Part shown: positions 1 to 64,000 of the stretch, one piece after another
Position numbering within the stretch: the first letter of the stretch is position 1
Layout of the letters: the number at the start of each line of letters is the position of its first letter
DNA from: Candidatus Latescibacterota bacterium
GTDB taxonomy: Bacteria > Krumholzibacteriota > Krumholzibacteriia > WVZY01 > JAKEHA01
Direction: 5' to 3'
NCBI GenBank assembly: GCA_963707635.1
Contig: OY970173.1
Location: forward strand, 2,801,489 to 2,865,488
DNA: 64,000 nt
The notes under the pieces: model-generated
Told to the model about the DNA's origin: nothing
The model's database searches: none
What the model saw: only the letters and a program-made list of their open reading frames with translations
Translations under genes and position numbers: made by a program

Positions 1-5
1 TAGGA

Positions 6-2897
6 ATGATCAACATCTCGACGCCCCTTGCGCGTACCCTCACGCACCTGCCGACGCTGGTGCTGCTCGTTGCCTTTCCTCAATTATCTGCCGGCCAGAC
101 CGCCCTCTCACCCACAAGAGACGTCACTCTCTTCGACCCGCAGTGTGAAAAAGCGAGCGGGTCCGGAGACTATTTGTTTGCGGGGAACACGAACGGACAG
201 GGCCGGCGTCGCGCGTTGTTGCACTTCGACATTGCCGGGAGTCTGCCGCCCGGCGCCGTGATCCAGAGTGTCACGCTGACCTTGCACATGTCGCAGACCA
301 ATACCGGGACGCGCACCTTCACTCTCCACCGACTGCAGCAGGACTGGGGGGAAGGAGCCTCCAATTCGGGGTCTCCCGGAGGGGGCGGCGGCCCGGCCCT
401 GAATAATGACGCGACCTGGTGCTACCGCTTCTACAACCAGGGTGATCCCGGCGCTTCTCCCGTGTGGTCGCCCTACGGCGGCGAGTTCGACACCACGGCG
501 AGCGCGTCGGCGGGCGTGGACGGAGTCGACTTCTACTCATGGACGTCGCCGCAGATGGTCGCCGACGTGCAGAGCTGGCTCGACAATCCTGCCTCCAACT
601 TCGGCTACATCCTGATCGGGCAGGAGGGCACCTTGCAGACCGCGAAGCGCTTCGACTCGCGCACGAACCCGACGATCAACCTGCGCCCCGTACTGCTGGT
701 TGAGTACGGCCCCCCGCCCGCGCCACCGGAGGTCGCGGTGCTGTCCCCCAACGGAGGCGGAACGGTCACGGCCAACACGGGGACCCTCGCCCAGTGGACG
801 GCAACCGACGCGAGCGGAATTGCCAGGATCGACCTGTACGTTTCGATCGACAACGGGCTCTCGTTCGACCGGGTTGCGATCGATCTTCCCCATACCGGAT
901 CGTACACATGGTTTCCCGCCAATCGCCCCACGACGCAGGCTCGGTTCCGTGTCGTCGCGACTGACAACACCAGTGTCAGCAATCAGGACGACAGCGATAT
1001 GCCGTTCACCATTCTCTCTCCGCCGGGCGGCATCGTGCCCACGACGCTGCGCGACTTCGATCAGCCCGGCACGCAGCCGTTCGACGCGGGCAAGCTCAAG
1101 GACCCCGAGAACTGTGCCACCTGCCACAGCGGCTACGGACAGACCGCGGTGGAGCCCTACTACAACTGGCAGGGCAGCATGATGGCCAATGCATCGCTCG
1201 ATCCCCTGTTCGAGGCAGCGCTGGCGATCGCGAACCAGGACGCACCGGATTCCGGCGATCTCTGCCTGCGATGTCACAACAGCCGCGGCTGGCTGGGCGG
1301 CCGCTCGATTCCGACCAGTGGGACGCAGATGGCCGACCAGGACAAGATTGGCGTTTCGTGCAACCTTTGTCATCGCATGGTCGACCCGATCGCCAACGCG
1401 GAGAATCCGGCCGAGGATGCCGCCGTCCTCGCCGCGCTCGATGAAGTTCCCGCCGAGTTCGGCACCGGCATGTACGTCGTCGACCCGAATGAGTCGGCTC
1501 GCCGCGGTCCTTTTGCCGATGCGGCCAGTGGTCACCCGATACTGGTTTCGCCGTTCCACCGCGAAGCGGCGCTGTGCGGAACGTGCCACAACGTCAGCAA
1601 CCCGGCGTTCACTCGCGATGCGGGCGGCAATTACGTGCCCAACGCGTTCGATACGCCCGCGCCCAGCTTCTCGCCGGACTCCATCATGGCGGTCGAGCGC
1701 ACGTACAGCGAGTGGTTGTTCAGCGCGTACAACACCCCGGGCGGCGTGTACGCGCCCGAGTTCGGAGGCAACAAGACCTACGTCTCGACCTGTCAGGATT
1801 GCCACATGCGGGATGTCACCGGCAAAGGCTGCAACAACGTCGCCGCGCCGGTCCGGTCGGACCTGCCGCTGCACGACCTGACGGGTGGAAGCACCTGGAT
1901 ACCCGGACTCCTGAGCACACTGCACCCGACGGTGGCCAACGACGCCGCGCTCCAGGACGGAATCATTCGGGCGCGCTACATGCTCCAGAACGCGACCGAG
2001 TTGTCACTCGTATCGGCCGACTCACTGCTCAGAGTGCGCGTGACAAACCAGACGGGGCACAAGCTGCCAACCGGCTATCCGGAAGGCCGCCGCGTCTGGC
2101 TCAACGTGAAGTTCTACGACCAGTCCATGGCCCTCGTCGGCGAGTCCGGGGCGTACGACGCAAGTACCGGGGTACTCACGCATGATGCCGAAGCCAAGAT
2201 CTACGAGATCGAGCCCGCCACGAATGGTATTCCCGGAGTTCCGGACGGCTCCCGGTTTCATTTCGTCCTGAACAACACCGTGCTCAAGGATAATCGCATC
2301 CCGCCGCGCGGTTTCACGAATGCTGCTTACGCTGCGTTTGGAGGCCCGCCGGTCGGACACGCCTATGCCGACAGCCAGTACTGGGACGACACGGAGTACG
2401 TCATCCCGACCGGCGCGGTGAAGGCCGAAGTGACGCTGTACTACCAGAGCACCTCGAAGGAGTACGTGGAGTTCCTGCGTGACCAGAACACCACGAACAC
2501 CAGGGGACAGGAGATGTTTGACGTATGGAACAACAACGGCAAGTGCCCTCCCGAAGTAATGAACACCCTGTCGGTGGACTTCAACTTGACCGCGGTTGAT
2601 GACAGCCCGGCGCCCGTGACGCGTCTGGGTCAGAATTACCCGAATCCGTTTAACCCGAGCACGTCGATCCAGTATTCCATCGGCGAACGAGGACACGTCA
2701 CGTTGCGGGTGTACGACGTGGCTGGACGGCTGGTGCGCACACTCGTGGACGCGGACCGCGCGCCCGAGGCCGGCTGGCTGAGCGTTACCTGGGACGGCAG
2801 GAACGATACCGGCGAGCCGGTGTCCAGCGGATTGTACTTCTACCGCCTGACGGTAAACGGCCACCGGGAAACCAGAAAGATGGTGCTTCTGCGATAG
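6..2897 (+). CDS. Secreted pentaheme c-type cytochrome with T9SS-type C-terminal sorting domain
   Basis: 963-aa ORF with N-terminal signal peptide (MINISTPLARTLTHLPTLVLLVAFPQLSAGQ). Five CxxCH motifs: CATCH, CLRCH, CNLCH, CGTCH, CQDCH. C-terminus LGQNYPNPFNPSTSIQY...VYDVAGRLVRTL...WDGRNDTGEPVSSGLYFYRL...RKMVLLR matches the Por-secretion-tail / FlgD-Ig-like sorting-domain pattern. Confidence 0.8.
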   Translation: MINISTPLARTLTHLPTLVLLVAFPQLSAGQTALSPTRDVTLFDPQCEKASGSGDYLFAGNTNGQGRRRALLHFDIAGSLPPGAVIQSVTLTLHMSQTNTGTRTFTLHRLQQDWGEGASNSGSPGGGGGPALNNDATWCYRFYNQGDPGASPVWSPYGGEFDTTASASAGVDGVDFYSWTSPQMVADVQSWLDNPASNFGYILIGQEGTLQTAKRFDSRTNPTINLRPVLLVEYGPPPAPPEVAVLSPNGGGTVTANTGTLAQWTATDASGIARIDLYVSIDNGLSFDRVAIDLPHTGSYTWFPANRPTTQARFRVVATDNTSVSNQDDSDMPFTILSPPGGIVPTTLRDFDQPGTQPFDAGKLKDPENCATCHSGYGQTAVEPYYNWQGSMMANASLDPLFEAALAIANQDAPDSGDLCLRCHNSRGWLGGRSIPTSGTQMADQDKIGVSCNLCHRMVDPIANAENPAEDAAVLAALDEVPAEFGTGMYVVDPNESARRGPFADAASGHPILVSPFHREAALCGTCHNVSNPAFTRDAGGNYVPNAFDTPAPSFSPDSIMAVERTYSEWLFSAYNTPGGVYAPEFGGNKTYVSTCQDCHMRDVTGKGCNNVAAPVRSDLPLHDLTGGSTWIPGLLSTLHPTVANDAALQDGIIRARYMLQNATELSLVSADSLLRVRVTNQTGHKLPTGYPEGRRVWLNVKFYDQSMALVGESGAYDASTGVLTHDAEAKIYEIEPATNGIPGVPDGSRFHFVLNNTVLKDNRIPPRGFTNAAYAAFGGPPVGHAYADSQYWDDTEYVIPTGAVKAEVTLYYQSTSKEYVEFLRDQNTTNTRGQEMFDVWNNNGKCPPEVMNTLSVDFNLTAVDDSPAPVTRLGQNYPNPFNPSTSIQYSIGERGHVTLRVYDVAGRLVRTLVDADRAPEAGWLSVTWDGRNDTGEPVSSGLYFYRLTVNGHRETRKMVLLR

Positions 2898-3174
2898 CCG
2901 TTGGCCGGGGTTGTTTTACCAGGTGCCGGCGCCTATCTCGATGACGTAGCGCAGCGTATCGATCTCGAAGAATCCGTTTCCCACAGCGTCGGAGATTAGC
3001 AGGAGCACGACGAGCGCGAGGAGAAAACAACCCCGGCGCGGGCGATATGACTGCGACCTCTGTCATGTCGATGAATCATGATCCGCGCGAGTCTAGCCGA
3101 CCTGACCTGTACGCGTGGAGAAACTTTGAAGATGACCCGGGACGGAGGCGTGCAACGGCGTCTATACTGCGGAC

Positions 3175-3965
3175 GTGACCCACACTCGTTCGATTGCCGC
3201 CGCCCAGACGATACCGGTCCGCGGTGACGTGGACACGAACATCGAGCGTCACATCCGACTGGTTCATGCCGCAGCGGAGGAGCGCGCGCGAGTTCTCGTC
3301 TTTCCTGAATTGTCGCTGACGGGCTATGAGCTCGATCTCGCCGGCGAGTTGGCCTTTTCGGAGAACGATCCACGCCTGGCCCCTCTCGTCGAGGCGGCGG
3401 CGTCCTGTGCCATGACCCTCGTCGTCGGAGCGCCGGTGAGGATTGATACGCGGCTCTACATCGGGGCGTTCATCGTGTCTCCGGACCGCGCTCTCGACCT
3501 CTATACGAAGCAGCGCCTGGGGGCGTTCTCGGACAGCGCGAAAGTCGACGGCATCGTGCCGCCTGCCGAAGCGACCTTTTTCTTCCCGGTGACCGGAACC
3601 CACTCGTCCAGGTCGATGGTCATACCGCGGCGGTCGCGGTGTGCGCCGATACCGGCCGCCCGTCCCATCCGCAGGCGGCGGCGGATCGCGGTGCCAGGAC
3701 CTACCTGGCGAGCATGTTCGTAATTCCGTCCGAGTTCGAAAGAGAGGCCGCCAACCTTGGCGCCTACGCCGCGCGGCACACGATGGCTGTCGTCTTCGCG
3801 AACTACGGCGGTCCATCGGGTGGACTCGCTTCCGGCGGACGAAGCGCCATCTGGTCCGAAAAGGGCGCACGGTTGGTTCAACTCGAGGCAAGCGGCGCCG
3901 GCGTCGCGGTCGCCACCGAAACTCCGGCGGGTTGGCGTGCCCGCACGATCACCATCGCACGATGA
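3175..3965 (+). CDS. Carbon-nitrogen hydrolase (nitrilase superfamily), apparent -1 frameshift near 3583
   Basis: ORF 3175..3723 (GTG start) carries the CN-hydrolase N-terminal pattern (RVLVFPELSLTGYEL...). The C-terminal half continues in another frame (ORF 3639..3965: ...AVAVCADTGRPSHP...AVVFANYGG...). The two frames join in the run cttttttcttcccggtgac around 3575-3590. Confidence 0.6.
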
Positions 3966-3981
3966 CGCCGGAGGAAAAAGA

Positions 3982-4010
3982 GAGGGCCGGCCCGAACGGC
4001 GCCGGCCCTC
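3982..4010. terminator. Perfect 10-bp GC-rich hairpin downstream of the CN-hydrolase gene (no clear U-tract)
   Basis: gagggccggc-ccgaacggc-gccggccctc inverted repeat read directly; no T-run follows, so intrinsic-terminator function is uncertain. Confidence 0.3.
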
Positions 4011-4420
4011 GCACGGCACGCGATTCGCGCGCGAACTCCTGCTATCGATACAGGCTCTTGACCTGACCCCACGTCGCCGGTTGCACGGGCAACGGGCCGG
4101 TCAGGTACTCCCCGCTGAGTGAACGTCCGCTGGATCGTCGAGTTGCACTTTCGCGACATCCCTGCAAACTAACGCCCTTCGATGGCCATCCCAAGCCTCC
4201 GATTCACGCCGAGGCCATCCCGGGCCCCACACCACCCGGCACAACGTGATATCCCGCTCCCCCGTGATCCCCGACCGCATCAACCTGGCACACGCCATGC
4301 GGCATTACCGGCGTTTGCCAAAATCACCAAACGCCGATGCGCCGGTTGATTCCACTCCGCCGGCGCTGGCTCACATGAAATCTGCTTGGTGAGTGTGTTC
4401 GCCAACAGGGGGATAGCACG

Positions 4421-5713
4421 ATGAGCTTCAATGATCCCATGCTTCGCGCGATTGTGAGCGTCGTCGCGTTTCCAATGCTGTTTCAGAGTGCGCTCATAGC
4501 CTTCGCCTGGGGCGCCGGAGACGATACCTGGCTCCTGGTCGCCAAGCGGATATTCATGCTCCTTCCGGTTTCCGCGGTCGTGGTCGCGTGCTGGGCGAGC
4601 GTCCTCTCGGTGGTGTCCATCCCGGTCCGGAGCGCGCGCCAGGAGTTCACCACCGCGTTGTTCGTGACGTGGTGGGACCTCGGCAAGTCGGTGCTGTCGT
4701 TCTGGGGCGGCGCGTTTCGCTTCGCCGTGGAACTGCTGCTGGCTATCCTGGCGGTCGGACGTGTGGGTGCTTTCGCGGTGTGGGCGCTCATCCACGACAT
4801 GCTCATGCTGCCGTTTGCGTTCCTGCGTCACGTGGCCGGCAACGTCGTACGCTCGCCGATACCGTGGATCGCGGTCACGCTGACGCTGGCCTGGTGCGCG
4901 ATCGAGACGACGATCTTCACCTACGTCATGTCGCCGGTGGTCATCGACACCTTCTCGAACATCACCGGTGAAACGTTCAAGGAAAGCTTCATACGCGTGC
5001 CGCTATTCCTGTTCCTGTTCTTCGTGGTCATGGGAAGCTATGCGGTGCTGTCGACCTTCGTCGATGCGATCAAGGGCCGGAGCTTCCAGCAGATCGCGGG
5101 CATCCTGGTCATCGAGTGCGTCGTGATCTTCGTCGAGGTCATGTTCCTCTACCGCGAGTTCGTCGACGCGCTGGTGCCCTGGTTCGCCCAGTACTCGTCC
5201 AACTTCGAGCTCGGCATCTACGGCACCATCGGGATCGCGTGCTTCGCATGGTTCGGTATCCGGAGTCTTTCGTGGTTCCTGTTTGCCGCCCATGGCACGC
5301 CGACCATCATGGCGGTCATCCAGGGGCGCGGCCTTGAATCCTGGGAAGCCGTTGCGCCGCAGCGCGCGCGCATCTTCGAGATTACCAACGCGTACTGGAC
5401 GCGGATGCATCAGGACGCAGCCTGGATCCGGCAGCGCGGCGACTCCCTGCTATCGTCGTTCATGCTGCCGCCGCTGCAGGTCGTGGCGGCCGCCATCAAC
5501 TTCTGCACGCTCGCCTTGTTGAGCAAGCATCTGTTCTCCCTGCCGTTCGAGAATCTGAACGCGATCCGCTACTCGGAGACGATGATTCGCGACTTCAAGA
5601 AGCGCTCGGGCTTCCACGCTCCGTCGTCAACCACCACTCGCGGGCACGACGTGAGACGGCTCGATCCCGACATGGACCCGGATGCTGCCACGTTGACGGC
5701 AGGTCGCTCGTAA
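4421..5713 (+). CDS. Multi-pass integral membrane protein, function unknown
   Basis: 430-aa ORF dominated by hydrophobic segments (e.g. AIVSVVAFPMLFQSALIAFAWGAG, FFVVMGSYAVLSTFVDAI); no recognisable catalytic motif. Confidence 0.55.
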   Translation: MSFNDPMLRAIVSVVAFPMLFQSALIAFAWGAGDDTWLLVAKRIFMLLPVSAVVVACWASVLSVVSIPVRSARQEFTTALFVTWWDLGKSVLSFWGGAFRFAVELLLAILAVGRVGAFAVWALIHDMLMLPFAFLRHVAGNVVRSPIPWIAVTLTLAWCAIETTIFTYVMSPVVIDTFSNITGETFKESFIRVPLFLFLFFVVMGSYAVLSTFVDAIKGRSFQQIAGILVIECVVIFVEVMFLYREFVDALVPWFAQYSSNFELGIYGTIGIACFAWFGIRSLSWFLFAAHGTPTIMAVIQGRGLESWEAVAPQRARIFEITNAYWTRMHQDAAWIRQRGDSLLSSFMLPPLQVVAAAINFCTLALLSKHLFSLPFENLNAIRYSETMIRDFKKRSGFHAPSSTTTRGHDVRRLDPDMDPDAATLTAGRS

Positions 5714-5745
5714 CGAACGTGGTTTCATCCAGCGGGAGGAAGAAC

Positions 5746-6525
5746 ATGAAGCGGAACTTCGCACTCATCGTCCCGATCGTGCTCCTTCTCGGCGTTGCCG
5801 CGTTGACCGGGTGTGACGTCGCCGGCGGGGCCGAGTCGGACACGCCGAGACAGTCGCTGTTCATCGGCGTCGACATAAGCGGCTCGTTCATGAATGGGGG
5901 AAACTTCAACGACTCCCTCGAGTTTCTCTCCTATTACATCTACGGCCACCTCAACGGGGCCGGCGGCATGGAGCGCCCGAACGCGTTGTTCGTGAGCTCG
6001 ATCGGAGGGGCACGAGAGGGAGAGCCCAAGACGTTTTTCCCGATCCAGACCTTCGAGAACAAGTCCGTGGAGGAGATTCATGCGACGCTCCTTGACATGT
6101 TCCCGAAGGAGAGCCCCAATCCGTTCACGGACTACAACGCGTTCTTTGAACAGGTGGCGTTTACCGTTCGCAGCAAGAACCTGGTGCTTCGCCCGATCAC
6201 GATCGTCATGGTGAGCGACGGCGTGCCGGACGTGTCGCGGGGCACGAAGTTCGAGTACGCAGCGGTCGAGCTCAAGCCGCTGGAGAGGCTGGCGAGGAAC
6301 GTCACCGTGCGGCTGCTGTATACGGATGCCGTCGTCGGCAAGAGCTGGCAGACCGGAGTGAGCCGCAAGCGGGTCAAAGTCTGGACCCAGGACGCGGTGG
6401 TCATGCGCTCCTGGAAGGACCCGAAGATCATGGTCGCGGACGTTCCCTTCGGCGAACAGCCGCATTTCTTCGACTGGGTAGACGACAATGTCGACTTCGG
6501 GGTCCGATCACACCGGGTGAACTAG
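5746..6525 (+). CDS. Lipoprotein with von Willebrand factor A-like domain
   Basis: Signal peptide plus lipobox (MKRNFALIVPIVLLLGVAALTGC); DxSGS metal-site-like motif (GVDISGSF); later ITIVMVSDGVPD, typical of VWA domains. Confidence 0.5.
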   Translation: MKRNFALIVPIVLLLGVAALTGCDVAGGAESDTPRQSLFIGVDISGSFMNGGNFNDSLEFLSYYIYGHLNGAGGMERPNALFVSSIGGAREGEPKTFFPIQTFENKSVEEIHATLLDMFPKESPNPFTDYNAFFEQVAFTVRSKNLVLRPITIVMVSDGVPDVSRGTKFEYAAVELKPLERLARNVTVRLLYTDAVVGKSWQTGVSRKRVKVWTQDAVVMRSWKDPKIMVADVPFGEQPHFFDWVDDNVDFGVRSHRVN

Positions 6526-6566
6526 CGGGCGGGCGGCAACGCGGACCAGCCAGTAGATCCGTTTCT

Positions 6567-7439
6567 TCATTTCCGCAGCCGGCCATGGATGGCGCGCGCA
6601 AAGCGCCCCGGTGCTTCCGGATCCCGCGCTAGAAACATGAGTGGCTCGAAGACCTCCAGCTCCATCAGCAGGAATCTTCCGTCCTTCACCACGCCATCCA
6701 CGCGGGCATAGACCGGCAAGGCCGGGGCGTGCGCAATGCACACGCGAGCCTGTGCCACCAGCGCCTCACTGACCTCCACGTCTTCGTCGGTTCCCCCGTA
6801 CTGAAATTGTACCCGGTACTCACCCGCCCGGGGTCGCTTGCGCACCGCGTGGCTGTAGTCTCCGTCGAAGAACAGCAGTGACAGCTCGCCCTCGAAAATC
6901 TCCGGCAGGAACGGCTGCACCAGTACACCACGATCTACCAGAGTCTGCGTAATGTCGTCCGCGTAGCGTGGGAGCTCATCCAAACGAAAGCGATATGTGC
7001 GATAGCCGCCGCCACCGATCGTGGGCTTGACAACGATCTCGTTCCACCCGCGTTCTCGGGCCAGGGTGGCGATGTCGGCCTGCTCCTGCCGTGCGATGCA
7101 AATCGTTGGCACGAGCTCGACGCCCTTGCGCGCCAAGTCCTGCAGATAACTCTTGTCGAAATTCCAATCGAGAATCTCCCCCGAGTTGCACATCAAGACA
7201 CCGCTCGCGATGCGGGCGTCGAGCCAGCTGCGGAACTCGGCCGCGCGTTCGAAATAATCCCAGGGCGTGCGCATGACCAGCGCGTCGAAGGACGTCCAGT
7301 CGATGTCGGCACGGCTCCACACCGCGGGAACCGCGCTGATACCAATATCTTCGAGCGCGGAGACCAACAAGAGGTCATCCTCGTAGAGCAATGAATACTT
7401 CTCACAGGTCACAAGGGCAACGCGAGGCTTGGACGCCAT
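6567..7439 (-). CDS. ATP-grasp domain protein (RimK / glutathione-synthetase-like)
   Basis: 290-aa ORF; the ATP-grasp assignment rests on overall pattern (IVVKPTIGGGGYRTYR, QPFLPEIFEGELSLLFFDG), not a single diagnostic motif. Confidence 0.5.
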   Translation of the reverse strand: MASKPRVALVTCEKYSLLYEDDLLLVSALEDIGISAVPAVWSRADIDWTSFDALVMRTPWDYFERAAEFRSWLDARIASGVLMCNSGEILDWNFDKSYLQDLARKGVELVPTICIARQEQADIATLARERGWNEIVVKPTIGGGGYRTYRFRLDELPRYADDITQTLVDRGVLVQPFLPEIFEGELSLLFFDGDYSHAVRKRPRAGEYRVQFQYGGTDEDVEVSEALVAQARVCIAHAPALPVYARVDGVVKDGRFLLMELEVFEPLMFLARDPEAPGRFARAIHGRLRK

Positions 7440-7461
7440 TTGAGGGTGCTTCTGCGACAGG

Positions 7462-8511
7462 TTACTTGCGTGAAGTGCGATAGAGCGCCTTGATCTCGCT
7501 CATGGTTGCCGTCTTCGTCGCGACCGTCGCGATCGACCGGCGCCACAGCCCGTCTACGCGGGCTGCATACAGCATGTTATCGTGCGTGGCCAGGCCAAGT
7601 ATAAAGGCAAACGGCAGCACGTCGAGAATCTGCCAACTGGCGCCGTTGTCGTGACTGTACTCGATTGCGGCGAAGGTGGGCGTTCCGAAGGACGCCAACA
7701 CATCGGGCTGCCGAATCGCGAACGCGACGTTAACGAGCGGACCGAGCCCAACATCCAAAAACGTCCACGGTGATTGCCCCTGGGGGCTGTGGAATACTCC
7801 CTTGTTTGTGCCGACCACCCATCGGCTTCCGGTCCATATCGCGGTGAATGCCGAGGTCCCTGGAGACAGCGCCACGTTCTTGAGCCAAGAGTCCGTCCAG
7901 TCGCTCTCGCCGGGATCGCGGAAGAACACCATGCCGTTGGAACCTGCGCAAGCGAGAAGCCGCGTTCCGCCCTCGGTTATGCTGCTCATGTTCGAGGCCT
8001 GATTCGGTTCGAACACCTCTCCAAAGTGGCTCCACGATCCAGCACCGGCGAGGTTTCGCAACCACGGTCCGTCGCCCGCGGTCGCAGCGTACAGTTTGTT
8101 GTCGCTCACCAAGAGATCGACAATGAAAAGTTGCGTGTTGAGAATCCCGCCGACGAGACCCTGGTTGAACCCGAGCCACGTGTCACCAAGGTCGTCGCTG
8201 ACGAACACACCCTGCCCGAAGGTCCCCGCATAAAGCCGTCCATTGCGCACTCGGGCTGCCTGCACCGACGTCACACCCGCCGCCACCACGGCGGAACCCT
8301 TCCACATGACACCCCCGTCGGTGCTGACATAGACGACGCTGTCGGCGGTCGCGATGACGGTGTCGCCATTCGCCCACACCGAAAAGATGGTGGTGGCGGG
8401 CACCTCCGACACGGGCGACCACTGGGCCGCGGCGGGCGCCGCCGCCGCGAGGAAGACGGCGGCAACGATGTTCCAACAAGTGACGAACCGAAGAAGAAGT
8501 GAGTTCTTCAT
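7462..8511 (-). CDS. Secreted BNR (sialidase-like / Ycf48-like) repeat protein
   Basis: Signal peptide (MKNSLLLRFVTCWNIVAAVFLAAAAPAAAQ); repeated S-x-D-x-G-x-x-W motifs (STDGGVMW, SDDLGDTW, SHDNGASW). C-terminus ...SEIKALYRTSRK. Confidence 0.6.
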   Translation of the reverse strand: MKNSLLLRFVTCWNIVAAVFLAAAAPAAAQWSPVSEVPATTIFSVWANGDTVIATADSVVYVSTDGGVMWKGSAVVAAGVTSVQAARVRNGRLYAGTFGQGVFVSDDLGDTWLGFNQGLVGGILNTQLFIVDLLVSDNKLYAATAGDGPWLRNLAGAGSWSHFGEVFEPNQASNMSSITEGGTRLLACAGSNGMVFFRDPGESDWTDSWLKNVALSPGTSAFTAIWTGSRWVVGTNKGVFHSPQGQSPWTFLDVGLGPLVNVAFAIRQPDVLASFGTPTFAAIEYSHDNGASWQILDVLPFAFILGLATHDNMLYAARVDGLWRRSIATVATKTATMSEIKALYRTSRK

Positions 8512-8538
8512 TTGGTGCACAAACATGGTTGGTGGCCG

Positions 8539-9027
8539 CTACGGGACCCAGCCGGGCAGGGCCGCCGCTTGCCGGATCCAGGTCGTCATCCGCGCCTCGT
8601 CGAGCGGGTCGTTCTCATGGATATCGAGGTAGCGCACTTCGTCGTGCTTGGACTTGCCGGGGGGCAAAGGACGCAGTGACGTGCCGCGGAAGAAAGCCAC
8701 TTTGACGTACTTCGTGAAGCAATGAATGCTGAGGAACCAGCCCTGGCCCTCGATGCCATAGAAGGGCGAGTTCCACTTGACCGCCTTGCGCACGTTGGGG
8801 GCGGTGCGCACGATGAGCGCGTCGAGCCGGCGCCCGACGTCGCGTTTCCAGCCCGGCATGGCCGCGATGTAGGCCTGCACCGGGGCGTCGCCGTCGGCCT
8901 TCGCGATCTGAGGGTTGCCGCCTGCAAGCAGGGTCGGCTTCGCGGCCCTGGTCGCCTTCGCAGCGCCCCGCGTGGCGGCAGCCTTCTTTCCGACCTTCGC
9001 GGACTTCCTGGATGCCTTGCTCGCCAT
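8539..9027 (-). CDS. DUF1801 (YdhG-like) domain protein
   Basis: 162-aa ORF with Lys/Ala-rich N-terminus, then ...AYIAAMPGWKRDVGRRLDALI...KWNSPFYGIEGQGWFLSIHCFTKYVKVAFFRG, matching my recollection of the DUF1801 pattern. Confidence 0.55.
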   Translation of the reverse strand: MASKASRKSAKVGKKAAATRGAAKATRAAKPTLLAGGNPQIAKADGDAPVQAYIAAMPGWKRDVGRRLDALIVRTAPNVRKAVKWNSPFYGIEGQGWFLSIHCFTKYVKVAFFRGTSLRPLPPGKSKHDEVRYLDIHENDPLDEARMTTWIRQAAALPGWVP

Positions 9028-9082
9028 TGTCTTTCCTCCCGGACTGCGGTGACTTCGACCTGCGCGAATTGCAGCTCAGAGT

Positions 9083-9580
9083 CTACCGTTTCTTCGCCGG
9101 CGGGCCGTTCAGGGCCACCGCGACTTTCACGAGCGCCTTGAACGCCGCGGCGTCGACCTTCTCCCCTTCGTGGATGTCGATCGCCCTTCGCGTGTTGCCT
9201 TCCAGGCTGGAATTGAAGAGGCGCGATGGGTCCGGGATCCTGGCCCCCCGCGCGAACGTGAGCTTCACGACCTTCGTGTACATCTCCCCTGTACAGACGA
9301 TGCCGTTGTGCGACCAGACCGGGACCCCCGCCATCGCATTCGACGGCTTCCTCCATTTCTGTTCCTCGATCATGTCGGGGTCGGCCGCCAGGATCAGCGC
9401 CCGCATGCGGGCCAGGGTCTCCTCGCGCCAATCCCCCAGGTCGCCGGTCCGCCGGTCGATGACCCGGGAAGTGGGTTTTCGGGTCGCGCCTGCCTTGGGC
9501 GTAGCTTTGGGCTTGGTGGCCCGCTTGCGTGGTTGGCTTGAGCGCGACGTGCCACTCCGCCTTGGTTTTGGCGCCATGGC
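9083..9580 (-). CDS. DUF1801 (YdhG-like) domain protein, tandem paralogue
   Basis: Same architecture as the neighbour (basic N-terminal tail, ...WRKPSNAMAGVPVWSHNGIVCTGEMYTKVVKLTFARG). Start placed at internal ATG (MAPKPRRSG); the ORF-track start at 9694 is probably too far upstream. Confidence 0.5.
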   Translation of the reverse strand, partial: AMAPKPRRSGTSRSSQPRKRATKPKATPKAGATRKPTSRVIDRRTGDLGDWREETLARMRALILAADPDMIEEQKWRKPSNAMAGVPVWSHNGIVCTGEMYTKVVKLTFARGARIPDPSRLFNSSLEGNTRRAIDIHEGEKVDAAAFKALVKVAVALNGPPAKKR

Positions 9581-9763
9581 CAATTCTCCTTTCGTGAGGG
9601 GGTGATACGGCCTTTCGTCATGCTCCGCCAGGTTCGCGCCCGAATCATACCACGTACAGCCGTTGCCACGGCGGGCACGGGAGCGGGAGCGCAACGAATC
9701 ACGTGGGATGGCCGCAACGACGACTGGTTAGGCGTGGCGTCCGGCGTGTACTTACGCCGAGGA

Positions 9764-12295
9764 CTACCTCACGAGCGTCATCTTCCTCGCGTCGCTGAAT
9801 TCGCCAGCGATCAACCGATAGAAATACACGCCCGAGCCTACCGTCGTTCCGCGATCGTTGCGACCGTCCCATTCGAGCGAGTATGACCCGCCTGGCCTCG
9901 ATTCGTTCACCAGCGTGCGTACGGGCGTACCGCTCACGTCATAAACCACCAGCTCCACGTGCTCGCGTGACGCGATTCGATACCGGATGGTCGTCGACGG
10001 ATTGAATGGGTTGGGATAGTTCGGCATGAGCTCGTACCGGGGAGGCACCGGTTCCGGGTCCGCCACGCTGTTCGTTATCTCGAACACATCGTCGAGCATT
10101 GCGCTGGCACCGCCCGGGTTGTAGACCACTACATCATAGAATCCATTGATCGCGCCCGTTGTGTTGAACGTCGCGCGAATCCGGTCCTTCCCCAGCCACG
10201 TGACCGATGTCGCCGCGAACGTTGCGTTGCCGCGCACCAACTCGACAGTGCCCGTCCTGGCAAACCCCGCGCCGTCGATTGTCAGAAGAACAGTCGGCAC
10301 GGAGGTGTTGACGGGAGTCACCGTCGCCGGTGCCGGCGGTGGCCAACCGCCCCGCATCGCAGCATTGATGGGATCGCCGCTGCCACTGGTGATGCGAATG
10401 CTCACGTGACTCGGCCCGCCATGTCCATTGCTGGAGGGAGTGCTGGTACCGCTAAACACGGTGCGGTTAGCCTCTCCCGGGTACGGATCTCCTTCATCAC
10501 CGAGATTTTCGGCTCGCTCCAGGTTGAACAACCCGTCGGCCTGCTCGACCGCGACCCGGCGCGGGATGTTATTGCTCGCACCCCCCGTCTGGTTCCCGCT
10601 GTCAATGTGCCAGATCACAAGGCCGCCTCCACCCAGCACGTTGACATCCGTGCCGACCGGCTGACGGTTCTCCACCAGGAAGTACTCGATGGGGTTCGTC
10701 ATGTCCTCCGCCCATCCATCCTCACGCGTTTCGAAATTCGTGGAATGCGCGACCCCTCCGCCGACCACCGAAATATCATCCAACACGAACGCTCCGCACG
10801 TAGTGGCATTGACGCCGTCTTCGTCCGACCAATTCGCGTCCGACACAAACATGAACTTGATCGTGTAGGGCGTGCCGGCGATCAGGAAAGGCGTGATGTC
10901 CACCACTTCGGTGCCGGAGCCGGTTCCGTGGTAAGTCGCGAACGTGAAGGTCACGCCTCCCGTGATGACCTGGGCGAGCGTGTAGTCAAAGCTCGGTTCC
11001 GTTTCATGGGTATACTTGTACGAGAGCGTGACGGTACCGTTGGTGTAGCCGAATTCCTGTGCCAGCGAATGCTTCCACCGGTTTCCGTAGCCAGCGCCAG
11101 AAATCCAGTTGCGCCGTGCCGCTTCGGAGGAGGTCAGCCCGCATCGCATCGAATATTTTCCGCTAATCGCGCAGGTTGCGCTACGGCGCCAGCGTTCGTA
11201 CATGACGTCGAGACGATAGACGTCACGGTTGGTCTCCACGTTGAAGATCGAGAACGGCGTGGGGACCGACGGGACTACGGTGACGTCCACCCACCCGAGC
11301 TGTGACTTTGACCAGGCGCCCATGTGCGACGGGCTGCTGGCCGTGTACTCGCCTCCGTAACCCATCAGGCACCAGACCCCGACGCCTGCCGACCCGCCAT
11401 CCGTATCGTACAGATCGGGGAGGCCGAAGGCGTGTCCGTACTCGTGGCAAGACACACCGATATTCTCGGTGTTCACTCCGCCGCAGGTGAAGGCCGGCTG
11501 GATCACGTAGTCGTCTACGATGATGCTGCCACCGCCGGTGCGCGGATCGTTGGTCACGTGACCCCCGCCGAGACTCGAATGATGAGACCAGATGCCCCCG
11601 GGCTGGCCGGTGCACTCCCCGCCCGGTTTCGCGTGCACGATGGAAACAAAGTCCACGTAGCCGTCGTCGTCACCCGAGTTGGGAATCCCGTCGGGACCGT
11701 CGTTGTCATACTGGCCGAAGTCGATCGCGGCATCATTCGCAGCGACGGTCGTGATGACCAGCTCGTGGACATTCGCAGCCCCACACCGCCCGTTGCATGT
11801 GCCCGGACCGGCGTAGTACGCGTCCGATTCGGGCAGCGTCGTCCAGCCGTAGACGGTGCCGGTGACGTTGAGATCGCCGTATGAAATCTCGCTGTAATAC
11901 TCCGTCAGCGTGCGTGGTGAAAAGGGCCCGTCATATAGTTTCGTCTGCACGATCGACACCGGATACGGATCCGCGCCGGTGTTGCTGAACTTCACGCAGA
12001 ACGTCGGCACAGCAATCGTGCCTGTGACAGCAAAGCGAGGACGTTCCGCCGCCTGGAGCAGATCACGTTTGTAGAATCCGTGATCCCGGATGAAGCGCTC
12101 GCGGTTATCACGGATGATGCGCGTCTTTTCGATCCATGCGTGCTCGAACTCGAACTGGCCGTTGTTGTCCTTGAGCGACTGACTCACAGAGGGGGAAACC
12201 TCCGAGCCCGGTTCGGGCCGGGAGACTTGCGCGCGGGACGTTGTAATGGCACCGACACCAAGAACCAACGCCAGAATGAGCGGTGCTCGTTGCAT
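9764..12295 (-). CDS. Secreted M6-family (immune-inhibitor-A-like) zinc metalloprotease with T9SS-type C-terminal sorting domain
   Basis: Signal peptide at internal ATG (MQRAPLILALVLGVGAITTSRAQ); zinc motif HEYGHAFGLPDLYD; C-terminus ...MPNYPNPFNPSTTIRYRI...VYDVSGTPVRTL...WDGRNDRGTTVGSGVYFYRL...RKMTLVR. Confidence 0.8.
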   Translation of the reverse strand: MQRAPLILALVLGVGAITTSRAQVSRPEPGSEVSPSVSQSLKDNNGQFEFEHAWIEKTRIIRDNRERFIRDHGFYKRDLLQAAERPRFAVTGTIAVPTFCVKFSNTGADPYPVSIVQTKLYDGPFSPRTLTEYYSEISYGDLNVTGTVYGWTTLPESDAYYAGPGTCNGRCGAANVHELVITTVAANDAAIDFGQYDNDGPDGIPNSGDDDGYVDFVSIVHAKPGGECTGQPGGIWSHHSSLGGGHVTNDPRTGGGSIIVDDYVIQPAFTCGGVNTENIGVSCHEYGHAFGLPDLYDTDGGSAGVGVWCLMGYGGEYTASSPSHMGAWSKSQLGWVDVTVVPSVPTPFSIFNVETNRDVYRLDVMYERWRRSATCAISGKYSMRCGLTSSEAARRNWISGAGYGNRWKHSLAQEFGYTNGTVTLSYKYTHETEPSFDYTLAQVITGGVTFTFATYHGTGSGTEVVDITPFLIAGTPYTIKFMFVSDANWSDEDGVNATTCGAFVLDDISVVGGGVAHSTNFETREDGWAEDMTNPIEYFLVENRQPVGTDVNVLGGGGLVIWHIDSGNQTGGASNNIPRRVAVEQADGLFNLERAENLGDEGDPYPGEANRTVFSGTSTPSSNGHGGPSHVSIRITSGSGDPINAAMRGGWPPPAPATVTPVNTSVPTVLLTIDGAGFARTGTVELVRGNATFAATSVTWLGKDRIRATFNTTGAINGFYDVVVYNPGGASAMLDDVFEITNSVADPEPVPPRYELMPNYPNPFNPSTTIRYRIASREHVELVVYDVSGTPVRTLVNESRPGGSYSLEWDGRNDRGTTVGSGVYFYRLIAGEFSDARKMTLVR

Positions 12296-12317
12296 GGATG
12301 CTCGGATCACCTGCTGC

Positions 12318-12905
12318 TCACTCGTCGCCTTCGTCTCCAAAGTGGGTCGCACGCGGCACTTTTCCCACCAGATCGGCGAACCGATAGGTCTGTGTGAGCC
12401 GTGCGAACTCTGGAGCACCGCGTACCTCGACGTAAAGATGTGCGGCGGGAATCCACGCGTTCTTGGCTCGATACCAACCTTCTCTGCTGGCAGTCGCATT
12501 GACAAGAACGCATTCGAGCGTCGCGGCCACAACGAGCTCCGCAGGCCATCCAAGTTTCTTCGGGTCGAACCCGGTCAAGTCGATGTGGACACGGACCGTA
12601 TCCCCAAAAAGGGCTTGTCCCTGGAAATGATAGGGATCCACCCACGTCTTGATCCCCGCGATGTTGGCTGCATTGCGATTCTCCGGTTTCCCAGCATCGT
12701 TCACGACGAAGCTTTCGTTGCAGGTGTAGTCCACAAGGCGTCCCCACGAGGCAATGTCATCGTATACAACGTACGTCACACGGCTGAGAACGATCCCGTC
12801 CTCAACGACGATGGGCTGCGCAATCTCGATGGCACGTTCCTCGGAGGCAGACACGGTGCTGGCGATAGCCAGAAGGATCCAAGCGACGAGGGGTCGGGCT
12901 AACAT
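12318..12905 (-). CDS. Secreted hypothetical protein
   Basis: Start at internal ATG giving signal peptide MLARPLVAWILLAIASTVSASEE; no recognisable domain. The upstream part of the track ORF is a translation of the adjacent ssrA-derived repeat. Confidence 0.5.
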   Translation of the reverse strand: MLARPLVAWILLAIASTVSASEERAIEIAQPIVVEDGIVLSRVTYVVYDDIASWGRLVDYTCNESFVVNDAGKPENRNAANIAGIKTWVDPYHFQGQALFGDTVRVHIDLTGFDPKKLGWPAELVVAATLECVLVNATASREGWYRAKNAWIPAAHLYVEVRGAPEFARLTQTYRFADLVGKVPRATHFGDEGDE

Positions 12906-12931
12906 GTGGCTCACCAAAACACGAGCAGAAA

Positions 12932-13106
12932 TGGTGGAGGCGGCGGGAATCGAACTTTCAAGAAGATGAAACACTAACCTGATGATGGCGCTCGATTTCG
13001 GACGATAAGAATTGAAACATCACAGGTTATACGAACGCCGCTTCTCCACCCCAGTCCTCTGCAGTCTACCGGAATCGACCCATGTCATGGAGACATTTTG
13101 GAGACG
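12932..13106 (-). repeat. Class I ssrA-3'-end-derived repeat element, copy A (~175 bp)
   Basis: Minus-sense 3' end GTTCGATTCCCGCCGCCTCCACCA is identical to the last 24 nt of ssrA (T-loop to CCA). The adjoining ~150 bp is conserved with copies B and C (shared blocks cctgatgatggcg, gatttcgg, cagtcctct, ggagacattttggagacg) but unrelated to the ssrA body. The T-stem 5' strand and acceptor 5' strand are absent, so it is not an intact tRNA or tmRNA. Confidence 0.7.
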
Positions 13107-13159
13107 AGAACAAGATATCGGGCATGCAGGACTTCATCCTCCAGCCTGGGTGCAACGGT

Positions 13160-13891
13160 TCAATTCCGGACGATCTTGCTGAGTTCTGCAAGCGTGGTCG
13201 CCCGGTAGCCCATCTCATCGAGGCGCGGAAGTACCCGATCGAGAACCTCGATCGTCCGTTTGCGGTTCGGCCGCCCGTCGTGCAGGACGAGGACGGCGCC
13301 AGGGCGAACATTCTCGAGGAACTGTTTGACCGTCAGACCGACACTGGTCCTGAGATCCATCGGGTAGGCCGTGGCCGCCACCGGCGTGTACCCGTTCTTC
13401 CGCATGATCCGGGCGATCCTCTTCGTTATCATGCCGCTTCCCGGACGGCACCAGCGGGGCGATCCGAGAGGCTGGATCAGCCTGTCGGTCCTTTTCAGTT
13501 CCTCGAGAAACTCTTCGTCCGACAGTGACGCGCTCATCCGGTCGGTAAAGAGGTGGTTGGCAAGTTCGTGTCCGTCGGAGCGGATGGATTCGACCAGTTC
13601 GGGATGCGCCTCTGCGTAGGAACCGATGATGAAGAATGTGGCCCTGGTCCGATGCTCGCGCAGCACGCGAAGAATTCCCGGAGTCACCTCGGGATGCGGT
13701 GCGTCATCGATGGTCAGTGCAATCAGGCGTTCCGTGGTGTCGATTCGAAATACAACATCGGGGTCGAGGCTGGATACGCGTGCGAGCAGCCAGTCACTCG
13801 GACGTACGAGCGTCCACGCACCAAGGGCTGCCAGCAGCAGAACCACGCAGGCGATCAGGATGAGGGTCACGTCACTCGCCGTCCACGACAC
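13160..13891 (-). CDS. Polysaccharide deacetylase (NodB-homology / CE4 family), membrane-anchored
   Basis: N-terminal transmembrane anchor; NodB-like motifs LTIDDAPHPEVT, RATFFIIGSYAEAHPELV, HELANHLFTD. Confidence 0.7.
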   Translation of the reverse strand: MSWTASDVTLILIACVVLLLAALGAWTLVRPSDWLLARVSSLDPDVVFRIDTTERLIALTIDDAPHPEVTPGILRVLREHRTRATFFIIGSYAEAHPELVESIRSDGHELANHLFTDRMSASLSDEEFLEELKRTDRLIQPLGSPRWCRPGSGMITKRIARIMRKNGYTPVAATAYPMDLRTSVGLTVKQFLENVRPGAVLVLHDGRPNRKRTIEVLDRVLPRLDEMGYRATTLAELSKIVRN

Positions 13892-13899
13892 TCACTTGA

Positions 13900-15093
13900 T
13901 CAGTAGATGAGGTGCTCCGATATGCTGCCGTACGGCGTCTGACGGCGGTTGTCGTAGTGGCGCTTGACGATCTGACCATTCTCACGCCGCAACAGACCCA
14001 CTTCGTCCAGAAGGCCAGGAGCGTGCGATGGTATCACGGTGTGGTTGCTCATGAGCCAGTGCAGCGCCGCGGGCATGCGAAGGAGGGCCACCGTCCGGTT
14101 ACCGGCTGCCAGCGCGGAAAGGAATTCCGGCATGGTCTTGGGTGAGATGCGGATCCGCTGCGGCTCCCCCAGTCCGGCTCGCTCGTGAATGCGCTGATTG
14201 GCCCAGTCCACCGACTGCAGCGCCATCGTGATGCACGACCGCTCCAGCAGCTGGTAGCGGACTTTCCCGTTGAGAATATCCTCGATCGGGTTCTCCGGAA
14301 CCTCTGCTTTCCTCGACTCCTTGGCCAGAGTCTCCCAGTCCTCGAGTTCCGCAGCCGGATAGCCATCAGGCATCTTGCGGCCCTCCTTTATATGTTCTTC
14401 CATGATGCTCAGGGTCGTCTGCCGCGAGACGGCATCAGCGAGAACGAGACTCACATACAACAGCTCGTTCTTCGCATTCTCAACATCGGGCAGGTTCAGA
14501 GGGTAGCAATGCCAGGGGCGGTCGAGTACGGCGTCGGCCACGCAGCGCACCGGACCCGCAAAGCACCTTGGGGTCAGTGCATACGTCGACGGATCCAAGC
14601 CCGCCACGGGGTCGAATGACGAAAGCGGCGGTCGCCACGCCTCCCAGCTCACGACGATGTCGTCGAGGACGGAATCGTTGGTGAAGGGCTGCCCGTCCGC
14701 TCCCAGCACGATCGGACGACGGTCCTCTCGGAAGGTGAAGCGTAGCATCCCGTGCCCCCCGGGCGATTCTCGGCCGGCAACCTTCGATATCACCATGACG
14801 AACTCGACGGACTCGACGGATTCCGCCCAGACCTTGACCGTACTGAGAAGGGTGATCCCTTCCACCGGATTGTTGAGAACGTTGACGTTTCGAACCAGAT
14901 AGTAATGTTCGGAACCAAAACCGGCCGACGAGGAGAGCCAACTGACGAACAGGGGCGCCATCGCCGCGGAAAGCCCGCTTGGGAGCTCGTCCTGCTGGGT
15001 TCTCACGCGAAGGACCGGACTGTAGGTGCGCTGCCACTTGAGAATATCGGCAGCAGTAACCACGCGACGTTTACTCGACGGCATTGTCATCAT
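13900..15093 (-). CDS. Hypothetical protein
   Basis: 397-aa ORF tightly packed between the deacetylase and ftsH on the same strand; no recognisable motif. Confidence 0.45.
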   Translation of the reverse strand: MMTMPSSKRRVVTAADILKWQRTYSPVLRVRTQQDELPSGLSAAMAPLFVSWLSSSAGFGSEHYYLVRNVNVLNNPVEGITLLSTVKVWAESVESVEFVMVISKVAGRESPGGHGMLRFTFREDRRPIVLGADGQPFTNDSVLDDIVVSWEAWRPPLSSFDPVAGLDPSTYALTPRCFAGPVRCVADAVLDRPWHCYPLNLPDVENAKNELLYVSLVLADAVSRQTTLSIMEEHIKEGRKMPDGYPAAELEDWETLAKESRKAEVPENPIEDILNGKVRYQLLERSCITMALQSVDWANQRIHERAGLGEPQRIRISPKTMPEFLSALAAGNRTVALLRMPAALHWLMSNHTVIPSHAPGLLDEVGLLRRENGQIVKRHYDNRRQTPYGSISEHLIY

Positions 15094-15094
15094 C

Positions 15095-17092
15095 CTAGCT
15101 CGCGCGCCGTGTTTCGGTTCCCGCTTGCGGCGCGAATCCGGTCACCTTCAGAATCTCCGGTTCATCCAGCGTCTCCTGCGCGAGCAGAGCCGTTACCAGC
15201 CTGTCGAGCTGCTGGCGATGCTGGACGAGCAGGCGCGTTGCTTCTTCGTGGCATTCGGAGATGATGCGCTGCACCTCCGCATCGATGAGCCGCGCGGTGG
15301 CGTCGCTGATGGGCTTCTCGCCCATGTACGCCGGAGACCCGCCAAGGTACGGATTGCCGGCGGGCGCCAGCTGTACCAAGCCCAGCTGATCGCTCATTCC
15401 CCAGCGCGTCACCATCATGCGCGTGATGTTGGTTGCCTGCTCGATGTCGTTCTCGGCGCCGGTGGTCCGGCTGCCGTACACGACTTCCTCGGCGGCGCGT
15501 CCGCCCAGCGTCCCGACGATACGCCCGCGCAGATACGACTCCGGATAGTTGTAGCGGTCGCTGATCGGCTGCTGGTACGTAACACCGAGCGCCTGGCCGC
15601 GCGGCACGATCGAGACGCGTTTCACCGGATCGGCCCCGGGAGTCACCAGCCCGAGGATGGTGTGCCCTCCTTCGTGGTAGGCGATGCGCTTGCGGTCTTC
15701 GCTGCTCAGCACGAGTGGACGCGTGGGGCCCAGGATGATCTTTTCCAGCGCGTCGAAGAAGTCTTTCATGTGCACGTTGTCCTGGCCGCGGCGCGCGGCC
15801 TGCAGCGCCGCCTCGTTCACGAGATTCTTGATGTCTGCTCCGGAGAGCCCGGTCGTTGCTCCGGCGATCTCGGCCAGATCGACGTCAGTCGCCAGCGGCA
15901 CCTTGCGCGTGTGTACTTTGAAGATTGCCTCGCGCCCTGTCTTGTCGGGAAGGTTGACGACCACGCGCCGGTCGAACCGGCCCGCGCGCAGCAGCGCCTT
16001 GTCCAGCGTATCCGGCTGGTTGGTCGCGGCGAGGACGATCACGCCTTCTCTGCTCGAAAAGCCGTCCATCTCGGAGAGGATTTGCTGCAGCGTTTGCTCC
16101 TGCTCGCCGACGCCGCCCATCACAACGGGACCACGCGCGCGACCAACCGCGTCGATCTCGTCGATGAAGATGATGGCGGGCGCGTGCTCGCGCGCCTGCC
16201 TGAACAGATCGCGCACGCGCGCAGCACCCACCCCGACGATCATCTCCACGAACTCGGAGGCACTCATGGAGAAGAATGGAACACCTGCCTCTCCCGCCAC
16301 CGCCTTCGCAAGCAGGGTCTTCCCCGTGCCGGGCGCGCCGACGAGGAGTACCCCTTTCGGAGCGGTTCCGCCCAGGCGCGTGTATTTCTCCGGCGCCTTG
16401 AGGAAATCGACGATCTCGACCAATTCGTTCTCGGCTTCGTCGATTCCCGCAACGTCGTCGAATGTCACTTTCGTGTCCGTGCTGGTGTCATATCGGCGAG
16501 CCTTGCTCGCGCCCAGACCCATGACGCCGCCCGCGCCGCCCTGGCGGCGGAGCATCCACGCGTAGAACGCGACTATCAGAATGGCCGGTCCGAACCCCAG
16601 GAGCATTGACAGCAACGGGTTGCCCTTTTGTATGGGCTCTGCGCTGATCTCCACGTCGTGGTCGATCAACAACGCCTCGAACCCAGGGTCCACGAAAGAA
16701 GGAAGCGTGGTCTTGAAATTGCGGCTCGCTCGTGCGCCACCGCCCCATGGCCGGTCCGGAGCAGCGCGGCTCGAATCCGCAGGAGGATAGGTCACCGGTT
16801 CTCGGAACCGGCCCTGGATGATCTCGCCTTTGCTGAAGACCTCTTCGACGTTGTCGCGCGCTACCTGCGTTTTGAAGAATGTGTAGGGAACCGTGGTGGC
16901 CGGTTCGGCACCAAGGAACACGCGCATCACGACGTAGTTGATGATCAGAAGGACCAGGAACGTGAGCCAGACTCGGCGCGGCGGCAGGCGTGGGCCGTCG
17001 CCCGACGAACCACGCGGCCCGGTCCCCGGGGCTCCACCGCGGCGCGTGATGGCAGGGCGCTGGCGTTGTTGGTCCTGATTAACGGTTTCCAT
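15095..17092 (-). CDS. ftsH: ATP-dependent zinc metalloprotease FtsH
   Basis: Two N-terminal TM segments; Walker [24 protein letters not shown]; AAA second region [15 protein letters not shown]; zinc site HEGGHTILG. Start set at internal ATG (METVNQ...). Confidence 0.9.
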
Positions 17093-17190
17093 AATCACTC
17101 CTGTGCACCCGGCACTGTGAATCCCACCGCGTTCCTGCAATTCACCAGGCATGGCGACATCTTGGAGACGACCGCGACATCCAATCCATC

Positions 17191-17952
17191 TCAGCCCGCG
17201 TTGCGCGGTTTGGCCGCCCACTCGGATTTCTTGCCTTGCATGCCGGGAGGCAGCGCGAGCCCGACGCGGTGGCGTGCGAAAGTGTCATCGCGATCGAGGT
17301 GGGCGAGCATGAGCGCGGCCGCATCGGAGTACGGAACGATCATCTGTGGGATCCAGCTCGCAAAGATCGGTAGCAGCAACGGGTCGGGGAGCGCGTGAGC
17401 ATCGACGGGAACCTCGACCGGCAGTGTATCCACCGCAATCCGCAGCCGGTTCAGGCCCAGAGCCGGCTCCTCTACCATTGGCCCCGGACACAGCAGGCGC
17501 CAGTCCAGGCCCGACCGACTGAGACGTTCGAAATTGACTCGGTGCGGCCAGTACGTGGACTCGACTTTGGGCAGGTCCACTCCTTTGCGACCGGAAGGGC
17601 CGATGTCCAGGATCGCCGCCCCCGCGAGGAACCAGCATACCGGTTGCGCGGGAGCCGGAAGTGACTCGACGGCGGTTACGAGACGGTCGACGAGGTCAAC
17701 GAAGGTTTGACCCTCCGTGACCATGCCGGCGCAATTTATGAGCGCATCGTGTCCGCTGATGAGCGCTGCGATGTCAACGGGCGCGACTGTGGAGAGATCG
17801 CCCTGGTGCACTGCGACTTGAGCCTGAGCCTCGAGCGGCAGCCTGGAAGGGGTGCGGACGGAAACGGTGACCTCGTGCCCGGCGGCCAACGCCAGGCGAA
17901 GCACGTGGCTACCCAGGGATCCCGTTGCACCAAAGATAACGAGACGAGACAC
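17191..17952 (-). CDS. NAD(P)-binding domain protein (NmrA / atypical SDR-like)
   Basis: GTG start preceded by GGGAGG; Rossmann motif IFGATGSLGSHV near the N-terminus. Confidence 0.55.
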   Translation of the reverse strand: MSRLVIFGATGSLGSHVLRLALAAGHEVTVSVRTPSRLPLEAQAQVAVHQGDLSTVAPVDIAALISGHDALINCAGMVTEGQTFVDLVDRLVTAVESLPAPAQPVCWFLAGAAILDIGPSGRKGVDLPKVESTYWPHRVNFERLSRSGLDWRLLCPGPMVEEPALGLNRLRIAVDTLPVEVPVDAHALPDPLLLPIFASWIPQMIVPYSDAAALMLAHLDRDDTFARHRVGLALPPGMQGKKSEWAAKPRNAG

Positions 17953-17975
17953 TTTCGATCCTCCCGGCACCGCGC

Positions 17976-19730
17976 CTACGGGTTGATCTCGAACCGCACA
18001 GACCGGAACGAGCCGATACCGTGATCGCTCTTGTAGACCGCCACACCGAAGATGAGCCCGGCGTCGAGGCGGTACGTATTCTGAGTCCACCCCTGGTACC
18101 CGGTCAGACGCCGTTCGCCATCGATCCACAGGTCGGCAGTCTTCAGCGCCGGGTCATAGATGATCTCGTATCGGTGATAGCCGCCAACGGGACTCTGCAT
18201 GAAGTCCATACCCCGAAACTCGGGAACGACCTGCGTGGGCAGGCGTACGATCTCCCGGTCGCCGTCCACAAATACCTGGACGGGAAATCCGAGGCCGCCA
18301 CCACCGAATTCGGCCGCCGCATAGGCCGCACCCGCTTCTGCCCTCAGCACGGCAGTCAGCTTCCAACCCCGATCCATCGCGCGCCGCGTCTCCGAGCTGG
18401 TGAAGGGATGGAAGTACAGCCCCCGACTGGGCGTCTCAAGGCGCCAGCCATCGTAGCCCGTGTGTGTCGGATTCTCGGTGACGCCAGTTCGCACCACTTC
18501 TTCGCGCACCTCGAAGCCCTCGGTGAGTGGGTCGAAGGCACCCACCTTCTCCACGATTCGGACCGGCTCCGCCCGGTCGCGCAGGATCGTCCTCTCGATG
18601 GCCGCTGCGGCGGCAAGGGCGATCGCCAACAGCGCGACGCCCACGGCGGCGCGGCGCACGCGCCGGCGCCCCGGCCCGAGCGTACCGGCCAGCGACTCGC
18701 TCCAGGCCTGAACGTCGGTGGGCCGCTCCTCCACCCGAAAAGCCAGCGCCGACTCCAGCGCCGCCCGGGTCTCGCGGCCCGTCGATGCGGGCAGCGCACG
18801 AACGTGCGGATACCCGCCGAGCATCTCACAGGCCACCAGCGCCATTGCATAGACATCGGAAGCGATCGAGTGTTTGCCTTCGAACTGCTCCGGCGCCATG
18901 TAGCGTACCGTTCCGGCGATCAGCACCGCCGTCGTTTCGGGTTCCAAATCCGAGCGGTCGATCTTAGCGATCCCGAAATCGATGAGTCGCACGATGTCAG
19001 CGCCGTCGTTGCGTGGCTGCAACATGATGTTCCCCGGCTTCAGGTCCCGGTGCGCAACGCCGGCGGTGTGCGCCGCGCCAAGGGCGCTCCCCATCTGCCG
19101 CAGGATTTCGGCCGCACGCGCTGGCGGAATGGGCCCCTGTGACAACAGCTCGCTCAGGCTCACGCCTGGAACGTACTGGATTACCAGAAAAGGCGAGCCG
19201 TCCTCGAGCTCGCCGACGTCCAAGATGCCCACGACCCCCGAATGATCGATTCGCGCGAGCGCATGCATCTCCTGCTCGAAGCGCGCTTTCAGCCAGTGGG
19301 ACCGGCGCCCTTCGACACGCATCACCTTGATCACGACCGGACGCATCGCCAGGTGCTGGTCATGCGCCAGGTAGACCAGCGCCTGCCCGCCCGTGGCGAG
19401 CTCCCGGTCGATGCGGTAGCGATTCCCCAACACCTGACCGCTGGTCAGACGTGCGGCGCTCGTCAGACCCTCCACGACCGATTGCCCGAGAGGTGACCAG
19501 GGAGGATCCTCGAGAAATCCGTCATCCGGCGTGTCCCCCGAAAGCAGTGCCTCCACCTCCGCCCGCAGCGCGCCGTCGCCTTCGCAGGCCAGGGTCAGGA
19601 ACGAATCTCGTTCGTCGCCGTCCAGCGCTCTCGCCGCCGTGAAGAGAGACGAGATCCGCTCCCACCGATCGTTCACGCCTGCGCTCAAGCCTTCAGCCTC
19701 GCATGGAGCCAGGACCGCGCAATGGCCCAA
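17976..19730 (-). CDS. Serine/threonine protein kinase with transmembrane segment and C-terminal extracytoplasmic domain
   Basis: Hanks-kinase motifs: ATGGQALVYLA...VVIKVM (ATP site), HRDLKPGNIML (catalytic loop), DFGIAK, APEQ. One TM helix (AAVGVALLAIALAAAAAI), then ~200 aa. Start uncertain: ATG at 19730 overlaps the sigma gene; TTG at 19688 or GTG at 19676 would couple to the sigma stop. Confidence 0.8.
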   Translation of the reverse strand: MGHCAVLAPCEAEGLSAGVNDRWERISSLFTAARALDGDERDSFLTLACEGDGALRAEVEALLSGDTPDDGFLEDPPWSPLGQSVVEGLTSAARLTSGQVLGNRYRIDRELATGGQALVYLAHDQHLAMRPVVIKVMRVEGRRSHWLKARFEQEMHALARIDHSGVVGILDVGELEDGSPFLVIQYVPGVSLSELLSQGPIPPARAAEILRQMGSALGAAHTAGVAHRDLKPGNIMLQPRNDGADIVRLIDFGIAKIDRSDLEPETTAVLIAGTVRYMAPEQFEGKHSIASDVYAMALVACEMLGGYPHVRALPASTGRETRAALESALAFRVEERPTDVQAWSESLAGTLGPGRRRVRRAAVGVALLAIALAAAAAIERTILRDRAEPVRIVEKVGAFDPLTEGFEVREEVVRTGVTENPTHTGYDGWRLETPSRGLYFHPFTSSETRRAMDRGWKLTAVLRAEAGAAYAAAEFGGGGLGFPVQVFVDGDREIVRLPTQVVPEFRGMDFMQSPVGGYHRYEIIYDPALKTADLWIDGERRLTGYQGWTQNTYRLDAGLIFGVAVYKSDHGIGSFRSVRFEINP

Positions 19731-20251
19731 TCCCGGTCCACGGTTCTGGGGTTCACTCCAAGAGCGCTCGCCACTTCGGGCACACTGAGTCCCGCAAAAT
19801 AGCGCAACTCCACGACACGAGCCTGGCGGGGTGAGAGCTTCTCGAGATCCGAGAGCGCTTCGTCCAGGTCCAGCAGCTCCACCGACTGCTCCTGACTGAG
19901 GCTCAAAGCGTGATCGAGCGAAAGCGCGGTTTGCTCACCCTCGCGCTTCTGTGCCTGCCGGTGGCGCGCGTGATCGATCAGGATCCTCCGCATGATGTTG
20001 GCGGCGGCGGCGTAGAAATGTGCCCGGTTCTCCCACGTGTGGTGTTCGTGGGCCACCAGCCGCATGTACGCCTCGTGCACCAGAGCGGTGGGCTGCAGAT
20101 CGCGACCGGGACGTTCGTGACGGAGCCGGGCTCGTGCCAGGTTTTTCAACTCGGGGTAGATCAGATCCATCAGTCGGGACGCGGCGGCGCCGTCACCCGG
20201 CCGAAACTCGCGCAGGAGAAGCGTCACCTGGGTGGCCCGTTCGCTGGTCAT
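19685..20251 (-). CDS. ECF-type RNA polymerase sigma-70 family factor
   Basis: Region 2-like (ALVHEAYMRLV...) and region 4 helix-turn-helix (RQARVVELRYFAGLSVPEVASALGVNPRTVDRDW). ATG at 20251 is preceded by GGGAGG; lies directly upstream of the kinase on the same strand. Confidence 0.75.
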   Translation of the reverse strand: MTSERATQVTLLLREFRPGDGAAASRLMDLIYPELKNLARARLRHERPGRDLQPTALVHEAYMRLVAHEHHTWENRAHFYAAAANIMRRILIDHARHRQAQKREGEQTALSLDHALSLSQEQSVELLDLDEALSDLEKLSPRQARVVELRYFAGLSVPEVASALGVNPRTVDRDWAIARSWLHARLKA

Positions 20252-20402
20252 TGCCTGCCTCCCGTTTTCTTTTGACCCCAACAAGATAGCACGCGACCCC
20301 GCAGGATGTCGCGATTGCCTCCGCTGTCACGCCATGAAGGGTCGAGGGGTGAAGTGAAACAGGCCAAGTTGTCCGAAATGGACGGAGTGGAAGGAGACAC
20401 AC

Positions 20403-21203
20403 ATGGATAAGTTCACAGTAGCGATTTTTCCGAACGAAGCCGCGGCCTATCAAGGGACACGCGTTTTCAAGGAACTGGACAAGGAACGCAGCCTGACGCT
20501 CTACGGCATGGCCGTGATCGCCAAGGACATGAATGGGAAAGTGACGATCAAGGAGGCCGCGGACCGGGGACCGCTGGGGACGGCGGTGGGCGGTCTGACG
20601 GGCGGACTGATCGGCCTGCTCGGCGGTCCAGTGGGAGCGGCGGTCGGGCTTGGAAGCGGTGCGCTGCTCGGGAGCCTGGTCGACCTTTCCAACCTCGGCG
20701 TGAGCACGAGCTTCGTGGACACCGTCCTGCAGGAAGTCACACCGGGCAAGGCCGCCGTCGTCGCCGAAATGGAGGAGGAATGGATCACGCCGCTCGACAC
20801 GCGGATGGAGGCCATCGGCGGCGTCGTGGTACGTGAGCCGCGGGCTGATTTCGAGTACCTGCAGTACCAGGAGGAAGTCGTGGCGCTGAAGGATGAGCTC
20901 GCGGAACTCAAGGCCGAATTCGCCCAGTCCAAGGACAAAAACCGCGCGAAGTTGAAAGCGCGGATTGACCAGACAGAGAAGAAGCTCGAGGGCGCCTCTG
21001 CCAGAGCCGAAGCATGGATGGATCGCCGCCGGGAGGAGACGGAAGCGAAGGTCAAGGCGCTGCAGGCCCGTGCCGAAAAGGCAAGTGCCGAGACGAAGGC
21101 AAGAAACCAGAAGCGCGCCGCGGAGATTCGAGCCGAAAGCGAGCGCCGGTCGGCCCTGATGCAGCAAGCATCGACGCTGGTGAAAGAGGCGCTCAGACAT
21201 TAG
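20403..21203 (+). CDS. DUF1269-like membrane protein with coiled-coil C-terminal region
   Basis: N-terminal MDKFTVAIFPNEAAAYQGTRVFKEL...LYGMAVIAKDMNGKV, a Gly-zipper segment (GTAVGGLTGGLIGLLGGPVGAAVGLGSGALLGSL), then a charged Lys/Glu/Ala-rich tail. Confidence 0.55.
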   Translation: MDKFTVAIFPNEAAAYQGTRVFKELDKERSLTLYGMAVIAKDMNGKVTIKEAADRGPLGTAVGGLTGGLIGLLGGPVGAAVGLGSGALLGSLVDLSNLGVSTSFVDTVLQEVTPGKAAVVAEMEEEWITPLDTRMEAIGGVVVREPRADFEYLQYQEEVVALKDELAELKAEFAQSKDKNRAKLKARIDQTEKKLEGASARAEAWMDRRREETEAKVKALQARAEKASAETKARNQKRAAEIRAESERRSALMQQASTLVKEALRH

Positions 21204-21306
21204 CCGCGCGCTCGCGGTCCTGACCGGTGTCAGGTCGCTGGTCGCACAAAGGATCGGGGCCGTTCATGGGAACGGCCCCGCATCCGACGAGAAACGGGGG
21301 TCAGTC

Positions 21307-22014
21307 ATGTTTCCGCTGCGGGACGATATTCCATCGCGCCGCCGACCGGTGGTCGTCTGGGCGCTCGTCCTTCTGAACGCCATCGTCTTCCTGTACGAGA
21401 TGCAGCTCTCCGAGGTCGAGCTAACGCAGTTCATCGAACGGTTCGCACTGACGCCGGCGGCGCTGACGGCTCCAAGCGGACTGCTCCACCACTGGACGAC
21501 GCTCTTCACTCACATGTTTCTGCATGGTGGCTGGCTTCACGTCATCGGCAACCTATGGTACCTGTGGATCTTCGGCGACAACGTCCTGGATCGCTTTGGC
21601 AGCGGGCGATTCCTGCTGCTCTATGTTGCGGGTGGGCTCGTGGCGGCTACGCTCCAGGTTTGTCTCAATCCCCAGATGCAGGCGCCGATGGTGGGCGCAA
21701 GCGGTGCGATTGCCGCCGTACTGGGTGCGTACCTCGTGCTCTATCCCAGGGCGCGCGTGATCACTTTCATTCCGATCTTTGTGTTCATCAAGCGGGTGAG
21801 TGTCCCGGCCGTCGTCTGGCTCGGGCTCTGGTTTGTAGAACAGTATCTCCTCGGAACGGGGTCTCGCTCCGATGCGACTGAAAGCGGAGGCGTCGCCTAC
21901 TGGGCGCACGTCGGTGGTTTTCTCTTCGGGATCCTGGCCGGAATCTGGACGCGCGCGCGGGAAGCTGCGGGGAGAGGGCCGGCGCACGGTATCCGGCCCG
22001 CCTTGATGTCGTGA
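21307..22014 (+). CDS. Rhomboid family intramembrane serine protease
   Basis: Catalytic Ser in GASGAIAAVLGAY and His in AHVGGFLFG, within multiple TM helices. Confidence 0.8.
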   Translation: MFPLRDDIPSRRRPVVVWALVLLNAIVFLYEMQLSEVELTQFIERFALTPAALTAPSGLLHHWTTLFTHMFLHGGWLHVIGNLWYLWIFGDNVLDRFGSGRFLLLYVAGGLVAATLQVCLNPQMQAPMVGASGAIAAVLGAYLVLYPRARVITFIPIFVFIKRVSVPAVVWLGLWFVEQYLLGTGSRSDATESGGVAYWAHVGGFLFGILAGIWTRAREAAGRGPAHGIRPALMS

Positions 22015-22108
22015 TCGTCGTCGGCGTTACGCCATAAATGTCGAAGGAAGAACAATCGTCGCCAGCCGGCGGAACCGTCGTCCGGCGACACAACCTGGGA
22101 GGTAGATC

Positions 22109-22825
22109 ATGGTGGAGATGCTGGCGCGCAACTGGGGATGGGTGCTGATGCGCGGGATCGCGGCGATACTGTTCGGCATGCTCACGCTCTGCAATCCGGG
22201 AATCGCACTGACGACGCTCGTCATGCTCTTTGGCGCCTACGCGCTCCTCGACGGCGTCTTTATAGCGGTGTCGGCGGTCGCGAACCGGAAGGGCCAGTCG
22301 CGCTGGGTGGCACTGCTGGTGGGCGGGATCCTGGGGATCGCGGTCGGCATCCAGACCTTCCTGATACCGAGCCTCACGGCGGCCGCTTTGGTAGCATTCA
22401 TCGCGATCTGGTCAATCATCATCGGCATCACCGAGATCGTGGCGGCAATCACGCTGCGCAAGGTGCTCTCGGGCGAATGGATGCTTATGCTCGCCGGCCT
22501 GGCGTCGGCCGCCTTCGGCGTATTCCTCATCGCGCGTCCGTCGCTGGGGGCCCTGGCAGTGGTGCTTTGGATCGGCGCCTCGGCGATGGTATCGGGGATC
22601 CTGCTTATCGCGCTGGCCTTCCGACTGCGCAGCTGGGGCCGCAGTCCGGCCATCGCGGCACTCACCGCGCGCGCAGCAGCGTGGCGTGCCGGCGTAGTGT
22701 ACAAACTCGCGAGCCCGCGGCCGCCACGGAGCGGCCGCGTCGCTTCCAGGCCGCGTGTGACGGCATTTCGCCGGCGGCCGCGAGGTTCATCGAGAGTCCC
22801 TCAGCACACGAAGGAGACTCATTGA
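22109..22825 (+). CDS. HdeD / DUF308-like membrane protein
   Basis: Repeated small-residue TM helices (GIAAILFGMLTL, LFGAYALLDGVFI, ...). The Arg-rich C-terminal ~60 aa look non-native; the stop may be displaced. Confidence 0.55.
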   Translation: MVEMLARNWGWVLMRGIAAILFGMLTLCNPGIALTTLVMLFGAYALLDGVFIAVSAVANRKGQSRWVALLVGGILGIAVGIQTFLIPSLTAAALVAFIAIWSIIIGITEIVAAITLRKVLSGEWMLMLAGLASAAFGVFLIARPSLGALAVVLWIGASAMVSGILLIALAFRLRSWGRSPAIAALTARAAAWRAGVVYKLASPRPPRSGRVASRPRVTAFRRRPRGSSRVPQHTKETH

Positions 22826-22847
22826 GTAGCTCAAAGGAGGAACAATC

Positions 22848-23345
22848 ATGTACGGATTCAAAGCGTTCGTGTTCAATGGCAAGAAGACGGCCAGCAAGGC
22901 TTACGATACTCTCGAAGAGCACATGCCGGTCTACCCGTGGATTGATGACGCCGCCGTGGTGTCGAAGAACAAGCTCGGCTTCACCCGGGTTTACAGCACC
23001 TGGGCGCAGGACGACACCGCGGTCGGCGTCGGAACCGGTCTCGGCGTAGTGACCGGTGCCCTGCTCGGAGCCATTCTGGGGCCCGGCGTCGCTGCGGCGG
23101 GAGCCGCGGTGGGTGGTTCAGTGGGCGCCGTGTCCGGCGCGGTCGGCGAAAGCGTCCTCAGCGACCCGCGCTTGGACGACTTTGCGGCGTCGCTCGCGAA
23201 GGACACCTCGGCGTTGATTCTGGTCGGCGAGAGAGCCTCGATCCTCGACTTCACCTCGGCGGTCGCGCCCTACGGTGGAAAGATCATCGAGACCAACCTC
23301 GACGAGAAGGACGTCAAGGCCCTGAGGAAGTCTCTCAAGAAGTAG
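22848..23345 (+). CDS. DUF1269-like membrane protein, second paralogue
   Basis: Same N-terminal pattern as 20403..21203 (MYGFKAFVFNGKKTASKAYDTLEEH...) plus a Gly/Ala zipper segment. Confidence 0.55.
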   Translation: MYGFKAFVFNGKKTASKAYDTLEEHMPVYPWIDDAAVVSKNKLGFTRVYSTWAQDDTAVGVGTGLGVVTGALLGAILGPGVAAAGAAVGGSVGAVSGAVGESVLSDPRLDDFAASLAKDTSALILVGERASILDFTSAVAPYGGKIIETNLDEKDVKALRKSLKK

Positions 23346-23488
23346 GGAGCCGTCGATCCCGATGCCCGGCGGGAGCGATCTGGGGGCGACGCGCCAACAC
23401 AAGGTTGGCCCGTCGCCCCTCTTTTTTCGCGTCGGCGCGGCCCATTTAGGACGCAGAGCGCTTCATCATGAGCAGCGATGCCACAAAG

Positions 23489-23533
23489 GGTTGGTGGAGG
23501 CGGCGGCGAGCGAAGCGAAGCTCAGAGCCGACC
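23489..23533 (-). repeat. Class II ssrA-3'-end-like 45-bp repeat, copy B2 (identical to 28973..29017)
   Basis: ggttggtggaggcggcggcgagcgaagcgaagctcagagccgacc read identically at both loci; the minus-sense 3' end ...CGCCGCCUCCACCA matches the ssrA acceptor end. Confidence 0.7.
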
Positions 23534-23563
23534 TCTGGCTTGTGTTCTACACAAACAGAGTTT

Positions 23564-23737
23564 GGTGGAGGAGGCGGGAATCGAACTCTGTCGATGGAGA
23601 AACTCTAACACGTTGATGGCGTGTGGTTTCGGATGCTACGAGTTGAAACATCGCCAGTTAGGTGACCGCTGCTTCTCCACTCCAGTCCTCTGCAGTCTTC
23701 TGGAATCGACCCACGTCATGGAGACATTTTGGAGACG
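23564..23737 (-). repeat. Class I ssrA-3'-end-derived repeat element, copy B (~175 bp)
   Basis: Core tggtggaggaggcgggaatcgaac has one mismatch to the ssrA 3' end; arm conserved with copies A and C up to ggagacattttggagacg; preceded by the small inverted repeat tgtgttctacacaaacagag. Confidence 0.7.
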
Positions 23738-23760
23738 CCACGCAGCGTTCGCTCGGGACG

Positions 23761-25245
23761 TTAGTGCTGCGTGGGCAGATCTGAGGAATGTAGCAGCTCC
23801 ACAACCAGCCGCTGCTCCTCGTTGCCTCCCTCGTCGTGCCACCGAACGCGCGTGATCTGGATGGACCGGTTCGTGATCCACAGCGGATCGGACACGGCCC
23901 ATTCGGAGCCATCGAGTAGGCACCACGAATCACCCGTCGCGGCGTCCGCAATCCACAGGTCGGCCGCAATGGTGTCGCCCACGTGGTGCAGCCGTGTCGG
24001 ACGCGAGAATGCAATCCACCGCCCATCCCGGCTCCAGGAGAATTCATGCGACGCGCCCACCTTCAGACTGTCGATAACCGTTACTCGGGCATCGGGAACG
24101 GTGACAGTGTAGAGAAGGGCTCCGCTCCACTTGCGGGAGATGCCGCTTACTGCGATGGTGCGTGAGTCCGGCGACCACTTCGATTCAGTCCCGTCGGTGA
24201 GGTCGCCTTCCATGACGATCTTGGACGCCGTCACGTCGACCACCGTCAATTGATAGGGATTCAGATGCGATTTCCAGACCACGCAGCTAAGGCAGCGGCC
24301 GTCCGGCGACCATTGAGGCAAGGACGCCGGCGTCTCTAGCAAACGGCGCGATTCTCCAGTCGCGACATCGACGATCTCCACGTAACCCCTGCGCGAAACA
24401 ATCACGACGCGTGCAACCAGAGAGTCCGGCCCAGGCACGTAGTTTCGGTCCGACGACGACCGGAGATAATCCGTTTTTGTTTCGAAGGGGACGTCGTCAG
24501 CCCACGGCTCTCGCAAAGCCACGACTTTCCACGGATTCACGGACGCGTGATTGCGGACTGCGCTGCACTTGACGGCAGTCAGGAGCAGACTTTCGTCGCC
24601 CGGCGCAAACTCTCCAACGGCGACATCGTCCAATCCGAAGCTCGCCCCGTTCTTCCCCACGACGCGGAAGCCAAACTGAACCTTCTTGCCGGCCCACGCC
24701 GACAGATCGACAAAACGTTCGCGGTAGATGAATGGATCCGCCGGTGACTCATTGCCAGTGATCGACCAGAGAGACGTCCAGCCTGTCGTACCCGCTTCAC
24801 GAATGTTGAGCGATCCATCGAGCACACTCGACCACTGCGTATTCCCGGACCAGGAAAACTTGATTGCCTTGTCGGTCGCTCCGAGCGCCACCACCGGCGT
24901 GATCAGCCACTCGTCGATAGCTCTCGGTGACTCGCTTCCGACATACGCCGCCGCGCTCCCGGTTCCAATGTTGTCGGGATCGGTGGTTCGGTGCCAGGCG
25001 TGCGGCAGAGGCAGGCCTGCGCTCTTCGTGCTCCAGCCCGGCGGCGGAAAGGTTGCGCCCTCGAATCCCTCCGCCAGTGTGGCTGGCGGTACACGTCCCG
25101 CCGGTACCGCCGACTGGGATCGTTGGGAAGCAGCCAACGGCGTGCATTCTGGTACTCCGTGGGCGTTGCCGACGATGAACGTGGGAACGCTGAGGAGAAG
25201 CCCGGCAATAAACGCCTTCATAAGGAGTGTCATGGGTCGCTTCAT
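23761..25245 (-). CDS. Secreted PD40 / TolB-like beta-propeller repeat protein
   Basis: Signal peptide (MKRPMTLLMKAFIAGLLLSVPTFIVGNAHG); repeated WSPDGR / WSPDSR / WSRDGR motifs. Start uncertain (ATG at 25296, 25245 or 25233). Confidence 0.6.
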   Translation of the reverse strand: MKRPMTLLMKAFIAGLLLSVPTFIVGNAHGVPECTPLAASQRSQSAVPAGRVPPATLAEGFEGATFPPPGWSTKSAGLPLPHAWHRTTDPDNIGTGSAAAYVGSESPRAIDEWLITPVVALGATDKAIKFSWSGNTQWSSVLDGSLNIREAGTTGWTSLWSITGNESPADPFIYRERFVDLSAWAGKKVQFGFRVVGKNGASFGLDDVAVGEFAPGDESLLLTAVKCSAVRNHASVNPWKVVALREPWADDVPFETKTDYLRSSSDRNYVPGPDSLVARVVIVSRRGYVEIVDVATGESRRLLETPASLPQWSPDGRCLSCVVWKSHLNPYQLTVVDVTASKIVMEGDLTDGTESKWSPDSRTIAVSGISRKWSGALLYTVTVPDARVTVIDSLKVGASHEFSWSRDGRWIAFSRPTRLHHVGDTIAADLWIADAATGDSWCLLDGSEWAVSDPLWITNRSIQITRVRWHDEGGNEEQRLVVELLHSSDLPTQH

Positions 25246-25544
25246 TGGATCATCGTGCGAGTGCGACAGGTCGCTGCATAACCTTCGCCATTTCACGACC
25301 AGAAGGGACCGCTGAAAGGTGCTGCAGAGGTGCGTTCAATGCAGAGTGTCCGCGGAGTAGTTAGCTAACGCGGCGATGCCACCCAAGCGACGACTAGATA
25401 CGAAGCGGCGGGAACTGCGGAAACGCGGATTTCGTCATGGAAACGGCGAGCGGCATAAGTTGTTCACGCTTCAGCGGTTGGTTACAATGGCACGCAAGTC
25501 GCGCTTCGCGCGAGCACTCATAACTCTATACGAATACACAAGAA

Positions 25545-25719
25545 ATGGTGGAGGCGGCGGGAATCGAACCCTGTTGCGAACGAAACATTAACCTGATGAT
25601 GGCGTGCGATTTCGGTTGTTGTGAGTTGAGAGATCGCAGGTTAGTTGACCGCCGCTTGTCCACTTCAGTCCTCTTGAGTCTACCGGACTCAACCCACGTC
25701 ATGGAGACATTTTGGAGAC
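25545..25719 (-). repeat. Class I ssrA-3'-end-derived repeat element, copy C (~175 bp)
   Basis: Core tggtggaggcggcgggaatcgaac identical to the ssrA 3' end; arm conserved with copies A and B; lies in the divergent region between the PD40 gene and the M36-like protease gene. Confidence 0.7.
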
Positions 25720-25914
25720 GGGTTTGACCTTCGCCCTTGTGCGGAGTTACTTTTATGGTGAATTGCCAGTCGGTTCTCGCCCGTCTCCGGGCAAAGATGT
25801 GGGCTTGAAAGTGTCCACCGTTCGGATTACGCTGCCTGCATTCCGGCCCGGTGATTTCATTCCGGAGACCTCCTTTCTTGCGGTTAACTCCAGGCGGCCA
25901 TCGGCCCAAGGAGC

Positions 25915-28836
25915 GTGACGCGCTTGCCAACTCCGCGCGATTTCATCCTGCACCGCAGTTTCTTCGCCATGCTCGTACTGGCGGTCCCGCTCTTCCCGGC
26001 GCTGCTCTCCGCGGCAGAGAACGCGACCTCGACGGCCGTTCCTGCTCCGGCCGCGCCCGTGCGCCATGCGCCGTCGATTGATCGCAACGCCATCCAGGCC
26101 GCCGTTCAGGAATTCCAGTCTTCCCAGTCACCCCGCTGGACGGTGTCGTGGGACCCGGTGAGCGGTCTCCCTCGAATGCTGACTGGCCAGACCACGCGCT
26201 CCTACGGGGCCACATCGGAAGCCGCCGCGCTGGCATTCGCTGGCGAGCATCGGATGCTTCTGGGCTTGATCGATGAGAAACACTCGGTGCGCCTGGTTGG
26301 AACGAAACTCATGCGCACCCAATGGCGCGTAACGCTGCAACAACAATTCGCCGGGATCGACGTCCTCGATGGGACGATTCAGGTGGTCGTGGACGGGAAA
26401 GGCCGCGTCCTATATGTGACAAACTCGGCGTGGCCGGTTTCCGCCGTCGATTTCTCGATCGATGTCGGTGAGAGCGCCGTACGCTCCTCGATCGCCCGGC
26501 GGTTCAGTGGCGAAGACGTCACCTACAATGACGGACCCCGCCGCGTGATCTACCCATCCGGGAATGGGCGGCTCGCGTATGTGGCGTACGTGCTCGCCGG
26601 CCCGCAGGGGCCGTGGCGCGTCCTCGTCGATGCGCGGACGGGCGGCATCCTGGAAGCGCGGCGGTTGGTGGTCGAGGAGAAGCAGGCCCCATCGCAGGAT
26701 GCCGCGACGCAGCAGAATCCGTCGCGCCCCGCGGACGTCGCCGACGTCAATGATCCGTGTGCCCGCGAGTGGAACGAGATGGGGGGAGCCGCGGTGATCG
26801 AGGTCCCGGATCCTGCAGACCCGTACTATGTCGACGTAAAGGTTGGCGTGCCCGGTCTCGGCGAGTTTCAACCGCAGGGGATCGGGACGTCCGCTGCGGG
26901 GATCAAACTCTTTCCGTGCATTTATTACACAATCCAGGTCGACTACAACGTGCACACCTGGGGTGGCTGGAATACTCCCAACGGCTTCCGTGATGTCTTC
27001 TTCGTCAACGTCAACAACATGAACTGGTACTGGAATCTCGGGCTCATTCCGCAGGCGCAGCTGTTCTGTACGACCGCCTACAACGACATGGGACTGATTC
27101 TCCCCGGCAAGGCCTGGGTCGCCGGCGGGAATCGATGCGGCGACGGCCTCTTGTGCGATCTGGTGGGATCGTTCCAGTTCGACATCATCGAACCGAACAA
27201 CACCAAAGAGCTCTATCTCTCGGTTGGGATGCAGCGGGTCTCAGTTTCGTGTCCGTCATGGGGGACCATCCGGGTCAAGATCATCGCGAAGTCCCGTGTC
27301 TTCGACCCCAACCCGGTGACCACGCTGAACCAGCCCTTCACGGACCAGGATGACGCCAACGAAGCCGTTCCCTGCGACGCGTACATCGGCGTCGACCTTC
27401 CGAATCTTACCCCGCCGCCGCCCGGGCAACCCTGGACTCTCACGGGCGACTATTGCGAGATCGTGGACATCACGGCCCCTGCCAAAACGTACACCTCGGC
27501 GCGCGACCCGAATTTCCCCTATCTGCGCCGGTGCGACATGTTCGAAGCGGTGAATGCCTACTACCACATCACGACCAACCAGCTCTACATCCAGTCTCTC
27601 GGTTTTACCGGCCTTTCCGGCATCAACAACCGCGCGCATCGCGTGGACCCGCATGGGATGGATCACGTGGACAACTCGCAATACGTCGGTAATCCCCCGG
27701 GACTTGGCTACATCGAGTTCGGCGAGGCCTTTGTCGACGACGCCGAAGACGCCGACGTGATCCTCCACGAGTACGGCCACTCGATTCAGGACAACCAGAC
27801 ATTCGGCTATTACCTCGGGACTGGCGCAGGCAACGGCTTCGGCAACGAGACGTGGGCGATGGGCGAGGGGTTCGCCGACTACTGGGCGTGCAGCAACTTT
27901 GCCGACGAGAGTACCGCGAGCGGCTTCGACCCCGCCGCGTACGGCGAGTGGAACAAACAGAACATGACCGGGACCCGCAGGGTCGACAAGAACAAGATCT
28001 ATCCGACGAATATGGAAAGCGAAGAACACGCCGACGGAGAGATCTGGTCGCGCACGCTGTGGGACCTCTTTCAGGCAGTCGGGAAGACGACCTCTGACGT
28101 GCTCATACTGGAGAGTCACTATCTCGTTCCTTCACGTCCATTGTTCAGCGACGGCGCCAAGGCGTTGATTGCAGCGGACGCAGTTGCCAACGCGGGCGCC
28201 AACAAGAATACGATTGTCGCCATCTACGTCGATCGCGGCATCTTCCGTAGTCTCGCCGTTGCATCGTCGCCCATCAACGGCGTGCCGATCACCGTGTCGA
28301 GGCAGGACGTACGTGGCGATCAAAGTGATGCCACCGACTTCAACCGGACGTATGCGTGGGGGGACTCGGTATCGCTCGACGCACCGCCCTCGTTTGGCGA
28401 CCGTACTTTCACGCGCTGGGATGTGGACGGCGTCGCGGGTGCGAACGGCGACTTGACCGCCGTCGTGCGCATGGACGAATCGCCACCATTTCACTCGGCC
28501 ATCGCTTACTACGATACTCTCCCTGGCGACCCCGGCACGCCCGTCCGTGACATCCCGAAAGCCCTGGCGCTGCTTCAGAATCACCCGAACCCGTTCAACC
28601 CGACGACGACGATCACGTTCACGTTGCCGAGGGAGATGGAGATCGAGCTTTCGGTGTTCGACGTGGCGGGCCGGCGGGTGGCCACACTCCGGAGCGGACG
28701 CGAACGGGCAGGCGTCTATGCCGTGGTGTGGGATGGACGGAGCGCGGCCGGTGAGACGGTGAGCTCGGGCGTGTACATCTACCGGTTGCGAGCGGGCCAA
28801 ACGGTTCTGACGAGGAAGATGACACTACTCAAGTAG
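25915..28836 (+). CDS. Secreted zinc metalloprotease, fungalysin/thermolysin-like (M36/M4-like), with T9SS-type C-terminal sorting domain
   Basis: HExxH site VILHEYGHSIQ with a downstream Glu motif GEGFADYWA, resembling fungalysin HEYTHG...EGWSD. C-terminus LLQNHPNPFNPTTTITF...VFDVAGRRVATL...WDGRSAAGETVSSGVYIYRL...RKMTLLK. GTG start at 25915 (ATG alternative 25969). Confidence 0.65.
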   Translation: MTRLPTPRDFILHRSFFAMLVLAVPLFPALLSAAENATSTAVPAPAAPVRHAPSIDRNAIQAAVQEFQSSQSPRWTVSWDPVSGLPRMLTGQTTRSYGATSEAAALAFAGEHRMLLGLIDEKHSVRLVGTKLMRTQWRVTLQQQFAGIDVLDGTIQVVVDGKGRVLYVTNSAWPVSAVDFSIDVGESAVRSSIARRFSGEDVTYNDGPRRVIYPSGNGRLAYVAYVLAGPQGPWRVLVDARTGGILEARRLVVEEKQAPSQDAATQQNPSRPADVADVNDPCAREWNEMGGAAVIEVPDPADPYYVDVKVGVPGLGEFQPQGIGTSAAGIKLFPCIYYTIQVDYNVHTWGGWNTPNGFRDVFFVNVNNMNWYWNLGLIPQAQLFCTTAYNDMGLILPGKAWVAGGNRCGDGLLCDLVGSFQFDIIEPNNTKELYLSVGMQRVSVSCPSWGTIRVKIIAKSRVFDPNPVTTLNQPFTDQDDANEAVPCDAYIGVDLPNLTPPPPGQPWTLTGDYCEIVDITAPAKTYTSARDPNFPYLRRCDMFEAVNAYYHITTNQLYIQSLGFTGLSGINNRAHRVDPHGMDHVDNSQYVGNPPGLGYIEFGEAFVDDAEDADVILHEYGHSIQDNQTFGYYLGTGAGNGFGNETWAMGEGFADYWACSNFADESTASGFDPAAYGEWNKQNMTGTRRVDKNKIYPTNMESEEHADGEIWSRTLWDLFQAVGKTTSDVLILESHYLVPSRPLFSDGAKALIAADAVANAGANKNTIVAIYVDRGIFRSLAVASSPINGVPITVSRQDVRGDQSDATDFNRTYAWGDSVSLDAPPSFGDRTFTRWDVDGVAGANGDLTAVVRMDESPPFHSAIAYYDTLPGDPGTPVRDIPKALALLQNHPNPFNPTTTITFTLPREMEIELSVFDVAGRRVATLRSGRERAGVYAVVWDGRSAAGETVSSGVYIYRLRAGQTVLTRKMTLLK

Positions 28837-28900
28837 TCCGCGTCTGATCGAAGCGGCGCACAGAGCCAACGCATGGTCCTCGTTCGACGAGAACAGGGTT

Positions 28901-28936
28901 TGGCGGAGGCAGCGGCTGGCGCGGAACGCGCTGCTC
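28901..28936 (-). repeat. Degenerate tRNA-3'-end-like fragment (E3) next to ssrA
   Basis: Minus-sense GAGCAGCGCGUUCCGCGCCAGCCGCUGCCUCCGCCA: T-arm-like hairpin plus a CCUCCGCCA end resembling the ssrA acceptor end. Confidence 0.3.
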
Positions 28937-28972
28937 AAAGCCCACCTCAGGTTTGTGTCTTACACAAACAGA

Positions 28973-29017
28973 GGTTGGTGGAGGCGGCGGCGAGCGAAGC
29001 GAAGCTCAGAGCCGACC
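28973..29017 (-). repeat. Class II ssrA-3'-end-like 45-bp repeat, copy E2 (identical to 23489..23533)
   Basis: Same 45-mer as B2; lies 28 bp from the ssrA 3' end; preceded by the inverted repeat tttgtgtcttacacaaacagag. Confidence 0.7.
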
Positions 29018-29044
29018 GGAGGCTTACTGTTAGTAAGCATGGGT

Positions 29045-29416
29045 TGGTGGAGGCGGCGGGAATCGAACCCGCGTCCGAAGAAGCAGCCGCAACGGTTACT
29101 ACGTGTGTAGTCCGTGGTGATTTCTCATCTCCGTACCCACCGCGGACGAAAGTGTAACGGAGACCAGCCCGGTAGTTTCTCGCGCCTCAGCCCCAGACAT
29201 AGCCTCGGCGCCAGCCCCCAGAGTATGACGCCCACTCACCGGCCCTGGAGACCCAGCCGGTGGGGACGGGAGCCTAAGCTAGCTTAGCTAGTTAGGCAGC
29301 CAGTGCGACGTTGTTGTCAGCACTTGAATTGGTGCCACCTGGTTTTACGAGGCTTGTGACCTGGCTCGACACGCAACCGGTACGCCCATCTTCCCCGTCG
29401 AGACCTGTTCGCCCCC
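29045..29416 (-). ncRNA. ssrA: tmRNA (transfer-messenger RNA, SsrA), standard one-piece form
   Basis: Minus-sense 5' end GGGGGCGAACAGGUCUCGACGGGG resembles the tmRNA 5' consensus. 3' end GCGGGUUCGAUUCCCGCCGCCUCCACCA is a perfect T-arm, 7-bp acceptor stem pairing with the 5' end (G3:U70, discriminator A) and encoded CCA. Internal tag reading frame ...GCU GAC AAC AAC GUC GCA CUG GCU GCC UAA encodes ...ADNNVALAA-stop. Confidence 0.9.
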
Positions 29417-29513
29417 ATCGTGGAATAGACGCGGTTACCCCCAAATGATAGCAAGAAGTTCGCCGCGGGACAAACACCTTGAGCACCCGCCACGCCGTCG
29501 CGTCTCGGAACAT

Positions 29514-30341
29514 CTAGTCGCGATAGAGTGCCTTGACCCCTCCCCACGAACGCGGCTCGGTGGAAATAGGACCGAAGCCACACGCCGGCATCAGGCCCTG
29601 GGATGCGTACGGCCCCTGCTGCACCCACGGTGCGATAGAGTAAGATGGGGTAAGGCCAGGAAAGAAGTTCGTCGTGCACCCGGGAATATCGCAGAACTGG
29701 GGACCGGAATCGTACACCCAAGGGGCAGAGCCTGCGGGCACCAGTTGAATTGGTGGGAGCCCTTCTACGCCCGTGTCGAGAGTCTTCACCGTTGAGGGAG
29801 TGGTGACGTTGGTGAAGGTGAACCGCGGCTGGACGAAGAAAACGGAATCGAACGTGCCACCGTTCGCATGTGTCTTTCGGATGGTCATGTTTCCAGGCGG
29901 TGGCGCGATGCTCGAAAGATCGACCTCGAGCCACCATGGGTCCGGAAACTGCCCCCCGTTGTAGGTGACCGTAATCGGCTGCACGCTGACCAGGTGCAGC
30001 GCGACGATCTCGATCGGAACCACGTCCTGGCTACCGATCAAGGGTAGTTGAGCGTTGTCGAGCCGCCGGACAATCGTGTCCGTGCTCCCGAGGTTCCCGG
30101 CTCCACAAACGGGATGGGTCACCAGCGGAACGCCCTTGAGCTGCACATGCCCGGTGAAGGGGTCTGATCCCGGGCCGAAGAAGCCCACGGGGATCGTGTA
30201 CGGTCCAATGAAATTCTGATACGTCGGGGGGGAATCGGTCGCCAGGAAATCATTCCCAGCAATGACGTCCTGGGCCAGAGTCGGCACGGGGACCGCGACG
30301 AGTCCGAGAGCGACCAGCATTCGCAAGGTACGCATATCCAT
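29514..30341 (-). CDS. Secreted hypothetical protein
   Basis: Signal peptide (MDMRTLRMLVALGLVAVPVPTLAQD); Gly/Pro-rich; C-terminus ...RSWGGVKALYRD; directly upstream of ssrA on the same strand. Confidence 0.55.
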   Translation of the reverse strand: MDMRTLRMLVALGLVAVPVPTLAQDVIAGNDFLATDSPPTYQNFIGPYTIPVGFFGPGSDPFTGHVQLKGVPLVTHPVCGAGNLGSTDTIVRRLDNAQLPLIGSQDVVPIEIVALHLVSVQPITVTYNGGQFPDPWWLEVDLSSIAPPPGNMTIRKTHANGGTFDSVFFVQPRFTFTNVTTPSTVKTLDTGVEGLPPIQLVPAGSAPWVYDSGPQFCDIPGCTTNFFPGLTPSYSIAPWVQQGPYASQGLMPACGFGPISTEPRSWGGVKALYRD

Positions 30342-30469
30342 CACCTTCGATTTGGAGAAGACACGTGAGCGTGCGACTGACACCCCGTGGACTCAGGGGT
30401 GTCGAGAGGGTATTCCACAGTCTTGCAACCGTCAAGTCAATGGTGACGAGGGCCGCAAAGAGGCGCGGA

Positions 30470-32859
30470 CTACTTCAGCAATAGCATCTTACGTGCGAGC
30501 GTCGCTCCGCTCGCGTTGAGACGGTAAAAGTAGATCCCGCTTCCCACGCGCCGGCCTTCATTATCGACACCGTCCCATTCCGCGACATAGGTCCCGGCAC
30601 GGCGATGCGTGTCGAGTAGCGAACGGACGAGGGCGCCTCGCGCGTCGTAAATACGCAGCGAGACCGGGCCGTCGCGTTCCACGCCGTAAGAAATCCTGGT
30701 GGTGGGATTGAACGGATTGGGGACGTTCTGATCCAGGTGGGTGCGAGCCGGCGTTGTGCCGGCGCCCGTCACCGCGCCCGGCGTGAGCAGCCGCAAAGGC
30801 GCTCTCGTTGTCGTGCAAATCGAACGCGCTGACCTTGTAGTAGTAGCCGCTCGAGGGTGTCCACGCGGGATCGAGGAACGACTCCGACGCCGGCGTTGCG
30901 ATGCGATTACCCGCATCCGGGACAAAGCCCGCCGTGCTTCCCCGATACACGCCGTAATTCGCGAGATCGTGCTCGTCGTTTGGCTGCCACGACATCGAGA
31001 GTCCGGCAGGAGAATGTGATTGTGCACCCGCGAGATTCTGAGGCGCGGCCGGGGCAAGGTTATCGACCGAGTATCCGCTGTCTGGCGCGCTGTCGTAATA
31101 CACCGACGGCGTCGTGGTCTGCGCCATTACGAAGTACACGTTGTACGGAGTGACCGCAACCGTCTGGTCAGCCTGCGTAGGTGCGAGCACGATGTAGTCG
31201 CTCGACTGCTGCCGCGCGGGAGCGCTCGCGACCGATTCCCACAACGCTGCTGTGGACACCGCATCCAGCGAGGGCTCGCGCCAGATCCGGTGACCTTCCC
31301 ATTCGATAGCGCTCGACTTCCCTACCACGCCCTCGCTTTGGATCTGCGCAACGAGAGCTGCATTATCGATGCGCCGAAACACGTAGTACGTGAGCACACC
31401 CGGCGAAGCACTCGCGATGTCCTCTCCCGATCCCTGGAAGTAGACACGCACCCAGCCACCCTGATCTCCGGGCACATCGACGATGTTGTGAATCTCCGGC
31501 TTCTGGCGGCTGAATCGGGCGATGAAGATATCCTGGCCCGATGCTGTGAGATTGCTTCCCCCAAAATTGGTCGTACCGTTGACGTAGCCGGTCATGACGA
31601 CATTGTTCGCCGGGTCGGTGACGACCCGGTTGGCATGCTGATCAGACGCGTCACCGTACGTCGCGTTGAACAGAAGATTCCCGTCGTTGTCGAATCGAAC
31701 GAGAAAAATGTCGGTGCCACCGGCACTGGTGAGGGCTCCGGTTCCAAAATCCACGCTGCCCGCGTAGTAACCCGACCACGCCACCGCACCGCCGGCATCC
31801 ACCGCGGGCCCATTGGCGTTTTGCGCGCCGGCATCCCCGAAGCGTCTTGCTCCAGACATGATTGCCCGCGGCATCCAGCCTGGCGATGCAGATGTCGTTG
31901 CCACCTGCCGACGTCAGCCCGCCGCCGCCGAAATCCACCGTCCCCTGGAATGTTCCCGTGACGAAGACGTTACCCGCCGGATCGAATCCGATTCCATTTC
32001 CGATCTGGCTGCTGGCATCCCCGAAGCGCTTGCTCCACACGTGCACGCCCGCGCTCGTGAACCGCGCAACAAAGATGTCGTTGCTTCCTCCGCTGGTAAT
32101 GGTGCCACCACCGAAGTCGGCGCTGCCCGCCATGTTCCCCGCAATTCCAACGTCTCCGTCCGCACTAACTGCCACCCCGATCCCATTCTGGCCCCCAGTC
32201 GCTCCGAAGCGTTTGCTCCACAGATGATTTCCGGCGGGATCGAACTTCACCAGGAATATGTCGGCGCCGCCCCCGCTCGTGAGCGGCCCCCCACCGAAGT
32301 CCACGGTTCCATTCATCAATCCGGTCATGTAGATGTTGCCGCTGCCGTCGGTGGCGATGCCGTTTGGAATCTGGTCGGTCGCGTCGCCAAATTGCTTGCT
32401 CCACTGATGCGCGCCGGCGGAGTTGAATTTACCGACAAAAATGTCGGTCAAGCCGGCGGAACTGAGGGTCGAACCTCCCAGGTTCACGGATCCTGACACT
32501 TGCCCGGCCAGAACGACGTTGCCGGAAGGGTCACAGGCCAGTGCGGTGCCGTATTCGGACATTGTCGTGCTTTGGAAAAAGCCCACGCTGTAGAGATGGG
32601 TCCCGCCAGCGTTGAATTTGGCGAGATACGGTGCATCGTCCGTGCTTCCGACCGTGAAGTCCCCCCCGCCAAAATTGACCGTCCCCCGAAACATGCCCGT
32701 GATCCATACGTTGCCGCTCGGATCCACGGCAATTCCGCGGCCGTCCTGTGTGTTGACATCGCCAAAGATCTTGCTCCAGCTATGCTGGAGAGCCGGGGCA
32801 GCCTCGAGACGGACGGAATTGAGGAGAAGAAGCGAGAGGACGACGGGACGGATTCGCAT
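30470..32859 (-). pseudogene. Secreted beta-propeller (SBBP-like) repeat protein with fibronectin-III-like region and T9SS-type C-terminal domain; reading frame broken twice
   Basis: Three track ORFs (31651..32895, 30561..31904, 30470..31057) are consecutive parts of one protein: signal peptide MRIRPVVLSLLLLNSVRLEAAPA, ~8 repeats of the D-x-x-G-N-x-x-x-T-G...FGGG type, a YSVDNLAPAAP segment, and C-terminus ...NVPNPFNPTTRISY...IYDARGALVRSL...WDGVDNEGRRVGSGIYFYRL...RKMLLLK. Frame switches near 31845 and near 30790. Confidence 0.65.
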
Positions 32860-33112
32860 GGGAGGCGCCCTTTCTGCACAGGTGGTCTTGTGCAATACGG
32901 GCGCCTCAAAGAGTCGCCAACGACGCCCGAGAGGGATTAACTATATCACAGATACGCGCAGGTTGGCACTGCAGCTGCGGGCACCGTCAAGTCAATGGTG
33001 AAGAAGAAAGGCCACCGCCGGGCAGCCAGCCGGGCCCGCCGGTGGTGTGATAGAATGCGCACGCCAGCGCATGCCGCATTCCCACGACAGGTGATCCCAA
33101 AGGCCGTGACCC

Positions 33113-34255
33113 ATGACACACTCCCCCGACGCGAGCCGTTCTCTTCCCGTTCTCCGAGCTTTGATCGACGCGGTGGACCACGAGGTCCTCGAACTTCTAT
33201 CGCGGCGCAACGGACTGGTGGCCGAAATCGCCAGCTACAAGCGCCACCACCAGGTGGCCATCCGCGACCCGCGCCGCGAGAGCGAGATCATCGCCGACCG
33301 GCGCGCTCGATCTACGCCGCTGGGCCTCCAGCCCGACGTCGTCGAAAGCATCTACCGATTGATCCTGTGGGCGAGCCGCGACCGGCAGGCGTCGCTGCGC
33401 GCGCAGGTCCCGCTCGACGTGGAGACAAAGACCGTCGCGGTGATCGGCGGCCACGGGGCGATGGGGTCGTGCATGGCCGATCTCTTCGCCGACCTGGGCC
33501 ACGCGGTCATGATCGCCGACCTCGACACCGACCTCTCCCCCGAGGAAGCAGCCCGGGAAGCGGACGTGGTCGTGATCAGCGTCCCGATCGACGTCACGGC
33601 GGAGGTGATCCGGCGCCTCGGCCCGCTGGTCCGCAAGGACGCGCTCTTGATGGACGTCACGTCGGTGAAGACGACGCCGGTTCGCGCCATGCTCGAGGCG
33701 TCCAGGGCGGCGGTGGTCGGCACGCACCCCCTCTTCGGCCCGTCGGTGCATTCGCTCCAGGGGCAGCGCGTGGCACTCGTTCCCGGCCGCGGGGACGACT
33801 GGCTCGCATGGCTGCGGACGATGCTCGAGGCGAGGGGACTCAATGTGGTCGATACCACCGCGGAGGCGCACGACCGCGCCATGGCGGTGGTGCAGGTGCT
33901 GACCCATTTCACGACCGAGGTCATGGGCAGTACGCTGGCCGGTCTCGGCGTGCCGCTCGAGGAGACGTTGCGTTTCACCTCGCCGGTGTACCTGATGGAG
34001 CTGCTCATGACGGCCCGGCACTTCGCGCAGTCGCCTGACCTCTACGCATCCATCCAGATGTCCAACCCGGAGTCGGGCCGCATTGCCGATGCGTTCCTCG
34101 AGACGGCGCAGCGGCTGCGCGAGAACGTAGCCCGCCGCGACCACGCCGCCTTCGAGACGGTGTTCCGCGAGGTGCACGACTATTTCGGAGACTTCACGGA
34201 ACGGGCGCTCGCCCAGTCCTCGTTCCTGATCGACCGCCTGGTCGAACGGACGTGA
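33113..34255 (+). CDS. tyrA: Bifunctional chorismate mutase / prephenate dehydrogenase
   Basis: N-terminal chorismate-mutase-type helix (LRALIDAVDHEVLELLSRRNGLVAEIASYKR) followed by a Rossmann motif VAVIGGHGAMGS and prephenate-dehydrogenase-like remainder. Confidence 0.75.
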   Translation: MTHSPDASRSLPVLRALIDAVDHEVLELLSRRNGLVAEIASYKRHHQVAIRDPRRESEIIADRRARSTPLGLQPDVVESIYRLILWASRDRQASLRAQVPLDVETKTVAVIGGHGAMGSCMADLFADLGHAVMIADLDTDLSPEEAAREADVVVISVPIDVTAEVIRRLGPLVRKDALLMDVTSVKTTPVRAMLEASRAAVVGTHPLFGPSVHSLQGQRVALVPGRGDDWLAWLRTMLEARGLNVVDTTAEAHDRAMAVVQVLTHFTTEVMGSTLAGLGVPLEETLRFTSPVYLMELLMTARHFAQSPDLYASIQMSNPESGRIADAFLETAQRLRENVARRDHAAFETVFREVHDYFGDFTERALAQSSFLIDRLVERT

Positions 34256-34354
34256 GCACCTCCCAAAAAACTCGTGACGGATCCTGCCCCGGCACGTCTA
34301 ACCGGGAAACGGGCTCCATGCCCGAAAGCCAGCCACCGAACCGGAGGGCCTCCC

Positions 34355-35359
34355 ATGTTTCGACGTCTCGTGCTCCTGACCGTGCTGACCCTGATTGCCG
34401 GCTTCCGCCCGGCACAGGCCGACATCACGACGGGCCTCATCGCCCGCTACCCGTTTGACGGCAACGCCAACGATATCAGTGGAAACAACAATCACGGCTC
34501 GTTGGTGGGTGCGGTGGCGTCCACCACCGATCGTTTCGGGTTGCCCGACCGGGCCTATGCGTTCAACGGCCTGAATACCTATGTGCTGGTCCCTGCCTCG
34601 GCCAGCCTGAACTCGCCGACCACGGCTTGCACGCAGGCGGGATGGACGCTGCAATCCGGAGTGAGTAGTGTGGGATCGGGCTTCAATCCGCTCCTCATGA
34701 AGAGCAATAGCGGTGAGAATGCGTTCATGTACCGGATGATCACGAACCCCACCTACGTGGGCGCCGCATTCAACAACTGGAACACCGCCCAGAGCGCCGG
34801 GCAGGCGACACCGCTCAACGAGTGGCACCACTTCGCGACCGTGTTCAACGGCGCTACCGTCAGGTACTACTACGACGGCGCGTACATCGGGTCGCAGCCG
34901 ATGGTGATGACGATCACCCCGGACAACCGCCCGCTCACCATTGGCGCCGATGTGCCCGGTATTCTCGAGATCTTCAACGGCAAGATCGACGATGTGTCCA
35001 TCTACAGTCGTGCACTCACCGACGAGGACATCGTCGAGCTCTACAATCAGGCGACGCCGACTGCCGTGTCCCAATCGACGCCGCCGTTTTCGCTGGGCTA
35101 CAGCGTTCCCAATCCCAGCGGCGGCGAAAGCAGCGTGGAGTTCACCCTCGACTCGGAGCAGTTCGTCCAGCTCGACGTGTTCGATGTGGCCGGGCGCCGC
35201 GTGCGCGTCATGGAATCCGGAGTTCGTTCGGCCGGAGTCCATCGCGCGACGTGGGATGGGCGCCGGGACAACGGGAGCCATACGCCGTCGGGCGTCTATT
35301 TCTTTCGTCTCCACAGTGGAAACCACGTGCTGACGAGCCGAATCGTTCGGGTGCGGTAG
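34355..35359 (+). CDS. Secreted LamG / concanavalin-A-like lectin domain protein with T9SS-type C-terminal sorting domain
   Basis: Signal peptide (MFRRLVLLTVLTLIAGFRPAQA); LamG-like block (DGNANDISGNNNHGSLVG...WHHFATVFNG...GKIDDVSIYSRALTDEDI); C-terminus ...VPNPSGGESSVEF...VFDVAGRRVRVM...WDGRRDNGSHTPSGVYFFRL...SRIVRVR. Confidence 0.7.
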   Translation: MFRRLVLLTVLTLIAGFRPAQADITTGLIARYPFDGNANDISGNNNHGSLVGAVASTTDRFGLPDRAYAFNGLNTYVLVPASASLNSPTTACTQAGWTLQSGVSSVGSGFNPLLMKSNSGENAFMYRMITNPTYVGAAFNNWNTAQSAGQATPLNEWHHFATVFNGATVRYYYDGAYIGSQPMVMTITPDNRPLTIGADVPGILEIFNGKIDDVSIYSRALTDEDIVELYNQATPTAVSQSTPPFSLGYSVPNPSGGESSVEFTLDSEQFVQLDVFDVAGRRVRVMESGVRSAGVHRATWDGRRDNGSHTPSGVYFFRLHSGNHVLTSRIVRVR

Positions 35360-35376
35360 TTACGGCGGGGCAAAAA

Positions 35377-35406
35377 GAGAGGGCACCGGCTCGGCGGTGC
35401 CCTCTC
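35377..35406. terminator. Hairpin between the convergent genes 34355..35359 and 35429..36520
   Basis: gagagggcaccg-gctcgg-cggtgccctctc inverted repeat flanked by A/T-rich sequence. Confidence 0.45.
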
Positions 35407-35428
35407 GTGACAACGATGTCGGCAATGC

Positions 35429-36520
35429 CTATTTGCCGCCACCCTTCTTCCCCTGGTCGTGGGGAACGACCACCTCGACCCTGGTATCGGTAGCGTTGCC
35501 AGCGCTGTCCTCACAACGAACCAGAACCGTGTAGATGCGGGACGACCCGCCGCCAGAGCGCTCGGCGCGGAGCTCGAGGCCCGTGTCACCCGTGATCAGC
35601 CAGTCGGGTTCGGTGTTGCCGTCGCCCGTGCCATTGACCGGCTCGTTGCTGGTGACTCCGAGAATCTTGCACGTCGGCGTGGAATCGCACTCATCCTCGG
35701 CGTCCACCGCTATCCGGATGTTCCTCCACTTGTGGTTGGGCGGCCACAGGATTCCCGGTGTGGCAGTCACGCCGGTGATGACCGGCGGCTCCGTGTCCGT
35801 CCCGACGGTCACGGTGAACGCGCACGTCGAGGTATTCCCCAGCGAATCGACGGCCGTGCAGGTGACCGCCGTCTCTCCCACCGGGAACGTGCTGCCGGAG
35901 GGCGGGTCGCAGGTCACGACCGGCAGCGGATCGCAGTCATCGATCGCGGTCACGCTGAATTCGACGACCGCACCATCGGCGCCGGCACAGGCGATGGTGG
36001 TATCGGCCGCGCAAGTGATCTCGGGCGCGGTCACGTCGGGCTGAAACACCGGCGGGTCGGGCAGGAATGCCTGACTGCGCTGTGTTTCCAGCGCCGCCTT
36101 CCACGAAACCAGTAGCGACGAGAGCCCGGTCAGGTAGCCCTGCCGCGGTGTGGTGGCGGGATCGAAATCGGCCACCGTATCGAGCACCGCGGATCCAAGC
36201 GCGCCGTTGATGGCGCCTTCCCACTGTTGCAGAGCCGGCACGAGTTCGTCGAGGTATCCGGCGACCGTGGACTCGTCCGTCCATGCCGGCGTGTCATCCA
36301 GACCGGCTCCAAGCCAGGTCTCGATCGAATCCTCCCAGACCGGGAGGACGGGCGAAAGCTGAAAGAGGTAGATGTACTCTCCGCACCCGGCCTGCGCCCG
36401 GAATGCCCTGCTCTTGAATTGCTCTGGACCCGCGGGTGAACCTTCGTGGTTTCCGCATCCATAAATGACGAACGTGGCGACGAGCGCCGCCACGCCGAGG
36501 CGAATGTTGAGTTTGATCAT
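35429..36520 (-). CDS. Lipoprotein with HYR (hyalin-repeat) domain
   Basis: Signal peptide plus lipobox (MIKLNIRLGVAALVATFVIYGC); Cys-rich HYR-like block (PEITCAADTTIACAG...GETAVTCTAVDSLGNTSTCAFTVTV). Confidence 0.6.
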   Translation of the reverse strand: MIKLNIRLGVAALVATFVIYGCGNHEGSPAGPEQFKSRAFRAQAGCGEYIYLFQLSPVLPVWEDSIETWLGAGLDDTPAWTDESTVAGYLDELVPALQQWEGAINGALGSAVLDTVADFDPATTPRQGYLTGLSSLLVSWKAALETQRSQAFLPDPPVFQPDVTAPEITCAADTTIACAGADGAVVEFSVTAIDDCDPLPVVTCDPPSGSTFPVGETAVTCTAVDSLGNTSTCAFTVTVGTDTEPPVITGVTATPGILWPPNHKWRNIRIAVDAEDECDSTPTCKILGVTSNEPVNGTGDGNTEPDWLITGDTGLELRAERSGGGSSRIYTVLVRCEDSAGNATDTRVEVVVPHDQGKKGGGK

Positions 36521-36665
36521 GTGATGCCCCCGCGAGGATGCATGAAAGAGGCGGCCGTATGCCTCAAAATTAGAGCTCCATTATACCACTACAACCCCGG
36601 TCGCCGTCTACCTCCGTGCGCGGTGTGATAGAATCCCGGAGCGTGATCGATACCCACGCTCCAGC

Positions 36666-37286
36666 ATGCCTTCCCTCGCCGAGATTCTCGCCACGCCGGG
36701 TCCCAAGTGCCTCGACCGCGACTTCGAAGGCACCGTCGCCGACTTGTTTCCGGCCCGGCAACCGCTCGAGATCGAAATCGGAGCCGGCCGCGGCCGCTTC
36801 CTGCTCGAACGCGCCGCCGTCCATCGCGACCGCAACTTTCTCGGCCTGGACTACCGCTGGCGGTTCCTGCGCGAGGGGTTCGAGCGCGCGGAGGCGCGCG
36901 GGCTGGACAACCTTTGCTTCTTCAGGTCCGAGGCGAGCGAAATCATCGAGCACCTGGTCCCGGACGCAAGCGTTGCGATCTTCCACATCTACTTCCCCGA
37001 CCCGTGGCACAAGCGCAAGCACCACAAGCGCCGGCTGCTCACGCCGGATTTCTTCAAGCTGCTCCACCGGAGGCTGGAGCCGGGCGGACTCCTCGAGCTG
37101 GCGACGGACAACTTCGACTACATGGTGAGGTTCAAGCTGGCGCTGGTCGAGGCGGGAGACACGCTCTGGTCGGCGACGCGCGAGGCTCGAAACGAGAGAC
37201 TGATCGACCCGCACCTCAAGACCCACTACGAAGCGAAGTACATGCGCCAGGGCCGGGAGCTTTATTATATAGAGCTGCTCAAATGA
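36666..37286 (+). CDS. trmB: tRNA (guanine-N7)-methyltransferase
   Basis: SAM-binding LEIEIGAGRGRF and the TrmB signature FPDPWHKRKHHKRR. Confidence 0.8.
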   Translation: MPSLAEILATPGPKCLDRDFEGTVADLFPARQPLEIEIGAGRGRFLLERAAVHRDRNFLGLDYRWRFLREGFERAEARGLDNLCFFRSEASEIIEHLVPDASVAIFHIYFPDPWHKRKHHKRRLLTPDFFKLLHRRLEPGGLLELATDNFDYMVRFKLALVEAGDTLWSATREARNERLIDPHLKTHYEAKYMRQGRELYYIELLK

Positions 37287-37362
37287 CGGAGGATGCCGGC
37301 AGAAGCACCCATTGTATTCCTCTTTGAGCCTTCCGGAATGATCGCGCTATAATCCGCCCCGC

Positions 37363-38064
37363 ATGAAGAATCTCGACATCCACGCGCAGCCCGACGACAT
37401 GAGCTGCGGGGCCACCTGCCTGCACGCGATCTACCGCCACCACGGCGACCGGATCGCCCTGGACGACGTCGTACGCGACGTCGAGCGGCTCGAGGAGGGC
37501 GGGACCCTCGGCGTGTATCTCGGCACCCACGCGCTGCGCCGCGGCTACAAGGTGAGCCTCTACTCGTACAACCTCCAGGTCTTCGACCCGACCTGGCGCG
37601 CGCTCGGCCGCGACGAGCTGGTGGACCGGCTCGCGCGCCAGATGGCAGTCAAGCACCAGCGCAAACTCAAGATCGCGTCGCAGGCCTACATCGAGTTCAT
37701 GCGCCTGGGGGGAGAGATTCGCTTCGCGGAGCTTTCGCCCAAGCTGATCCGCCGCCACCTCACCGGCAACGTGCCCATGCTGGCCGGTTTGAGCTCCACG
37801 TATCTCTATCAGACCGCGCGCGAATACGGACCGCAGGGCGAGTACGACGACGTACGCGGTGTTCCCGGCGGGCATTTCGTGGTCCTGTTCGGCTACGACA
37901 ACGAGTCGCGCGACGTGCGCGTCGCCGACCCGTGGCAGCCCAATCCCGAGAAGGAGCGCTACTACGAGGTGGGAATCAACCGGCTCATCTGCGCGATCCT
38001 GCTCGGGGTACTCACCTACGACGCCAATCTGCTCGTCATATCGCCGAGCCGGAAGCGGGGCTGA
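37363..38064 (+). CDS. Papain-fold cysteine peptidase-like protein (C39-like / transglutaminase-like), first gene of the amidoligase operon
   Basis: Candidate catalytic Cys (DDMSCGATCL), His (GGHFVVLFGYD) and Asp (VRVADPW) in the order expected for a papain-fold peptidase; its stop lies 2 nt before the GTG start of the next gene. Confidence 0.5.
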   Translation: MKNLDIHAQPDDMSCGATCLHAIYRHHGDRIALDDVVRDVERLEEGGTLGVYLGTHALRRGYKVSLYSYNLQVFDPTWRALGRDELVDRLARQMAVKHQRKLKIASQAYIEFMRLGGEIRFAELSPKLIRRHLTGNVPMLAGLSSTYLYQTAREYGPQGEYDDVRGVPGGHFVVLFGYDNESRDVRVADPWQPNPEKERYYEVGINRLICAILLGVLTYDANLLVISPSRKRG

Positions 38065-38066
38065 CC

Positions 38067-39524
38067 GTGTCGCGCCTGTTCGTCGTCAATAATCCGAAGA
38101 ACTGGCCGCTCCACGTCCCTGGCGTGGAGGTGGTATCGGCGCGGAGCTACCTCACCGACTCGGCGTACAGCGAAATCGAGAACGCCAAGGTATTCAACCT
38201 GTGCCGGTCGTATCGATACATGAGCACCGGGTACTACGTCTCGCTCCTCGCCGAGGCCCGCGGCCATCGCGCCATCCCGAGCATCATGACGCTGCAGGAC
38301 ATGCGCCAGGACGCGATTTTCCGGATCCGCTCCGAGGACCTGGACGAGCTGATCCAGCGCGCCATGTCGCACCTCAAGGCGGAGCGCTACCAGTTGAGCA
38401 TCTACTTCGGCCGGCCGCTCGCGAAGCGCTATGAGCGCCTCGCGCAGCAGCTGTTCTCCTATTTTGAAGCGCCGCTACTGCGTGCGCACTTCGTCTATCG
38501 CAAGAAGTGGGAGCTGGACCAGATCGATCCGATCGCGGTCAAGGACATCCCCGACTGGCAGCGACCGTTCGTGGTCAACGCGGCCGGAGAGTACTTCCTC
38601 AAGCTCGAGCGCAGGCCGCGCCGGCACAAGACCTTCCGGTACGACCTCGCGATTCTCTACAACCCGGACGAGGCCGAGCCTCCCTCCGACCCGCGCTCGC
38701 TGCGGAAATTCTGCCGCGCCGCCGAACAGCTGGGCATGGATCCCGAGCTCATCACGCGCGACGACTACCGGCGTATCGCCGAGTTCGACGCGCTCTTCAT
38801 CCGCGAGACGACGGCGGTCAACCACCACACCTATCGGTTCGCGCGGCGCGCGGTCGCGGAGGGGCTGCCGGTCATCGACGACCCCGAATCGATTATTCGC
38901 TGCACCAACAAGGTCTACCTGGCGGAGATGTTCGACCGCTATCGCCTCGCCACGCCGAAGACGATGATCGTCCACCGCGAGAACGCGAGCCAGGTCGCGG
39001 AGACGCTGAATCTCCCCTGCATCGTGAAACAACCCGACAGCTCGTTCTCGCAGGGGGTGGTGAAGCTCAACACCCACAAGGAGCTCGACGACGAGATCGA
39101 GCGACGGCTGGAAAGCTCGGACCTCCTGATCGCGCAGGAGTTCATGCCGACCGACTTCGACTGGCGCATCGGCGTGCTGGAGGGCAAGGCGCTCTACGCC
39201 TGCCGGTATTTCATGGCGCACAAGCACTGGCAGATCCTGAAGCGCACCTCGCGCGGCCGGCTGCGGAGCGGGCGCGTGGAATCGATCGCGGTGCCGCGCG
39301 CGCCGCGCGACGTGATCCGGCTGGGCGTGGCCGCAGCCGGCGCGGTCGGCGACGGGCTCTACGGCGTCGACATCAAGCAGCGCGGCGACGAGTTCTACCT
39401 GATCGAGGTCAACGACAACCCGAGCATCGAGGCGGGCTACGAAGACAAGATCCTCGGCGACAAGCTCTATACCCGGATCATGAAGTCGCTCCTGCGACGG
39501 ATCGTCGAGCTAAAGGGAGCGTAA
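38067..39524 (+). CDS. RimK-like ATP-grasp ligase with N-terminal extension
   Basis: The C-terminal ~300 aa follow the RimK-type ATP-grasp pattern (LPVIDDPESIIRCTNKVYL..., PCIVKQPDSSFSQGV, DLLIAQEFMPTDFDWRIGVLEG, GVDIKQRGDEFYLIEVNDNPSIEAG); preceded by a ~180-aa N-terminal domain. GTG start at 38067. Confidence 0.7.
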   Translation: MSRLFVVNNPKNWPLHVPGVEVVSARSYLTDSAYSEIENAKVFNLCRSYRYMSTGYYVSLLAEARGHRAIPSIMTLQDMRQDAIFRIRSEDLDELIQRAMSHLKAERYQLSIYFGRPLAKRYERLAQQLFSYFEAPLLRAHFVYRKKWELDQIDPIAVKDIPDWQRPFVVNAAGEYFLKLERRPRRHKTFRYDLAILYNPDEAEPPSDPRSLRKFCRAAEQLGMDPELITRDDYRRIAEFDALFIRETTAVNHHTYRFARRAVAEGLPVIDDPESIIRCTNKVYLAEMFDRYRLATPKTMIVHRENASQVAETLNLPCIVKQPDSSFSQGVVKLNTHKELDDEIERRLESSDLLIAQEFMPTDFDWRIGVLEGKALYACRYFMAHKHWQILKRTSRGRLRSGRVESIAVPRAPRDVIRLGVAAAGAVGDGLYGVDIKQRGDEFYLIEVNDNPSIEAGYEDKILGDKLYTRIMKSLLRRIVELKGA

Positions 39525-39530
39525 CCGGGC

Positions 39531-40799
39531 GTGTCGCTGCGGCTTTTCGAGGGTTTTGGGGTCGAGCTGGAGTACATGCTCGTCCACGCGGACTCGCTCG
39601 ACGTCCTCCCCGCCACCGATCAGGTCATCCTCGCCGTCGCGGGAGACTTTATCGCCGAGGTCGAGCGCGGCGCGCTCGCCTGGTCGAACGAGCTGGTCAA
39701 CCACGTCATCGAGCTCAAGACCAACGGCCCCGCGCCGCAGCTTCGCGGGCTCGACGATGCCTTCGCGCGCGACGTGGTCGAAATCCTCGCGTTGCTTCGC
39801 CCGCTCGGCGGGCGCCTGATGCCGACCGCCACCCACCCGTGGATGGACCCCGCCCGCGAGACCACGCTCTGGTCGCACGAGGAATACAACGAGGTCTATG
39901 AGGCGTTCGATCGCATCTTCGGCGTGCGGGGGCACGGATGGGCGAACCTCCAGTGCGTGCATCTCAACATTCCCTTCTACGGGGACGCCGAGTTTGCGCG
40001 GCTCCACGCCGCCATGCGTCTGCTCCTTCCGATCATCCCGGCGATCGCGGCGAGCTCGCCCATCCTGGACGGACGCCTCACCGGCCTCATGGACAGCCGG
40101 ATGCATTTCTATCGCGAGAACACGAGGAAGATTCCCTCCATCACCGGCAAGGTGATTCCCGAGCCGGTGTACTCGAAGCGCGAATACGAGGAGACGATCC
40201 TGGGGCGCATGTACGCCGATATCGCGCCGCACGACCCGGAGGAGACTCTGCGCGACGAGTGGCTGAATGCACGCGGCGCCATCGCGCGTTTCGACCGGAG
40301 TGCCATCGAGATCCGCATCATCGACATCCAGGAGTGCCCCACCGCCGACTTCGCCGTCATGCACGCGATCACCTGCGTCCTGCGCGCGCTGGTCGAAGAG
40401 AAATGGCAGCCCGCCGAGCGCCAGCAACGGTTCGACACCGACGCGCTGAATGCCGTTCTACTCGACACCACCCGCCACGCGGAAGAGGCGGCGATTCGGG
40501 ATTCCGATTACCTCGCCGCGTTCGGCTTGCACGCAACCCCGGTGAAAGCCGGCGAGCTGTGGCAGCACCTGGTCGAAACCGTGGTGGCGCCCGATGCGGA
40601 CTTCGGCGATCCGTGGTCGTCGGCGATGCGTACCATTCTGGACGAAGGCACGCTCGCGCGGCGGATCGTGCGCGCGGTCGCCCGCGAGAAGCCGGGAGCG
40701 GCGGCCCGGGCCGGCCTCGAGCGTGACACGCTCCACCGAGTCTACGCCTCGCTGTGCGACTGCCTGAAGTGGAACCGGGGCTTCCATGCCACGCCGTGA
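39531..40799 (+). CDS. Glutamate-cysteine ligase family 2 (GCS2 / YbdK-like carboxylate-amine ligase)
   Basis: GCS2-like N-terminus FGVELEYMLV; ~420 aa; GTG start 7 nt after the upstream stop. Confidence 0.65.
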   Translation: MSLRLFEGFGVELEYMLVHADSLDVLPATDQVILAVAGDFIAEVERGALAWSNELVNHVIELKTNGPAPQLRGLDDAFARDVVEILALLRPLGGRLMPTATHPWMDPARETTLWSHEEYNEVYEAFDRIFGVRGHGWANLQCVHLNIPFYGDAEFARLHAAMRLLLPIIPAIAASSPILDGRLTGLMDSRMHFYRENTRKIPSITGKVIPEPVYSKREYEETILGRMYADIAPHDPEETLRDEWLNARGAIARFDRSAIEIRIIDIQECPTADFAVMHAITCVLRALVEEKWQPAERQQRFDTDALNAVLLDTTRHAEEAAIRDSDYLAAFGLHATPVKAGELWQHLVETVVAPDADFGDPWSSAMRTILDEGTLARRIVRAVAREKPGAAARAGLERDTLHRVYASLCDCLKWNRGFHATP

Positions 40800-41511
40800 C
40801 CGCGGCCGGCGCGACCTTGCGATCGTCGTGAGCTGCGAGCACGGCGGACATCGCGTCCCCGCGCACTACCGTTCGCTTTTCAAGGGCCACGAGCGCGTTC
40901 TAGCTTCGCACCGGGGGTGGGACCCGGGAGCGCTGGTGCTGGCGCGCGCGATCGCGCGCGTGTGCGGCGCCCGGCTGGTCGCCACCACGACCTCGCGCTT
41001 GTTGGTCGAATGCAACCGCTCGATCGGGCACCCGCAGCTCTTCTCCGAGTTCACGCGCCGACTCCCGCCCAACGAGCGCACACGCCTCCTGGAGCGCTAC
41101 TACCGCCCCCATCGCCGCGCGGTCGAAGAAGCGATCACCCGCGCGCTCGAGTCGCACAAACGCGTGTTGCACGTCGGCGTGCATACGTTCACGCCGGTCT
41201 TGAACGGCGTGCGGCGACGCGCCGACGTCGGCCTGCTCTACGACCCGAAGCGCCCGTTCGAGCACGCGGTGGCCGACTCCCTCGTCGTCCACCTCGGCCT
41301 GCGCGCGCCCGCGCTGGTTGTCCGCAGGAACTATCCGTATCGCGGCTGGTCCGACGGCCTGACCACGGCGCTGCGTTCGTGGCTCCCCCGCGGCCGCTAC
41401 GCCGGCATCGAGCTGGAAGTGAACCAGGCGCTCGCCGCCGGAAACGCCCACGCCTGGTCGGCGACGCGGCGCCGGATCGCGGCGTCGTTTCGGGACGCCT
41501 TTCTGGACTGA
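40786..41511 (+). CDS. N-formylglutamate amidohydrolase family protein
   Basis: LAIVVSCEHGGHRVP (metal-binding EHGG-type motif) and later HVGVHTFTP, typical of the formylglutamate-amidohydrolase fold; overlaps the upstream gene by 14 nt. Confidence 0.6.
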   Translation: MPRRDRGRRDLAIVVSCEHGGHRVPAHYRSLFKGHERVLASHRGWDPGALVLARAIARVCGARLVATTTSRLLVECNRSIGHPQLFSEFTRRLPPNERTRLLERYYRPHRRAVEEAITRALESHKRVLHVGVHTFTPVLNGVRRRADVGLLYDPKRPFEHAVADSLVVHLGLRAPALVVRRNYPYRGWSDGLTTALRSWLPRGRYAGIELEVNQALAAGNAHAWSATRRRIAASFRDAFLD

Positions 41512-41578
41512 GTCCGGAAAAGAGCGAAGCCCGCCGGCGCACCGACGGGCTTCGTCGCACAGAGTCTCACCGGCGAGC

Positions 41579-42226
41579 CTAGATACCGACCCCGACCCCT
41601 ACGCTCACAAATGGTTCACCGCTATCGTACGGTGAGTTGTCGTCCTGGAGGACGTCGAAGAGCACTTCGACCGTCAACGCGGTGCGAGGGCTGATCCGCT
41701 GGACCACCCCCCCGCCGACCAGGAGAAATGGCACCCATGTGCGATCTGTCTCCTGGCCGGAGATCTGGTACTCATAGCTCATGTAGTCGAATTCGGCGTG
41801 CCCGTAGAAGCGCGGCACCGGAAAGAAACGGGCGAAGACACCGCCGCCGTAATTGCTCGCCGTGACCTTCTTGCCGTAACTTTCGTCTTCGACGTATTCG
41901 TATGTCGCCTCGACGCCGACCGCCACTCGCGGCGTAAGCATCATGCCAATCATCGGTGAGATGCTGATGCTCGTGTAGTCACCAAACGTCGCGCCGACCG
42001 TTCCGCCGTAGAAAATGTCTCGCTTCTTCTTCGGCTTCTCCGCGGGCGGAGGCGCCTGGGTCGCCGCGGCGGTAGACGCAGCGGCGGGCGCCGGTGCGAT
42101 GGCCGCCGGAGCGGCGGTCGAATCAACGATCGTCGAATCGACCGTCGCCGATTCCGTCTGGGCGGACGCGTTCGCGGCGAGCAGAATCGTGAACATGACC
42201 GGGACGAGCGCGATTGATGACTTCAT
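41579..42226 (-). CDS. Small secreted protein, probable outer-membrane beta-barrel
   Basis: Signal peptide (MKSSIALVPVMFTILLAANASA) after GGAGGAACC; Ala/Pro-rich linker; alternating aromatic/Gly-rich C-terminal strands. Confidence 0.55.
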   Translation of the reverse strand: MKSSIALVPVMFTILLAANASAQTESATVDSTIVDSTAAPAAIAPAPAAASTAAATQAPPPAEKPKKKRDIFYGGTVGATFGDYTSISISPMIGMMLTPRVAVGVEATYEYVEDESYGKKVTASNYGGGVFARFFPVPRFYGHAEFDYMSYEYQISGQETDRTWVPFLLVGGGVVQRISPRTALTVEVLFDVLQDDNSPYDSGEPFVSVGVGVGI

Positions 42227-42430
42227 GGTTCCTCCACCTTCTCGCATGAACATGAAAGGCCGGACAATCGCCACAGTACGCCGATACAGGGACCGAGTCA
42301 CGACTTTTTCCGCGGGCCGTGGCCACAAGACCGCGACCCCATGCGACCCGCGTTTTTTCGTATTCCCTTTCATTTTCCCCTGTGATAAGTTTTCAACCGA
42401 TTCGTGACTGTAACCCTTGGAGGTCAACGC

Positions 42431-42871
42431 GTGAAACGCTTTTGCATTCTTGTCACTGGACTGTTTCTCGTCGCCACCGAAGCCGCGCCTGCATTTGCCG
42501 GCGTCGGGTTTCACATCGGGGGAACGATCGACCCGGATATGTTCCTGATCGGCGCACGCTTCAGGAGCCGCCCCCTCGCAGAGGCGATTTACGTGGTCCC
42601 CAACGCCGAGGCGGGCTTCGGCAGCGACATCCTCATGATCGGCGGCAACCTGGACGGCTACTATTCCTTCAAGACCAGCTCTGAGCTCCGGCCGTATATC
42701 GGCGGCGGCATCACGCTCAACTGGTTCGACTTCGACAACGGCGGGAGCGACACCGAGTTTGGCGGGAGCATTCTCGGCGGAATCTATGTCAAACCAACGC
42801 TCTTCTTCGAGACCAAGTGGGGACTGGGAGACGTTCCCGACTGGAAGTTCTACGTCGGCTGGAACAAGTAG
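42431..42871 (+). CDS. Small outer-membrane beta-barrel-like protein
   Basis: GTG start preceded by GGAGG; signal peptide (VKRFCILVTGLFLVATEAAPAFA); Gly/aromatic-rich strands ending ...WKFYVGWNK. Confidence 0.55.
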   Translation: MKRFCILVTGLFLVATEAAPAFAGVGFHIGGTIDPDMFLIGARFRSRPLAEAIYVVPNAEAGFGSDILMIGGNLDGYYSFKTSSELRPYIGGGITLNWFDFDNGGSDTEFGGSILGGIYVKPTLFFETKWGLGDVPDWKFYVGWNK

Positions 42872-42916
42872 GCTGGCGTCCACCTGCTCCAGGGGTCCGA
42901 TAAGCCCCGAGACAAA

Positions 42917-42945
42917 CGGCCCACGTCGAAGGACGCGGGCCGTTT
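42917..42945. terminator. GC-rich hairpin plus T-run, immediately followed by a tRNA-Lys 3'-end-like decamer
   Basis: cggcccacgtc-gaag-gacgcgggccg followed by ttt, then cagttggtgcg, which matches the trailer and 3' terminus of tRNA-Lys. Confidence 0.4.
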
Positions 42946-42966
42946 CAGTTGGTGCGTCCCCCAGCG

Positions 42967-43959
42967 TCAGCGATTGACGAGCCCCAGCATCTTCGGATCG
43001 TAGCGACCGCCCACGACGGCGCCCTTCGGCGAGGCCTCTTCGATGCGCGCGATATCCGCGTCGCCGAGCTCGACATCGACCGCCGCTATGTTCTCTTCCA
43101 ACCGCGCGATGCTGCTCGTACCCGGAATCGGGATGATGTCGTCGCGCCGGTGCAGCAGCCAGGCCAGGGCGAGTTGGGCCGGCGTGCAGCCTTTCTTCGC
43201 CGCCACTTCCCTTACCCTTTCGGCAATCGCCAGGTTCTTCGCAAAATTTTCGCCCTGGAACCGCGGGTTGTTGCGACGCCAGTCGTCGGGACTCAAGTCC
43301 TCGACCCCTCGAAAGCGTCCACCCAGGAATCCGCGGCCGAGGGGGCTGTACGCGATCAGCGCAATGCCTAGCTCCTCCAGGGTCGATAGCATCTCGAGTT
43401 CCGGGTCCCGGGTGAACAGAGAGTATTCATTCTGCACCGACGCCAGCGGATGAACCGCGTGCGCGCGGCGAGCCGTGGCTACCGACGGCTCCGACAATCC
43501 GATGTGCCTCACCTTTCCCTCGCGCACGAGCTCTGCCATCGCACCGACGGTCTCCTCGATCGGCACGGACGTGTCGACGCGGTGCAACTGATAGAGATCG
43601 ATGTATTCGACGCCCAGGCGTTTGAGCGAAGACTCGCACGCCTGGCGCACGTACTTCGCGCTGCCGTCGACGGGGCGCCCGGCGGCTGCCCCTCCGCGCG
43701 CGAAACCGAACTTCGTGGCGAGGATCACACGCTCACGCCGGCCCCTGATGGCCTTGCCCACCTTGAGCTCCGAGTCGCCGTAGATGTCGGCGGTGTCGAG
43801 GAACGTGAGACCCAGATCGAGGGCACGGTGAATGAGCGCCATGGCCTCATCGTCGTTCTTCACGCTGCTGGTATACGTATCCGCGATGCCAATGCTCATG
43901 CAGCCGAGACCCAGAGCCGACACCTCGGGGCCGCTGCGGCCGAGTTTTCGATGCTTCAT
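42967..43959 (-). CDS. Aldo/keto reductase
   Basis: LGCMSIG...DTADIYG...ILATKFG...DLYQLH pattern typical of the aldo/keto-reductase family; 330 aa. Confidence 0.8.
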
Positions 43960-44046
43960 ATTGCTGCCTCCTGGTCACACGTATGATATCGGCACAGAAT
44001 CGAAAATGCAAACGGCCACGTCCGCGCCGACGTGGGCCGTTTTAGT

Positions 44047-44106
44047 TGGTGCGCCGCGAAAGACTCGAACCTTCAACCACCTGATCAAGAGTCAGATGCT
44101 CTACCA
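44047..44106 (-). repeat. tRNA-Lys 3' fragment (~60 nt) with its own upstream hairpin
   Basis: tggtgcgccgcgaaagactcgaaccttcaaccacctgatcaagagtcagatgctctacca matches the 3' 60 nt of tRNA-Lys (47455..47529) with two mismatches, then diverges; preceded by hairpin cggccacgtc...gacgtgggccg plus tttt. Confidence 0.7.
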
Positions 44107-44270
44107 CGCACGCTGGCCCTCGGGCCTGCGTGCGTGATAGACTTATATCCAACGCGAGAGCCTCCTACCGACGCTCCCGCCTGATCGTCGACATCCGAAC
44201 GTCGGCCGGGTGTAGTTATGTGTTCTTCGGCGGCCACCGACTCCGCCCCCGAATACGCAGGAGGCCGTCC

Positions 44271-46682
44271 ATGCGCTCGTTTCTCCTCTCCCTGTCGATC
44301 ACTGTCAGCCTGTTTCCCGTCGCCGCGAGCGCCCAGTGGGGGCTCGACGGGGCTCCGATCTGCACCGCGTGGAACAGCCAGTACTCCCCGGACATTGTCT
44401 CCGACGGCGCGGGCGGAGCGATCATTGCCTGGTACGACTACCGTTTGAGCAGCCTGGATATCTACGTGCAGCGGGTAAACGCTCTAGGGATTCCGCAGTG
44501 GACAGCCAACGGTGTCGCACTGTGTTCGGCCGCCAACGAACAGTACTACCCGGTCGTCGTCTCCGACGGCGCGGGCGGAGCGATCGTCGCGTGGTACGAC
44601 GGCCGCGGAAGTAGCTACGATATCTACGCGCGGCGAATCAACTCGTCGGGGGTTCCCCAGTGGGCAGCCGACGGCGTCGCCCTCACAACCGCGGCGAACG
44701 GCCAGTTCAGCCCCACCATAGTTTCCGATGGTGCCGGAGGAGCGATCGTCGCATGGTACGATTTCAGCAGCGGATCCGATTACGACATCTACGCGCGGCG
44801 GATCAACGCGTCGGGAACTCCCCAGTGGACCGCCAACGGTGTCGCCCTCTGCACCGCTCTTAACGACCAGGCCTATCCCAACCTCGTCTCCGACGGCGCG
44901 GGCGGAGCGATCGTCGTGTGGAGTGACTATCGATCCGGCGCAGGCGACATCTACGCGCGACGGATCAATGCATCGGGGACGCCGCAATGGACCGCCAACG
45001 GCGTCGCCCTTTGCAGCACGGTCGGAGATCAGGCGCACCCCGCCATCGCCGTGGATGGCGCGGGCGGAGCTATCGTGGCATGGGACGACCGTCGCGGCGG
45101 ACCGAACTCGGATCTCTATATCCAGCGCGTGAACGCGTCGGGAACGCCGCAGTGGGCCCCCAACGGCGTCGCCATGTGCACCGCCATGAACGATCAGGAG
45201 TACCCCGCCATCACCCTCGACGGAGCGGGCGGTGCGATCGTGGCCTGGGAGGACTTCCGCAGCGGATTCGACCACGACATTTTCGCCCAGCGGATGGTCG
45301 CCTCGGGATCTCCCCAGTGGGCCGATAACGGCGTTGCCGTTGCCATCGCACCGAACTCGACATATCTGCCTACCATGGTTTCCGATGGCACCGGTGGTGC
45401 AATTCTAGCGTGGCAGGACGACCGCAACGGGTTCGACTTCTCCGACGTCTACATGCAACGGCTCGATGCGCTCGGGAACGCCCAGTGGACCCCCAACGGA
45501 GCCGTGATCTCGAGCGCGGTCGGTCACCAATACGACCTGGCGTTGATCACCGACGGTGCCGGAGGAGCGACGGTCGCCTGGACGGATGACCGCAGCAGTT
45601 TCTACAGCACCCACATCTACGCCCAGCGAGTCGAAGATCACTATGGGTACTGGGGGCACCCGGAGCCCGTCGTCAAGTCGGTCGCCGACATTCCGAAAGA
45701 CAACGGCGGAAGGGTCGCACTCAACTGGACGCCGAGTGGGCGCGACCTCTCGAACCCGCGCACGGTCGATCATTACACGATCTGGCGCGCGGTCGACGTC
45801 ATCCCGGCCCCGGTCTCGAACGCGACCGCGGTCTTGACCGACATTGCGAATGTGGGCGAGACCGCGGACGGACCGGTGTACGCGGTACTTCCTTCTTTGT
45901 CCGGCTACTACTGGGAGCTGGTGGGAACGCAGTCCGCGAACGCCTGGTCCGGGTACTCGTTCTCCACCTCGACGCGTGCCGATTCGGTCGCCGGGAATTC
46001 GGGAACCGAGACCTTCATGGTGGCGGCGCACCTCCAGTACGACTCCTATGTCGCGTTCCCGTCGAACGTGATGAGCGGCCACTCCGTCGATAACCTGGCT
46101 CCCGCCGCCCCGCTGATGCTCACAGCGCTGCGTGCCGGCGCCGACGTGCACTTGCAATGGAATCGCGTGCGCGTCCCTGACCTGCGCGACTACTCGCTGT
46201 ATCGCGCCACGTCCACCGGTGTGACCCCCGTGCCGATCAACTTCCTCGCGTCGGCCGAGGAGACGTTGCTGGTCGACGCAGGCGCGCCGTCCTCCGCGCT
46301 TTACTACATCGTGACCGCTATCGACGTGCACCACAACCAGGGTCCACCGTCGAATGAGGCCAGTGTCGGTGCGCTGACTGGCATCGGAAACACACCACCG
46401 ATCGCCGCCCTGACCGTGCTCGAGAACGTGCCAAATCCGTTCAATTCCCGAACGACATTGCGCGTCGGCCTGCCGCGGGCGAGCGAACTGGAGGTCGAGG
46501 TGTACGACGTCTCCGGCAGGCGGATCCGGGACGAACGGACCGCGGCGCTCGGGGCGGGTTGGCGAGAGGTTCCCTTCGAGGCGCGGAGCACAAACGGGAG
46601 TGTGCTCCCGAGCGGAGTCTATTTCTATCGCGTGACGGCAGCGGGACAGTCCGTCAGGGGCAAGATGGTGATCGCCAGGTAG
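44271..46682 (+). CDS. Secreted tandem-repeat protein (about nine ~55-aa repeats) with FN3-like region and T9SS-type C-terminal sorting domain
   Basis: ATG after GGAGG; signal peptide (MRSFLLSLSITVSLFPVAASAQ); repeats of the form ...PQWTANGVALC...VSDGAGGAIVAW.D.R....DIYA.R.NASG.; a HSVDNLAPAAP segment; C-terminus LENVPNPFNSRTTLRV...VYDVSGRRIR...SGVYFYRV...GKMVIAR. Confidence 0.7.
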   Translation: MRSFLLSLSITVSLFPVAASAQWGLDGAPICTAWNSQYSPDIVSDGAGGAIIAWYDYRLSSLDIYVQRVNALGIPQWTANGVALCSAANEQYYPVVVSDGAGGAIVAWYDGRGSSYDIYARRINSSGVPQWAADGVALTTAANGQFSPTIVSDGAGGAIVAWYDFSSGSDYDIYARRINASGTPQWTANGVALCTALNDQAYPNLVSDGAGGAIVVWSDYRSGAGDIYARRINASGTPQWTANGVALCSTVGDQAHPAIAVDGAGGAIVAWDDRRGGPNSDLYIQRVNASGTPQWAPNGVAMCTAMNDQEYPAITLDGAGGAIVAWEDFRSGFDHDIFAQRMVASGSPQWADNGVAVAIAPNSTYLPTMVSDGTGGAILAWQDDRNGFDFSDVYMQRLDALGNAQWTPNGAVISSAVGHQYDLALITDGAGGATVAWTDDRSSFYSTHIYAQRVEDHYGYWGHPEPVVKSVADIPKDNGGRVALNWTPSGRDLSNPRTVDHYTIWRAVDVIPAPVSNATAVLTDIANVGETADGPVYAVLPSLSGYYWELVGTQSANAWSGYSFSTSTRADSVAGNSGTETFMVAAHLQYDSYVAFPSNVMSGHSVDNLAPAAPLMLTALRAGADVHLQWNRVRVPDLRDYSLYRATSTGVTPVPINFLASAEETLLVDAGAPSSALYYIVTAIDVHHNQGPPSNEASVGALTGIGNTPPIAALTVLENVPNPFNSRTTLRVGLPRASELEVEVYDVSGRRIRDERTAALGAGWREVPFEARSTNGSVLPSGVYFYRVTAAGQSVRGKMVIAR

Positions 46683-46766
46683 CGCCGCGCCGCCTCAAAT
46701 GCTGCCGGGTCGAAAAGTGCCACAAGAGTGACGGGCCACGCCTGTGTCGACGTGGCCCGTTTCAGT

Positions 46767-46807
46767 TGGTGCGCCGCGAAGGACTCGAACCTTTAGCCAC
46801 CTGATTA
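46767..46807 (-). repeat. tRNA-Lys 3' fragment (~41 nt) with its own upstream hairpin
   Basis: tggtgcgccgcgaaggactcgaacctttagccacctgatta matches the tRNA-Lys 3' part with two mismatches; preceded by hairpin gggccacg...cgtggccc plus gttt. Confidence 0.7.
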
Positions 46808-46938
46808 TGCGTGTGTCCGGCTGACACCCCTCAACTTGATAAATCGTGCGGGGCACGCTATGCTGAACTCCGGATGCCAGACGGCCCCGGGCACGTTGGC
46901 GCATAATCCATCACGCAGGTCACCGGAGGAATCCCGTT

Positions 46939-47391
46939 ATGAAGACAATGCTTCGCCTGTTTCTCATGCTTGCAAGCGTCGTGACGCTTGTCGTCCATCT
47001 CGGTTGTTCCAACTCCGGTGGCACTAGCGCCGTCGGCAAGACCCTCTATGAGCAGTTGGGGGGCGAAGACGGCGTAACCCGACTCGCCAACCAGTTCGGC
47101 ACCAGCCTCCAGGCCGACCCCGATCTGTCCCAGCTCTTGAGCGCAGAGGTGATTGAAAACGCCAAGGCCGGCCTGACCAACGACATCAAGAAGGCGAGCA
47201 ACATGAGCGCTGGCGACATGTCACTCGACAGCGCACTCAAAGACCAGAAGCTCGATGCCAACACCCTCGCCGGCGTCAACAATGCAATCGTCCAGGCCGC
47301 GAAGGGCATGAACCTCAGCCAGGCGACGACCGATGGCCTCACGAACCTGATCAAGCCGCTCGCCCACAGTGTGCTGGAGCCGAAATTGTAG
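46939..47391 (+). CDS. Lipoprotein, function unknown
   Basis: Signal peptide plus lipobox (MKTMLRLFLMLASVVTLVVHLGC). The N-terminal LYEQLGG motif recalls globin-like proteins, but no well-placed proximal His, so no globin call. Confidence 0.5.
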   Translation: MKTMLRLFLMLASVVTLVVHLGCSNSGGTSAVGKTLYEQLGGEDGVTRLANQFGTSLQADPDLSQLLSAEVIENAKAGLTNDIKKASNMSAGDMSLDSALKDQKLDANTLAGVNNAIVQAAKGMNLSQATTDGLTNLIKPLAHSVLEPKL

Positions 47392-47407
47392 GAGGCTCGC
47401 CAGGACA

Positions 47408-47451
47408 GGAGAAGAAACGGCCCGCATCTTTCGATGCGGGCCGTTCTTGTT
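47408..47451. terminator. Bidirectional intrinsic terminator between the lipoprotein gene and tRNA-Lys
   Basis: cggcccgcatc-tttc-gatgcgggccg with T-run on the plus strand (ttcttgtt) and U-run on the minus strand (revcomp of ggagaagaaa). Confidence 0.55.
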
Positions 47452-47454
47452 AGT

Positions 47455-47529
47455 TGGTGCGCCGCGAAGGACTCGAACCTTCAACCACCTGATTAAGAGT
47501 CAGATGCTCTACCATTGAGCTAGCAGCGC
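47455..47529 (-). tRNA. tRNA-Lys (anticodon CTT), CCA encoded
   Basis: Hand-folded from the minus strand: acceptor GCGCUGC / GCGGCGC, anticodon arm UCUGA-CUCUUAA-UCAGG (anticodon CUU), T-arm GAAGG-UUCGAGU-CCUUC, discriminator A, CCA. Confidence 0.85.
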
Positions 47530-47545
47530 ATTATTTTCGAACCGA

Positions 47546-47980
47546 CTAGAAAGGAAGGTCGTCGTCGGTGCTCGCCGCCGCCTGCGGAGCCGGTTCCGCC
47601 GCGAAGTCCTGCGGCACAAAGTCACTGCTGCCGCCGCCACCTTCGCCCGCCCGGCCCAGCATGGTCATGTTGTTGGCGACCACTTCGGTCGTGGATCGCT
47701 TTTGACCCTGCTGGTCCTCCCACTGGCGTGTCTGCAACCGGCCCTCGATGTAGACCTGCTTCCCCTTCTTCAAGTACTGCTGGCAGATCTCCGCGAGCTT
47801 GCCCCACGCGACGATGCGATGCCATTCGGTCCGCTCCTCTTTCTCGCCGCTCTTGTTGGTGAAGCGTTCCGACGTCGCAATGTTGAAGTTCGCAACCGCC
47901 GTCCCCTGCGGTGTATACCGCACGGTCGGGTCGCTGCCGAGATTGCCGATCAGAATAACCTTGTTCACCCCACTCATCAC
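47546..47980 (-). CDS. ssb: Single-stranded DNA-binding protein
   Basis: OB-fold N-terminus ([34 protein letters not shown]...[13 protein letters not shown]), Gly-rich linker and acidic C-terminal tail ending DDDLPF. Confidence 0.85.
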
Positions 47981-48112
47981 AAACCTCCCATTCTTTCAGT
48001 AGCTTGTCCGGGCGGGCCAATCCCCGCCCCGGACTTCATTTATACCGGATGGGGGCCGCGGGGTCAAGGGCCGCCCCGGCGCGCCGTGCCTCTGGACTGA
48101 AGGGGGAGGAAT

Positions 48113-48190
48113 GGGGTGGATGATGGGACTCGAACCCACGACAACCGGATCCACAATCCGGGGCTCTAACCAGCTGAGCTACACCCACCA
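48113..48190 (-). tRNA. tRNA-His (anticodon GTG) with encoded G-1 and CCA
   Basis: Hand-folded: acceptor GUGGGUG / CAUCCAC, anticodon arm CCGGA-UUGUGGA-UCCGG (anticodon GUG), T-arm GUGGG-UUCGAGU-CCCAU, discriminator C, extra 5' G (-1) as expected for tRNA-His. Confidence 0.85.
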
Positions 48191-48314
48191 CCGTGTGACG
48201 CCGAATCCTAAGGCCCGCGACCGCGTGTGTCAAGGCAGCCCCGGCACCGGGAATAAGCAGCGGGTCGTGTGGTACAATCCGACCTCGAAATTCTACTAAT
48301 CAGGAGGCGTCATC

Positions 48315-49265
48315 ATGGCAGCGAAAAAGATTCTGGCGGTGGTGGGTGCGACCGGGGCCCAGGGCGGTTCTCTAGCGCGCGCGATCCTGGGCGACAAGGC
48401 GGGTGATTTCAGCCTGCGCGCGATCACGCGCAAGGTCGATTCCGACAAGGCGAAGGAGCTCAAGAAGTCGGGAGCGGAGGTAGTCGCCGCCGACCTCGAC
48501 GACGTCGAGAGCCTCAAGCGCGCGTTCGACGGCGCCTACGGTGCGTTCTGCATCACGAATTTCTGGGAGCACTTTTCCGCCGAGAAGGAATTCACGCAGG
48601 CAAACCACATGGCGAAAGCCGCGAAGCACGCGAACGTGAAGCACGTCATCTGGTCGACGCTCGAAGACACGCGCCGGTGGGTGCCCTTAAGCGACGACCG
48701 CATGCCGACGCTGGGGGGCAAGTACAAGGTGCCGCACTTCGACGGCAAGGGCGAGGCGGATCACCTGTTCACCGAGGTCGGCGTCCCGACGACGTTTCTG
48801 CTGACATCCTTCTACTGGGAGAACCTCATCTATTTCGGCGCGGGCCCGAAACCCGGGCCGGACGGCAAGCTCGCCCTTACCTATCCGATGGGCGACAAGA
48901 AGCTCCCCGGCATCGCGGTCGAAGACATCGGCAAGTGCGCGTACGCGGTGTTCAAGAAGGGGAACCAGTTCGTGAACAAGACGATCGGGATCGCCGGCGA
49001 GCACCTGACCGGCGCGCAGATGGCGGCAGCGTTGACGAAGGCGCTGGGCCAGGAAGTCCGCTACAACTCCGTGACGCCGGAAGTGTACCGGAGCTTCGGC
49101 TTCCCGGGCGCGGACGACATGGGCAACATGTTCCAGTTCAAGCGCGACTTCGAGTCGGTGTTCTGCGGGGCGCGGAGTCTGGAGTTTTCGCGGTCGCTCA
49201 ATCCCGCGATGCTGACCTTCGACGCGTGGCTCGCGCGCAACAAGGACCGCATCCCGCTCACGTAA
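48315..49265 (+). CDS. NmrA-family NAD(P)-binding protein
   Basis: Rossmann motif ILAVVGATGAQGGSLARAIL at the N-terminus; 316 aa. Confidence 0.65.
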   Translation: MAAKKILAVVGATGAQGGSLARAILGDKAGDFSLRAITRKVDSDKAKELKKSGAEVVAADLDDVESLKRAFDGAYGAFCITNFWEHFSAEKEFTQANHMAKAAKHANVKHVIWSTLEDTRRWVPLSDDRMPTLGGKYKVPHFDGKGEADHLFTEVGVPTTFLLTSFYWENLIYFGAGPKPGPDGKLALTYPMGDKKLPGIAVEDIGKCAYAVFKKGNQFVNKTIGIAGEHLTGAQMAAALTKALGQEVRYNSVTPEVYRSFGFPGADDMGNMFQFKRDFESVFCGARSLEFSRSLNPAMLTFDAWLARNKDRIPLT

Positions 49266-49313
49266 GCCCGAACGAACGATTGGCGCGGGTGGCGAGGCGA
49301 CAGGACCCGCGCG

Positions 49314-50459
49314 CTACAAGCCAAGTAGCGGGCCGATGATGGTGCGCTGGATTTCCGACGTGCCCGAGTACAGGGTGCTGGCGAGGGCGTCGCGCAGCTC
49401 GCGCTCGATGCCGTATTCCACCATGTAGCCGTAGCCGCCGTGGATCTGGAGCGCGTGGCGGGCGCACTCGACCCACGACTCGCTGATGTAGAGCTTGGCC
49501 AGCGCGGCCTCGAGGTACACGCTCCGGCCCCGGGACTTTTGCCAGGCCGACTGGTACAGGAGGCCGCGGGCAGTCTCGAGGCGGATCTTCATGTCGACGA
49601 TCTTTGACGAGATCAGCTGGAACTTGCCGATCGGCTGCCCGAACTGCTCGCGCTCGTTGGCGTAGCGGATCGACGTTTCCAGCAGCCGCCGCATCGCTCC
49701 CACCGCGCCGGCCAGGATGCAGCCGCGCTCCCACGACATCGAGTCGGCGAAGAGCATCTTGCCGGCGCCCTCGCGGCCGAGCCGGTTCGCCTCCGGCACC
49801 ACGCAGTCTTCGAAAAACACCTCGCACATGGGCGAGGTCCGGATGCCCATCTTGTGCGTGTGCTTGCCCAGCGAAAGGCCCGGCGAGTTCCGTTCCACCA
49901 GGAAGCCGGTGACACCGTTGGGGCCGAGCGACGGGTCAATAGTAGCAAACGCGAGGTAGATATCCGCCACCGGGCCGTTGGACACGAACACCTTGCCGCC
50001 ATTGAGCACATAGGCGTCGCCCTTCTTCTTCGCCGTGGTGGCGATCGAATAGGCGTCGGAGCCCGAATTCGGCTCCGACATCGCGTTGGCGCCGATCAGC
50101 TCCCCGCTGCACAGCCTCGGCAGGAATTTCTTCTTCTGCTCCTCGGTTCCGAATCCCATCAGCGGCGTCTCGAGCGTCCACATGTGCGCGTTGATGGAGA
50201 ACACGAGTCCGTTGTCCTGGCACCCGTAGCCGAGACTCTCGAGCACGCCGACGGTGGTGAGCGCGTCCATGCCCATGCCGCCGTATTCGACCGGAACCGG
50301 GAGCCCGTGCACACCCATGGCCGCGCACTTCTTCCAGCCCTCGCGGTTGAACTCGCCCTTCTGATCGCGCTCGATGATGCCGTCGTTGAGTTCCTCGCGC
50401 GCGAATTTCGCGATGCTCTCGCGCAGCTGGGTTTGCTCTTCGGACCAGGAGAAATCCAT
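49314..50459 (-). CDS. Acyl-CoA dehydrogenase family flavoprotein
   Basis: 381 aa from ATG MDFSWSEEQ...; ACAD-family pattern including the C-terminal ...ALQIHGGYGYMVEYGIERELRDA...YSGTSEIQ. The upstream part of the 712-aa track ORF is an out-of-frame overlap with the next gene and is not used. Confidence 0.8.
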   Translation of the reverse strand: MDFSWSEEQTQLRESIAKFAREELNDGIIERDQKGEFNREGWKKCAAMGVHGLPVPVEYGGMGMDALTTVGVLESLGYGCQDNGLVFSINAHMWTLETPLMGFGTEEQKKKFLPRLCSGELIGANAMSEPNSGSDAYSIATTAKKKGDAYVLNGGKVFVSNGPVADIYLAFATIDPSLGPNGVTGFLVERNSPGLSLGKHTHKMGIRTSPMCEVFFEDCVVPEANRLGREGAGKMLFADSMSWERGCILAGAVGAMRRLLETSIRYANEREQFGQPIGKFQLISSKIVDMKIRLETARGLLYQSAWQKSRGRSVYLEAALAKLYISESWVECARHALQIHGGYGYMVEYGIERELRDALASTLYSGTSEIQRTIIGPLLGL

Positions 50460-50464
50460 GTTCG

Positions 50465-52030
50465 CTACTCCATCTTCATGAGGGTCTGATAGTCGGTCTT
50501 CTCGGTGGATGTCTTGGGCAGCTCGGCGTGAAAGCTGAACACGTCCGGGATCATGTACACCGGCAGGTGCTCGGCGCAAAACGCCTTGAGCTTGATCAGC
50601 GAGAGCCGGGCACCGTCGCGGGTGGCGAGGTGGGCGCGCACCTTCATCCCGAGCTCCTCGTCGGGCAGCGCCACCACCGCAGCCTCGCGAATGTCCGGGT
50701 GCCGGTACAGACACGACTCGATCTCGCCCAGCTCGACCCGGTAGCCGCGTTTCTTGACCATGCGATCCTTGCGGCCGGCGTAGGTGTAGTTGCCGCCACC
50801 GGCTTCGGTCACGATGTCGCCCGTCTTGTACCAGCGTACCGCCGCCGCGCGCGGGCCGGTGTCGAGGTAGGCCTTGGCGGTCTGCTCGGGCAAACTCCAG
50901 TAGCCCGAGGTCACCGACGGACCGCTGATGCACAGCTCGCCGCGCTCGCCCCGGGGCACATCGTTTCCCCCCTCGTCGACGACCACGGCTTCCAAATGCG
51001 AGCACACGACACCGATGGGAAACGGGTCGACCCGATCGGCGGGAATCTCCGGGGGCAGCTCGTAGAATGTGCACACGTTCGTCTCGGTGGGCCCGTACAG
51101 GTTGAAGTACCGCGGCTTCGGCATGATCTTGTGCAGCGCCTTCAGGTGGACGATCGGAAACACCTCGCCGGCGAAGAGCACGGTGCGAATGTGGGAGAGA
51201 TCGTAGGTCTCGAGCTTCCCATACTGCACGAGCAGGCTCAAGATGGACGGAGTCGAGTACCACACCGTGATCCGGGCATCGTGGATCAACTGCGCGAGCT
51301 TCTGCGGCTCCTTGCCCACGTCCTCGGGGATCAGGGCGAGCGTGGCGCCGTGCTTGAGCGGGGTGTAGATGTCGAGGATCGACAGGTCGAAATGAAACGG
51401 CGCGTGCGACGAAAACACGTCCGCCGGCACGGGCGAAAACGTCTCGCTGCACCAGTCCACGAAGCTGGTTGCGTTGCGGTGGGACAGCATTACGCCCTTG
51501 GGTCTCCCGGTGGACCCCGACGTGTAGAGGATGTACGCCAGCGCGTCGGCGTCGGGATACACGCTCGACGTCGCCGGGGCCGGCGTCTTCGCATCGCCGG
51601 CGTCCAATGCGTCGCGCAGCCCGCCTCCCCCACCGACATGGCCCAGCACGATCAGCGCGGGGCTCGAACCCTCGCGCGCGAGCTCGCTGCGCAGGGTCGC
51701 TTCGAAGCGCTTCTCGGTGACCGCCACCTTCACCGAACAGTTGTTCAGGATGTACGCGTTGCGTGTCGCCGGCGCGGTCGGGTCGACGGGCACGTAGGCC
51801 GCGCCGGCCTTGAGCGTCCCGAAGATCGCGGCCACCGTGTCGATCGACTTGCCGAGATAGATACCCACGCGATCGCCCGGCCGGACGCCGAGGTGGACGA
51901 GGCGGTCGCGCAGGCGGTCGGACAATCCGCCGAGCTCGCCGTACGTGATCGCCGCGTCGCCCGGCTCGCGGATCGCCGTCTTTGTGGCGAAGCGGGTCAC
52001 CGAATGGTCCAGATATTCGTGCAACGTCAT
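50465..52030 (-). CDS. Stand-alone adenylation (AMP-binding) enzyme, NRPS A-domain-like
   Basis: A-domain-like core motifs: LKAGAAYVPVDP, YILYTSGSTGRPKGV, NLYGPTE, YKTGD, GRKDRMVKKRGYRVELGEIE, ELPKTSTEKTDY. Confidence 0.8.
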   Translation of the reverse strand: MTLHEYLDHSVTRFATKTAIREPGDAAITYGELGGLSDRLRDRLVHLGVRPGDRVGIYLGKSIDTVAAIFGTLKAGAAYVPVDPTAPATRNAYILNNCSVKVAVTEKRFEATLRSELAREGSSPALIVLGHVGGGGGLRDALDAGDAKTPAPATSSVYPDADALAYILYTSGSTGRPKGVMLSHRNATSFVDWCSETFSPVPADVFSSHAPFHFDLSILDIYTPLKHGATLALIPEDVGKEPQKLAQLIHDARITVWYSTPSILSLLVQYGKLETYDLSHIRTVLFAGEVFPIVHLKALHKIMPKPRYFNLYGPTETNVCTFYELPPEIPADRVDPFPIGVVCSHLEAVVVDEGGNDVPRGERGELCISGPSVTSGYWSLPEQTAKAYLDTGPRAAAVRWYKTGDIVTEAGGGNYTYAGRKDRMVKKRGYRVELGEIESCLYRHPDIREAAVVALPDEELGMKVRAHLATRDGARLSLIKLKAFCAEHLPVYMIPDVFSFHAELPKTSTEKTDYQTLMKME

Positions 52031-52046
52031 GGGCGCGACTTTAGGA

Positions 52047-52328
52047 TCAAAGCTTGCCGTGAACGAGTTTGGAAATGAGCGCCAGCGTGTTCAGGTTCTC
52101 GATATCGGCCTCGTGAGCCTCCACCGTGATGTTGAACTTCTGCTCGAGGAACGTCACCAGCTTGAGTGTCGCCAGCGAATCCAGGATCCCCGTGGTCACC
52201 AGCGGGGTGTCGTCGGTGAGCTCGTCCGGGTCCTCGCCCGGAAGGAACTCCGTCAGTATGTACTTCTTCACTACATCGTGAATTGCCTGTTGCTCCACGC
52301 CACTTCCTTTCGTTGGCAGTCCGTTCAT
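52047..52328 (-). CDS. Acyl/peptidyl carrier protein
   Basis: ~93 aa from internal ATG; phosphopantetheine attachment motif GILDSLATLKLV; 16 nt upstream of the adenylation gene. Confidence 0.65.
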   Translation of the reverse strand: MNGLPTKGSGVEQQAIHDVVKKYILTEFLPGEDPDELTDDTPLVTTGILDSLATLKLVTFLEQKFNITVEAHEADIENLNTLALISKLVHGKL

Positions 52329-52415
52329 CCGGCGGGCTGCTGCCCGAGCGAGGCCAGCATCCGTCCCCGCAAGTTTGTCGTGCAGCTGGTCGGCCAGCAA
52401 CCGGCCGGGGCAGGG

Positions 52416-52907
52416 CTAATCCTGGTATCCCTCGCAGAAGTCGACTTCCAGGATTTCGAACGTCTTCACGCCGACCGGAAGCCGCACGTCGACCACCTCG
52501 CCCCTGGCGTGGCCGATCAGCGCGCTCGCCAGCGGTGAGTTGTAGGCGATGACGCCGTTTTCGGGGTCGGTCTCGCCGTCGCCGAGAATCGTGCACTCGC
52601 GCTGGGCGCCGGTCTTGACGTCGCGAATCTTGATCTTCTTTCCGAACGTGACCGACTCCGCGGGAAGCAGCTCTTCCCTGCGCACGACGTTCGCGCCCGT
52701 GAATCGTTCCTGGAGTTGGCGCAATTTGGCGGCCGTGAGCACCTGCTTCTCCTTCGCCGCGTGGTACTCGCCGTTCTCCTTCAGGTCCCCGTGGGCGGCC
52801 GCCGTCGCGATCTCCTTCGCGATGTCGTTTTTCAGAAGCTTCTCGAGGCGGGCAATCTCGTCCCCGAGCTTGCGATACCCGTTTTCCGTAAAGAAATACT
52901 GAGCCAT
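52416..52907 (-). CDS. greA: Transcription elongation factor GreA
   Basis: 163 aa from MAQYFFTENGYRKLGDEIARLEK; conserved GDLKENGEYHAAKE and C-terminal ...NSPLASALIGHARGEVVDV. Confidence 0.85.
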   Translation of the reverse strand: MAQYFFTENGYRKLGDEIARLEKLLKNDIAKEIATAAAHGDLKENGEYHAAKEKQVLTAAKLRQLQERFTGANVVRREELLPAESVTFGKKIKIRDVKTGAQRECTILGDGETDPENGVIAYNSPLASALIGHARGEVVDVRLPVGVKTFEILEVDFCEGYQD

Positions 52908-53124
52908 ATCACCTTTCGTATTCCCGCGCTGACGTACCTCGACCGGGGGGATCACGACAAGCCCGTCGTTGGCAGGACCTCTATTGTAAACGGTCCCCAT
53001 GGCCCCCGTCCACATGCAGCCAACGCGCCACCCCGGGCCGGAGCTGGTGCGCCTCTTGCACAAGTGGAGCGCACACGGCAACTGAGACCCGGCACGAATC
53101 CGCTCCCGACATGGAGGCTTTGAA

Positions 53125-53701
53125 ATGAAACGAGTTAGTGTGGCCCTGGTGGCGATGGCAATTTGCACGTTGCTCGCCAGTCAGGCATCGGCCGCGGCAA
53201 ATCTTGCCCTGCGCGGCATCGGACTCAAGGCAGGCGTCGTCAATCCAGAGGAAGTGGACATGACGCTCGGCCTGGGGCTCATTGTCGACCTCGGCACCGT
53301 GCATCCCAATATCGCCCTGGAAAGCTACGCGGGGTTCTGGTCGCAGACCGAAGACTTCTACGGATCGGAATTCCGGGTGCGCGACATCGCCATCGGCGCG
53401 AAGGGCAAGTACTTGTTCAAGATCTCCAATCCCTCCGTGCAGCCCTTTGCCGGAGCCGGGCTCGGGACTTCACTTCCTCAACGCGAATGCGGAAACCCCA
53501 CCGTTCTCATTCGGCGGGGTTACCATTCCGGGAACATCCGTGGGCGACACCGACACCGAGCTCGGGCTGGATCTCGGCGGCGGGCTTCGCATCGACACCG
53601 GCAGCCAGTTCTCGTTCGTCGCGGAGAGCTGGTTCACACTCGTGAGCGACGTGAATCATTTCTCGCTGATGGCCGGCGCCGTCTACATGTTCGGCCGCTA
53701 G
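53125..53701 (+). CDS. Small outer-membrane beta-barrel-like protein, apparent frameshift near 53470
   Basis: Signal peptide (MKRVSVALVAMAICTLLASQASA). The N-terminal half is in the frame of ORF 53125..., the C-terminal half (...GLDLGGGLRIDTGSQFSFVAESWFTLVSDVNHFSLMAGAVYMFGR) in the frame of ORF 53282..53701; the switch is around ctcgggacttcacttcc. Confidence 0.55.
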
Positions 53702-53728
53702 CATCCGGGAGCGAGCACGCGCAAGAAG

Positions 53729-53760
53729 GCGCCCCGCGATGATTCGCGGGGCGCTTTTTC
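53729..53760. terminator. Intrinsic terminator between convergent genes
   Basis: gcgccccgcg-atgattc-gcggggcgc followed by tttttctt. Confidence 0.55.
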
Positions 53761-53761
53761 T

Positions 53762-54928
53762 TCAGCGTTCCGTCAGTTTCCGGAGATCCTTGATGCTCGT
53801 CTGCCCCTCCGGAACCGCCCGGGCCGGGACGTTGGACGCCGAGCTTCGGTAGCCCTCGAGAAATGTGAGCGCCTGTCTGGCGACCTCCGACTTCGGGGCC
53901 TGGCGGATCGATTTCTCGAGCAGGTAGTCGGTCTCCGAGATCCAGAACGAGTGGGAAACATACGACTCTGCCACCCCGAGAAGATAGTAGGCCTCCGCGA
54001 GGATCACATCGTCCTGCGGATTGGACCGCAGATACCGGTGCACGATCGTGATTGCGCCGATGAACTCGACCATGCGCGAGTGGTCCGACGCCGAGGCTGT
54101 CTTCTCCCTCGCGTCCGCCACCATGCGCCGCGCCGCACTCATCTCCTCACCCTTGGGGGGTTCGAGGTTCAGCGTCTCCAGCGACTTGATCCAGATTCGC
54201 GCTTGCGCCTTGACGTCTTCCGGCATGTCCGGACGGTTGACAAACTGCGTGAGCGTCGACACCGGACGCTTGGTATCGTACATGGCCCCGATGGAGACCC
54301 TGAGGTAGTTTTCGAACGTGTTGAACGTCGCCAGGTCCTCCGCGCTCACATTGGGAGAGAGAAAGGTCTCCTCGTATGTCTTCATGGCGTCGGAAAACTG
54401 GCGGCTGGCAACCTGGAGTTTGGCGCGAACGGCCGGGGGGAAGCTCTTCGCGTTGATGGCGTCGAGAAACTCCTTGCCGGGATCGAACGGTCTCTCGGCC
54501 GGCCGCTTGGTGTGGCACGTCACGCAGTTCTCGGTGATCTGGCCCACGATGAACCTCGACCCCATGTAGTTGGCGTCCCGAAAGCTATCGAGCGCTTCTT
54601 GCGAGTCTCTCGCAATGGACCGGCGCACAAAGTCGAAGCTCGGGTCGAGCCCACCGCCGTGCTCTTTCAGTTGGCCGGCACCCTCGCCGAGCGCTACCAG
54701 CAGGCGCCCGATTTCCTCGTGATTCTGTGGGTCTTCAAAGGCATCGGCATTGAGGGCGTACCGGTAGAGGTTGGAAACGACCACGAACAGGCCGCGCATC
54801 GCCGCCCAGGTGGCCGTCTGCCCGGATTCCTGTGACGATCCGACTCCTGCGCCAAGTGCGATCGTCACCGCCACGACACCGAACAACAGCACACCCCCTA
54901 GACGCCGCCTGGTTTTCATTTTACTCAC
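53762..54928 (-). CDS. Secreted mono-heme c-type cytochrome-like protein
   Basis: Signal peptide region (MSKMKTRRRLGGVLLFGVVAVTIALGAG) and a single CxxCH (CVTCH); otherwise unassigned. Confidence 0.5.
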   Translation of the reverse strand: MSKMKTRRRLGGVLLFGVVAVTIALGAGVGSSQESGQTATWAAMRGLFVVVSNLYRYALNADAFEDPQNHEEIGRLLVALGEGAGQLKEHGGGLDPSFDFVRRSIARDSQEALDSFRDANYMGSRFIVGQITENCVTCHTKRPAERPFDPGKEFLDAINAKSFPPAVRAKLQVASRQFSDAMKTYEETFLSPNVSAEDLATFNTFENYLRVSIGAMYDTKRPVSTLTQFVNRPDMPEDVKAQARIWIKSLETLNLEPPKGEEMSAARRMVADAREKTASASDHSRMVEFIGAITIVHRYLRSNPQDDVILAEAYYLLGVAESYVSHSFWISETDYLLEKSIRQAPKSEVARQALTFLEGYRSSASNVPARAVPEGQTSIKDLRKLTER

Positions 54929-54987
54929 CTCGCTGAGTTCAAGTAGTTCCGTCCATGCGACCAGGATTTCGCGGCCGTTGCAAGCTA

Positions 54988-55064
54988 TGGCGACCCCGCC
55001 AGGGATTGAACCTGGAACATCCAGCTTAGAAGGCTGGTGCTCTATCCAATTGAGCTACGGGGTC
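54988..55064 (-). tRNA. tRNA-Arg (anticodon TCT), CCA encoded
   Basis: Hand-folded: acceptor GACCCCG / CGGGGUC, anticodon arm CCAGC-CUUCUAA-GCUGG (anticodon UCU), T-arm CCAGG-UUCAAUC-CCUGG, discriminator G, CCA. Confidence 0.85.
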
Positions 55065-55170
55065 GCTTCTCGAATAATAGCACGCGGAATACCGCGAGTG
55101 CGTCCCCGGAAACGAGAAGCGGCCGGTCGTCGTTCGGCCGGCCGCTCCGTCGCAACTGTACGAAGGCCGT

Positions 55171-57108
55171 CTAGGCCTGCTTCCCGCCCATCGCCTTGCG
55201 GTAGAGCGTCCACGCCATGAACCCGAGGCCGGCCAGCGATACCAGCAGCATCACGCCATTCGACGCCCACGGCGCCACCAGCGGCATGTTCAACTTTGCC
55301 ACCACCAGCCCGGCGATGACGATTCCCATGATCGCCTCCCCGGCCACCAGGCCCGACGAGAACAGGAACCCGCGGTGAATTACCGCCATGTGGGCGTCGC
55401 CGGTGAGCCCCTTGCGGCGCGCGCGCGTGTCGATTATTCGGTACACGACGCCGCCCACCAAAAGCGGTGTCGTCACCGTGAGCGGCAGATACATGCCGAC
55501 CGCGAGCGGCATCACGTGCAGGCGAAACGCGGTGTTCCGCGGCGCCAGAAACATCCGGTCGATCACGATGGCCGCGATCCCGACCGACGCCCCCGCAAAC
55601 AGGAGTCCCCACGGCATCGGCTGGTGGGTGAAGATGGTGCCGACGAGCTGACGGAACATCATCGCCTGCGGCGCCGCGAGTTCGTTCGCGCCCTCGAACG
55701 CCGGCCTGCCGATTCCGTATGCCCGGTGCAGCAAGGTCAGCACCGGCGCGATCATGAACGACGCCAGCACGGTCCCCCAGATTGCCGACCACTGCTGCCG
55801 GCGGGGCGTCCCGCCGACGATGTAGCTGATCTTCAAGTCCTGGCATATATCGCCGGATAACGACGCCGCGCAACACACCACCCCGGCCACGCCGAGGGTG
55901 GCCAGCATCCCTCGCTCCCCGGTGAAGCCGAAGAGCAGGATGACTCCCGCCGCGATCAGCACGGTGCAGATGGTCATGCCCGAGGTCGGGCTGTTGGAGG
56001 ACCCCACCAGCCCGACGATGTACGCCGCCACCGCGACAAAGAAAAACGCGAGAAAGAACATCAGGACCGTGGTGACGATCGTCACCGGCGTGCTGCCGGT
56101 CATCCGGATGTACACGGCCGCCATCAGCACCATGCACAGGGCGGTCAGCCCGATGAGCCACTTGCCCCGTATGTCCTGCTCGGTGCGAAGCATCGAGCCG
56201 GTGTCGCCGTGGCGAAAACTGTGCAGCGCGCTCGCGATTCCGGCGCGAATGCTCCCGGCCACTTTGATGATCGAATACACGCCTCCGACCACCATGGCGC
56301 CGATCCCGAAGAAACGAATCTTCTGGTCCCAGATGTTGTTCACGAAGGCGGTCACGTCGCCGCCGAAATCGCCGCCCATCGCCAGAATCGGGACGGCGAC
56401 CCAGAAGCTGATCAGGCCCCCCAGGACGATGAGCATGCTCACTTCGAACCCGCAGATGAAGCCCACCGCCATCAGCATCGGCGAATTGTCGATGCCCCCG
56501 TAGATCGCGGTCTTTCCGACCCGGAACGCCTTCTCGAGGTGCGGGATCATCAGGCCGGCGACGTCGACGACGATCTTGTAGATCGCACCCACGCCCAGGG
56601 CGCCGAAGATGCCCTTCATCTCCTCGCCGCCGCGGTCGCCCGCCTTGAGCACCTCCGCGCACGCCACCCCCTCCGGGAAACGCAGCTCCTTCTGCTCGAT
56701 CACCATCGCCTTCCGCAGCGGCACCATCATGGTGACGCCGATCACCCCGCCGGCGAGCGCGATCATCGTCGTCTCCAGATAGTTGAAATGGGTCCACAGC
56801 CCGAGCAGGACGATGGCCGGAACGGTGAAGATTACCCCCGCCGCGAGCGACTCGCCGGCGCTGGCGATCGCGTGCACGATGTTGTTTTCCAGGATGGTGC
56901 CGCGGCGGAACATGCCGCGCAGCACCCCCATCGAGATCACCGACGCCGGGATGGCGGCGCTCACCGTCATGCCGGCGTAGAGTCCGACGTAGACGTTCGC
57001 GCCGCACATGAGCAGGCACAGGATGCTCCCGAGCACGAGCGCGCGCAGACTCGTCTCCGCCATCGTCGTCGTTTCGGCGGGCACATAGGGTCGGAATTCG
57101 TTGGCCAT
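55171..57108 (-). CDS. OPT-family oligopeptide transporter
   Basis: 645-aa polytopic membrane protein; overall pattern resembles the OPT family as I recall it. Confidence 0.7.
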   Translation of the reverse strand: MANEFRPYVPAETTTMAETSLRALVLGSILCLLMCGANVYVGLYAGMTVSAAIPASVISMGVLRGMFRRGTILENNIVHAIASAGESLAAGVIFTVPAIVLLGLWTHFNYLETTMIALAGGVIGVTMMVPLRKAMVIEQKELRFPEGVACAEVLKAGDRGGEEMKGIFGALGVGAIYKIVVDVAGLMIPHLEKAFRVGKTAIYGGIDNSPMLMAVGFICGFEVSMLIVLGGLISFWVAVPILAMGGDFGGDVTAFVNNIWDQKIRFFGIGAMVVGGVYSIIKVAGSIRAGIASALHSFRHGDTGSMLRTEQDIRGKWLIGLTALCMVLMAAVYIRMTGSTPVTIVTTVLMFFLAFFFVAVAAYIVGLVGSSNSPTSGMTICTVLIAAGVILLFGFTGERGMLATLGVAGVVCCAASLSGDICQDLKISYIVGGTPRRQQWSAIWGTVLASFMIAPVLTLLHRAYGIGRPAFEGANELAAPQAMMFRQLVGTIFTHQPMPWGLLFAGASVGIAAIVIDRMFLAPRNTAFRLHVMPLAVGMYLPLTVTTPLLVGGVVYRIIDTRARRKGLTGDAHMAVIHRGFLFSSGLVAGEAIMGIVIAGLVVAKLNMPLVAPWASNGVMLLVSLAGLGFMAWTLYRKAMGGKQA

Positions 57109-57175
57109 CGCTTCCTCCCAGGGTTCCGGGCATTATCTCCGGGACGGCACCCGGCCACAAACAAAAACGGCTCCC

Positions 57176-57191
57176 GAATTCGAGAGCCGTT
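57176..57191 (-). terminator. Intrinsic terminator after the cupredoxin gene
   Basis: Minus sense: AACGGCUCUCGAAUUCGGGAGCCGUU followed by UUUUGUUUG. Confidence 0.5.
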
Positions 57192-57219
57192 CCTGTCAGC
57201 AATTGCCGGGAAACGTCCG

Positions 57220-57654
57220 TTATTCGGTCGCCGCGTACAGCGCCTTGATGGCACCCCACGTTGACGACTGGACCGCCACCGGGTTGGCATTCACCCTGAT
57301 GCTGCCGGTCATGCCGCTGAAGCAGTGAATAACGCAATAGTACGGATAGAGTCCGGCGACGTTGAACGTGACGAACGACGAAAAGGCCGCGGCGTTCAAG
57401 TACCCCGTGTCCCACAGACCGTCCGGCGTGTCGCAGTCGGGACCGCTGGTCGAGGTGTGCTGCAACGTGGTTTGATTCCGCCAGCGCACGCGGTCTCCCG
57501 CAACAATGACGAGATCCTTCGGCGAGAAACTGCCTCCGGCCGTATTCGTCATGTTCACGGTGTAGTCGGTCGACGACGACGGAACCGCGGCGAGGGTCAC
57601 GGCCAAGGCTGCCATAATACCGAACAGGACAACTGCCCGATCACTGAGGCGCAT
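57220..57654 (-). CDS. Secreted blue-copper (cupredoxin, plastocyanin/azurin-like) protein
   Basis: Signal peptide (MRLSDRAVVLFGIMAALAVTLAA); type-1 copper ligand pattern YYCVIHCFSGMTG (Cys-x-x-His-x-x-x-x-Met). C-terminus ...STWGAIKALYAATE. The longer track ORF start overlaps tRNA-Pro and is rejected. Confidence 0.7.
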   Translation of the reverse strand: MRLSDRAVVLFGIMAALAVTLAAVPSSSTDYTVNMTNTAGGSFSPKDLVIVAGDRVRWRNQTTLQHTSTSGPDCDTPDGLWDTGYLNAAAFSSFVTFNVAGLYPYYCVIHCFSGMTGSIRVNANPVAVQSSTWGAIKALYAATE

Positions 57655-57790
57655 AAGAGCCCTCCGACGGTGAATAGCCAACTGCAACGTTGGGATTCTA
57701 TCACGCCCGGATCGGGAATCATAGCAAAGATATGCAAACGGCGAGGCAACCGGCTGCTGCGAATAGTGTTCGGTGGCTCGGCGGAAGGAG

Positions 57791-57867
<77 letters not shown>

Positions 57868-57914
57868 ACCCGAACCGGAGTCTATCACATGCCGGTGTTA
57901 CCGGCGCATCGGCA

Positions 57915-59177
57915 TCAGCGCGCCTGCCGGTACCAGTGCACGAGTTCGCGCAAGGACGGCGGCTTTCCGTACATGAGCGCCCCCACTCGAAACACGCGCG
58001 CGGCGAAGTTGATCGTGAAGTAGATCGAGACCGCCAGGAGGGCCATGCTCAACGCCACCTGCCAGGCGGGCGGCTGAATCAGGATGATCCGGGCGAGCAT
58101 CACCATGGGGCTGAACAGCGGCAGGAGCGAGAGCGTGACGGCGAGCGGGCTGTTCGGGTTCTGAATCAGGAGCATCAGCGTGAGCAGCGGCACGATCAGG
58201 GGGAGCGTGATCAGCCCCTGGAGTTGCTGCGCGTCCTGATCGGTGCTGCACATCGCCCCGACCGTCATGAACAGGGCGGAAAACAGCAGGAACCCGAGGA
58301 CGAAGAAGCCCAGGAAATAGACGAACACGATCGGCGCGATGTGGACGGACGACAGGATCGCCACCACGCCGGTGGCGGCGTAGCGTGCTGACCGCGGCGC
58401 CGATCAGCGCCCAGATGGTGAGCTGCGTCAACCCGGCCAGCCCCACCCCGATCAGCTTCCCGGCCATGAAATCGCGCGGGGTCACCGAGCTCAGGATCAC
58501 TTCCATGATGCGCGTGCCCTTCTCCTCGATGATGCTCTTGGAGATGGTGACGCCCCAGGAGAGGAGCGCCATGTAGAGGATCAACGTGAACGCGAACACG
58601 ACCCCATAATCGCCCATCACGTTCTTCTTCTCCACGCCGCCCGCGGCGGTCACCTGGCTCATCTCGAGACTGACGGCGGTCGTGAGCGACTTCACGCGCC
58701 CGTAGTCCAGCCCCTCCGCGGCGAGGCGCTGCTTGATCACGATGTCGTTGAGCGCGTCCTCGATGCGCGTGAGCACGTTGAAATTCCGCTCGTCGCGCGT
58801 GATGTACCCGGCCTTGCCGTCGTCCAGCACGGACGCCGGAATGGTGATGACGATATCGAACACTCCGTTCTGCACATCGCCGACCCGGGCCGTGCGTTCG
58901 GCCTCGAACCGGTCGCCCGGCGCCACCCCGACCGTCGACGCGTATTTCGGGCTCCCGTCGTCGAGCGTATCGGTGAGCGCCGCCGCCAGCTCCGCGCCCA
59001 TGGCACCGGTCTGGTCCAGGATCGCCACCCGGTAGCTCTTGGCCGGCTCCAGCACCGAAAACAACACCGGCACGACGACGAAGACCAGCATCAGCACCGG
59101 CACCAGCAGCGTGCTGATGATGAAGCTCTTACGCCGGACGATCTCGGTGTACTCGCGGCGGATGATCCGGGTGGTTT

Positions 59178-59181
<4 letters not shown>
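57915..59181 (-). CDS. ABC-2 type transporter permease, apparent frameshift near 58385
   Basis: The N-terminal ~265 aa are in the frame of ORF 57898..59181; the remaining TM helices are in the frame of ORF 57915..58367. The junction lies in ...gcgtagcgtgctgaccgcggcgcc... Confidence 0.6.
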
Positions 59182-60083
<902 letters not shown>

Positions 60084-60085
60084 CG

Positions 60086-60763
60086 CTATCGCTCGCGCGC
60101 CAGCTCGAAGCGAAGCAGCATCTCGCGCATTTCGACCAGCGCGCGATAGCGATGGCTGGTCCGGTTCTTCTCCGCGGCGGTCATCTCGGCCAGGGTCTTG
60201 CGGGAGGCGGCATCCACGAACACGGGGTCGTAGCCGAACCCGTGGGTGCCGCGGGGTGCGAGTGCGATCTCGCCCGGCAGGACGCCGTCGGCGAGCAGGC
60301 AATCGGCGCCGCCGGGCGGCACCTCGGAGCCGCGCGCCGCCACCGCGGCCATGCGCTCCGCATCCGCAGGGACGAGTGCCAGCGCCATCACGGTGCGAAA
60401 GCGTGCGCCGCGCCGGCCCTCGGCCACGCCGTTCATTTCGCGCAGCAGCCTGGTGCAGTTGTCCGCGTACGATGCCTTCTCCCCCGCGTAGCGGGCCGCG
60501 AGCACGCCCGGGGCACCCCCCAGCGCGTCGACCTCGAGCCCGGTGTCGTCGGCCAGCGCGGAGCAGCCGGTGTGCCCCCGCGCCTCGCGTGCCTTCTTGA
60601 GCGCGTTTGCTTCGAGCGTGGCGCCGTCTTCGACCGTCGCGGGGGCAGTTGGAAACGCATCCAGAGTCGTGACCTCGACGTCGATATCCGACAGCAGGTC
60701 GAGGATTTCGCGCGCCTTGTCCCGATTGTGCGTGGCCAGCACCAGCCTCACGTCCGCCCTCAT
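60086..60763 (-). CDS. rdgB: Non-canonical purine NTP pyrophosphatase (RdgB / Ham1 family)
   Basis: LVLATHNRDKAREI...EDGATLEANALKKA...GFGYDPVF pattern. Confidence 0.8.
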   Translation of the reverse strand: MRADVRLVLATHNRDKAREILDLLSDIDVEVTTLDAFPTAPATVEDGATLEANALKKAREARGHTGCSALADDTGLEVDALGGAPGVLAARYAGEKASYADNCTRLLREMNGVAEGRRGARFRTVMALALVPADAERMAAVAARGSEVPPGGADCLLADGVLPGEIALAPRGTHGFGYDPVFVDAASRKTLAEMTAAEKNRTSHRYRALVEMREMLLRFELARER

Positions 60764-61470
60764 TTGATCCCGAGCGCCGTGCGCTGCGCTTGGAACAGCG
60801 CCGTGCACCCGTTGTGCGCGAGCCGCAGCATCTCGTCGAACTGCACCCGGGTGAACGGCATTCGCTCCGCGGTGCCCTGCACTTCGATGTAGGCACCGCT
60901 TTCCGCCATGACCACGTTCAGATCGACGTCGGCGGTCGAGTCCTCATGGTAGGCGAGGTCGAGCGCCGGGCGTCCGTCCAGCATGCCCACGCTCACCGCC
61001 GAGACCAGGAAGTTGATGGGACTCTGCTTGAGCTCGAGCGTGCGAATCGCGTCGTAGAGCGCCACGCAGGCGCCGGTGACGGACGCGGTCCGCGTGCCGC
61101 CGTCGGCCTCGATGACGTCGCAGTCGACGATGATCGTGTTCTCGCCCAGCATCTCCATCGCCACCGCCGCCCGGCAGCTGCGCCCGATGAGGCGCTGAAT
61201 CTCGTGCGTGCGCCCGCTGCGCCCGCGCTCCGCCTCGCGCTTGATGCGGTCGCGCGAGCTGCGCGGGAGCATGCCGTATTCGGCCGTGATCCAGCCGCGC
61301 CTCTCGCCCATCATCCAGCGCGGGACGCCCGGCTCCAGCGTGGCGCTGCAAATCACCCGCGTCTCGCCGATTTCGATCAGCGCCGAGCCTTCGGCGTGGC
61401 GCAGGTACCCGCGCTCGATGCGCACGGGGCGAAGTTGTTCGAGCGAGCGTCCGTCTTTTCGCATTAGCAC
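60760..61470 (-). CDS. rph: Ribonuclease PH
   Basis: RPH-type motifs including RxDGR (MRKDGRSLEQLRP), SATLEPG and CDVIEADGGTRTASVTGA; overlaps rdgB by 4 nt, the common rph-rdgB arrangement. Confidence 0.85.
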   Translation of the reverse strand: MLMRKDGRSLEQLRPVRIERGYLRHAEGSALIEIGETRVICSATLEPGVPRWMMGERRGWITAEYGMLPRSSRDRIKREAERGRSGRTHEIQRLIGRSCRAAVAMEMLGENTIIVDCDVIEADGGTRTASVTGACVALYDAIRTLELKQSPINFLVSAVSVGMLDGRPALDLAYHEDSTADVDLNVVMAESGAYIEVQGTAERMPFTRVQFDEMLRLAHNGCTALFQAQRTALGIK

Positions 61471-61595
61471 CTCTTCATGCCATTACGCGGGTCCTGGCGC
61501 CGACAGCCCGGGGCGGCTCGTTTCGTCCGCGCCTGCGCACTAGACTCACTCGCCGCCCGGGCACCCGTCGGCGCCACCCGCTCGTGCAGGAGATC

Positions 61596-62393
61596 CTATA
61601 GCACGGAGACCAGTTCGATGTCCGCCACGCGGCGTCCCAGGAATCGCGTGGCGATGTCGCCGAAACTCGGGCTGGTATCGCTCAACACGATGTGGAATTC
61701 CCCCGTGCCGGAGGGCGCGGCGATCCCGCGCGCCGCGAGCACGCGCGCCACCTCGCGCGCCGTTTCCACCGCCGAGTCCACCAGCGTGACACCCGCGCCC
61801 AACACCCCGGTGATCACCGGCTTGAGAAGCGGATAGTGCGTGCACCCCAGCACGAGCGCGTCGATGTTCGTGCCTTCGTACGGCCGCAGGTACTCCTGGG
61901 CGACCAGCCGCGTCACCGGCGTGTCGATCCAGCCTTCCTCGACCAGCGGGACGAACAGCGGGCAGGCCTGCGGAATTACCACCGCGTCGGGCAGCGCGGC
62001 GAGGATCTTCGCCTGGTACGCCCCCGACCGGATGGTGCCCGGGGTGCCGATGACGCCGATGCGGCGGCGCCGGGTGGCCGCGACGGCGGCGCGCACGCCG
62101 GGTTCGATCACGCCCACGATCGGGACCGGAAACTCGTGCTCGAGCTCGGGAAGCGCCTCCGACGACGCGGTGTTGCACGCGATCACGACCATCTTCACAC
62201 CCCGGTCGAGGAGGAAGCTGACGTTCTCGCGCGAGAAGCGGCGCACGGTGTCGGCGCTCTTGGTGCCGTAGGGCACGCGCGCCGTGTCGCCAAAATAGAC
62301 GTACGACTCCGAGGGCAGGTGCCCGAGCAGCTCCTTGAGCACGGTCAGCCCGCCGATCCCGGAATCGAACACGCCGATGGGTTGTTTCGACAT
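61596..62393 (-). CDS. murI: Glutamate racemase
   Basis: IGVFDSGIGGLTVL at the N-terminus, VIACNTAS (first catalytic Cys) and LGCTHYPLL (second catalytic Cys). Confidence 0.85.
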   Translation of the reverse strand: MSKQPIGVFDSGIGGLTVLKELLGHLPSESYVYFGDTARVPYGTKSADTVRRFSRENVSFLLDRGVKMVVIACNTASSEALPELEHEFPVPIVGVIEPGVRAAVAATRRRRIGVIGTPGTIRSGAYQAKILAALPDAVVIPQACPLFVPLVEEGWIDTPVTRLVAQEYLRPYEGTNIDALVLGCTHYPLLKPVITGVLGAGVTLVDSAVETAREVARVLAARGIAAPSGTGEFHIVLSDTSPSFGDIATRFLGRRVADIELVSVL

Positions 62394-62399
62394 GGCTTC

Positions 62400-63008
62400 C
62401 TAACGCCAGTCGCGGACGTAGAACGGCTCGTCCGCGCGAATGTGTCCCGCGATGGTTTCGATCTGCGAGCCGTCGACCAGGATCTGCACCTTCTGCACCT
62501 CGGGGAAGTTCTCTCCCACGGTGCGGACGATCGAGGCAACGGTGCAGTACTCGGCCGCGCTGCCCCCGGGGTGCGACGCGACCAACTCGCTCGAGAAATC
62601 GAGATACACCGTTCCGCTGTCGGTGTCCACCATCACCGCCAGCAATCGCGTATCGGCAGGGATGGCGCTCAGCGCCTTCGGGTCTTCCGGTCCGGTCAAG
62701 AGCGCGTCGACGACCTGGCGGAGCTGCTCGTCGATCCGGTGCCCCACCGCCACCTCCCGGGGCTCGCTCACCAGCACGGGCTCGTCCGCGCCGGCGAAGT
62801 ACAGCGTCACCGTGCGGCTCCCTTCCGGGACCCGCTCCACCCGCGTCGGCGCCGGCGCCTCCGGCTCCTTCGGGCCCCGGGCCGTGAACCACAGCACCAC
62901 CCCCAGCACCACCGCCGCCACCACGGCGATCGCGATCAGATGACGGGCGCGCAGTCCGTCATGCCGATCCGGGTGTTCCTCCATCATCGGGTCGAAGGGA
63001 TCCGACAC
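62400..63008 (-). CDS. GerMN domain-containing protein
   Basis: N-terminal TM anchor, then a GerMN-like pattern (TVTLYFAG...VYLDFS...VQILVDGSQIETIAGH). Confidence 0.5.
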   Translation of the reverse strand: MSDPFDPMMEEHPDRHDGLRARHLIAIAVVAAVVLGVVLWFTARGPKEPEAPAPTRVERVPEGSRTVTLYFAGADEPVLVSEPREVAVGHRIDEQLRQVVDALLTGPEDPKALSAIPADTRLLAVMVDTDSGTVYLDFSSELVASHPGGSAAEYCTVASIVRTVGENFPEVQKVQILVDGSQIETIAGHIRADEPFYVRDWR

Positions 63009-63009
63009 G

Positions 63010-63894
63010 CTACCGGTACCTTTCCTGCATGCGGCGAATCGCCTCCACGATCCCCTCCGCCACCCGGCGGTGGAAATCCGGGTCCACCAGCATCCGTTCC
63101 TCGGCCGGGTTGGACAGGAAGGCGGTTTCGATCAGCACCGCCGGCATCTTCGCCCCCTGGAGCACGACGAAGTTGGCCTGCTTCACACCGCGGCTCGCCA
63201 GCTGCACGCGCGACATCATCTCGCGCTGGATGTACTCCGCGAACGTGCTGCTCTGCGCGATGTACTCGTTTTGAACCAGGTCCCACAGGATGAACTCGAC
63301 GTCGCCGCGCGGTCCGCCCTCGTCCCCGTTGCCGGCCGCGTTCTCGAACCGCGCCAGCGCGCGGTCGGACTCGCTGCGCGCCGGCGAGAGAAAGTAGGAC
63401 TCGAACCCGCCGGTGTGGTCGTTGAACCAGCTGTTGCAATGGATGCTGACGAAGAGGTCGGCGCCCGAGGTGTTCGCGATCTCGGTGCGCTCGCGCAACT
63501 CCACCAGCCGGTCGTCGTCGCGGGTCATGACCACCTCGAGCTGCAGCTCCTCCTGGATGCGGTCCCGCACCGCGCGGGCGATGGCGAGCGTCACGTCCTT
63601 CTCGAACACCCCGCTCGCGCTTTCCTTGCCGACCTCGCGCCCGCCGTGACCGGCGTCGATGCAGATCTTGTCGATCACCAGGCCCGCGCGCTCGCCCGCG
63701 GCCTCGTCGACCACTTCGACCCCGCCGGCTTCCGGCTGGCCGCTGCGCTCGAGCACGATGACGAGCTGGGGCGGGGTGTCCACGCGGTCGACCCGCATGC
63801 GCCGGACGTCGCGCGAGATGTCGATGGTCACGAACGCGTCGCGCTCGCTCTGCTCGGCGCGCACGCCGGATACCAGGCCGCGTTTTTCGCTCAC
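63010..63894 (-). CDS. N-acetylmuramoyl-L-alanine amidase (AmiC-like); 5' end may extend beyond the first ATG
   Basis: Amidase_3-type catalytic region (ICIDAGHGG...DLFVSIHCNS...) preceded by an AMIN-like N-terminal region; the real start is unclear. Confidence 0.7.
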   Translation of the reverse strand: MSEKRGLVSGVRAEQSERDAFVTIDISRDVRRMRVDRVDTPPQLVIVLERSGQPEAGGVEVVDEAAGERAGLVIDKICIDAGHGGREVGKESASGVFEKDVTLAIARAVRDRIQEELQLEVVMTRDDDRLVELRERTEIANTSGADLFVSIHCNSWFNDHTGGFESYFLSPARSESDRALARFENAAGNGDEGGPRGDVEFILWDLVQNEYIAQSSTFAEYIQREMMSRVQLASRGVKQANFVVLQGAKMPAVLIETAFLSNPAEERMLVDPDFHRRVAEGIVEAIRRMQERYR

Positions 63895-64000
63895 GCTGAA
63901 CGCGCGCAGGTCGACGCGGCCGCCGTAGAGCTTCAGGCGGATCAGCCCGGGCGTCCCGCTGTCGACGTGGTAGACCAGCGGCTCGGTGAGGTGGAGCGTG

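Follow-up and report, generated by a model that had tools for sequence, protein, structure and literature searches.

We find that the locus analysed here, in a 64,000-nucleotide stretch of DNA (the window), is likely to encode a signalling module in which an ECF43-type sigma factor works with a Hanks-type receptor kinase through the mechanism proposed below. The evidence supports its placement as an unexceptional case of a known type of bacterial switch, whose alternative sigma factor is activated through phosphorylation by a membrane receptor kinase; experiments have already established this mechanism for the family, and the locus adds nothing to it in principle. Activation of a sigma factor by Ser/Thr phosphorylation is proven in only a few proteobacteria, for instance for EcfP of Vibrio, EcfK of Xanthomonas and an ECF43 sigma factor of Hyphomonas, yet Acidobacteriota, Gemmatimonadota and Planctomycetota have very many members of the sigma family, with more than 7,800 homologues scored. 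What the locus provides is an unusually complete and self-contained example from an under-studied phylum, with useful parts (a clean uncharged QPTA switch, a lectin-like sensor kinase and a short candidate promoter motif with three local targets), and the signal, docking mechanism and regulon are all directly testable in a heterologous host. The sequence itself provides the gene arrangement, the protein family, the QPTA motif with T55, the kinase motifs, the topology and fold of the kinase, and the occurrences and conservation of the promoter-like motif.

An ECF43-type sigma factor gene overlaps a receptor kinase gene

The sigma factor gene lies on the minus strand at 19685-20251 (ATG at 20251, stop TGA at 19687-19685), in an open reading frame that spans 19685-20284, and encodes 188 aa; this start is backed by a GGGAGG ribosome-binding site and by the 188-aa size of most homologues, and a database record exists for the identical protein. 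The product matches PF07638 over residues 18-198 of the long open reading frame (E = 7.5e-61) and contains Sigma70_r4_2, in keeping with the ECF43 architecture of sigma2 and sigma4 only in about 180-200 aa, and it scores 224 bits against TIGR02999 (cut-off 126). EcfK of Xanthomonas citri, an experimentally phosphorylated ECF43 sigma factor (PMC13147305) whose sequence we rebuilt from peptides in the supplement of that paper, scores 163 bits against the same model, which places our protein in the same sequence family as a verified ECF43 member; the two share 35% identity (BLASTP, E = 4e-19). The assignment to the ECF43 type, as opposed to another kinase-linked group, is supported by TIGR02999, the similarity to EcfK and the QPTA motif described below.

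Directly downstream on the same strand, as the earlier note had it, is the gene for a 570-aa receptor Hanks-type Ser/Thr kinase (17976-19688, stop TAG at 17978-17976), whose TTG start at 19688 shares TTGA with the sigma stop codon. The earlier note had offered two starts, and only this one withstands comparison: the open reading frame extends over 17976-19730, and the ATG said to give a 46-nt overlap is not there, the codon at 19730 being a TTG with no in-frame ATG and with no backing from homologues. The TTG at 19688 is the best-supported start, as the closest homologues have their first residue (L, V or M) at this position of the alignment, and these homologues have no start codon at the position of a downstream alternative. 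A database record exists for the exact 570-aa product. We compared 80 loci of species-representative genomes in which a relative of the sigma factor is encoded; in 53 of them, a kinase gene follows directly on the same strand, and this adjacency spans phyla. Comparison across genomes thus indicates that the arrangement is not due to chance.

No anti-sigma domain (zf-HC2, RskA, FecR or similar) was found with Pfam and NCBIfam in the neighbouring genes (13.1-25.3 kb), which bears out the claim that no anti-sigma gene is adjacent, nor was a partner phosphatase found among these genes; Rfam returned no RNA family in the region. A gene for an NAD(P)-binding NmrA/SDR-like protein (17191-17952, minus strand; PF13460, 1.1e-16) begins with a GTG at 17952, 23 nt past the kinase stop, has its own GGGAGG ribosome-binding site and is probably co-transcribed with the kinase gene. 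An NmrA-like gene also follows the kinase gene in relatives L081 and L094, and not in L084.

An extended -10-like element, TGcTATCTT (20283-20291, minus strand), lies 31 nt upstream of the sigma ATG, is conserved in L081, L082, L084 and L085, and may possibly represent a housekeeping-type promoter of the sigma-kinase operon. It scores under the threshold of our consensus promoter scan, which found nothing in front of the sigma gene. A fuller sigma70-like promoter, GCGACA-N18-TGcTATCTT, was considered and rejected: its '-35' is the TGTCGC half of the divergent motif described below, read in reverse complement, which leaves only the extended -10 as independent evidence.

An uncharged motif with a threonine replaces the acidic patch of sigma2.2

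In region sigma2.2, the acidic DAED/DxxD patch is replaced by Q53-P54-T55-A56 (20084-20095, minus strand; T55 codon 20087-20089). These four residues align with the acidic residues of the canonical ECF sigma factor 6dxo, and alignment of the segment LQPTALVHEAYMRL with LQATELVHEAWMRL of EcfK places T55 opposite phospho-Thr51. Among 24 homologues, Q53, T55 and E60 never vary, and 23 of the 24 have no acidic residue at either position 53 or position 56, so that a conserved phosphorylatable residue, which the earlier note had proposed to look for, is indeed present. An uncharged patch with a conserved Thr, consensus QTTA, marks ECF43 proteins, and QPTA conforms to it. In the literature, the hallmark of ECF43 is a co-encoded Hanks kinase, and a phospho-Thr within QTTA or STTA brings back the charge needed for binding to beta-prime.

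By homology with EcfP/PknT and EcfK/PknS, we infer that T55 is the phospho-acceptor and that its phosphorylation would have the same effect here. A single-site switch is not guaranteed, since the T51A variant of EcfK is still functional and its linker Thr matters too (PMC13147305). The linker residue of EcfK, T106, aligns with D113 of our sigma factor, and the equivalent position is a fixed Asp here; this position is occupied by Ser, Thr, Asp or Glu in 77% of ECF43 members (PMC13147305).

A single-pass kinase with a helical N-terminal extension

The 570-aa protein begins with an extension (residues 3-51; 19536-19682, minus strand) that a structure model predicts as three helices, 3-20, 24-34 and 39-51, with pLDDT 86-90. 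The extension has the family motif ERWxxxxxLFxxALxLxxxxRxxFLxxACxGDxxLRxEVExLL, its HMM matches 53 of 55 kinases encoded next to the sigma factor, and a profile built from 43 extensions matches residues 9-55 of PknS (9eed_A, E 2e-7), the kinase of EcfK; beyond PknS, we find no significant solved relative, and the kinase N-terminus has no similarity to anti-sigma Pfam families even at E up to 10. A docking role for this domain is speculative. The earlier view that phosphorylation, not an anti-sigma factor, exerts control gains support from the PknS-like extension, together with the TIGR02999 and EcfK kinship of the sigma factor and its QPTA motif with T55. This kinship also sets the sigma factor apart from the anti-sigma-regulated groups, and the search of the flanking genes gave no anti-sigma gene that would suggest otherwise.

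The catalytic domain (residues 85-337; 18678-19436, minus strand; Pkinase 1.9e-32) has a complete set of motifs, comprising the G-loop at 100-105, K121, E140, HRD at 213-215, N220, DFG at 237-239 and APE at 265-267, and all of its catalytic residues are invariant in 45 homologues; StkP and PknB are its best matches among solved relatives. Homologues of the kinase make up more than 100 listed clusters of 554-584 aa, and 44 full-length ones can be aligned with it from one end to the other. A single transmembrane helix follows (residues 347-364; 18597-18650, minus strand), with the Kyte-Doolittle maximum at residue 347 and a longer helix, 341-371, in the model, and RRRVRR just before the hydrophobic segment places the kinase domain inside the cell. 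The protein thus has one transmembrane helix and an extracytoplasmic domain of the variable kind, and a wide variety of ectodomains has been noted in the literature for ECF43-cognate kinases.

The ectodomain adopts a lectin-like fold

A single transmembrane helix and an extracytoplasmic domain of about 200 aa were both correctly anticipated in the earlier note, while its description of the latter as a domain of unknown fold no longer stands. Profile comparison shows that residues 372-570 (17979-18575, minus strand) form a lectin-like beta-sandwich, as in the lectin wing of the V. cholerae sialidase, with a family profile matching 1kit at E 3.1e-10. The ectodomain of our kinase scores 17.4 bits against PF09264, under the Pfam gathering score of 25.8 that some of its relatives pass. 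The sialic-acid residues R74, R118, Q188, G196, S197 and S198 of the V. cholerae protein correspond to R422, L466, D542, A550, V551 and Y552, and glycan binding is unproven, since only one of these six ligand positions (Arg74, equivalent to R422) is kept. An exhaustive search with the ectodomain returned 898 cluster representatives, a family understated by a word-index search that found only 17 relatives, and these domains are joined to various partners, which include kinases, TIR domains and ToxR-like DNA-binding domains.

A bipartite promoter-like motif flanks the operon

We find three copies of the motif GATGTCG-N18-CGCCAT around the operon, each with at most one mismatch, where 0.01 are expected; the pattern was derived from one window copy and its orthologues, so that two of the three copies are independent. 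Copy 1 (GATGTCGCG-N13-TCACGCCATG; 20305-20336, plus strand) is directed away from the sigma gene and lies 67 nt upstream of the DUF1269 ATG at 20403, in the very region where the earlier note had advised a promoter search. Copy 2 (22005-22036, plus strand) precedes the DUF308 ATG at 22109 by 73 nt, with the same site in L081, and copy 3 (17150-17181, minus strand) precedes the FtsH ATG at 17092 by 58 nt, a site also present in L081 and L084. All three are intergenic, co-oriented with the next gene and located 58-73 nt before its start.

The motif is found beside all 13 orthologous sigma genes that we examined (58-100% identity), upstream of and directed away from the sigma gene, and never ahead of it in the sigma gene's own orientation. 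Its distance to the sigma start is within about 200 nt in 12 of the 13, with the L002 copy at about 890 nt, and the deviations from the pattern comprise a 19-nt spacer in L081 and two mismatches in L003. The genes behind the motif, which we assigned with the help of GC3 given the GC-rich DNA, vary among relatives and encode DUF1269 proteins, Big_2/LamG lipoproteins, a PEP-CTERM protein and a lipocalin-like secreted protein. The loci of more distant TIGR02999 sigma factors (about 1.1 Mb) contain only one or two chance-like matches. A metagenome motif scan, in which 80 loci were fetched, gave five with a sigma orthologue and two more with orthologous neighbour genes; most of the 80 appear to be chance matches. 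Comparative genomics thus suggests that GATGTCG-N18-CGCCAT is probably the target promoter of the sigma factor. A direct-repeat operator, suggested by the occurrence of GATGTCGC twice in the FtsH copy, was rejected, as the second TGTC is displaced by 2 nt or absent in other copies and the position of CGCCAT is fixed.

Three candidate target units, annotated with Pfam, follow these copies. Unit 1 (20403-22014, plus strand) encodes a DUF1269/glycine-zipper protein with a coiled-coil tail (20403-21203) and a rhomboid protease (21307-22014), and unit 2 (22109-23345, plus strand) encodes a DUF308 (HdeD-like) membrane protein (22109-22825), the gene for which is frameshifted at its 3' end relative to relatives, and a second DUF1269 protein (22848-23345). 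The divergent membrane cluster described in the earlier note is real, in the order DUF1269, rhomboid, DUF308 and DUF1269, and the link to the sigma factor at which that note hinted gains support from the shared promoter-like motif. Unit 3 (13160-17092, minus strand) consists of an FtsH protease gene (17092-15095), a gene for a conserved 397-aa protein with no Pfam match (15093-13900) and a polysaccharide deacetylase gene (13891-13160), and this gene string is also found in L081 and L084. Taken together, the candidate target genes look like a membrane or envelope maintenance set.

The divergent synteny of unit 1 is kept where the relatives' sigma factors are 81-92% identical. Across the 80 genome loci, DUF1269, rhomboid, DUF308 and the NmrA-like gene gave no match, and the synteny test returned only two weak FtsH-domain matches (L007 and L017) and two weak matches to a neighbouring 511-aa ORF. 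By this comparison, synteny of the DUF1269, rhomboid, DUF308 and FtsH genes with the sigma gene is limited to close relatives.

Proposed mechanism and alternative readings

In the mechanism that we propose, sigma factor and kinase would be co-produced from genes that overlap by TTGA, in an operon probably read from a housekeeping-type promoter and not autoregulated. The free sigma factor would be intrinsically inactive, as the sigma2.2 surface that must bind the beta-prime clamp helices of RNA polymerase presents the uncharged QPTA rather than an acidic patch. The single-pass kinase would hold its three-helix and catalytic domains in the cytoplasm and its lectin-like beta-sandwich outside the membrane, where an extracytoplasmic cue, possibly a glycan although the ligand is speculative, would render the kinase active. 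Phosphorylation of T55 would then add the negative charge that allows the sigma factor to bind core polymerase, and the resulting holoenzyme would transcribe from TGTCGYG-N16-CGCC(AT) ahead of the DUF1269-rhomboid, DUF308-DUF1269 and FtsH-orf397-deacetylase units. A broader conjecture, which we regard as on balance doubtful, is that the ectodomain represents a widespread, undescribed glycan or envelope sensor of soil bacteria that couples its cue, via T55 phosphorylation of a sigma factor docked on the three-helix domain, to a membrane-proteostasis regulon (FtsH, rhomboid, DUF1269 and DUF308) read from TGTCGYG-N16-CGCCAT promoters.

Three other readings bear on different steps of this scheme. 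That the motif is the operator or promoter of another lineage-conserved regulator, with the sigma regulon lying elsewhere, is unlikely in our view. In its favour, the -10-like CGCCAT departs from the usual ECF CGTC, one copy has an internal near-repeat of GATGTCGC, and most of the 80 metagenome matches have no sigma gene nearby; however, with about 17 specified bases, such matches are mostly expected by chance, and it is the motif halves, not the internal repeat, that are invariant and at fixed spacing. Moreover, sigma factor and kinase are the only genes common to all motif-bearing loci, the downstream genes being variable, the orientation of the motif and its distance to the downstream start are consistent, and the motif is absent from the loci of more distant sigma paralogues.

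A second reading makes the three-helix N-domain of the kinase a built-in anti-sigma-like domain that holds the sigma factor at the membrane until the signal arrives, so that control would be exerted through sequestration and release, whether phosphorylation takes part or not. The presence of the extension in 53 of 55 kinases encoded right after a sigma factor, its modelled nature as an independently folding helical unit on a flexible linker, and the 1:1 stoichiometry that translational coupling would yield are all compatible with this. We nonetheless judge it decidedly improbable: the extension resembles no anti-sigma Pfam family up to E 10 and has only PknS as a significant solved relative, QPTA alone already accounts for an inactive free sigma factor, phosphomimetic sigma factors of the EcfP and EcfK systems need no kinase to be active, and the data are just as well explained by a docking role. 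It is very improbable, finally, that the two genes are mere neighbours, with the kinase acting on other substrates and the sigma factor regulated at the level of transcription or through an anti-sigma factor encoded elsewhere. Hanks kinases commonly have several substrates, and 27 of the 80 related loci lack a kinase gene directly downstream, but the genes here overlap by 4 nt, adjacency recurs in the other 53 loci across phyla, the kinase extension is family-specific, the sigma factor has an invariant Thr in place of the acidic patch, and direct phosphorylation has been demonstrated for homologous pairs.

Comparison with known systems

The preferred reading, phosphorylation of T55 by the co-encoded kinase, finds its closest parallel in EcfK/PknS, which is likewise encoded by adjacent genes with no anti-sigma factor. 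The sigma factors belong to the same TIGR02999 subfamily and share the segment LQxT(A/E)LVHEA(W/Y)MRL, in which the phospho-Thr is aligned, and the kinases share a homologous helical N-extension (about 80 aa; 83 aa in PknS, with three helices reported), a Hanks domain, one transmembrane helix and an extracytoplasmic domain. The two systems differ in that PknS has periplasmic TPR repeats whereas our kinase has a lectin-like beta-sandwich; EcfK has a Glu beside the Thr (QATE) and needs the linker phospho-Thr106, whereas our sigma factor has the uncharged QPTA and a fixed Asp113; and EcfK drives a type VI secretion system, whereas the candidate targets here are FtsH, rhomboid, DUF1269 and DUF308. 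Xanthomonas citri and the source organism belong to different phyla.

EcfP/PknT of Vibrio parahaemolyticus, also ECF43, is described as responding to polymyxin stress, with a sigma factor that is intrinsically inactive for lack of the DAED patch, in EcfP with STTA where our protein has QPTA, and with a Thr at the second polar position that is phosphorylated by the cognate kinase (Iyer et al. 2020, summarised in PMC8999054 and PMC8103513); the likeness is one of description. As the motif has no other charged residue, a single-site switch is plausible here too. The promoter-like motif, in turn, recalls the target promoters of ECF41 sigma factors, TGTCACA-N16-CGTC (PMC3426412), in being bipartite, with a TGTC-type -35, a 16-nt spacer and a -10 that begins with CG, and in lying both beside the sigma gene and ahead of neighbouring target genes, but the sequence here is TGTCGYG ... 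CGCCAT, and ECF41 sigma factors are controlled by a fused C-terminal domain instead of a kinase.

For the ectodomain, the lectin domains of the V. cholerae sialidase (PF09264, Sial-lect-inser) are 16% identical, and that at the N-terminus serves as a CBM40 binder of sialic acid (PDB 2w68/1w0o). In the sialidase, the domain is a glycosidase appendage, whereas our kinase has it as its sensor. Plant L-type lectin receptor kinases also combine a ConA-like lectin ectodomain with a single transmembrane helix and a cytoplasmic Ser/Thr kinase, a layout that is analogous to that of our kinase and of independent origin, and thus a parallel by analogy only.

Sigma factor and kinase genes overlap at a shared TTGA

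The ECF sigma ORF (19685..20284, minus strand) lies directly upstream of the kinase ORF (17976..19730, minus strand), and the two form the only sigma/kinase pair of this type in the 64-kb window. We place the sigma start at ATG 20251 on the basis of an upstream GGGAGG and the 188-aa length of most homologues; an exact copy of this 188-aa protein is found in an NCBI record. The kinase has three candidate starts, TTG 19730, TTG 19688 and GTG 19676. The earlier note offered an ATG overlapping the sigma gene by 46 nt or a TTG sharing TTGA with the sigma stop codon; the former codon, at 19730, is in fact a TTG without homologue support, whereas the latter, at 19688, coincides with the aligned N-terminus of the closest homologues, whose first residue is L, V or M. 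In these homologues, the codon matching GTG 19676, 8 nt past the sigma stop, is not a start codon. Since gene callers also choose 19688 and a database record holds the resulting 570-aa product, kinase residues are numbered from there.

The sigma factor carries a threonine predicted to be phosphorylated as in ECF43

We find that the sigma factor matches PF07638 (7.5e-61) and NCBIfam TIGR02999 (224 bits, cut-off 126). To check whether this family corresponds to ECF43 of the literature, approximately 94% of the sequence of EcfK, the Xanthomonas citri ECF43 sigma, was rebuilt from the tryptic peptides, with their residue numbers, given in the PMC13147305 supplement; the rebuilt sequence scores 163 bits against TIGR02999, and the window sigma is 35% identical to EcfK (BLASTP, E 4e-19). 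LQPTALVHEAYMRL of the window sigma pairs with LQATELVHEAWMRL of EcfK, placing T55 opposite the mapped phospho-Thr51. Q53, T55, V58 and E60 are invariant among 24 homologues of 55-92% identity, with positions 53 and 56 uncharged in 23 of them; the canonical ECF sigma structure 6dxo has an acidic Glu-Asp pair opposite T55 and A56. ECF43 members are reported to be missing the DAED patch of sigma2.2, with 88% having the equivalent Thr (consensus QTTA), the phosphorylation of which provides the charge required for beta-prime subunit binding. EcfK has a second critical site, linker T106, which aligns by BLASTP with D113 here, acidic in 20/24 homologues, and thus the window sigma may rely solely on T55, as has been reported for EcfP of Vibrio parahaemolyticus.

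The kinase is predicted to be active and shares an N-terminal segment with PknS

The kinase contains a Pkinase match (1.9e-32), with StkP and PknB its closest solved relatives. Since the G-loop, K121, E140, H213-R-D215, N220, D237-F-G239 and A265-P-E267 are intact, and invariant in 45 full-length homologues, it should be catalytically active. An AlphaFold2 model of the full-length protein (mean pLDDT 82) comprises three helices (residues 3-51) followed by a low-confidence linker, the kinase domain (85-337), a single long helix (341-371) containing a hydrophobic segment (347-364) preceded by RRRVRR, and a beta-sandwich (393-568).

The N-terminal extension finds no match in Pfam, even when E values as high as 10 are allowed. 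Related loci were used to build an HMM with a 43-letter consensus, which is found in 53 of the 55 kinases whose genes directly follow a TIGR02999-type sigma gene. Searching solved chains with a profile of 43 such extensions gives a sole significant match, to residues 9-55 of PknS (9eed_A, E 2e-7; runner-up, E 0.17), the kinase partner of EcfK. The conserved N-terminal segment of PknS is 83 aa long, was unseen in the crystal, is predicted to form three to four helices, and was assigned no function in the published study. Taking the sigma similarity and this match together, both partners are, as judged by sequence, homologous to the experimentally studied EcfK/PknS pair.

The arrangement is conserved. 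Scanning a single genome for each species gives 593 confirmed sigma relatives, and in 53 of the best 80 of these 593 loci a kinase lies immediately downstream on the same strand, its catalytic domain starting 200-500 nt past the sigma stop. The nearest loci among these 80 are Gemmatimonadales and Longimicrobiaceae MAGs (sigma identity 75-77%). A Gemmatimonadota origin is probable for the window. Homologous kinases of 554-584 aa form more than 100 clusters among the matches listed, which suggests that the whole kinase architecture is common in soil metagenomes, and the 44 of them that were aligned match end to end, ectodomain included.

In a Gemmatimonadales MAG (L002, 7839-8738) the orthologous sigma ORF, 75% identical, ends in a Fis-type HTH tail (…LRTLYEKLKKYRGE) replacing its own C-terminus, and no kinase follows; this is likely a deletion, a fusion or an assembly chimera, and one protein homologue (P0074) has the identical Pfam combination. 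In L081 (3790-5610; sigma 92% identical) the stretch corresponding to the kinase is split into short ORFs, none with a Pfam match, which, together with a 19-nt spacer in its copy of the promoter-like motif described below, probably reflects long-read assembly indel errors or a decaying kinase gene.

The ectodomain resembles a sialidase lectin domain

An AlphaFold2 model of the ectodomain from 13 sequences is a beta-sandwich (pLDDT 80.7, pTM 0.80). The family profile matches the Vibrio cholerae sialidase sequence (E 3.1e-10) across both lectin wings; the window ectodomain itself scores 17.4 bits against PF09264, below the Pfam threshold of 25.8. The six reported sialic acid-binding residues map through the family HMM to R422, L466, D542, A550, V551 and Y552, with one of six kept. 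The predicted lectin-like fold argues that the ligand may be of carbohydrate type. A single-sequence search of solved structures with the 205-aa ectodomain (window 17979-18593) also paired its residues 100-163 with residues 648-713 of the Glr2806 protein (9k9w_M2, E 1.5e-5), a match that the family profile did not recover with the E limit set at 1.

An exhaustive search finds 898 cluster representatives of this family. In a sample of ten, its fusion partners include kinases, a TIR domain, a ToxR-type winged helix, TPR repeats and dockerin, a variety which suggests that the domain serves soil bacteria as a general module for extracytoplasmic sensing or binding. Individual relatives carry TIR, a Trans_reg_C (ToxR/CadC-like) DNA-binding domain, MalT-like TPR repeats and dockerin (P0144, P0153, P0165, P0212). 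Among the best 80 genome loci, the ectodomain is present only in the three closest kinases, in agreement with the published remark that ECF43 kinase ectodomains are highly varied.

Neighboring genes

A GTG (17952) 23 nt past the kinase stop (TAG, 17978-17976, minus strand) opens an NmrA/SDR-like gene on the same strand with its own RBS; no terminator separates the two, so this gene is probably co-transcribed with the kinase. Beyond it, on the minus strand, lie FtsH, a conserved 397-aa protein and a polysaccharide deacetylase. The 397-aa gene (13900-15093, minus strand) follows FtsH after a 1-nt gap, a position kept in L081 and L084, and its product has no Pfam match. The divergent side encodes a DUF1269/glycine-zipper protein with a coiled-coil tail, a rhomboid protease, a DUF308 (HdeD-like) protein and a second DUF1269 protein. 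No flanking gene on either side encodes an anti-sigma domain, which bears out the earlier note's statement that no anti-sigma gene is adjacent. The neighbors are kept, rearranged, in relatives with an 81-92% identical sigma and are not kept in the best 80 genome loci, which are more distant.

The DUF308 gene (22109-22825) has one extra base near its 3' end (22650-22700) relative to L081 and L082, so that its frame bypasses the relatives' TAG (22695-22697; 195 aa) and gains about 43 residues rich in Arg and Pro; the frameshift is either genuine or due to a sequencing error, and a Logan contig with an identical sigma encodes the 195-aa version. The region is flanked by large secreted metalloproteases (9764-12553, minus; 25915-28836, plus), M6 immune-inhibitor-A-like and M36 fungalysin-like, both ending in a FlgD_ig-like domain, and also encodes a PD40 beta-propeller protein (23761-25296). 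Distant from the locus are a tmRNA gene (29045-29416, minus; Rfam, 181 bits) and four tRNA genes (Rfam, minus; 47458-47529, 48115-48188, 54991-55064 and 57794-57867).

A candidate promoter and local regulon

We compared the sigma-DUF1269 intergenic region across close relatives and then searched for two-part words that it has in common with the sequence preceding a DUF1269 paralogue elsewhere in L084; this yields the pattern GATGTCGYG-N13-TNNCGCCAYG. The window holds three copies at ≤1 mismatch, against 0.01 expected from shuffles: 20305-20336 (plus), 67 nt before the DUF1269 start; 22005-22036 (plus), 73 nt before the DUF308 start; and 17150-17181 (minus), 58 nt before the homologue-supported FtsH start, ATG 17092. 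All are intergenic and co-oriented with the next gene, and L081 and L084 have sites ahead of the same genes. A further copy precedes the second DUF1269 gene in L082 (4543-4573) and L083, as well as the L084 paralogue; the equivalent site in the window (22740-22790) and in L081 is degenerate, CAGGCCGCG...TTTCGCCGGCG.

The motif occurs upstream of sigma in 13/13 orthologue loci examined (58-100% identity), five of them recovered independently by a metagenome scan with the pattern, and is always oriented away from the sigma gene. Twelve of the 13 copies are no more than about 200 nt from the sigma start, and the L002 copy is ≈890 nt upstream; the spacer is 19 nt in L081, and L003 carries two mismatches. 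The gene it precedes varies in relatives, where the product is a Big_2/LamG lipoprotein, a PEP-CTERM protein or a secreted protein resembling lipocalin, always with a signal peptide. These genes start 43-65 nt downstream of the motif, except at L104, a truncated locus, where the distance is 180 nt. About 1.1 Mb of loci with more distantly related TIGR02999 sigmas gives one or two chance-like matches only.

Written as TGTCGYG-N16-CGCC, the motif is laid out like known ECF promoters, that of ECF41 (TGTCACA-N16-CGTC) being one example, and every motif-bearing locus has sigma and kinase but no other gene in common; we therefore lean towards reading it as the target promoter of the sigma. If so, the local regulon would comprise DUF1269-rhomboid, DUF308-DUF1269 and FtsH-orf397-deacetylase, making the 397-aa protein a candidate member. 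Upstream of sigma, the motif is absent in the gene's own orientation and only an extended -10-like TGcTATCTT is conserved, which fits a sigma made constitutively and controlled after translation.

Comparison with known ECF43 systems

By analogy with EcfK/PknS and EcfP/PknT, the pair is probably ECF43-type in mechanism and membership, with phosphorylation itself predicted; every defining feature of ECF43 checked in the sequence is present. Compared with the studied cases, the phylum is different, the sensor is lectin-like rather than TPR, the QPTA motif is fully uncharged and goes with a fixed acidic residue in the linker, and the probable targets are others. The pair adds another case to a mechanism class already known from EcfK/PknS and EcfP/PknT. 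The fold assigned to the sensor, like the candidate promoter and its regulon, is less a surprise than a useful lead.

Follow-up and report, generated by a model that had tools for sequence, protein, structure and literature searches.

Why should two 45-nt sequences be identical when the comparable repeats around them have diverged, and what do they say about the 5.4-kb block that they bracket? The initial annotation of this locus read the pair as the mark of a recent duplication or of recombination sites around a candidate excisable or recently acquired unit. In the window, by which we mean the whole 64-kb stretch of DNA analysed, we find that the integration target is the 3′ end of ssrA, the tmRNA gene, and that the 45-mers derive from it. 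We propose, with a probability of roughly 80%, that they are units at the outer junctions of two decayed, integrase-less islets that accreted in tandem at the ssrA 3′ end.

The 45-mers are pseudo-3′ ends of ssrA

Bearing out the initial annotation, the 45-mer occurs exactly twice in the window, at 23489–23533 and 28973–29017, both times on the plus strand. No further copy was found in the 64 kb with up to three mismatches allowed, and the chance expectation from 100 shuffles is 0 matches. Nor does the sequence recur within the window as a dispersed repeat away from ssrA, as both copies are ssrA-linked. On the minus strand the 45-mer ends in CGCCGCCTCCACCAACC, which is the last 14 nt of ssrA plus 3 nt downstream. 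It is a degenerate pseudo-3′ end of ssrA (a ‘U’ unit), copied from the last ~45 nt of the gene, and no free-standing repeat. An intact target gene, full-length ssrA, stands at one boundary of the island; it encodes the tag peptide ADNNVALAA and has a promoter-like TTGTCC-17-TATCAT at 29473–29445. In this clade, each ssrA-type end, including that of the ~175-nt repeats termed class I, is followed by a 27–30-nt hairpin and then a U unit. Read leftwards from ssrA, these elements are:

29045–29416, minus strand: intact ssrA (ARAGORN; Rfam RF00023, 180.6 bits, full length)
29018–29044, minus strand: hairpin H0, immediately downstream of the ssrA CCA (fold −9.1 kcal/mol, z −3.5)
28973–29017, minus strand: U1, the right 45-mer, in which CGCCGCCTCCACCAACC comes after a mini hairpin whose loop is of TTCG type; pseudo-3′ end of ssrA
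28945–28972, minus strand: hairpin H1, TGTGT type (fold −15.8 kcal/mol)
28901–28944, minus strand: U2, a second, diverged pseudo-3′-end unit (88% identity with the U unit that trails class I in locus L007, 73% with U1)
28852–28900, minus strand: hairpin H2 (28875–28900; fold −9.0 kcal/mol) and truncated U3 (28852–28874), abutting the end of the M36 cassette
25440–25545, minus strand: degenerate hairpin and U-like remnant downstream of core C, ending ...CCAACC (from alignment)
23534–23562, minus strand: hairpin H1′, TGTGT type, after core B (fold −13.2 kcal/mol)
23489–23533, minus strand: U1′, the left 45-mer, identical to U1

The core–hairpin–U module follows eight ssrA-type ends in the window and in loci L007, L049 and L005, and also follows ssrA in L057. 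Because a hairpin and a U unit trail each ssrA-type end, both 45-mers are parts of att-type junctions of ~100 nt. The left junction (23489–23588) and the right junction (28973–29072) align in register through U (45/45), hairpin and ssrA core, a parallel longer than the 45-mer itself, and their hairpins have the same length but unlike sequences. The initial annotation had placed a small TGTGT...ACACA inverted repeat beside each 45-mer; one does adjoin each copy, but on opposite sides: the left copy has it on its right, and the right copy on its left. The position equivalent to the TGTGT hairpin of the left copy is occupied, beside the right 45-mer, by H0, whose sequence is unrelated. H0 is at most 45% identical to the other hairpins and has no relative in any locus that we fetched, making it unique to this genome among those. 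H1 matches L057 (1137–1164) at 27/28 positions, its orthologue there being the hairpin directly after ssrA; H1′ shares 90% identity with the hairpins that trail L007 ssrA and L005 class I; and H2 agrees at 23/27 positions with those that trail class I in L007 and L049. Relative to L057, which reads ssrA–H1–U2-like, H0 and U1 constitute a 72-nt insertion. The U-like assignment at 25440–25545 is weak because this segment is only 35–47% identical to other U units.

The perfect match suggests a recent event

U1 and U1′ match over exactly 45 nt, and the flanking bases differ on either side; a 46th shared base was discarded as an alignment artefact. Other pairs of U units are 35–88% identical, so that the identity of this pair is exceptional, and the description of a perfect match amid diverged repeats stands. 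At 80% per-site identity, the chance of a full match would be 0.8^46, or ~3.5 × 10^−5. At the equivalent position in L049, where a U unit trails the class I scar closest to the DUF1269 flank, that unit shares 74% identity with U1′, versus 91% for the flank; U is therefore not kept constant by selection, and a 45/45 match implies recency. The perfect match of U1 and U1′ suggests that the U sequence took part in a recent event. Possibilities include donation of U twice by the same element lineage, short-tract conversion, and insertion of a composite block through U1. A recent duplication is not supported as far as genes are concerned, as the att-type junction alone is repeated. One aspect of the identity counts against tandem accretion: simple layering predicts that U1, which is ssrA-adjacent and newest, and U1′, the most distal unit, should be the most divergent, yet they are identical.

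The identity could be secondary if diverged units had been homogenised by short-tract gene conversion, with the tract limited to 45 nt because a non-homologous hairpin lies at one border and unique DNA at the other, and the repeats would then be uninformative about when the block arrived. Junction homology does break exactly at the U borders (H0 and H1′ are 45% identical, and the spacer is unique), and core B carries two mismatches whereas the adjoining U1′ carries none. Nevertheless, tracts of 45 bp that lie 5.4 kb apart should rarely undergo conversion, and there is no independent sign of it, such as mosaic tracts; the class I copies of the window remain ~81% identical. We consider conversion quite unlikely.

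Class I repeats are predicted attP arms

Three class I copies lie in the window:

25546–25719, minus strand: copy C, an attR-type scar composed of a ~150-nt conserved P arm and the last 24 nt of ssrA (T loop to CCA)
23563–23736, minus strand: copy B, a scar with 2 mismatches to ssrA in its 26-nt core
12932–13105, minus strand: copy A, a third scar in the same orientation, 10.6 kb beyond the block

Distal direct repeats of the ssrA 3′ segment thus span 24–26 nt at 25546, 23563 and 12932, and 14–17 nt inside both 45-mers. The start of class I is sharp, with an invariant GTCTCC-N5-GTCTCC, and its end is the host’s own ssrA-type 3′ end. Between these limits lie phased GGAC motifs, ~10–11 nt apart, and an IHF-consensus-like ATCAnCnnGTTAG, which resembles the IHF consensus, WATCAANNNNTTR. 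Exact conservation of a 22-nt arm motif, GTCTCCAAAATGTCTCCATGAC, extends from this group to Vicinamibacterales. We found class I in 14 GTDB genomes spanning several phyla (species representatives, with the window’s own genome not among them), and MAGs that carry it include Acidobacteriota, Eisenbacteria, Latescibacteria and Krumholzibacteriia. An integrase or its remnant lies directly beside the core in three loci: in L006, a PF00589 tyrosine integrase abuts the core, with its C terminus ending 18 nt away, and L007 and L010 have integrase remnants at the same position. From these features, class I is a DNA site, predicted to be the P arm of the attP of ssrA-targeting tyrosine-integrase elements. 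Neither the class I motif nor the 45-mer core has an exact match in IMG/VR, phage and plasmid collections have no similarity to U1′–H1′–class I, and nothing points to an origin from a phage or plasmid.

The hairpin–U units and class I might instead be functional RNAs (3′ trailers, tRNA-like-end decoys or small RNAs), with the identity of the 45-mers maintained by purifying selection. Hairpin structure is indeed kept while sequence changes, and in most U units a mini hairpin whose loop is TTC(G) precedes ...CCACCA, a layout like that of a T arm plus acceptor strand. Several results make this reading very improbable. First, we rejected class I as a structured RNA, as 18 copies have no consensus structure or covariation (RNAalifold, −4.95 kcal/mol, with a compensatory change in 1 of 13 predicted pairs). 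Second, what is conserved in class I, namely phased hexamers in direct and inverted orientation plus an IHF-like site, is typical of protein-binding DNA. Third, Rfam finds nothing in the window beyond ssrA except sub-threshold fragments, and no U run follows any of the hairpins. Finally, the divergence of the flank-nearest U unit between close relatives, given above, exceeds that of their flanks.

The block consists of two single-gene islets

The cargo and the left flank are arranged as follows:

25782–28851, plus strand: M36 cassette, a gene with its own promoter region (CDS from 25915 or 25969 to 28836)
23761–25245 or 25296, minus strand: PD40/choice-of-anchor J gene, cargo of the distal islet (Pfam PD40, NCBIfam NF038128)
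23435–23488, no strand: 54-nt unique spacer between U1′ and the conserved flank, with no match in any fetched locus
23383–23419, plus strand: DUF1269 terminator hairpin and T run, the last conserved left-flank element, kept in L049, L050 and L053
22848–23345: DUF1269 gene of the left flank

The content that the initial annotation had assigned to the block (class I copies B and C, the PD40 gene and the M36 protease gene) is confirmed. The block is two single-gene islets split by an internal ssrA-end scar, each ending in a class I repeat; because of this internal scar and the two class I arms, it is a composite, not a single element. The M36 gene product is a T9SS-dependent, M36-like metalloprotease with a T9SS C-terminal domain (Pfam PF02128, FlgD_ig and Por_Secre_tail; NCBIfam), for which only 10 homologues were found at E ≤ 1e-30. 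The cassette has 78% nucleotide homology to its own closest relative, L054, over exactly 25782–28851, and the context in L054 is not ssrA. The recorded M36 product has 970 aa and the starts tried here give 973 and 955 aa, so the annotated start differs from ours; exact-protein look-ups of PD40 and M36 with guessed starts returned no match. The PD40 protein has a signal-peptide-like N terminus and is predicted to be secreted. With the class I-adjacent cargo in L049 and L004 it has only a 159-aa domain in common, and we rejected the PD40 gene as a positional orthologue of the class I neighbour in L049, with which it shares the choice-of-anchor J domain alone. The ssrA pseudo-3′-end nature of the 45-mers, the ~100-nt junction, the composite block and the third class I scar had been missed in the initial annotation.

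The block belongs to the accessory DNA of a recombination hotspot, at a position well known for taking up foreign DNA, in keeping with the description ‘acquired’. The DUF1269 flank is 87–92% identical at the nucleotide level in four relatives (L007, L049, L050 and L053); in all four, conservation ends at window positions ~23384–23434 and different genes lie beyond. The locus is thus polymorphic for presence of the block, and these relatives carry other cargo between the DUF1269 flank and ssrA. GC content (0.56–0.66 for the block, 0.62–0.68 for the left flank) is too similar to date acquisition. A metagenome scan with the DUF1269 protein yielded 34 loci (54–96% identity by best segment), which are silent on presence or absence of the block because ssrA is not downstream of DUF1269 there.

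Could the repeats be an assembly artefact, in which a short repeat caused two strain variants to be joined or duplicated? The source contig is metagenome-assembled and 3.2 Mb long, and a short-read contig from another sample, ERR15459715, with an identical DUF1269 protein, breaks off within the left 45-mer, ~178 nt downstream of the gene. A genuine repeat, however, produces just such a short-read break, and 45 bp is too short to mislead long-contig assembly. Moreover, class I–core–hairpin–U arrangements, tandem scars and single-gene islets recur in independent assemblies from other projects. An artefact is extremely improbable.

A model of tandem accretion at ssrA

We propose that the attP of these tyrosine-integrase elements would consist of the ~150-nt class I arm and a copy of the ssrA T-loop-to-CCA segment, and that the elements would recombine with the T loop of ssrA. 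Each integration would restore ssrA, and the old 3′ end would be displaced, together with its hairpin and U unit, to the distal edge of the incoming island. Integrase genes would have been lost later, leaving the cargo (the M36 protease and the anchor-J/PD40 protein) between scars. No integrase, serine recombinase, transposase or PF00589 domain was found among the ORFs of the 64-kb window, and neither tblastn nor motif searches detected an integrase remnant there; because the integrase gene is absent, the window holds decayed islands, not an intact element. Two further features fit accretion poorly. None of the tandem U–hairpin units keeps interior DNA, which is odd for ordinary island scars. 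In addition, FtsH, a Ser/Thr kinase, an ECF sigma factor and a rhomboid protease are encoded in the interval from copy A to copy B of class I. As island cargo these would be unusual, and they hint at rearrangement or at insertions of great age.

Alternatively, the 45-mers might be the functional attL and attR of one 5.4-kb mobile unit, integrated through U1 and still excisable to leave one 45-mer. Before insertion the locus would have read ssrA–H0–U1–spacer–DUF1269, and a circular composite would have been inserted by a U-recognising recombinase or by RecA acting on 45 bp. The perfect identity and its abrupt stop at either end are as expected, U contains a small GC-rich inverted repeat like core-type sites, and the predicted empty site is a tidy ssrA–hairpin–U–flank, as in relatives. 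But the window has no recombinase, no empty-site variant was seen, and the supposed unit is composite, with one ssrA-end scar in its interior and class I arms in two copies. Furthermore, L057, which shares the right flank, has the order ssrA–H1–U2-like found inside the supposed insert, which in-place layering fits better. A single mobile unit is rather unlikely. Under tandem accretion, present-day loss of the block through the 45-mer pair could occur only by an integrase acting in trans, as for CIMEs, or by rare homologous deletion.

Discussion

This locus shows the gain and exchange of secreted and T9SS proteins in poorly known soil phyla (NCBI labels Eisenbacteria, Latescibacteria and Krumholzibacteriia) through a tmRNA-gene hotspot served by a widespread family of tyrosine-integrase elements. 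The motif GTCTCCAAAATGTCTCCATGAC is a practical marker for such islands in MAGs. The class of mechanism is already well described, and what is new here is mainly the element family and its host range.

A more speculative and distinctly doubtful extension is that the 72-nt hairpin–U segment is an insertional unit or secondary att site, that the U1 pair are live attL and attR of a cis-mobilizable 5.4-kb composite, and that ssrA is an integron-like platform. If so, ssrA in these soil lineages of the FCB group and Acidobacteriota would be a platform on which single genes for secreted proteins, each carrying a 175-nt class I repeat as its tag, are shuffled by a trans-acting tyrosine integrase. Integron arrays comprise an intI integrase, an attI site and promoterless cassettes, each followed by an imperfectly palindromic attC. 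Here there is no integrase, the repeats are ssrA-derived with a 150-nt arm rather than attC-like, and the M36 cassette has its own upstream region, unlike promoterless cassettes.

A sublocation scheme for tyrosine-integrase islands that target tRNA and tmRNA genes was reportedly set out by Williams in NAR in 2002 and J Bacteriol in 2003. Our loci share with that scheme the identity block from T loop to CCA, regeneration of the gene by the element, the displaced 3′ fragment as the far end and, in L006 and L007, an integrase gene adjoining the gene-proximal junction. They differ in that the window has no integrase and that an extra clade-specific hairpin and pseudo-3′ end follow every core.

A close parallel in layout is Dehalococcoides, whose tandem ssrA islands are delimited by direct repeats of the gene’s 3′ end; 15 of the islands there lack integration modules, and CIME formation and accretion have been discussed (McMurdie et al. 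2011, PMC3146451). In both cases, several islands are stacked downstream of a single tmRNA gene, each bounded by ssrA or its 3′-end repeat; insertion is inferred in the T-loop region; extra conserved nucleotides lie beside the repeat; many islands lack an integration module and are discussed as cis-mobilizable or fixed remnants; and content varies by strain. In contrast, the Dehalococcoides enzyme is a large serine recombinase, DsiB, within a six-gene module, whereas the enzyme linked here is a tyrosine recombinase (PF00589). The ~150-nt conserved arm with arm-type and IHF-like motifs also sets our islands apart, as do the direct repeat (20 bp in Dehalococcoides, 24 nt plus a hairpin–U extension here) and the cargo (reductive dehalogenases there, T9SS/secreted proteins in single-gene islets here).

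CIMEs and their accretion scenario (Pavlovic 2004; Bellanger 2011; reviewed in PMC5704250) are comparable in outline, being decayed elements with attL and attR, lacking integration genes, in tandem at the end of a target gene and potentially mobilised in cis by a related integrase. The window retains repeats but no integration genes, and core B has two mismatches; our islets have no conjugation or transfer genes and would be putative CIMEs. Prochlorococcus tycheposon islands also adjoin tRNA/tmRNA genes, with newer integrations pushing older ones outward and with partial tRNA genes and fragmented integrases scattered throughout (Hackl et al., bioRxiv 10.1101/2020.12.28.424599); our locus has no tycheposon hallmark genes and differs in host phyla and att arm. 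The feature that this known class of islands accounts for least is the iterated pseudo-3′-end/hairpin module with its two identical copies.

Two islets between ssrA ends

The 5.4-kb block beside the tmRNA gene ssrA is composed of two single-gene islets, one carrying an M36-like metalloprotease gene and the other a PD40/choice-of-anchor-J gene, split by an internal ssrA-end scar. The initial annotation reported identical 45-mers in the same orientation at the ends of this block, and this was borne out: the window contains exactly two copies of GGTTGGTGGAGGCGGCGGCGAGCGAAGCGAAGCTCAGAGCCGACC (23489–23533 and 28973–29017, both plus strand), identity between the copies spans exactly 45 nt, and allowing up to three mismatches gave no further match in the window and none in 100 shuffles. 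The content listed between them (two class I repeats, the PD40 gene and the M36-like gene) is all present. The right copy lies 27 nt from the intact ssrA (29045–29416, minus strand). Read on the minus strand (GGTCGGCTCTGAGCTTCGCTTCGCTCGCCGCCGCCTCCACCAACC), the 45-mer contains a GC-rich mini hairpin with a TTCG-type loop, followed by 17 final nucleotides that correspond to the last 14 nt of ssrA and the next 3 nt. The 45-mer is a degenerate ssrA pseudo-3′-end, which we name U (U1, right copy; U1′, left copy).

Junction features and class I repeats, from ssrA leftwards; both ends read on the minus strand
29018–29044, hairpin H0, 3′ of ssrA
28973–29017, U1
28945–28972, hairpin H1
28901–28944, U2
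28875–28900, hairpin H2
28852–28874, truncated U3, then the M36 cassette end
25546–25719, class I copy C, ~175 nt
23563–23736, class I copy B, ~175 nt, terminating at the left end of the block in an ssrA-type core (23563–23588)
23534–23562, hairpin H1′
23489–23533, U1′, then a unique 54-nt spacer and the DUF1269 gene terminator
12932–13105, class I copy A, ~175 nt, a third scar 10.6 kb beyond the block

The left and right ends align in register over ~100 nt (identical U, hairpin, ssrA 3′ segment), which makes the direct repeat one segment of a longer att-type junction. The hairpins at the equivalent position, H0 and H1′, are equal in length and unrelated in sequence. The TGTGT hairpins described beside the 45-mers are real, but the left and right copies have theirs on opposite sides, as expected from the tandem-array register.

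The M36-like gene (plus strand, with a T9SS sorting domain) is rare, having 10 homologues at E ≤ 1e-30. Its closest relative, in L054 (a locus from another genome), is 78% identical at the nucleotide level over exactly 25782–28851, a span covering the gene and the region upstream of it; that counterpart occupies an ordinary chromosomal context without any scar. In the window, the cassette is flanked directly by class I copy C and truncated U3. The anchor-J/PD40 gene is encoded on the minus strand. The 64-kb window has no gene for an integrase, transposase or other recombinase. The block is not a gene duplication, contrary to the earlier suggestion of a recent duplication. A 159-aa choice-of-anchor J domain (67–69% identity) is common to class I-adjacent cargo of three genomes (window 23761–25245; L049 3771–5165; L004 5581–7677) that otherwise differs in architecture (PD40 region, T9SS tail, or amidase plus T9SS tail), and domain shuffling among island cargo is suggested.

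Class I repeats as putative attachment sites

The three class I copies are ~80% identical to one another and overlap ssrA only in its final 24–26 nt, from T loop to CCA. The 22-nt motif at their far end, GTCTCCAAAATGTCTCCATGAC, has exact matches in 14 GTDB genomes labelled Vicinamibacterales or Acidobacteriota, Eisenbacteria, Latescibacteria and Krumholzibacteriia, and none in IMG/VR. Across an 18-copy alignment (A3), conservation starts abruptly at an invariant GTCTCC-N5-GTCTCC and continues with GGAC motifs about one helical turn apart and a ATCAnCnnGTTAG block, which resembles the IHF consensus. The same 18 copies yield no consensus RNA structure, and covariation is almost nil. Class I terminates with the 3′ end of whichever ssrA-type gene its host carries; in L001–L003 this end differs. 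In L006, a PF00589 tyrosine recombinase gene that converges on the core stops 18 nt away from it, and remnants of an L006-type recombinase occupy the same position in L007 and L010. The conservation pattern, missing RNA structure and integrase linkage argue that class I is the P arm plus core of the attP of ssrA-targeting tyrosine-integrase elements, and each window copy would be an attR-type scar.

The L007 remnant (5797–5943) adjoins ssrA; its alignment to the L006 integrase is now limited to the C-terminal ~49 residues, and the catalytic tyrosine is replaced (...TTTQRRMHL... versus ...TTTQRYMHL... in L006). In A3, the core after the 22-nt motif tracks each host's own ssrA-type 3′ end (L001–L014). 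Class I arms look like the mark of a broad-host integrative element family, of which we found no published description.

Turnover at the ssrA locus

Relatives of the window locus, with nucleotide identities to the window
L007 (MAG MFD02242.bin.1.209): DUF308–DUF1269 genes 87%, ssrA 92%; beyond, ArsR/AHSA1-type genes, one class I scar, a TMEM260-like glycosyltransferase and the integrase remnant
L049: flank 91%; beyond, 2.2 kb of other genes, followed by U-hairpin-class I and a different anchor-J protein
L050: flank 92%; beyond, lipase, deacetylase, class I, kinase, class I
L053: flank 87%; no scars within 10 kb

Similarity to the window ends at ~23429–23434, directly past the DUF1269 terminator, in L049, L050 and L053, and earlier, at ~23384, in L007. 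The ssrA locus is a hotspot with turnover. The earlier reading of the block as an excisable or recently acquired unit is partly supported: the block was acquired and is hotspot-borne, given the differing inserts past the shared flank in relatives, but its excisability stays a hypothesis.

Between class I copies A and B (13160–23345) lie genes for a polysaccharide deacetylase, an FtsH-type protease, a Ser/Thr kinase, an ECF sigma factor, a rhomboid protease, DUF308 and DUF1269. L050 lacks the rhomboid and DUF308 genes, and its kinase/sigma block runs the opposite way relative to DUF1269. This content and order indicate that the region is a large, old island or that the surroundings of the hotspot have been rearranged.

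The tRNA-Lys(CTT) locus (47455–47529, minus strand) is of the same islet-and-scar pattern as ssrA. Two partial 3′ copies (~60 and ~45 nt), each with a similar downstream hairpin, bracket single genes encoding a T9SS repeat protein (44130–46682) and a 150-aa protein of unknown function (46939–47391); no integrase is present at these islets.

Regions of the tRNA-Lys pattern
44014–44106
46734–46812
47422–47529

C-terminal FlgD_ig/Por_Secre_tail domains (T9SS type) are unusually dense in window positions 1–47400 (genes at 6–2897, 9764–12553, 25915–28836, 34274–35359 and 44130–46682), and the second, third and fifth of these genes directly adjoin tRNA or tmRNA scars. Long in-frame tandem repeats occur in two secreted-protein genes: 162–168-nt units (6–8 copies, 44384–45596) in the T9SS gene at 44130–46682, and ~183-nt units (31810–32785) in an SBBP beta-propeller gene (31651–32895). 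An ORF at 12554–12905 with a signal-peptide-like start (MLARPLVAWILLAIASTVSA...) begins 27 nt past the CCA of class I copy A; the M6 peptidase gene annotated at 9764–12553 may have its real N terminus there.

Why U1 equals U1′

A hairpin and U follow every ssrA-type end in the clade (U-hairpin alignment A4; also L057). In L049 the DUF1269 flank is 91% identical, yet the U that follows the flank-nearest class I scar matches U1′ at 74%, and all U pairs other than U1–U1′ are 35–88% identical. U is not kept by selection, so the 45/45 identity of U1 and U1′ indicates something recent. L057 has the right flank and ssrA in common with the window (89% nucleotide identity) and the order ssrA–H1–U2-like, its H1 matching window H1 at 27 of 28 positions. 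Between ssrA and H1 the window thus carries an extra 72 nt, H0 plus U1, as a lineage-specific insertion; it is bounded by a 17-nt repeat, CGCCGCCTCCACCAACC, and none of the fetched loci contains a relative of H0.

The newest, ssrA-proximal U is thus identical to the most distal one, which adjoins a core with two mismatches. There are three candidate explanations. First, one element lineage could have left its arm twice. Second, the copies could have become identical by short-tract conversion, with the heterologous hairpin and the spacer setting its limits. Finally, the composite block could have integrated through U1, as the initial annotation envisaged. No interior DNA is retained inside the U-hairpin units of any locus; candidate origins of these units are fully decayed insertions and local duplication of the ssrA terminus. 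At L005 (3461–3555), a class I arm is cut short after 44 nt and joined to the 3′ half of an H1-type hairpin. Next comes a U1-like unit that is 31/31 identical to the window 45-mer up to the point where it stops; the U1 sequence is therefore also in circulation in a Krumholzibacteriia-labelled MAG.

Comparison with known systems

Both islets probably accreted at ssrA, with their integrases lost afterwards. Dehalococcoides carries tandem ssrA islands, some without integration modules, which have been discussed as cis-mobilizable or fixed (PMC3146451), and these match the window's accreted, integrase-less islets. The block likewise fits the accretion/CIME scenario (PMC5704250) and agrees with the remnants pushed outward in Prochlorococcus islands (bioRxiv 10.1101/2020.12.28.424599). 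The type of mechanism is already known, and the window is a further example of it.

Follow-up and report, generated by a model that had tools for sequence, protein, structure and literature searches.

Operon structure and flanking signals

Four tightly packed genes occupy the plus strand at positions 37363–41511 of the 64,000-nucleotide stretch of DNA analysed here (the window). The list of open reading frames and a direct reading of the junctions bear out the preliminary description on this point and confirm that the four genes are a real operon. The first gene, g1 (37363–38064, +), runs from an ATG start to a TGA stop and encodes 233 amino acids. The longest open reading frame for g2 (38067–39524, +; 485 amino acids) begins at 37932; we assigned its start to the GTG at 38067, 2 nt past the g1 stop and with GGAAGCGGGG ahead of it, and an independent JGI gene call in a relative of 98% identity arrives at the same 485-amino-acid product. 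A GTG also opens g3 (39531–40799, +; 422 amino acids), with AAGGGAG 12 nt upstream, and g4 (40786–41511, +; 241 amino acids, ATG start) overlaps g3 by 14 nt (ATGCCACGCCGTGA). Intergenic spacings within the window are 2, 6 and −14 nt; the 2-nt gap and 14-nt overlap described earlier stand, and the gap between g2 and g3, previously given as 7 nt, is 6 nt (39525–39530).

The operon has its own putative promoter-like site (37324–37353, +; TTGAGC, 18-nt spacer, TATAAT), recognized by consensus match only (10 of 12 positions) and the single such site within 36500–42000. Its −10 box ends 9 nt ahead of the g1 ATG, which has no Shine–Dalgarno sequence before it, and the operon mRNA may therefore be leaderless. 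Past g4, a GC-rich hairpin with a 13-bp stem (41525–41554, no strand assigned) sits between g4 and a convergent gene on the minus strand, whose end is at 41579. The hairpin has a T-run on the minus-strand side only, and is likely to mark the end of the transcription unit.

Domain composition and catalytic residues

Pfam searches agree with all four domain assignments proposed previously. The g1 product matches Peptidase_C39_2 (27.3 bits, cut-off 24) and Peptidase_C39 (26.2 bits, cut-off 22) and has the catalytic set Q9, C15, H171 and D189. The operon proteins show neither a signal sequence at the N-terminus nor a convincing membrane segment, and g1 is predicted to be a papain-fold (C39-like) thiol peptidase or amidase that stands alone and acts in the cytoplasm. 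Among the structures closest to it are PCAT1, LahT and ComA, the double-glycine leader peptidases of PCAT/ABC exporters, with which it shares the fold and the Q/C/H/D set; unlike them it is stand-alone and cytoplasmic, carries a helical insert of about 65 amino acids (amino acids 76–133) and has no linked transporter or precursor peptide.

The g2 product combines an N-terminal RLAN domain (38067–38630, +; amino acids 1–188; Pfam RLAN 164.6 bits, cut-off 25), which accounts for the N-terminal extension noted earlier, with a C-terminal RimK/LysX-clade ATP-grasp ligase (38631–39524, +; amino acids 189–485; Pfam RimK 27.5 bits, cut-off 21). The ATP and Mg motifs of the ligase are intact, and K321, K333, E358, D365-W-R367, D435 and E447-x-N449 are invariant columns. 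Its NCBIfam matches are rimK_fam (63.9 bits), MptN (61.7 bits) and LysX (59.8 bits), all below cut-off, with CofF also matched; a profile search of the PDB returned 3vpd and 1uc8, and both halves are closest in structure to LysX/ArgX and RimK. A bona fide RimK, the example that the preliminary description gave of a housekeeping ligase that would weaken its reading, was considered and rejected (TIGR00768, 63.9 bits versus a cut-off of 143.4; no rpsF in the window). The RLAN domain has no invariant Lys, Asp or Glu and is modelled as a reduced ATP-grasp-like module without catalytic residues, probably serving in recognition or assembly and not in catalysis. Identity between phyla is about 60% for RLAN and 59–69% for the remainder of g2.

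The third protein scores 104.9 bits against Pfam GCS2 (cut-off 21) and 65.8 bits against its top NCBIfam model (cut-off 371). Across 26 homologues, E12, E14, N53, E54, H58, E61, H102, H135, R248, E260, R262, D265 and E268 are invariant. A single-sequence search of the PDB gave no match for g3, and an alignment profile retrieved only the plant GCL 9ufc (E = 0.0045). We classify g3 as a putative divergent GCS2-family carboxylate-amine ligase of the glutamate–cysteine-ligase type; given its strong divergence from characterised GCLs, glutamate as acyl substrate is a family-level guess. The g4 product matches Pfam FGase (95.8 bits, cut-off 28.9), falls short of the HutG equivalog (21.8 versus 278.75 bits), resembles Atu2144 (2odf, 1e-22) and FGase (2q7s, 3e-6) in the PDB, and retains invariant H19, D46, R71, N77, R78, H133, E159 and E211; it is predicted to be an FGase-family (N-formylglutamate-amidohydrolase-like) metallo-amidohydrolase. 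Housekeeping identities for g3 and g4 were rejected, as their scores lie far under every GshA, EgtA, YbdK and HutG equivalog cut-off. No operon protein reaches any characterised equivalog cut-off (RimK, GshA/B, HutG).

Conservation of the cassette across species

The strong conservation of this neighbourhood, a check proposed in the preliminary description, is evident from a tblastn sample of 80 loci, each from a different species and spanning phyla that include Planctomycetota, Bacteroidota, Nitrospirota, Acidobacteriota, Proteobacteria and Spirochaetes. Hundreds of bacterial species in many phyla have the cassette, and at least 598 species carry the RLAN–RimK ligase. Of the 80 loci, 73 gave a match to the C39-like gene, 74 to GCS2 and 45 to FGase, and about 92–94% (73–74 loci) preserve the order C39, RLAN-grasp, GCS2. 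Order and strand are the same throughout with one exception (L049), in which GCS2 lies several kilobases away on the opposite strand. This arrangement is far beyond chance. In 56 loci the sequence extends 900 bp or more beyond GCS2, and FGase comes next in 41 of these; it is absent from about a quarter of loci, so the symmetry of two ligases and two hydrolases is not universal, and g4 is an accessory member. The three core proteins are about 50–60% identical between phyla.

Among the 80 loci we found no fifth conserved gene, no conserved small open reading frame up- or downstream, no conserved linked transporter (ABC transporters included), no linked cofactor-biosynthesis gene, no LysW-like small carrier gene and no lysine or arginine biosynthesis genes downstream. 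Without a conserved small open reading frame, the loci encode neither a precursor nor a carrier in cis.

These observations largely refute, and leave as very improbable, a RiPP or bacteriocin cluster in which the C39 enzyme would remove a double-glycine leader and the ATP-grasp enzyme would macrocyclise or modify a ribosomal precursor in the manner of graspetides. The C39 Pfam matches of g1 and its resemblance to PCAT1, LahT and ComA are compatible with such a cluster, and graspetides are indeed made by ATP-grasp ligases (PMC8939145). However, both the small open reading frame and an ABC transporter or other conserved neighbour are missing, the gaps in the window are just a few nucleotides, g2 belongs to the RimK/LysX rather than the MdnC/PsnB clade, and the cassette keeps 50–60% identity across phyla. 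Bacteriocin loci tend to vary more, and such conservation is unusual for them.

Full-text literature searches returned no experimental paper on the cassette and no biochemical characterisation, in keeping with the earlier statement that none had been characterised. Iyer, Abhiman, Burroughs and Aravind reportedly predicted this neighbourhood type in silico in 2009, and peptide tags are said to have been considered for it. We take Pfam PF14401 (RLAN) to derive from that work, and the 2009 neighbourhood to be RLAN–RimK, GCS2 (COG2170), FGase and a papain-like peptidase, of which the window is presumably a straightforward instance. It has the same four families, the same N-terminal RLAN and the same operon logic, and nothing essential differs from that computational prediction; the cassette is thus of a known but uncharacterised type, and the window a further instance. 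The present analysis contributes the reduced ATP-grasp-like fold of RLAN and the fusion of RLAN–RimK to GNAT in some lineages. PMC4431377 cites the 2009 study (Mol Biosyst 5:1636) and treats RimK-like tagging.

Proposed function and relation to known systems

The cassette most likely produces a short glutamyl peptide or a peptide tag. We tentatively favour a cytoplasmic, self-contained cassette in which two amide ligases, both ATP-dependent, and two amide hydrolases would together assemble and trim a short non-ribosomal peptide of gamma/alpha-glutamyl type on a small acceptor such as an amino acid or metabolite. By analogy, we infer the following substrates, reaction order and product. The GCS2 ligase (g3) would activate a carboxylate, judging from its family the gamma-carboxyl of glutamate, as an acyl phosphate and couple it to an amine to form an intermediate, gamma-glutamyl-X. 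The ATP-grasp ligase (g2) would then activate the free alpha-carboxylate of this intermediate and add an amino acid, L-glutamate if the precedent of its clade holds, while the non-catalytic RLAN domain may hold the substrate or a partner enzyme. The g4 metallo-amidohydrolase would cut the N-acyl-glutamate bond, undoing the g2 step, and the g1 thiol enzyme would hydrolyse or transfer the other amide, much as phytochelatin-synthase-like enzymes act on glutathione or the amidase domain, a CHAP domain, acts on glutathionylspermidine.

Consistent with such a small peptide, all four enzymes keep invariant catalytic residues, the order is conserved with no fifth gene, no cis-encoded precursor or carrier and no signal sequence or convincing membrane segment, and the g2 ligase half lies in the RimK/MptN/LysX/CofF clade, the characterised members of which handle glutamate or aminoadipate. 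Glutathione synthesis likewise pairs a GCL-family ligase with an ATP-grasp ligase. We compared the cassette with GshA (GCL), GshB (ATP-grasp) and a phytochelatin-synthase-like papain-fold enzyme (Nostoc Alr0975, PDB 2btw); however, g3 and g2 fail all GshA, EgtA and GshB equivalog models, g2 is of the RimK clade and neither GshB nor Ddl type, and cysteine as a substrate finds no support. In glutathionylspermidine/trypanothione synthetase-amidase (PMC2427367), an ATP-grasp synthetase is opposed by a papain-type cysteine amidase, and both work on one and the same amide, that of a small gamma-glutamyl peptide conjugate; there the two are one fused protein, whereas the cassette has separate genes and one more ligase and hydrolase.

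A special case with a non-amino-acid acceptor, the editing of a glutamyl tail on a cofactor or metabolite, is improbable. GCS2 would add a gamma-linked glutamate and g2 would cap it with an alpha-linked one, following CofF on F420 and MptN on tetrahydromethanopterin, and the hydrolases would shorten the tail like folate gamma-glutamyl hydrolase. The NCBIfam matches of g2 to MptN, LysX and CofF after rimK_fam fit this scheme, and cofactor polyglutamate tails are known to be made by dedicated ligases, for example in methylofuran (PMC8141765). Against it, the loci lack linked cofactor-biosynthesis genes, all scores are far under equivalog cut-offs, and the taxonomic spread, as judged from record titles, seems to fit no single glutamylated cofactor.

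The main alternative, rather unlikely though more plausible than tail editing, is the reversible tagging of a conserved protein encoded elsewhere. RLAN–RimK would add one or more glutamates to a C-terminus or side chain, GCS2 would add or branch a second residue, as the related carboxylate-amine ligase PafA attaches Pup, and the C39-like peptidase and FGase-like carboxypeptidase-fold enzyme would expose or remove the tag; parallels are RimK on ribosomal protein S6, LysX on LysW, and tubulin TTL versus CCP deglutamylases. Both g2 halves are closest, by structure and sequence, to the protein-C-terminus ligases RimK and LysX/ArgX, the large conserved non-catalytic RLAN has the expected look of a macromolecular recognition module, and core identity of this level between phyla would be expected if the proteins dock on a conserved macromolecule or each other. 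By contrast, none of the 80 loci has a linked gene for a candidate target or carrier, rpsF is missing from the window, and RLAN–RimK relatives adjoin small-molecule transporters and amino-acid enzymes. In known systems lysW lies with lysX, and rimK with rimA/rimB in Pseudomonas; neither rimA nor rimB was found near the operon.

Compared with the RpsF-glutamylating systems of E. coli (RimK) and Pseudomonas (RimABK; PMC4741518, PMC10092738), the C-terminal half of g2 is of the RimK clade with intact motifs, and the cassette encodes opposing hydrolases alongside, as RimB accompanies RimK; g2 differs in its sub-cut-off score, in the 188-amino-acid RLAN that RimK lacks, and in its GCS2, C39-like and FGase partners instead of a retropepsin and an EAL protein. 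LysX and ArgX, of the LysW amino-group carrier system, are likewise RimK-clade ligases, joining an amino acid to a glutamate carboxylate; the cassette loci differ in having neither the LysW-like carrier nor the downstream lysine/arginine genes. Two observations weigh against the small-peptide reading: known small-molecule ATP-grasp ligases do without a conserved 188-amino-acid RLAN, and the structural neighbours of RLAN, LysX/ArgX and RimK, act on protein C-termini. The conservation and structural neighbours of RLAN would suit a macromolecular substrate no less than a small one. The reliance on analogy for each chemical step, the strong divergence of g3 from characterised GCLs and the absence of FGase from some loci also count against a small peptide.

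In other lineages RLAN–RimK is fused to a GNAT acetyltransferase and adjoins a CitMHS/DcuC-type carboxylate transporter, which suggests a scheme of an N-capping enzyme plus RLAN–RimK acting on small molecules; GNATs acetylate proteins too, so the fusions do not discriminate between readings. NAT8L with RIMKLA/RIMKLB makes N-acetylaspartylglutamate and beta-citrylglutamate, the RimK-type ligase adding glutamate to a small acid. The fusions may echo this succession of N-capping enzyme and RimK-type ligase, whereas the partner in the window is a GCS2 ligase rather than an acetyltransferase. RIMKLB is described as a RimK homologue in PMC7907349.

In P. aeruginosa, the neighbours of a stand-alone RLAN–RimK paralogue are an aminotransferase and a Glu/Asp ABC transporter. 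In one locus the place of FGase is taken by a class-II amidotransferase-like (GATase_4) gene, and such a gene is adjacent in two further loci; the gamma-glutamyl amide hydrolase EgtC is a member of the GATase_4 family. The three GATase_4 loci and the amino-acid neighbours of the P. aeruginosa paralogue are in keeping with a small glutamyl peptide.

An apparently self-contained four-gene cassette

The ORF list and junction sequence confirm the plus-strand operon of four genes that the preliminary description had placed at 37363–41511. It comprises a C39-like papain-fold peptidase (g1, 37363–38064, 233 amino acids (aa)), an RLAN-bearing RimK-type ATP-grasp ligase (g2, 38067–39524, 485 aa), a GCS2 ligase (g3, 39531–40799, 422 aa) and an FGase (g4, 40786–41511, 241 aa). 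The 2-nt gap between g1 and g2 and the 14-nt overlap of g3 and g4 are as originally described; the gap between g2 and g3, reported as 7 nt, reads as 6 nt. The mechanical ORF of g2 begins at 37932, within g1. We prefer the GTG at 38067 as the better start because it lies 2 nt past the g1 stop codon, is preceded by the purine-rich GGAAGCGGGG and agrees with an independent call on a 98%-identical relative and with the alignment start of all homologues.

Upstream of g1 on the plus strand is a sigma-70-like site (TTGAGC-18-TATAAT, 10 of 12 consensus matches). Between the end of its TATAAT box and the g1 ATG lie 9 nt that contain no Shine–Dalgarno sequence (window 37348–37365), and judging from this spacing the operon mRNA may be leaderless. 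Between g4 and the minus-strand gene that converges on it lies a GC-rich hairpin of 13 bp (41525–41554). The upstream neighbour of g1 is trmB (NCBIfam), which we rejected as an operon member because it neighbours the cassette in 0 of the 80 species-level loci compared and the promoter-like site stands between it and g1. Given this promoter-like site, the terminal hairpin and the lack of a conserved trmB link, g1–g4 look like a self-contained transcription unit. The G+C content of the cassette (64–67%) is the same as that of the remainder of the window. A search of the whole window with Rfam at the gathering threshold returned no riboswitch or leader RNA, only a tmRNA gene (29045–29416, minus strand, 180.6 bits) and four minus-strand tRNA genes (47458–47529, 48115–48188, 54991–55064 and 57794–57867), all outside the cassette.

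Family membership

The four domain assignments made from sequence inspection are borne out by Pfam: g1 matches Peptidase_C39_2 (27.3 bits, cut-off 24) and Peptidase_C39 (26.2 bits, cut-off 22), g2 matches RLAN (PF14401; 164.6 bits, cut-off 25) and RimK (27.5 bits, cut-off 21), g3 matches GCS2 (104.9 bits, cut-off 21) and g4 matches FGase (95.8 bits, cut-off 28.9). The cassette thus has both hallmarks of the predicted RLAN-RimK/GCS2/FGase/papain-like neighbourhood, namely an ATP-grasp protein that bears RLAN, and adjoining GCS2, papain-fold and FGase genes. This neighbourhood type was reportedly predicted by Iyer et al. in 2009, in work from which the Pfam RLAN family is also said to stem. The window is a further instance of that type, which is known yet biochemically uncharacterised. 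Iyer et al. 2009 is cited in PMC4431377. Consistent with the earlier statement that no biochemical characterisation was known, our literature search found no experimental study of the cassette. The overall interpretation offered in the preliminary description is supported.

None of the four proteins reaches the cut-off of any characterised equivalog in NCBIfam, and g1 has no match there. The g2 protein scores 63.9 bits on rimK_fam (TIGR00768, cut-off 143.4), 61.7 bits on MptN, 59.8 bits on LysX and 37 bits on glutathione synthetase (cut-off 408). A bona fide RimK acting with rpsF is excluded by the TIGR00768 score and by the absence of rpsF from the 64-kb window; moreover, g2 has 485 aa including RLAN, whereas RimK is a single ATP-grasp of ~300 aa, and no rpsF, rimA or rimB is a conserved neighbour in the 80 loci. 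For g3, the glutamate–cysteine ligase models give 29.3 bits (TIGR02048, cut-off 249), 44.7 bits (NF010041, cut-off 332) and 14.9 bits (EgtA, cut-off 370.8), and the YbdK-type models give 55.3 bits (TIGR02050, cut-off 176.4) and 65.8 bits (NF010039, cut-off 371), the last being its best NCBIfam score. We therefore rejected identities as GshA type 2 or EgtA for g3, as GshB for g2 and as a YbdK-type ligase for g3, which passes only the superfamily-level Pfam GCS2 model. Neither a single-sequence search nor an alignment profile matched g3 to YbdK in the PDB; single-sequence searches of the PDB returned nothing for g1 or g3, and the g3 profile returned one weak match, to a plant GCL. HutG deformylase was ruled out for g4 by its score (TIGR02017, 21.8 bits, cut-off 278.75) and by the absence of hut genes nearby. 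The preliminary description had named two placements that would speak against it, a first gene outside the papain-fold families and ligases in characterised families, for example RimK beside rpsF. We found g1 within papain-fold families, both ligases below the characterised-family cut-offs and no rpsF in the window. An anti-phage defence system was also discarded, as no PADLOC family matches any of the four proteins, as was a graspetide cluster, given that g2 falls in the RimK/LysX clade and not with MdnC/PsnB-type enzymes and that there is no precursor gene.

Distribution and conserved neighbourhood

The g2 protein has more than 8000 database relatives. Its exact sequence is absent from the sequence records; the nearest named relatives are from Candidatus Krumholzibacteria (81% identity), which makes an origin of the window in or near that group probable, and a 98%-identical relative, P0001, has the same operon. 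With each species represented by one genome, g2 relatives turned up in at least 598 species, and the best 80 of these loci were used for neighbourhood analysis. These 80 derive from Planctomycetota, Bacteroidota and Balneolaceae, Acidobacteriota, Nitrospirota, Verrucomicrobiota, Omnitrophota, Fibrobacterota and Spirochaetes, and from Gamma-, Beta-, Alpha- and Delta-proteobacterial groups. Cultured carriers include Thiobacillus thioparus DSM 505, Blastopirellula marina DSM 3645, Pontibacter ruber, Marivirga aurantiaca and Legionella adelaidensis; in the last, RefSeq names a run of RimK-family, GCL-family and FGase genes.

Neighbourhood conservation across genomes, proposed earlier as a check, is evident: almost all of the 80 loci keep a three- or four-enzyme set. 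By tblastn, 73 of the 80 have the C39-like gene, 74 have GCS2 and 45 have FGase, gene order and strand are constant with the sole exception of one locus (L049), and the enzymes share ~50–60% identity across phyla. Where enough DNA extends past GCS2, FGase follows it in 41 of 56 loci (39 by clustering plus two divergent cases); the others have unrelated genes there, including one GATase_4 case. In six loci that lack the C39-like or GCS2 gene (L032, L044, L047, L079, L007 and L030), the flanking ORFs have no relevant Pfam match, and we rejected a substitute peptidase or ligase there; the upstream ORFs of L079 and L047 showed no profile similarity to the g1 alignment, nor the downstream ORF of L047 to that of g3. 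They are true variants, either partial or stand-alone.

When all ORFs of 70 aa or more in the 80 loci were clustered against one another, only four conserved families emerged, those of the cassette, the other clusters being their antisense shadows. No small ORF is conserved up- or downstream in these loci, and no transporter is a conserved neighbour, which makes a RiPP or bacteriocin product highly improbable. The more specific possibility of a C39 bacteriocin leader-peptidase system was rejected because the 80 loci offer neither an ABC exporter nor a conserved small ORF.

Gene swaps, fusions and paralogues

A GATase_4 gene (class-II glutamine-amidotransferase-like, the family of YafJ and EgtC) is in the FGase position at one locus and adjoins the cassette at two more; the three genes (3757–4545, plus strand, in L021; 10433–11491, minus strand, in L008; 5205–6095, minus strand, in L017) come from three different phyla. 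RLAN used on its own as the query of a full HMMER scan retrieved 843 cluster representatives, among them several proteins with a GNAT acetyltransferase domain N-terminal to RLAN. One of these GNAT-RLAN-RimK proteins, P0324, is complete (646 aa; loci L085/L086, 3349–5457), and its gene adjoins those of a second GNAT and of a carboxylate transporter of the CitMHS/DcuC type; further entries with this architecture are P0298, P0301, P0337, P0351 and P0382. The fusions recall the synthesis of N-acetyl-aspartyl-glutamate and beta-citrylglutamate by RIMKLA/B. Identity with Ngg of the NAGGN pathway is not supported: the ngg gene of Sinorhizobium meliloti is located on pSymB, and when 72,556 plasmids were searched with P0324 by tblastn, Sinorhizobium was not among the 17 records returned. 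The Ngg/NAGGN osmolyte pathway is described in PMC8070244. A stand-alone RLAN-RimK paralogue of 529 aa in Pseudomonas aeruginosa (L082, 4902–6491, NZ_CP133752.1) adjoins a Glu/Asp ABC transporter, pagP, an SDR gene and an aminotransferase gene. This protein presumably resembles PA1345, and our literature search found no functional study of it.

Catalytic residues and structure models

Cross-phylum alignment shows that g1 has an invariant Q9, C15, H171 and D189, the papain/C39 catalytic set of Gln, Cys, His and Asp. In the ligase half of g2, K321, K333, E358, D365-W-R367, D435 and E447-x-N449 are invariant (K321, K333, E358, R367, D435, E447 and N449 as judged over 12 cross-phylum sequences), so that the ATP-binding lysines and the Mg-binding D...E-x-N motifs of an active ATP-grasp enzyme are present. 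Invariant residues of g3 are those of a G-x-E-x-E motif (E12, E14) together with N53, E54, H58, E61, H102, H135, R248, E260, R262, D265 and E268, and those of g4 are H19, D46, R71, N77, R78, H133, E159 and E211. No N-terminal signal sequence was found in g1–g4, and the sole hydrophobic stretch, g1 aa 208–226, lies buried in the model, where it forms a helix and a strand of the papain core. The four enzymes are apparently active and cytoplasmic.

The structures nearest to the g1 model are the C39 domain of PCAT1 (14.2), LahT (13.9) and ComA (13.9), which confirms the papain/C39 fold; the phytochelatin-synthase-like Alr0975 (13.0) and a C39-like protein (12.8) come next, and the BtrH-type acyl-transferring CtaG (9.4) and the tag peptidases UfSP and ZUFSP lie lower down. 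The neighbours thus include leader peptidases, isopeptidases and one glutathione-cleaving enzyme. For RLAN (38067–38630, g2 aa 1–188), listed in Pfam as an uncharacterised alpha+beta domain, a high-confidence model gives a reduced ATP-grasp-like fold that has LysX/ArgX and RimK as its closest relatives and lacks catalytic residues. Its homologue alignment contains no invariant Lys, Asp or Glu. Sequence similarity between RLAN and the C-terminal half of g2 was undetectable (hhalign probability 0.5%), and we rejected a recent internal duplication of the C-terminal ATP-grasp, the kinship being seen by structure only. We infer that g2 is a tandem in which an active RimK-clade ligase follows an ATP-grasp-like module that is degenerate and non-catalytic. 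The modelled fold of RLAN and the GNAT-RLAN-RimK architecture may be worth keeping.

Proposed chemistry

The cassette's two ATP-dependent amide ligases and two amide hydrolases are passed on as a set, and no substrate gene is linked to them. On family precedent, g3 would form a gamma-glutamyl-type amide and g2 would then extend a free alpha-carboxylate by an amino acid, probably glutamate. The founding member of the FGase family hydrolyses N-formyl-glutamate; g4 could strip a C-terminal N-acylated glutamate, undoing the g2 step, and the thiol enzyme g1 would hydrolyse or transfer the remaining bond. The g1 step has precedents in the amidase of trypanothione synthetase-amidase (PMC2427367) and in phytochelatin-synthase-like enzymes that take glutathione as their substrate.

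We lean, tentatively, towards a small-molecule product, by analogy and because no target or carrier is linked to the cassette, because the RLAN-RimK paralogues have metabolic neighbours and because GNAT, an N-capping enzyme, can replace GCS2 and GATase_4 can replace FGase. Tagging of a protein encoded elsewhere, rather unlikely in our estimate, would fit the large conserved pseudo-enzyme domain in g2, the action of its nearest structural relatives RimK and LysX/ArgX on protein C-termini and the high cross-phylum conservation. The most far-reaching reading, which we hold to be unlikely, is a widespread bacterial system that reversibly attaches peptide tags to a conserved protein encoded elsewhere, much as tubulin is glutamylated and deglutamylated in eukaryotes; the pseudo-ATP-grasp RLAN would be the target-recognition adaptor, addition or branching of the tag would fall to the second ligase, of GCS2 type, and the thiol peptidase and the carboxypeptidase-fold amidohydrolase would be the erasers. 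To about the same degree we entertain a new glutathione-like gamma-glutamyl tripeptide, made in phyla that are not known as glutathione producers. A cofactor-tail variant seems improbable.

The degree of conservation across phyla argues that the product of the cassette is specific and important. Identifying it would yield either a new metabolite common in bacteria, namely a peptide akin to glutathione or to an osmolyte, or else a new system of post-translational modification, and the cultured carriers make the question directly testable. The window contributes one more instance of the cassette, no surprise to a comparative genomicist, yet of a widespread and strongly conserved enzyme set.

Other features of the window

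On a 98%-related contig (L081, 3459–5224), tyrA (chorismate mutase/prephenate dehydrogenase) lies directly beside trmB. The window has two extra genes between them (34274–36520), encoding a 361-aa protein with a C terminus that by eye resembles the FlgD_ig/Por_Secre_tail secretion-tail region of L081, and a 363-aa minus-strand lipoprotein-like protein; these close relatives thus differ by an insertion or deletion. At 44130–46682 and 34274–35359, both on the plus strand, are genes for large, repetitive secreted proteins whose C-terminal domains are of the sorting type, and the related contig has FlgD_ig and Por_Secre_tail matches, which suggests that in this organism a type IX-like secretion system exports these proteins. 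The mechanical ORF at 41579–42883 (minus strand, 434 aa) is probably over-extended, the related contig having a 230-aa gene call; it contains an internal Met followed by the signal-peptide-like MKSSIALVPVMFTILLAANASAQ, which suggests a small outer-membrane or secreted protein.
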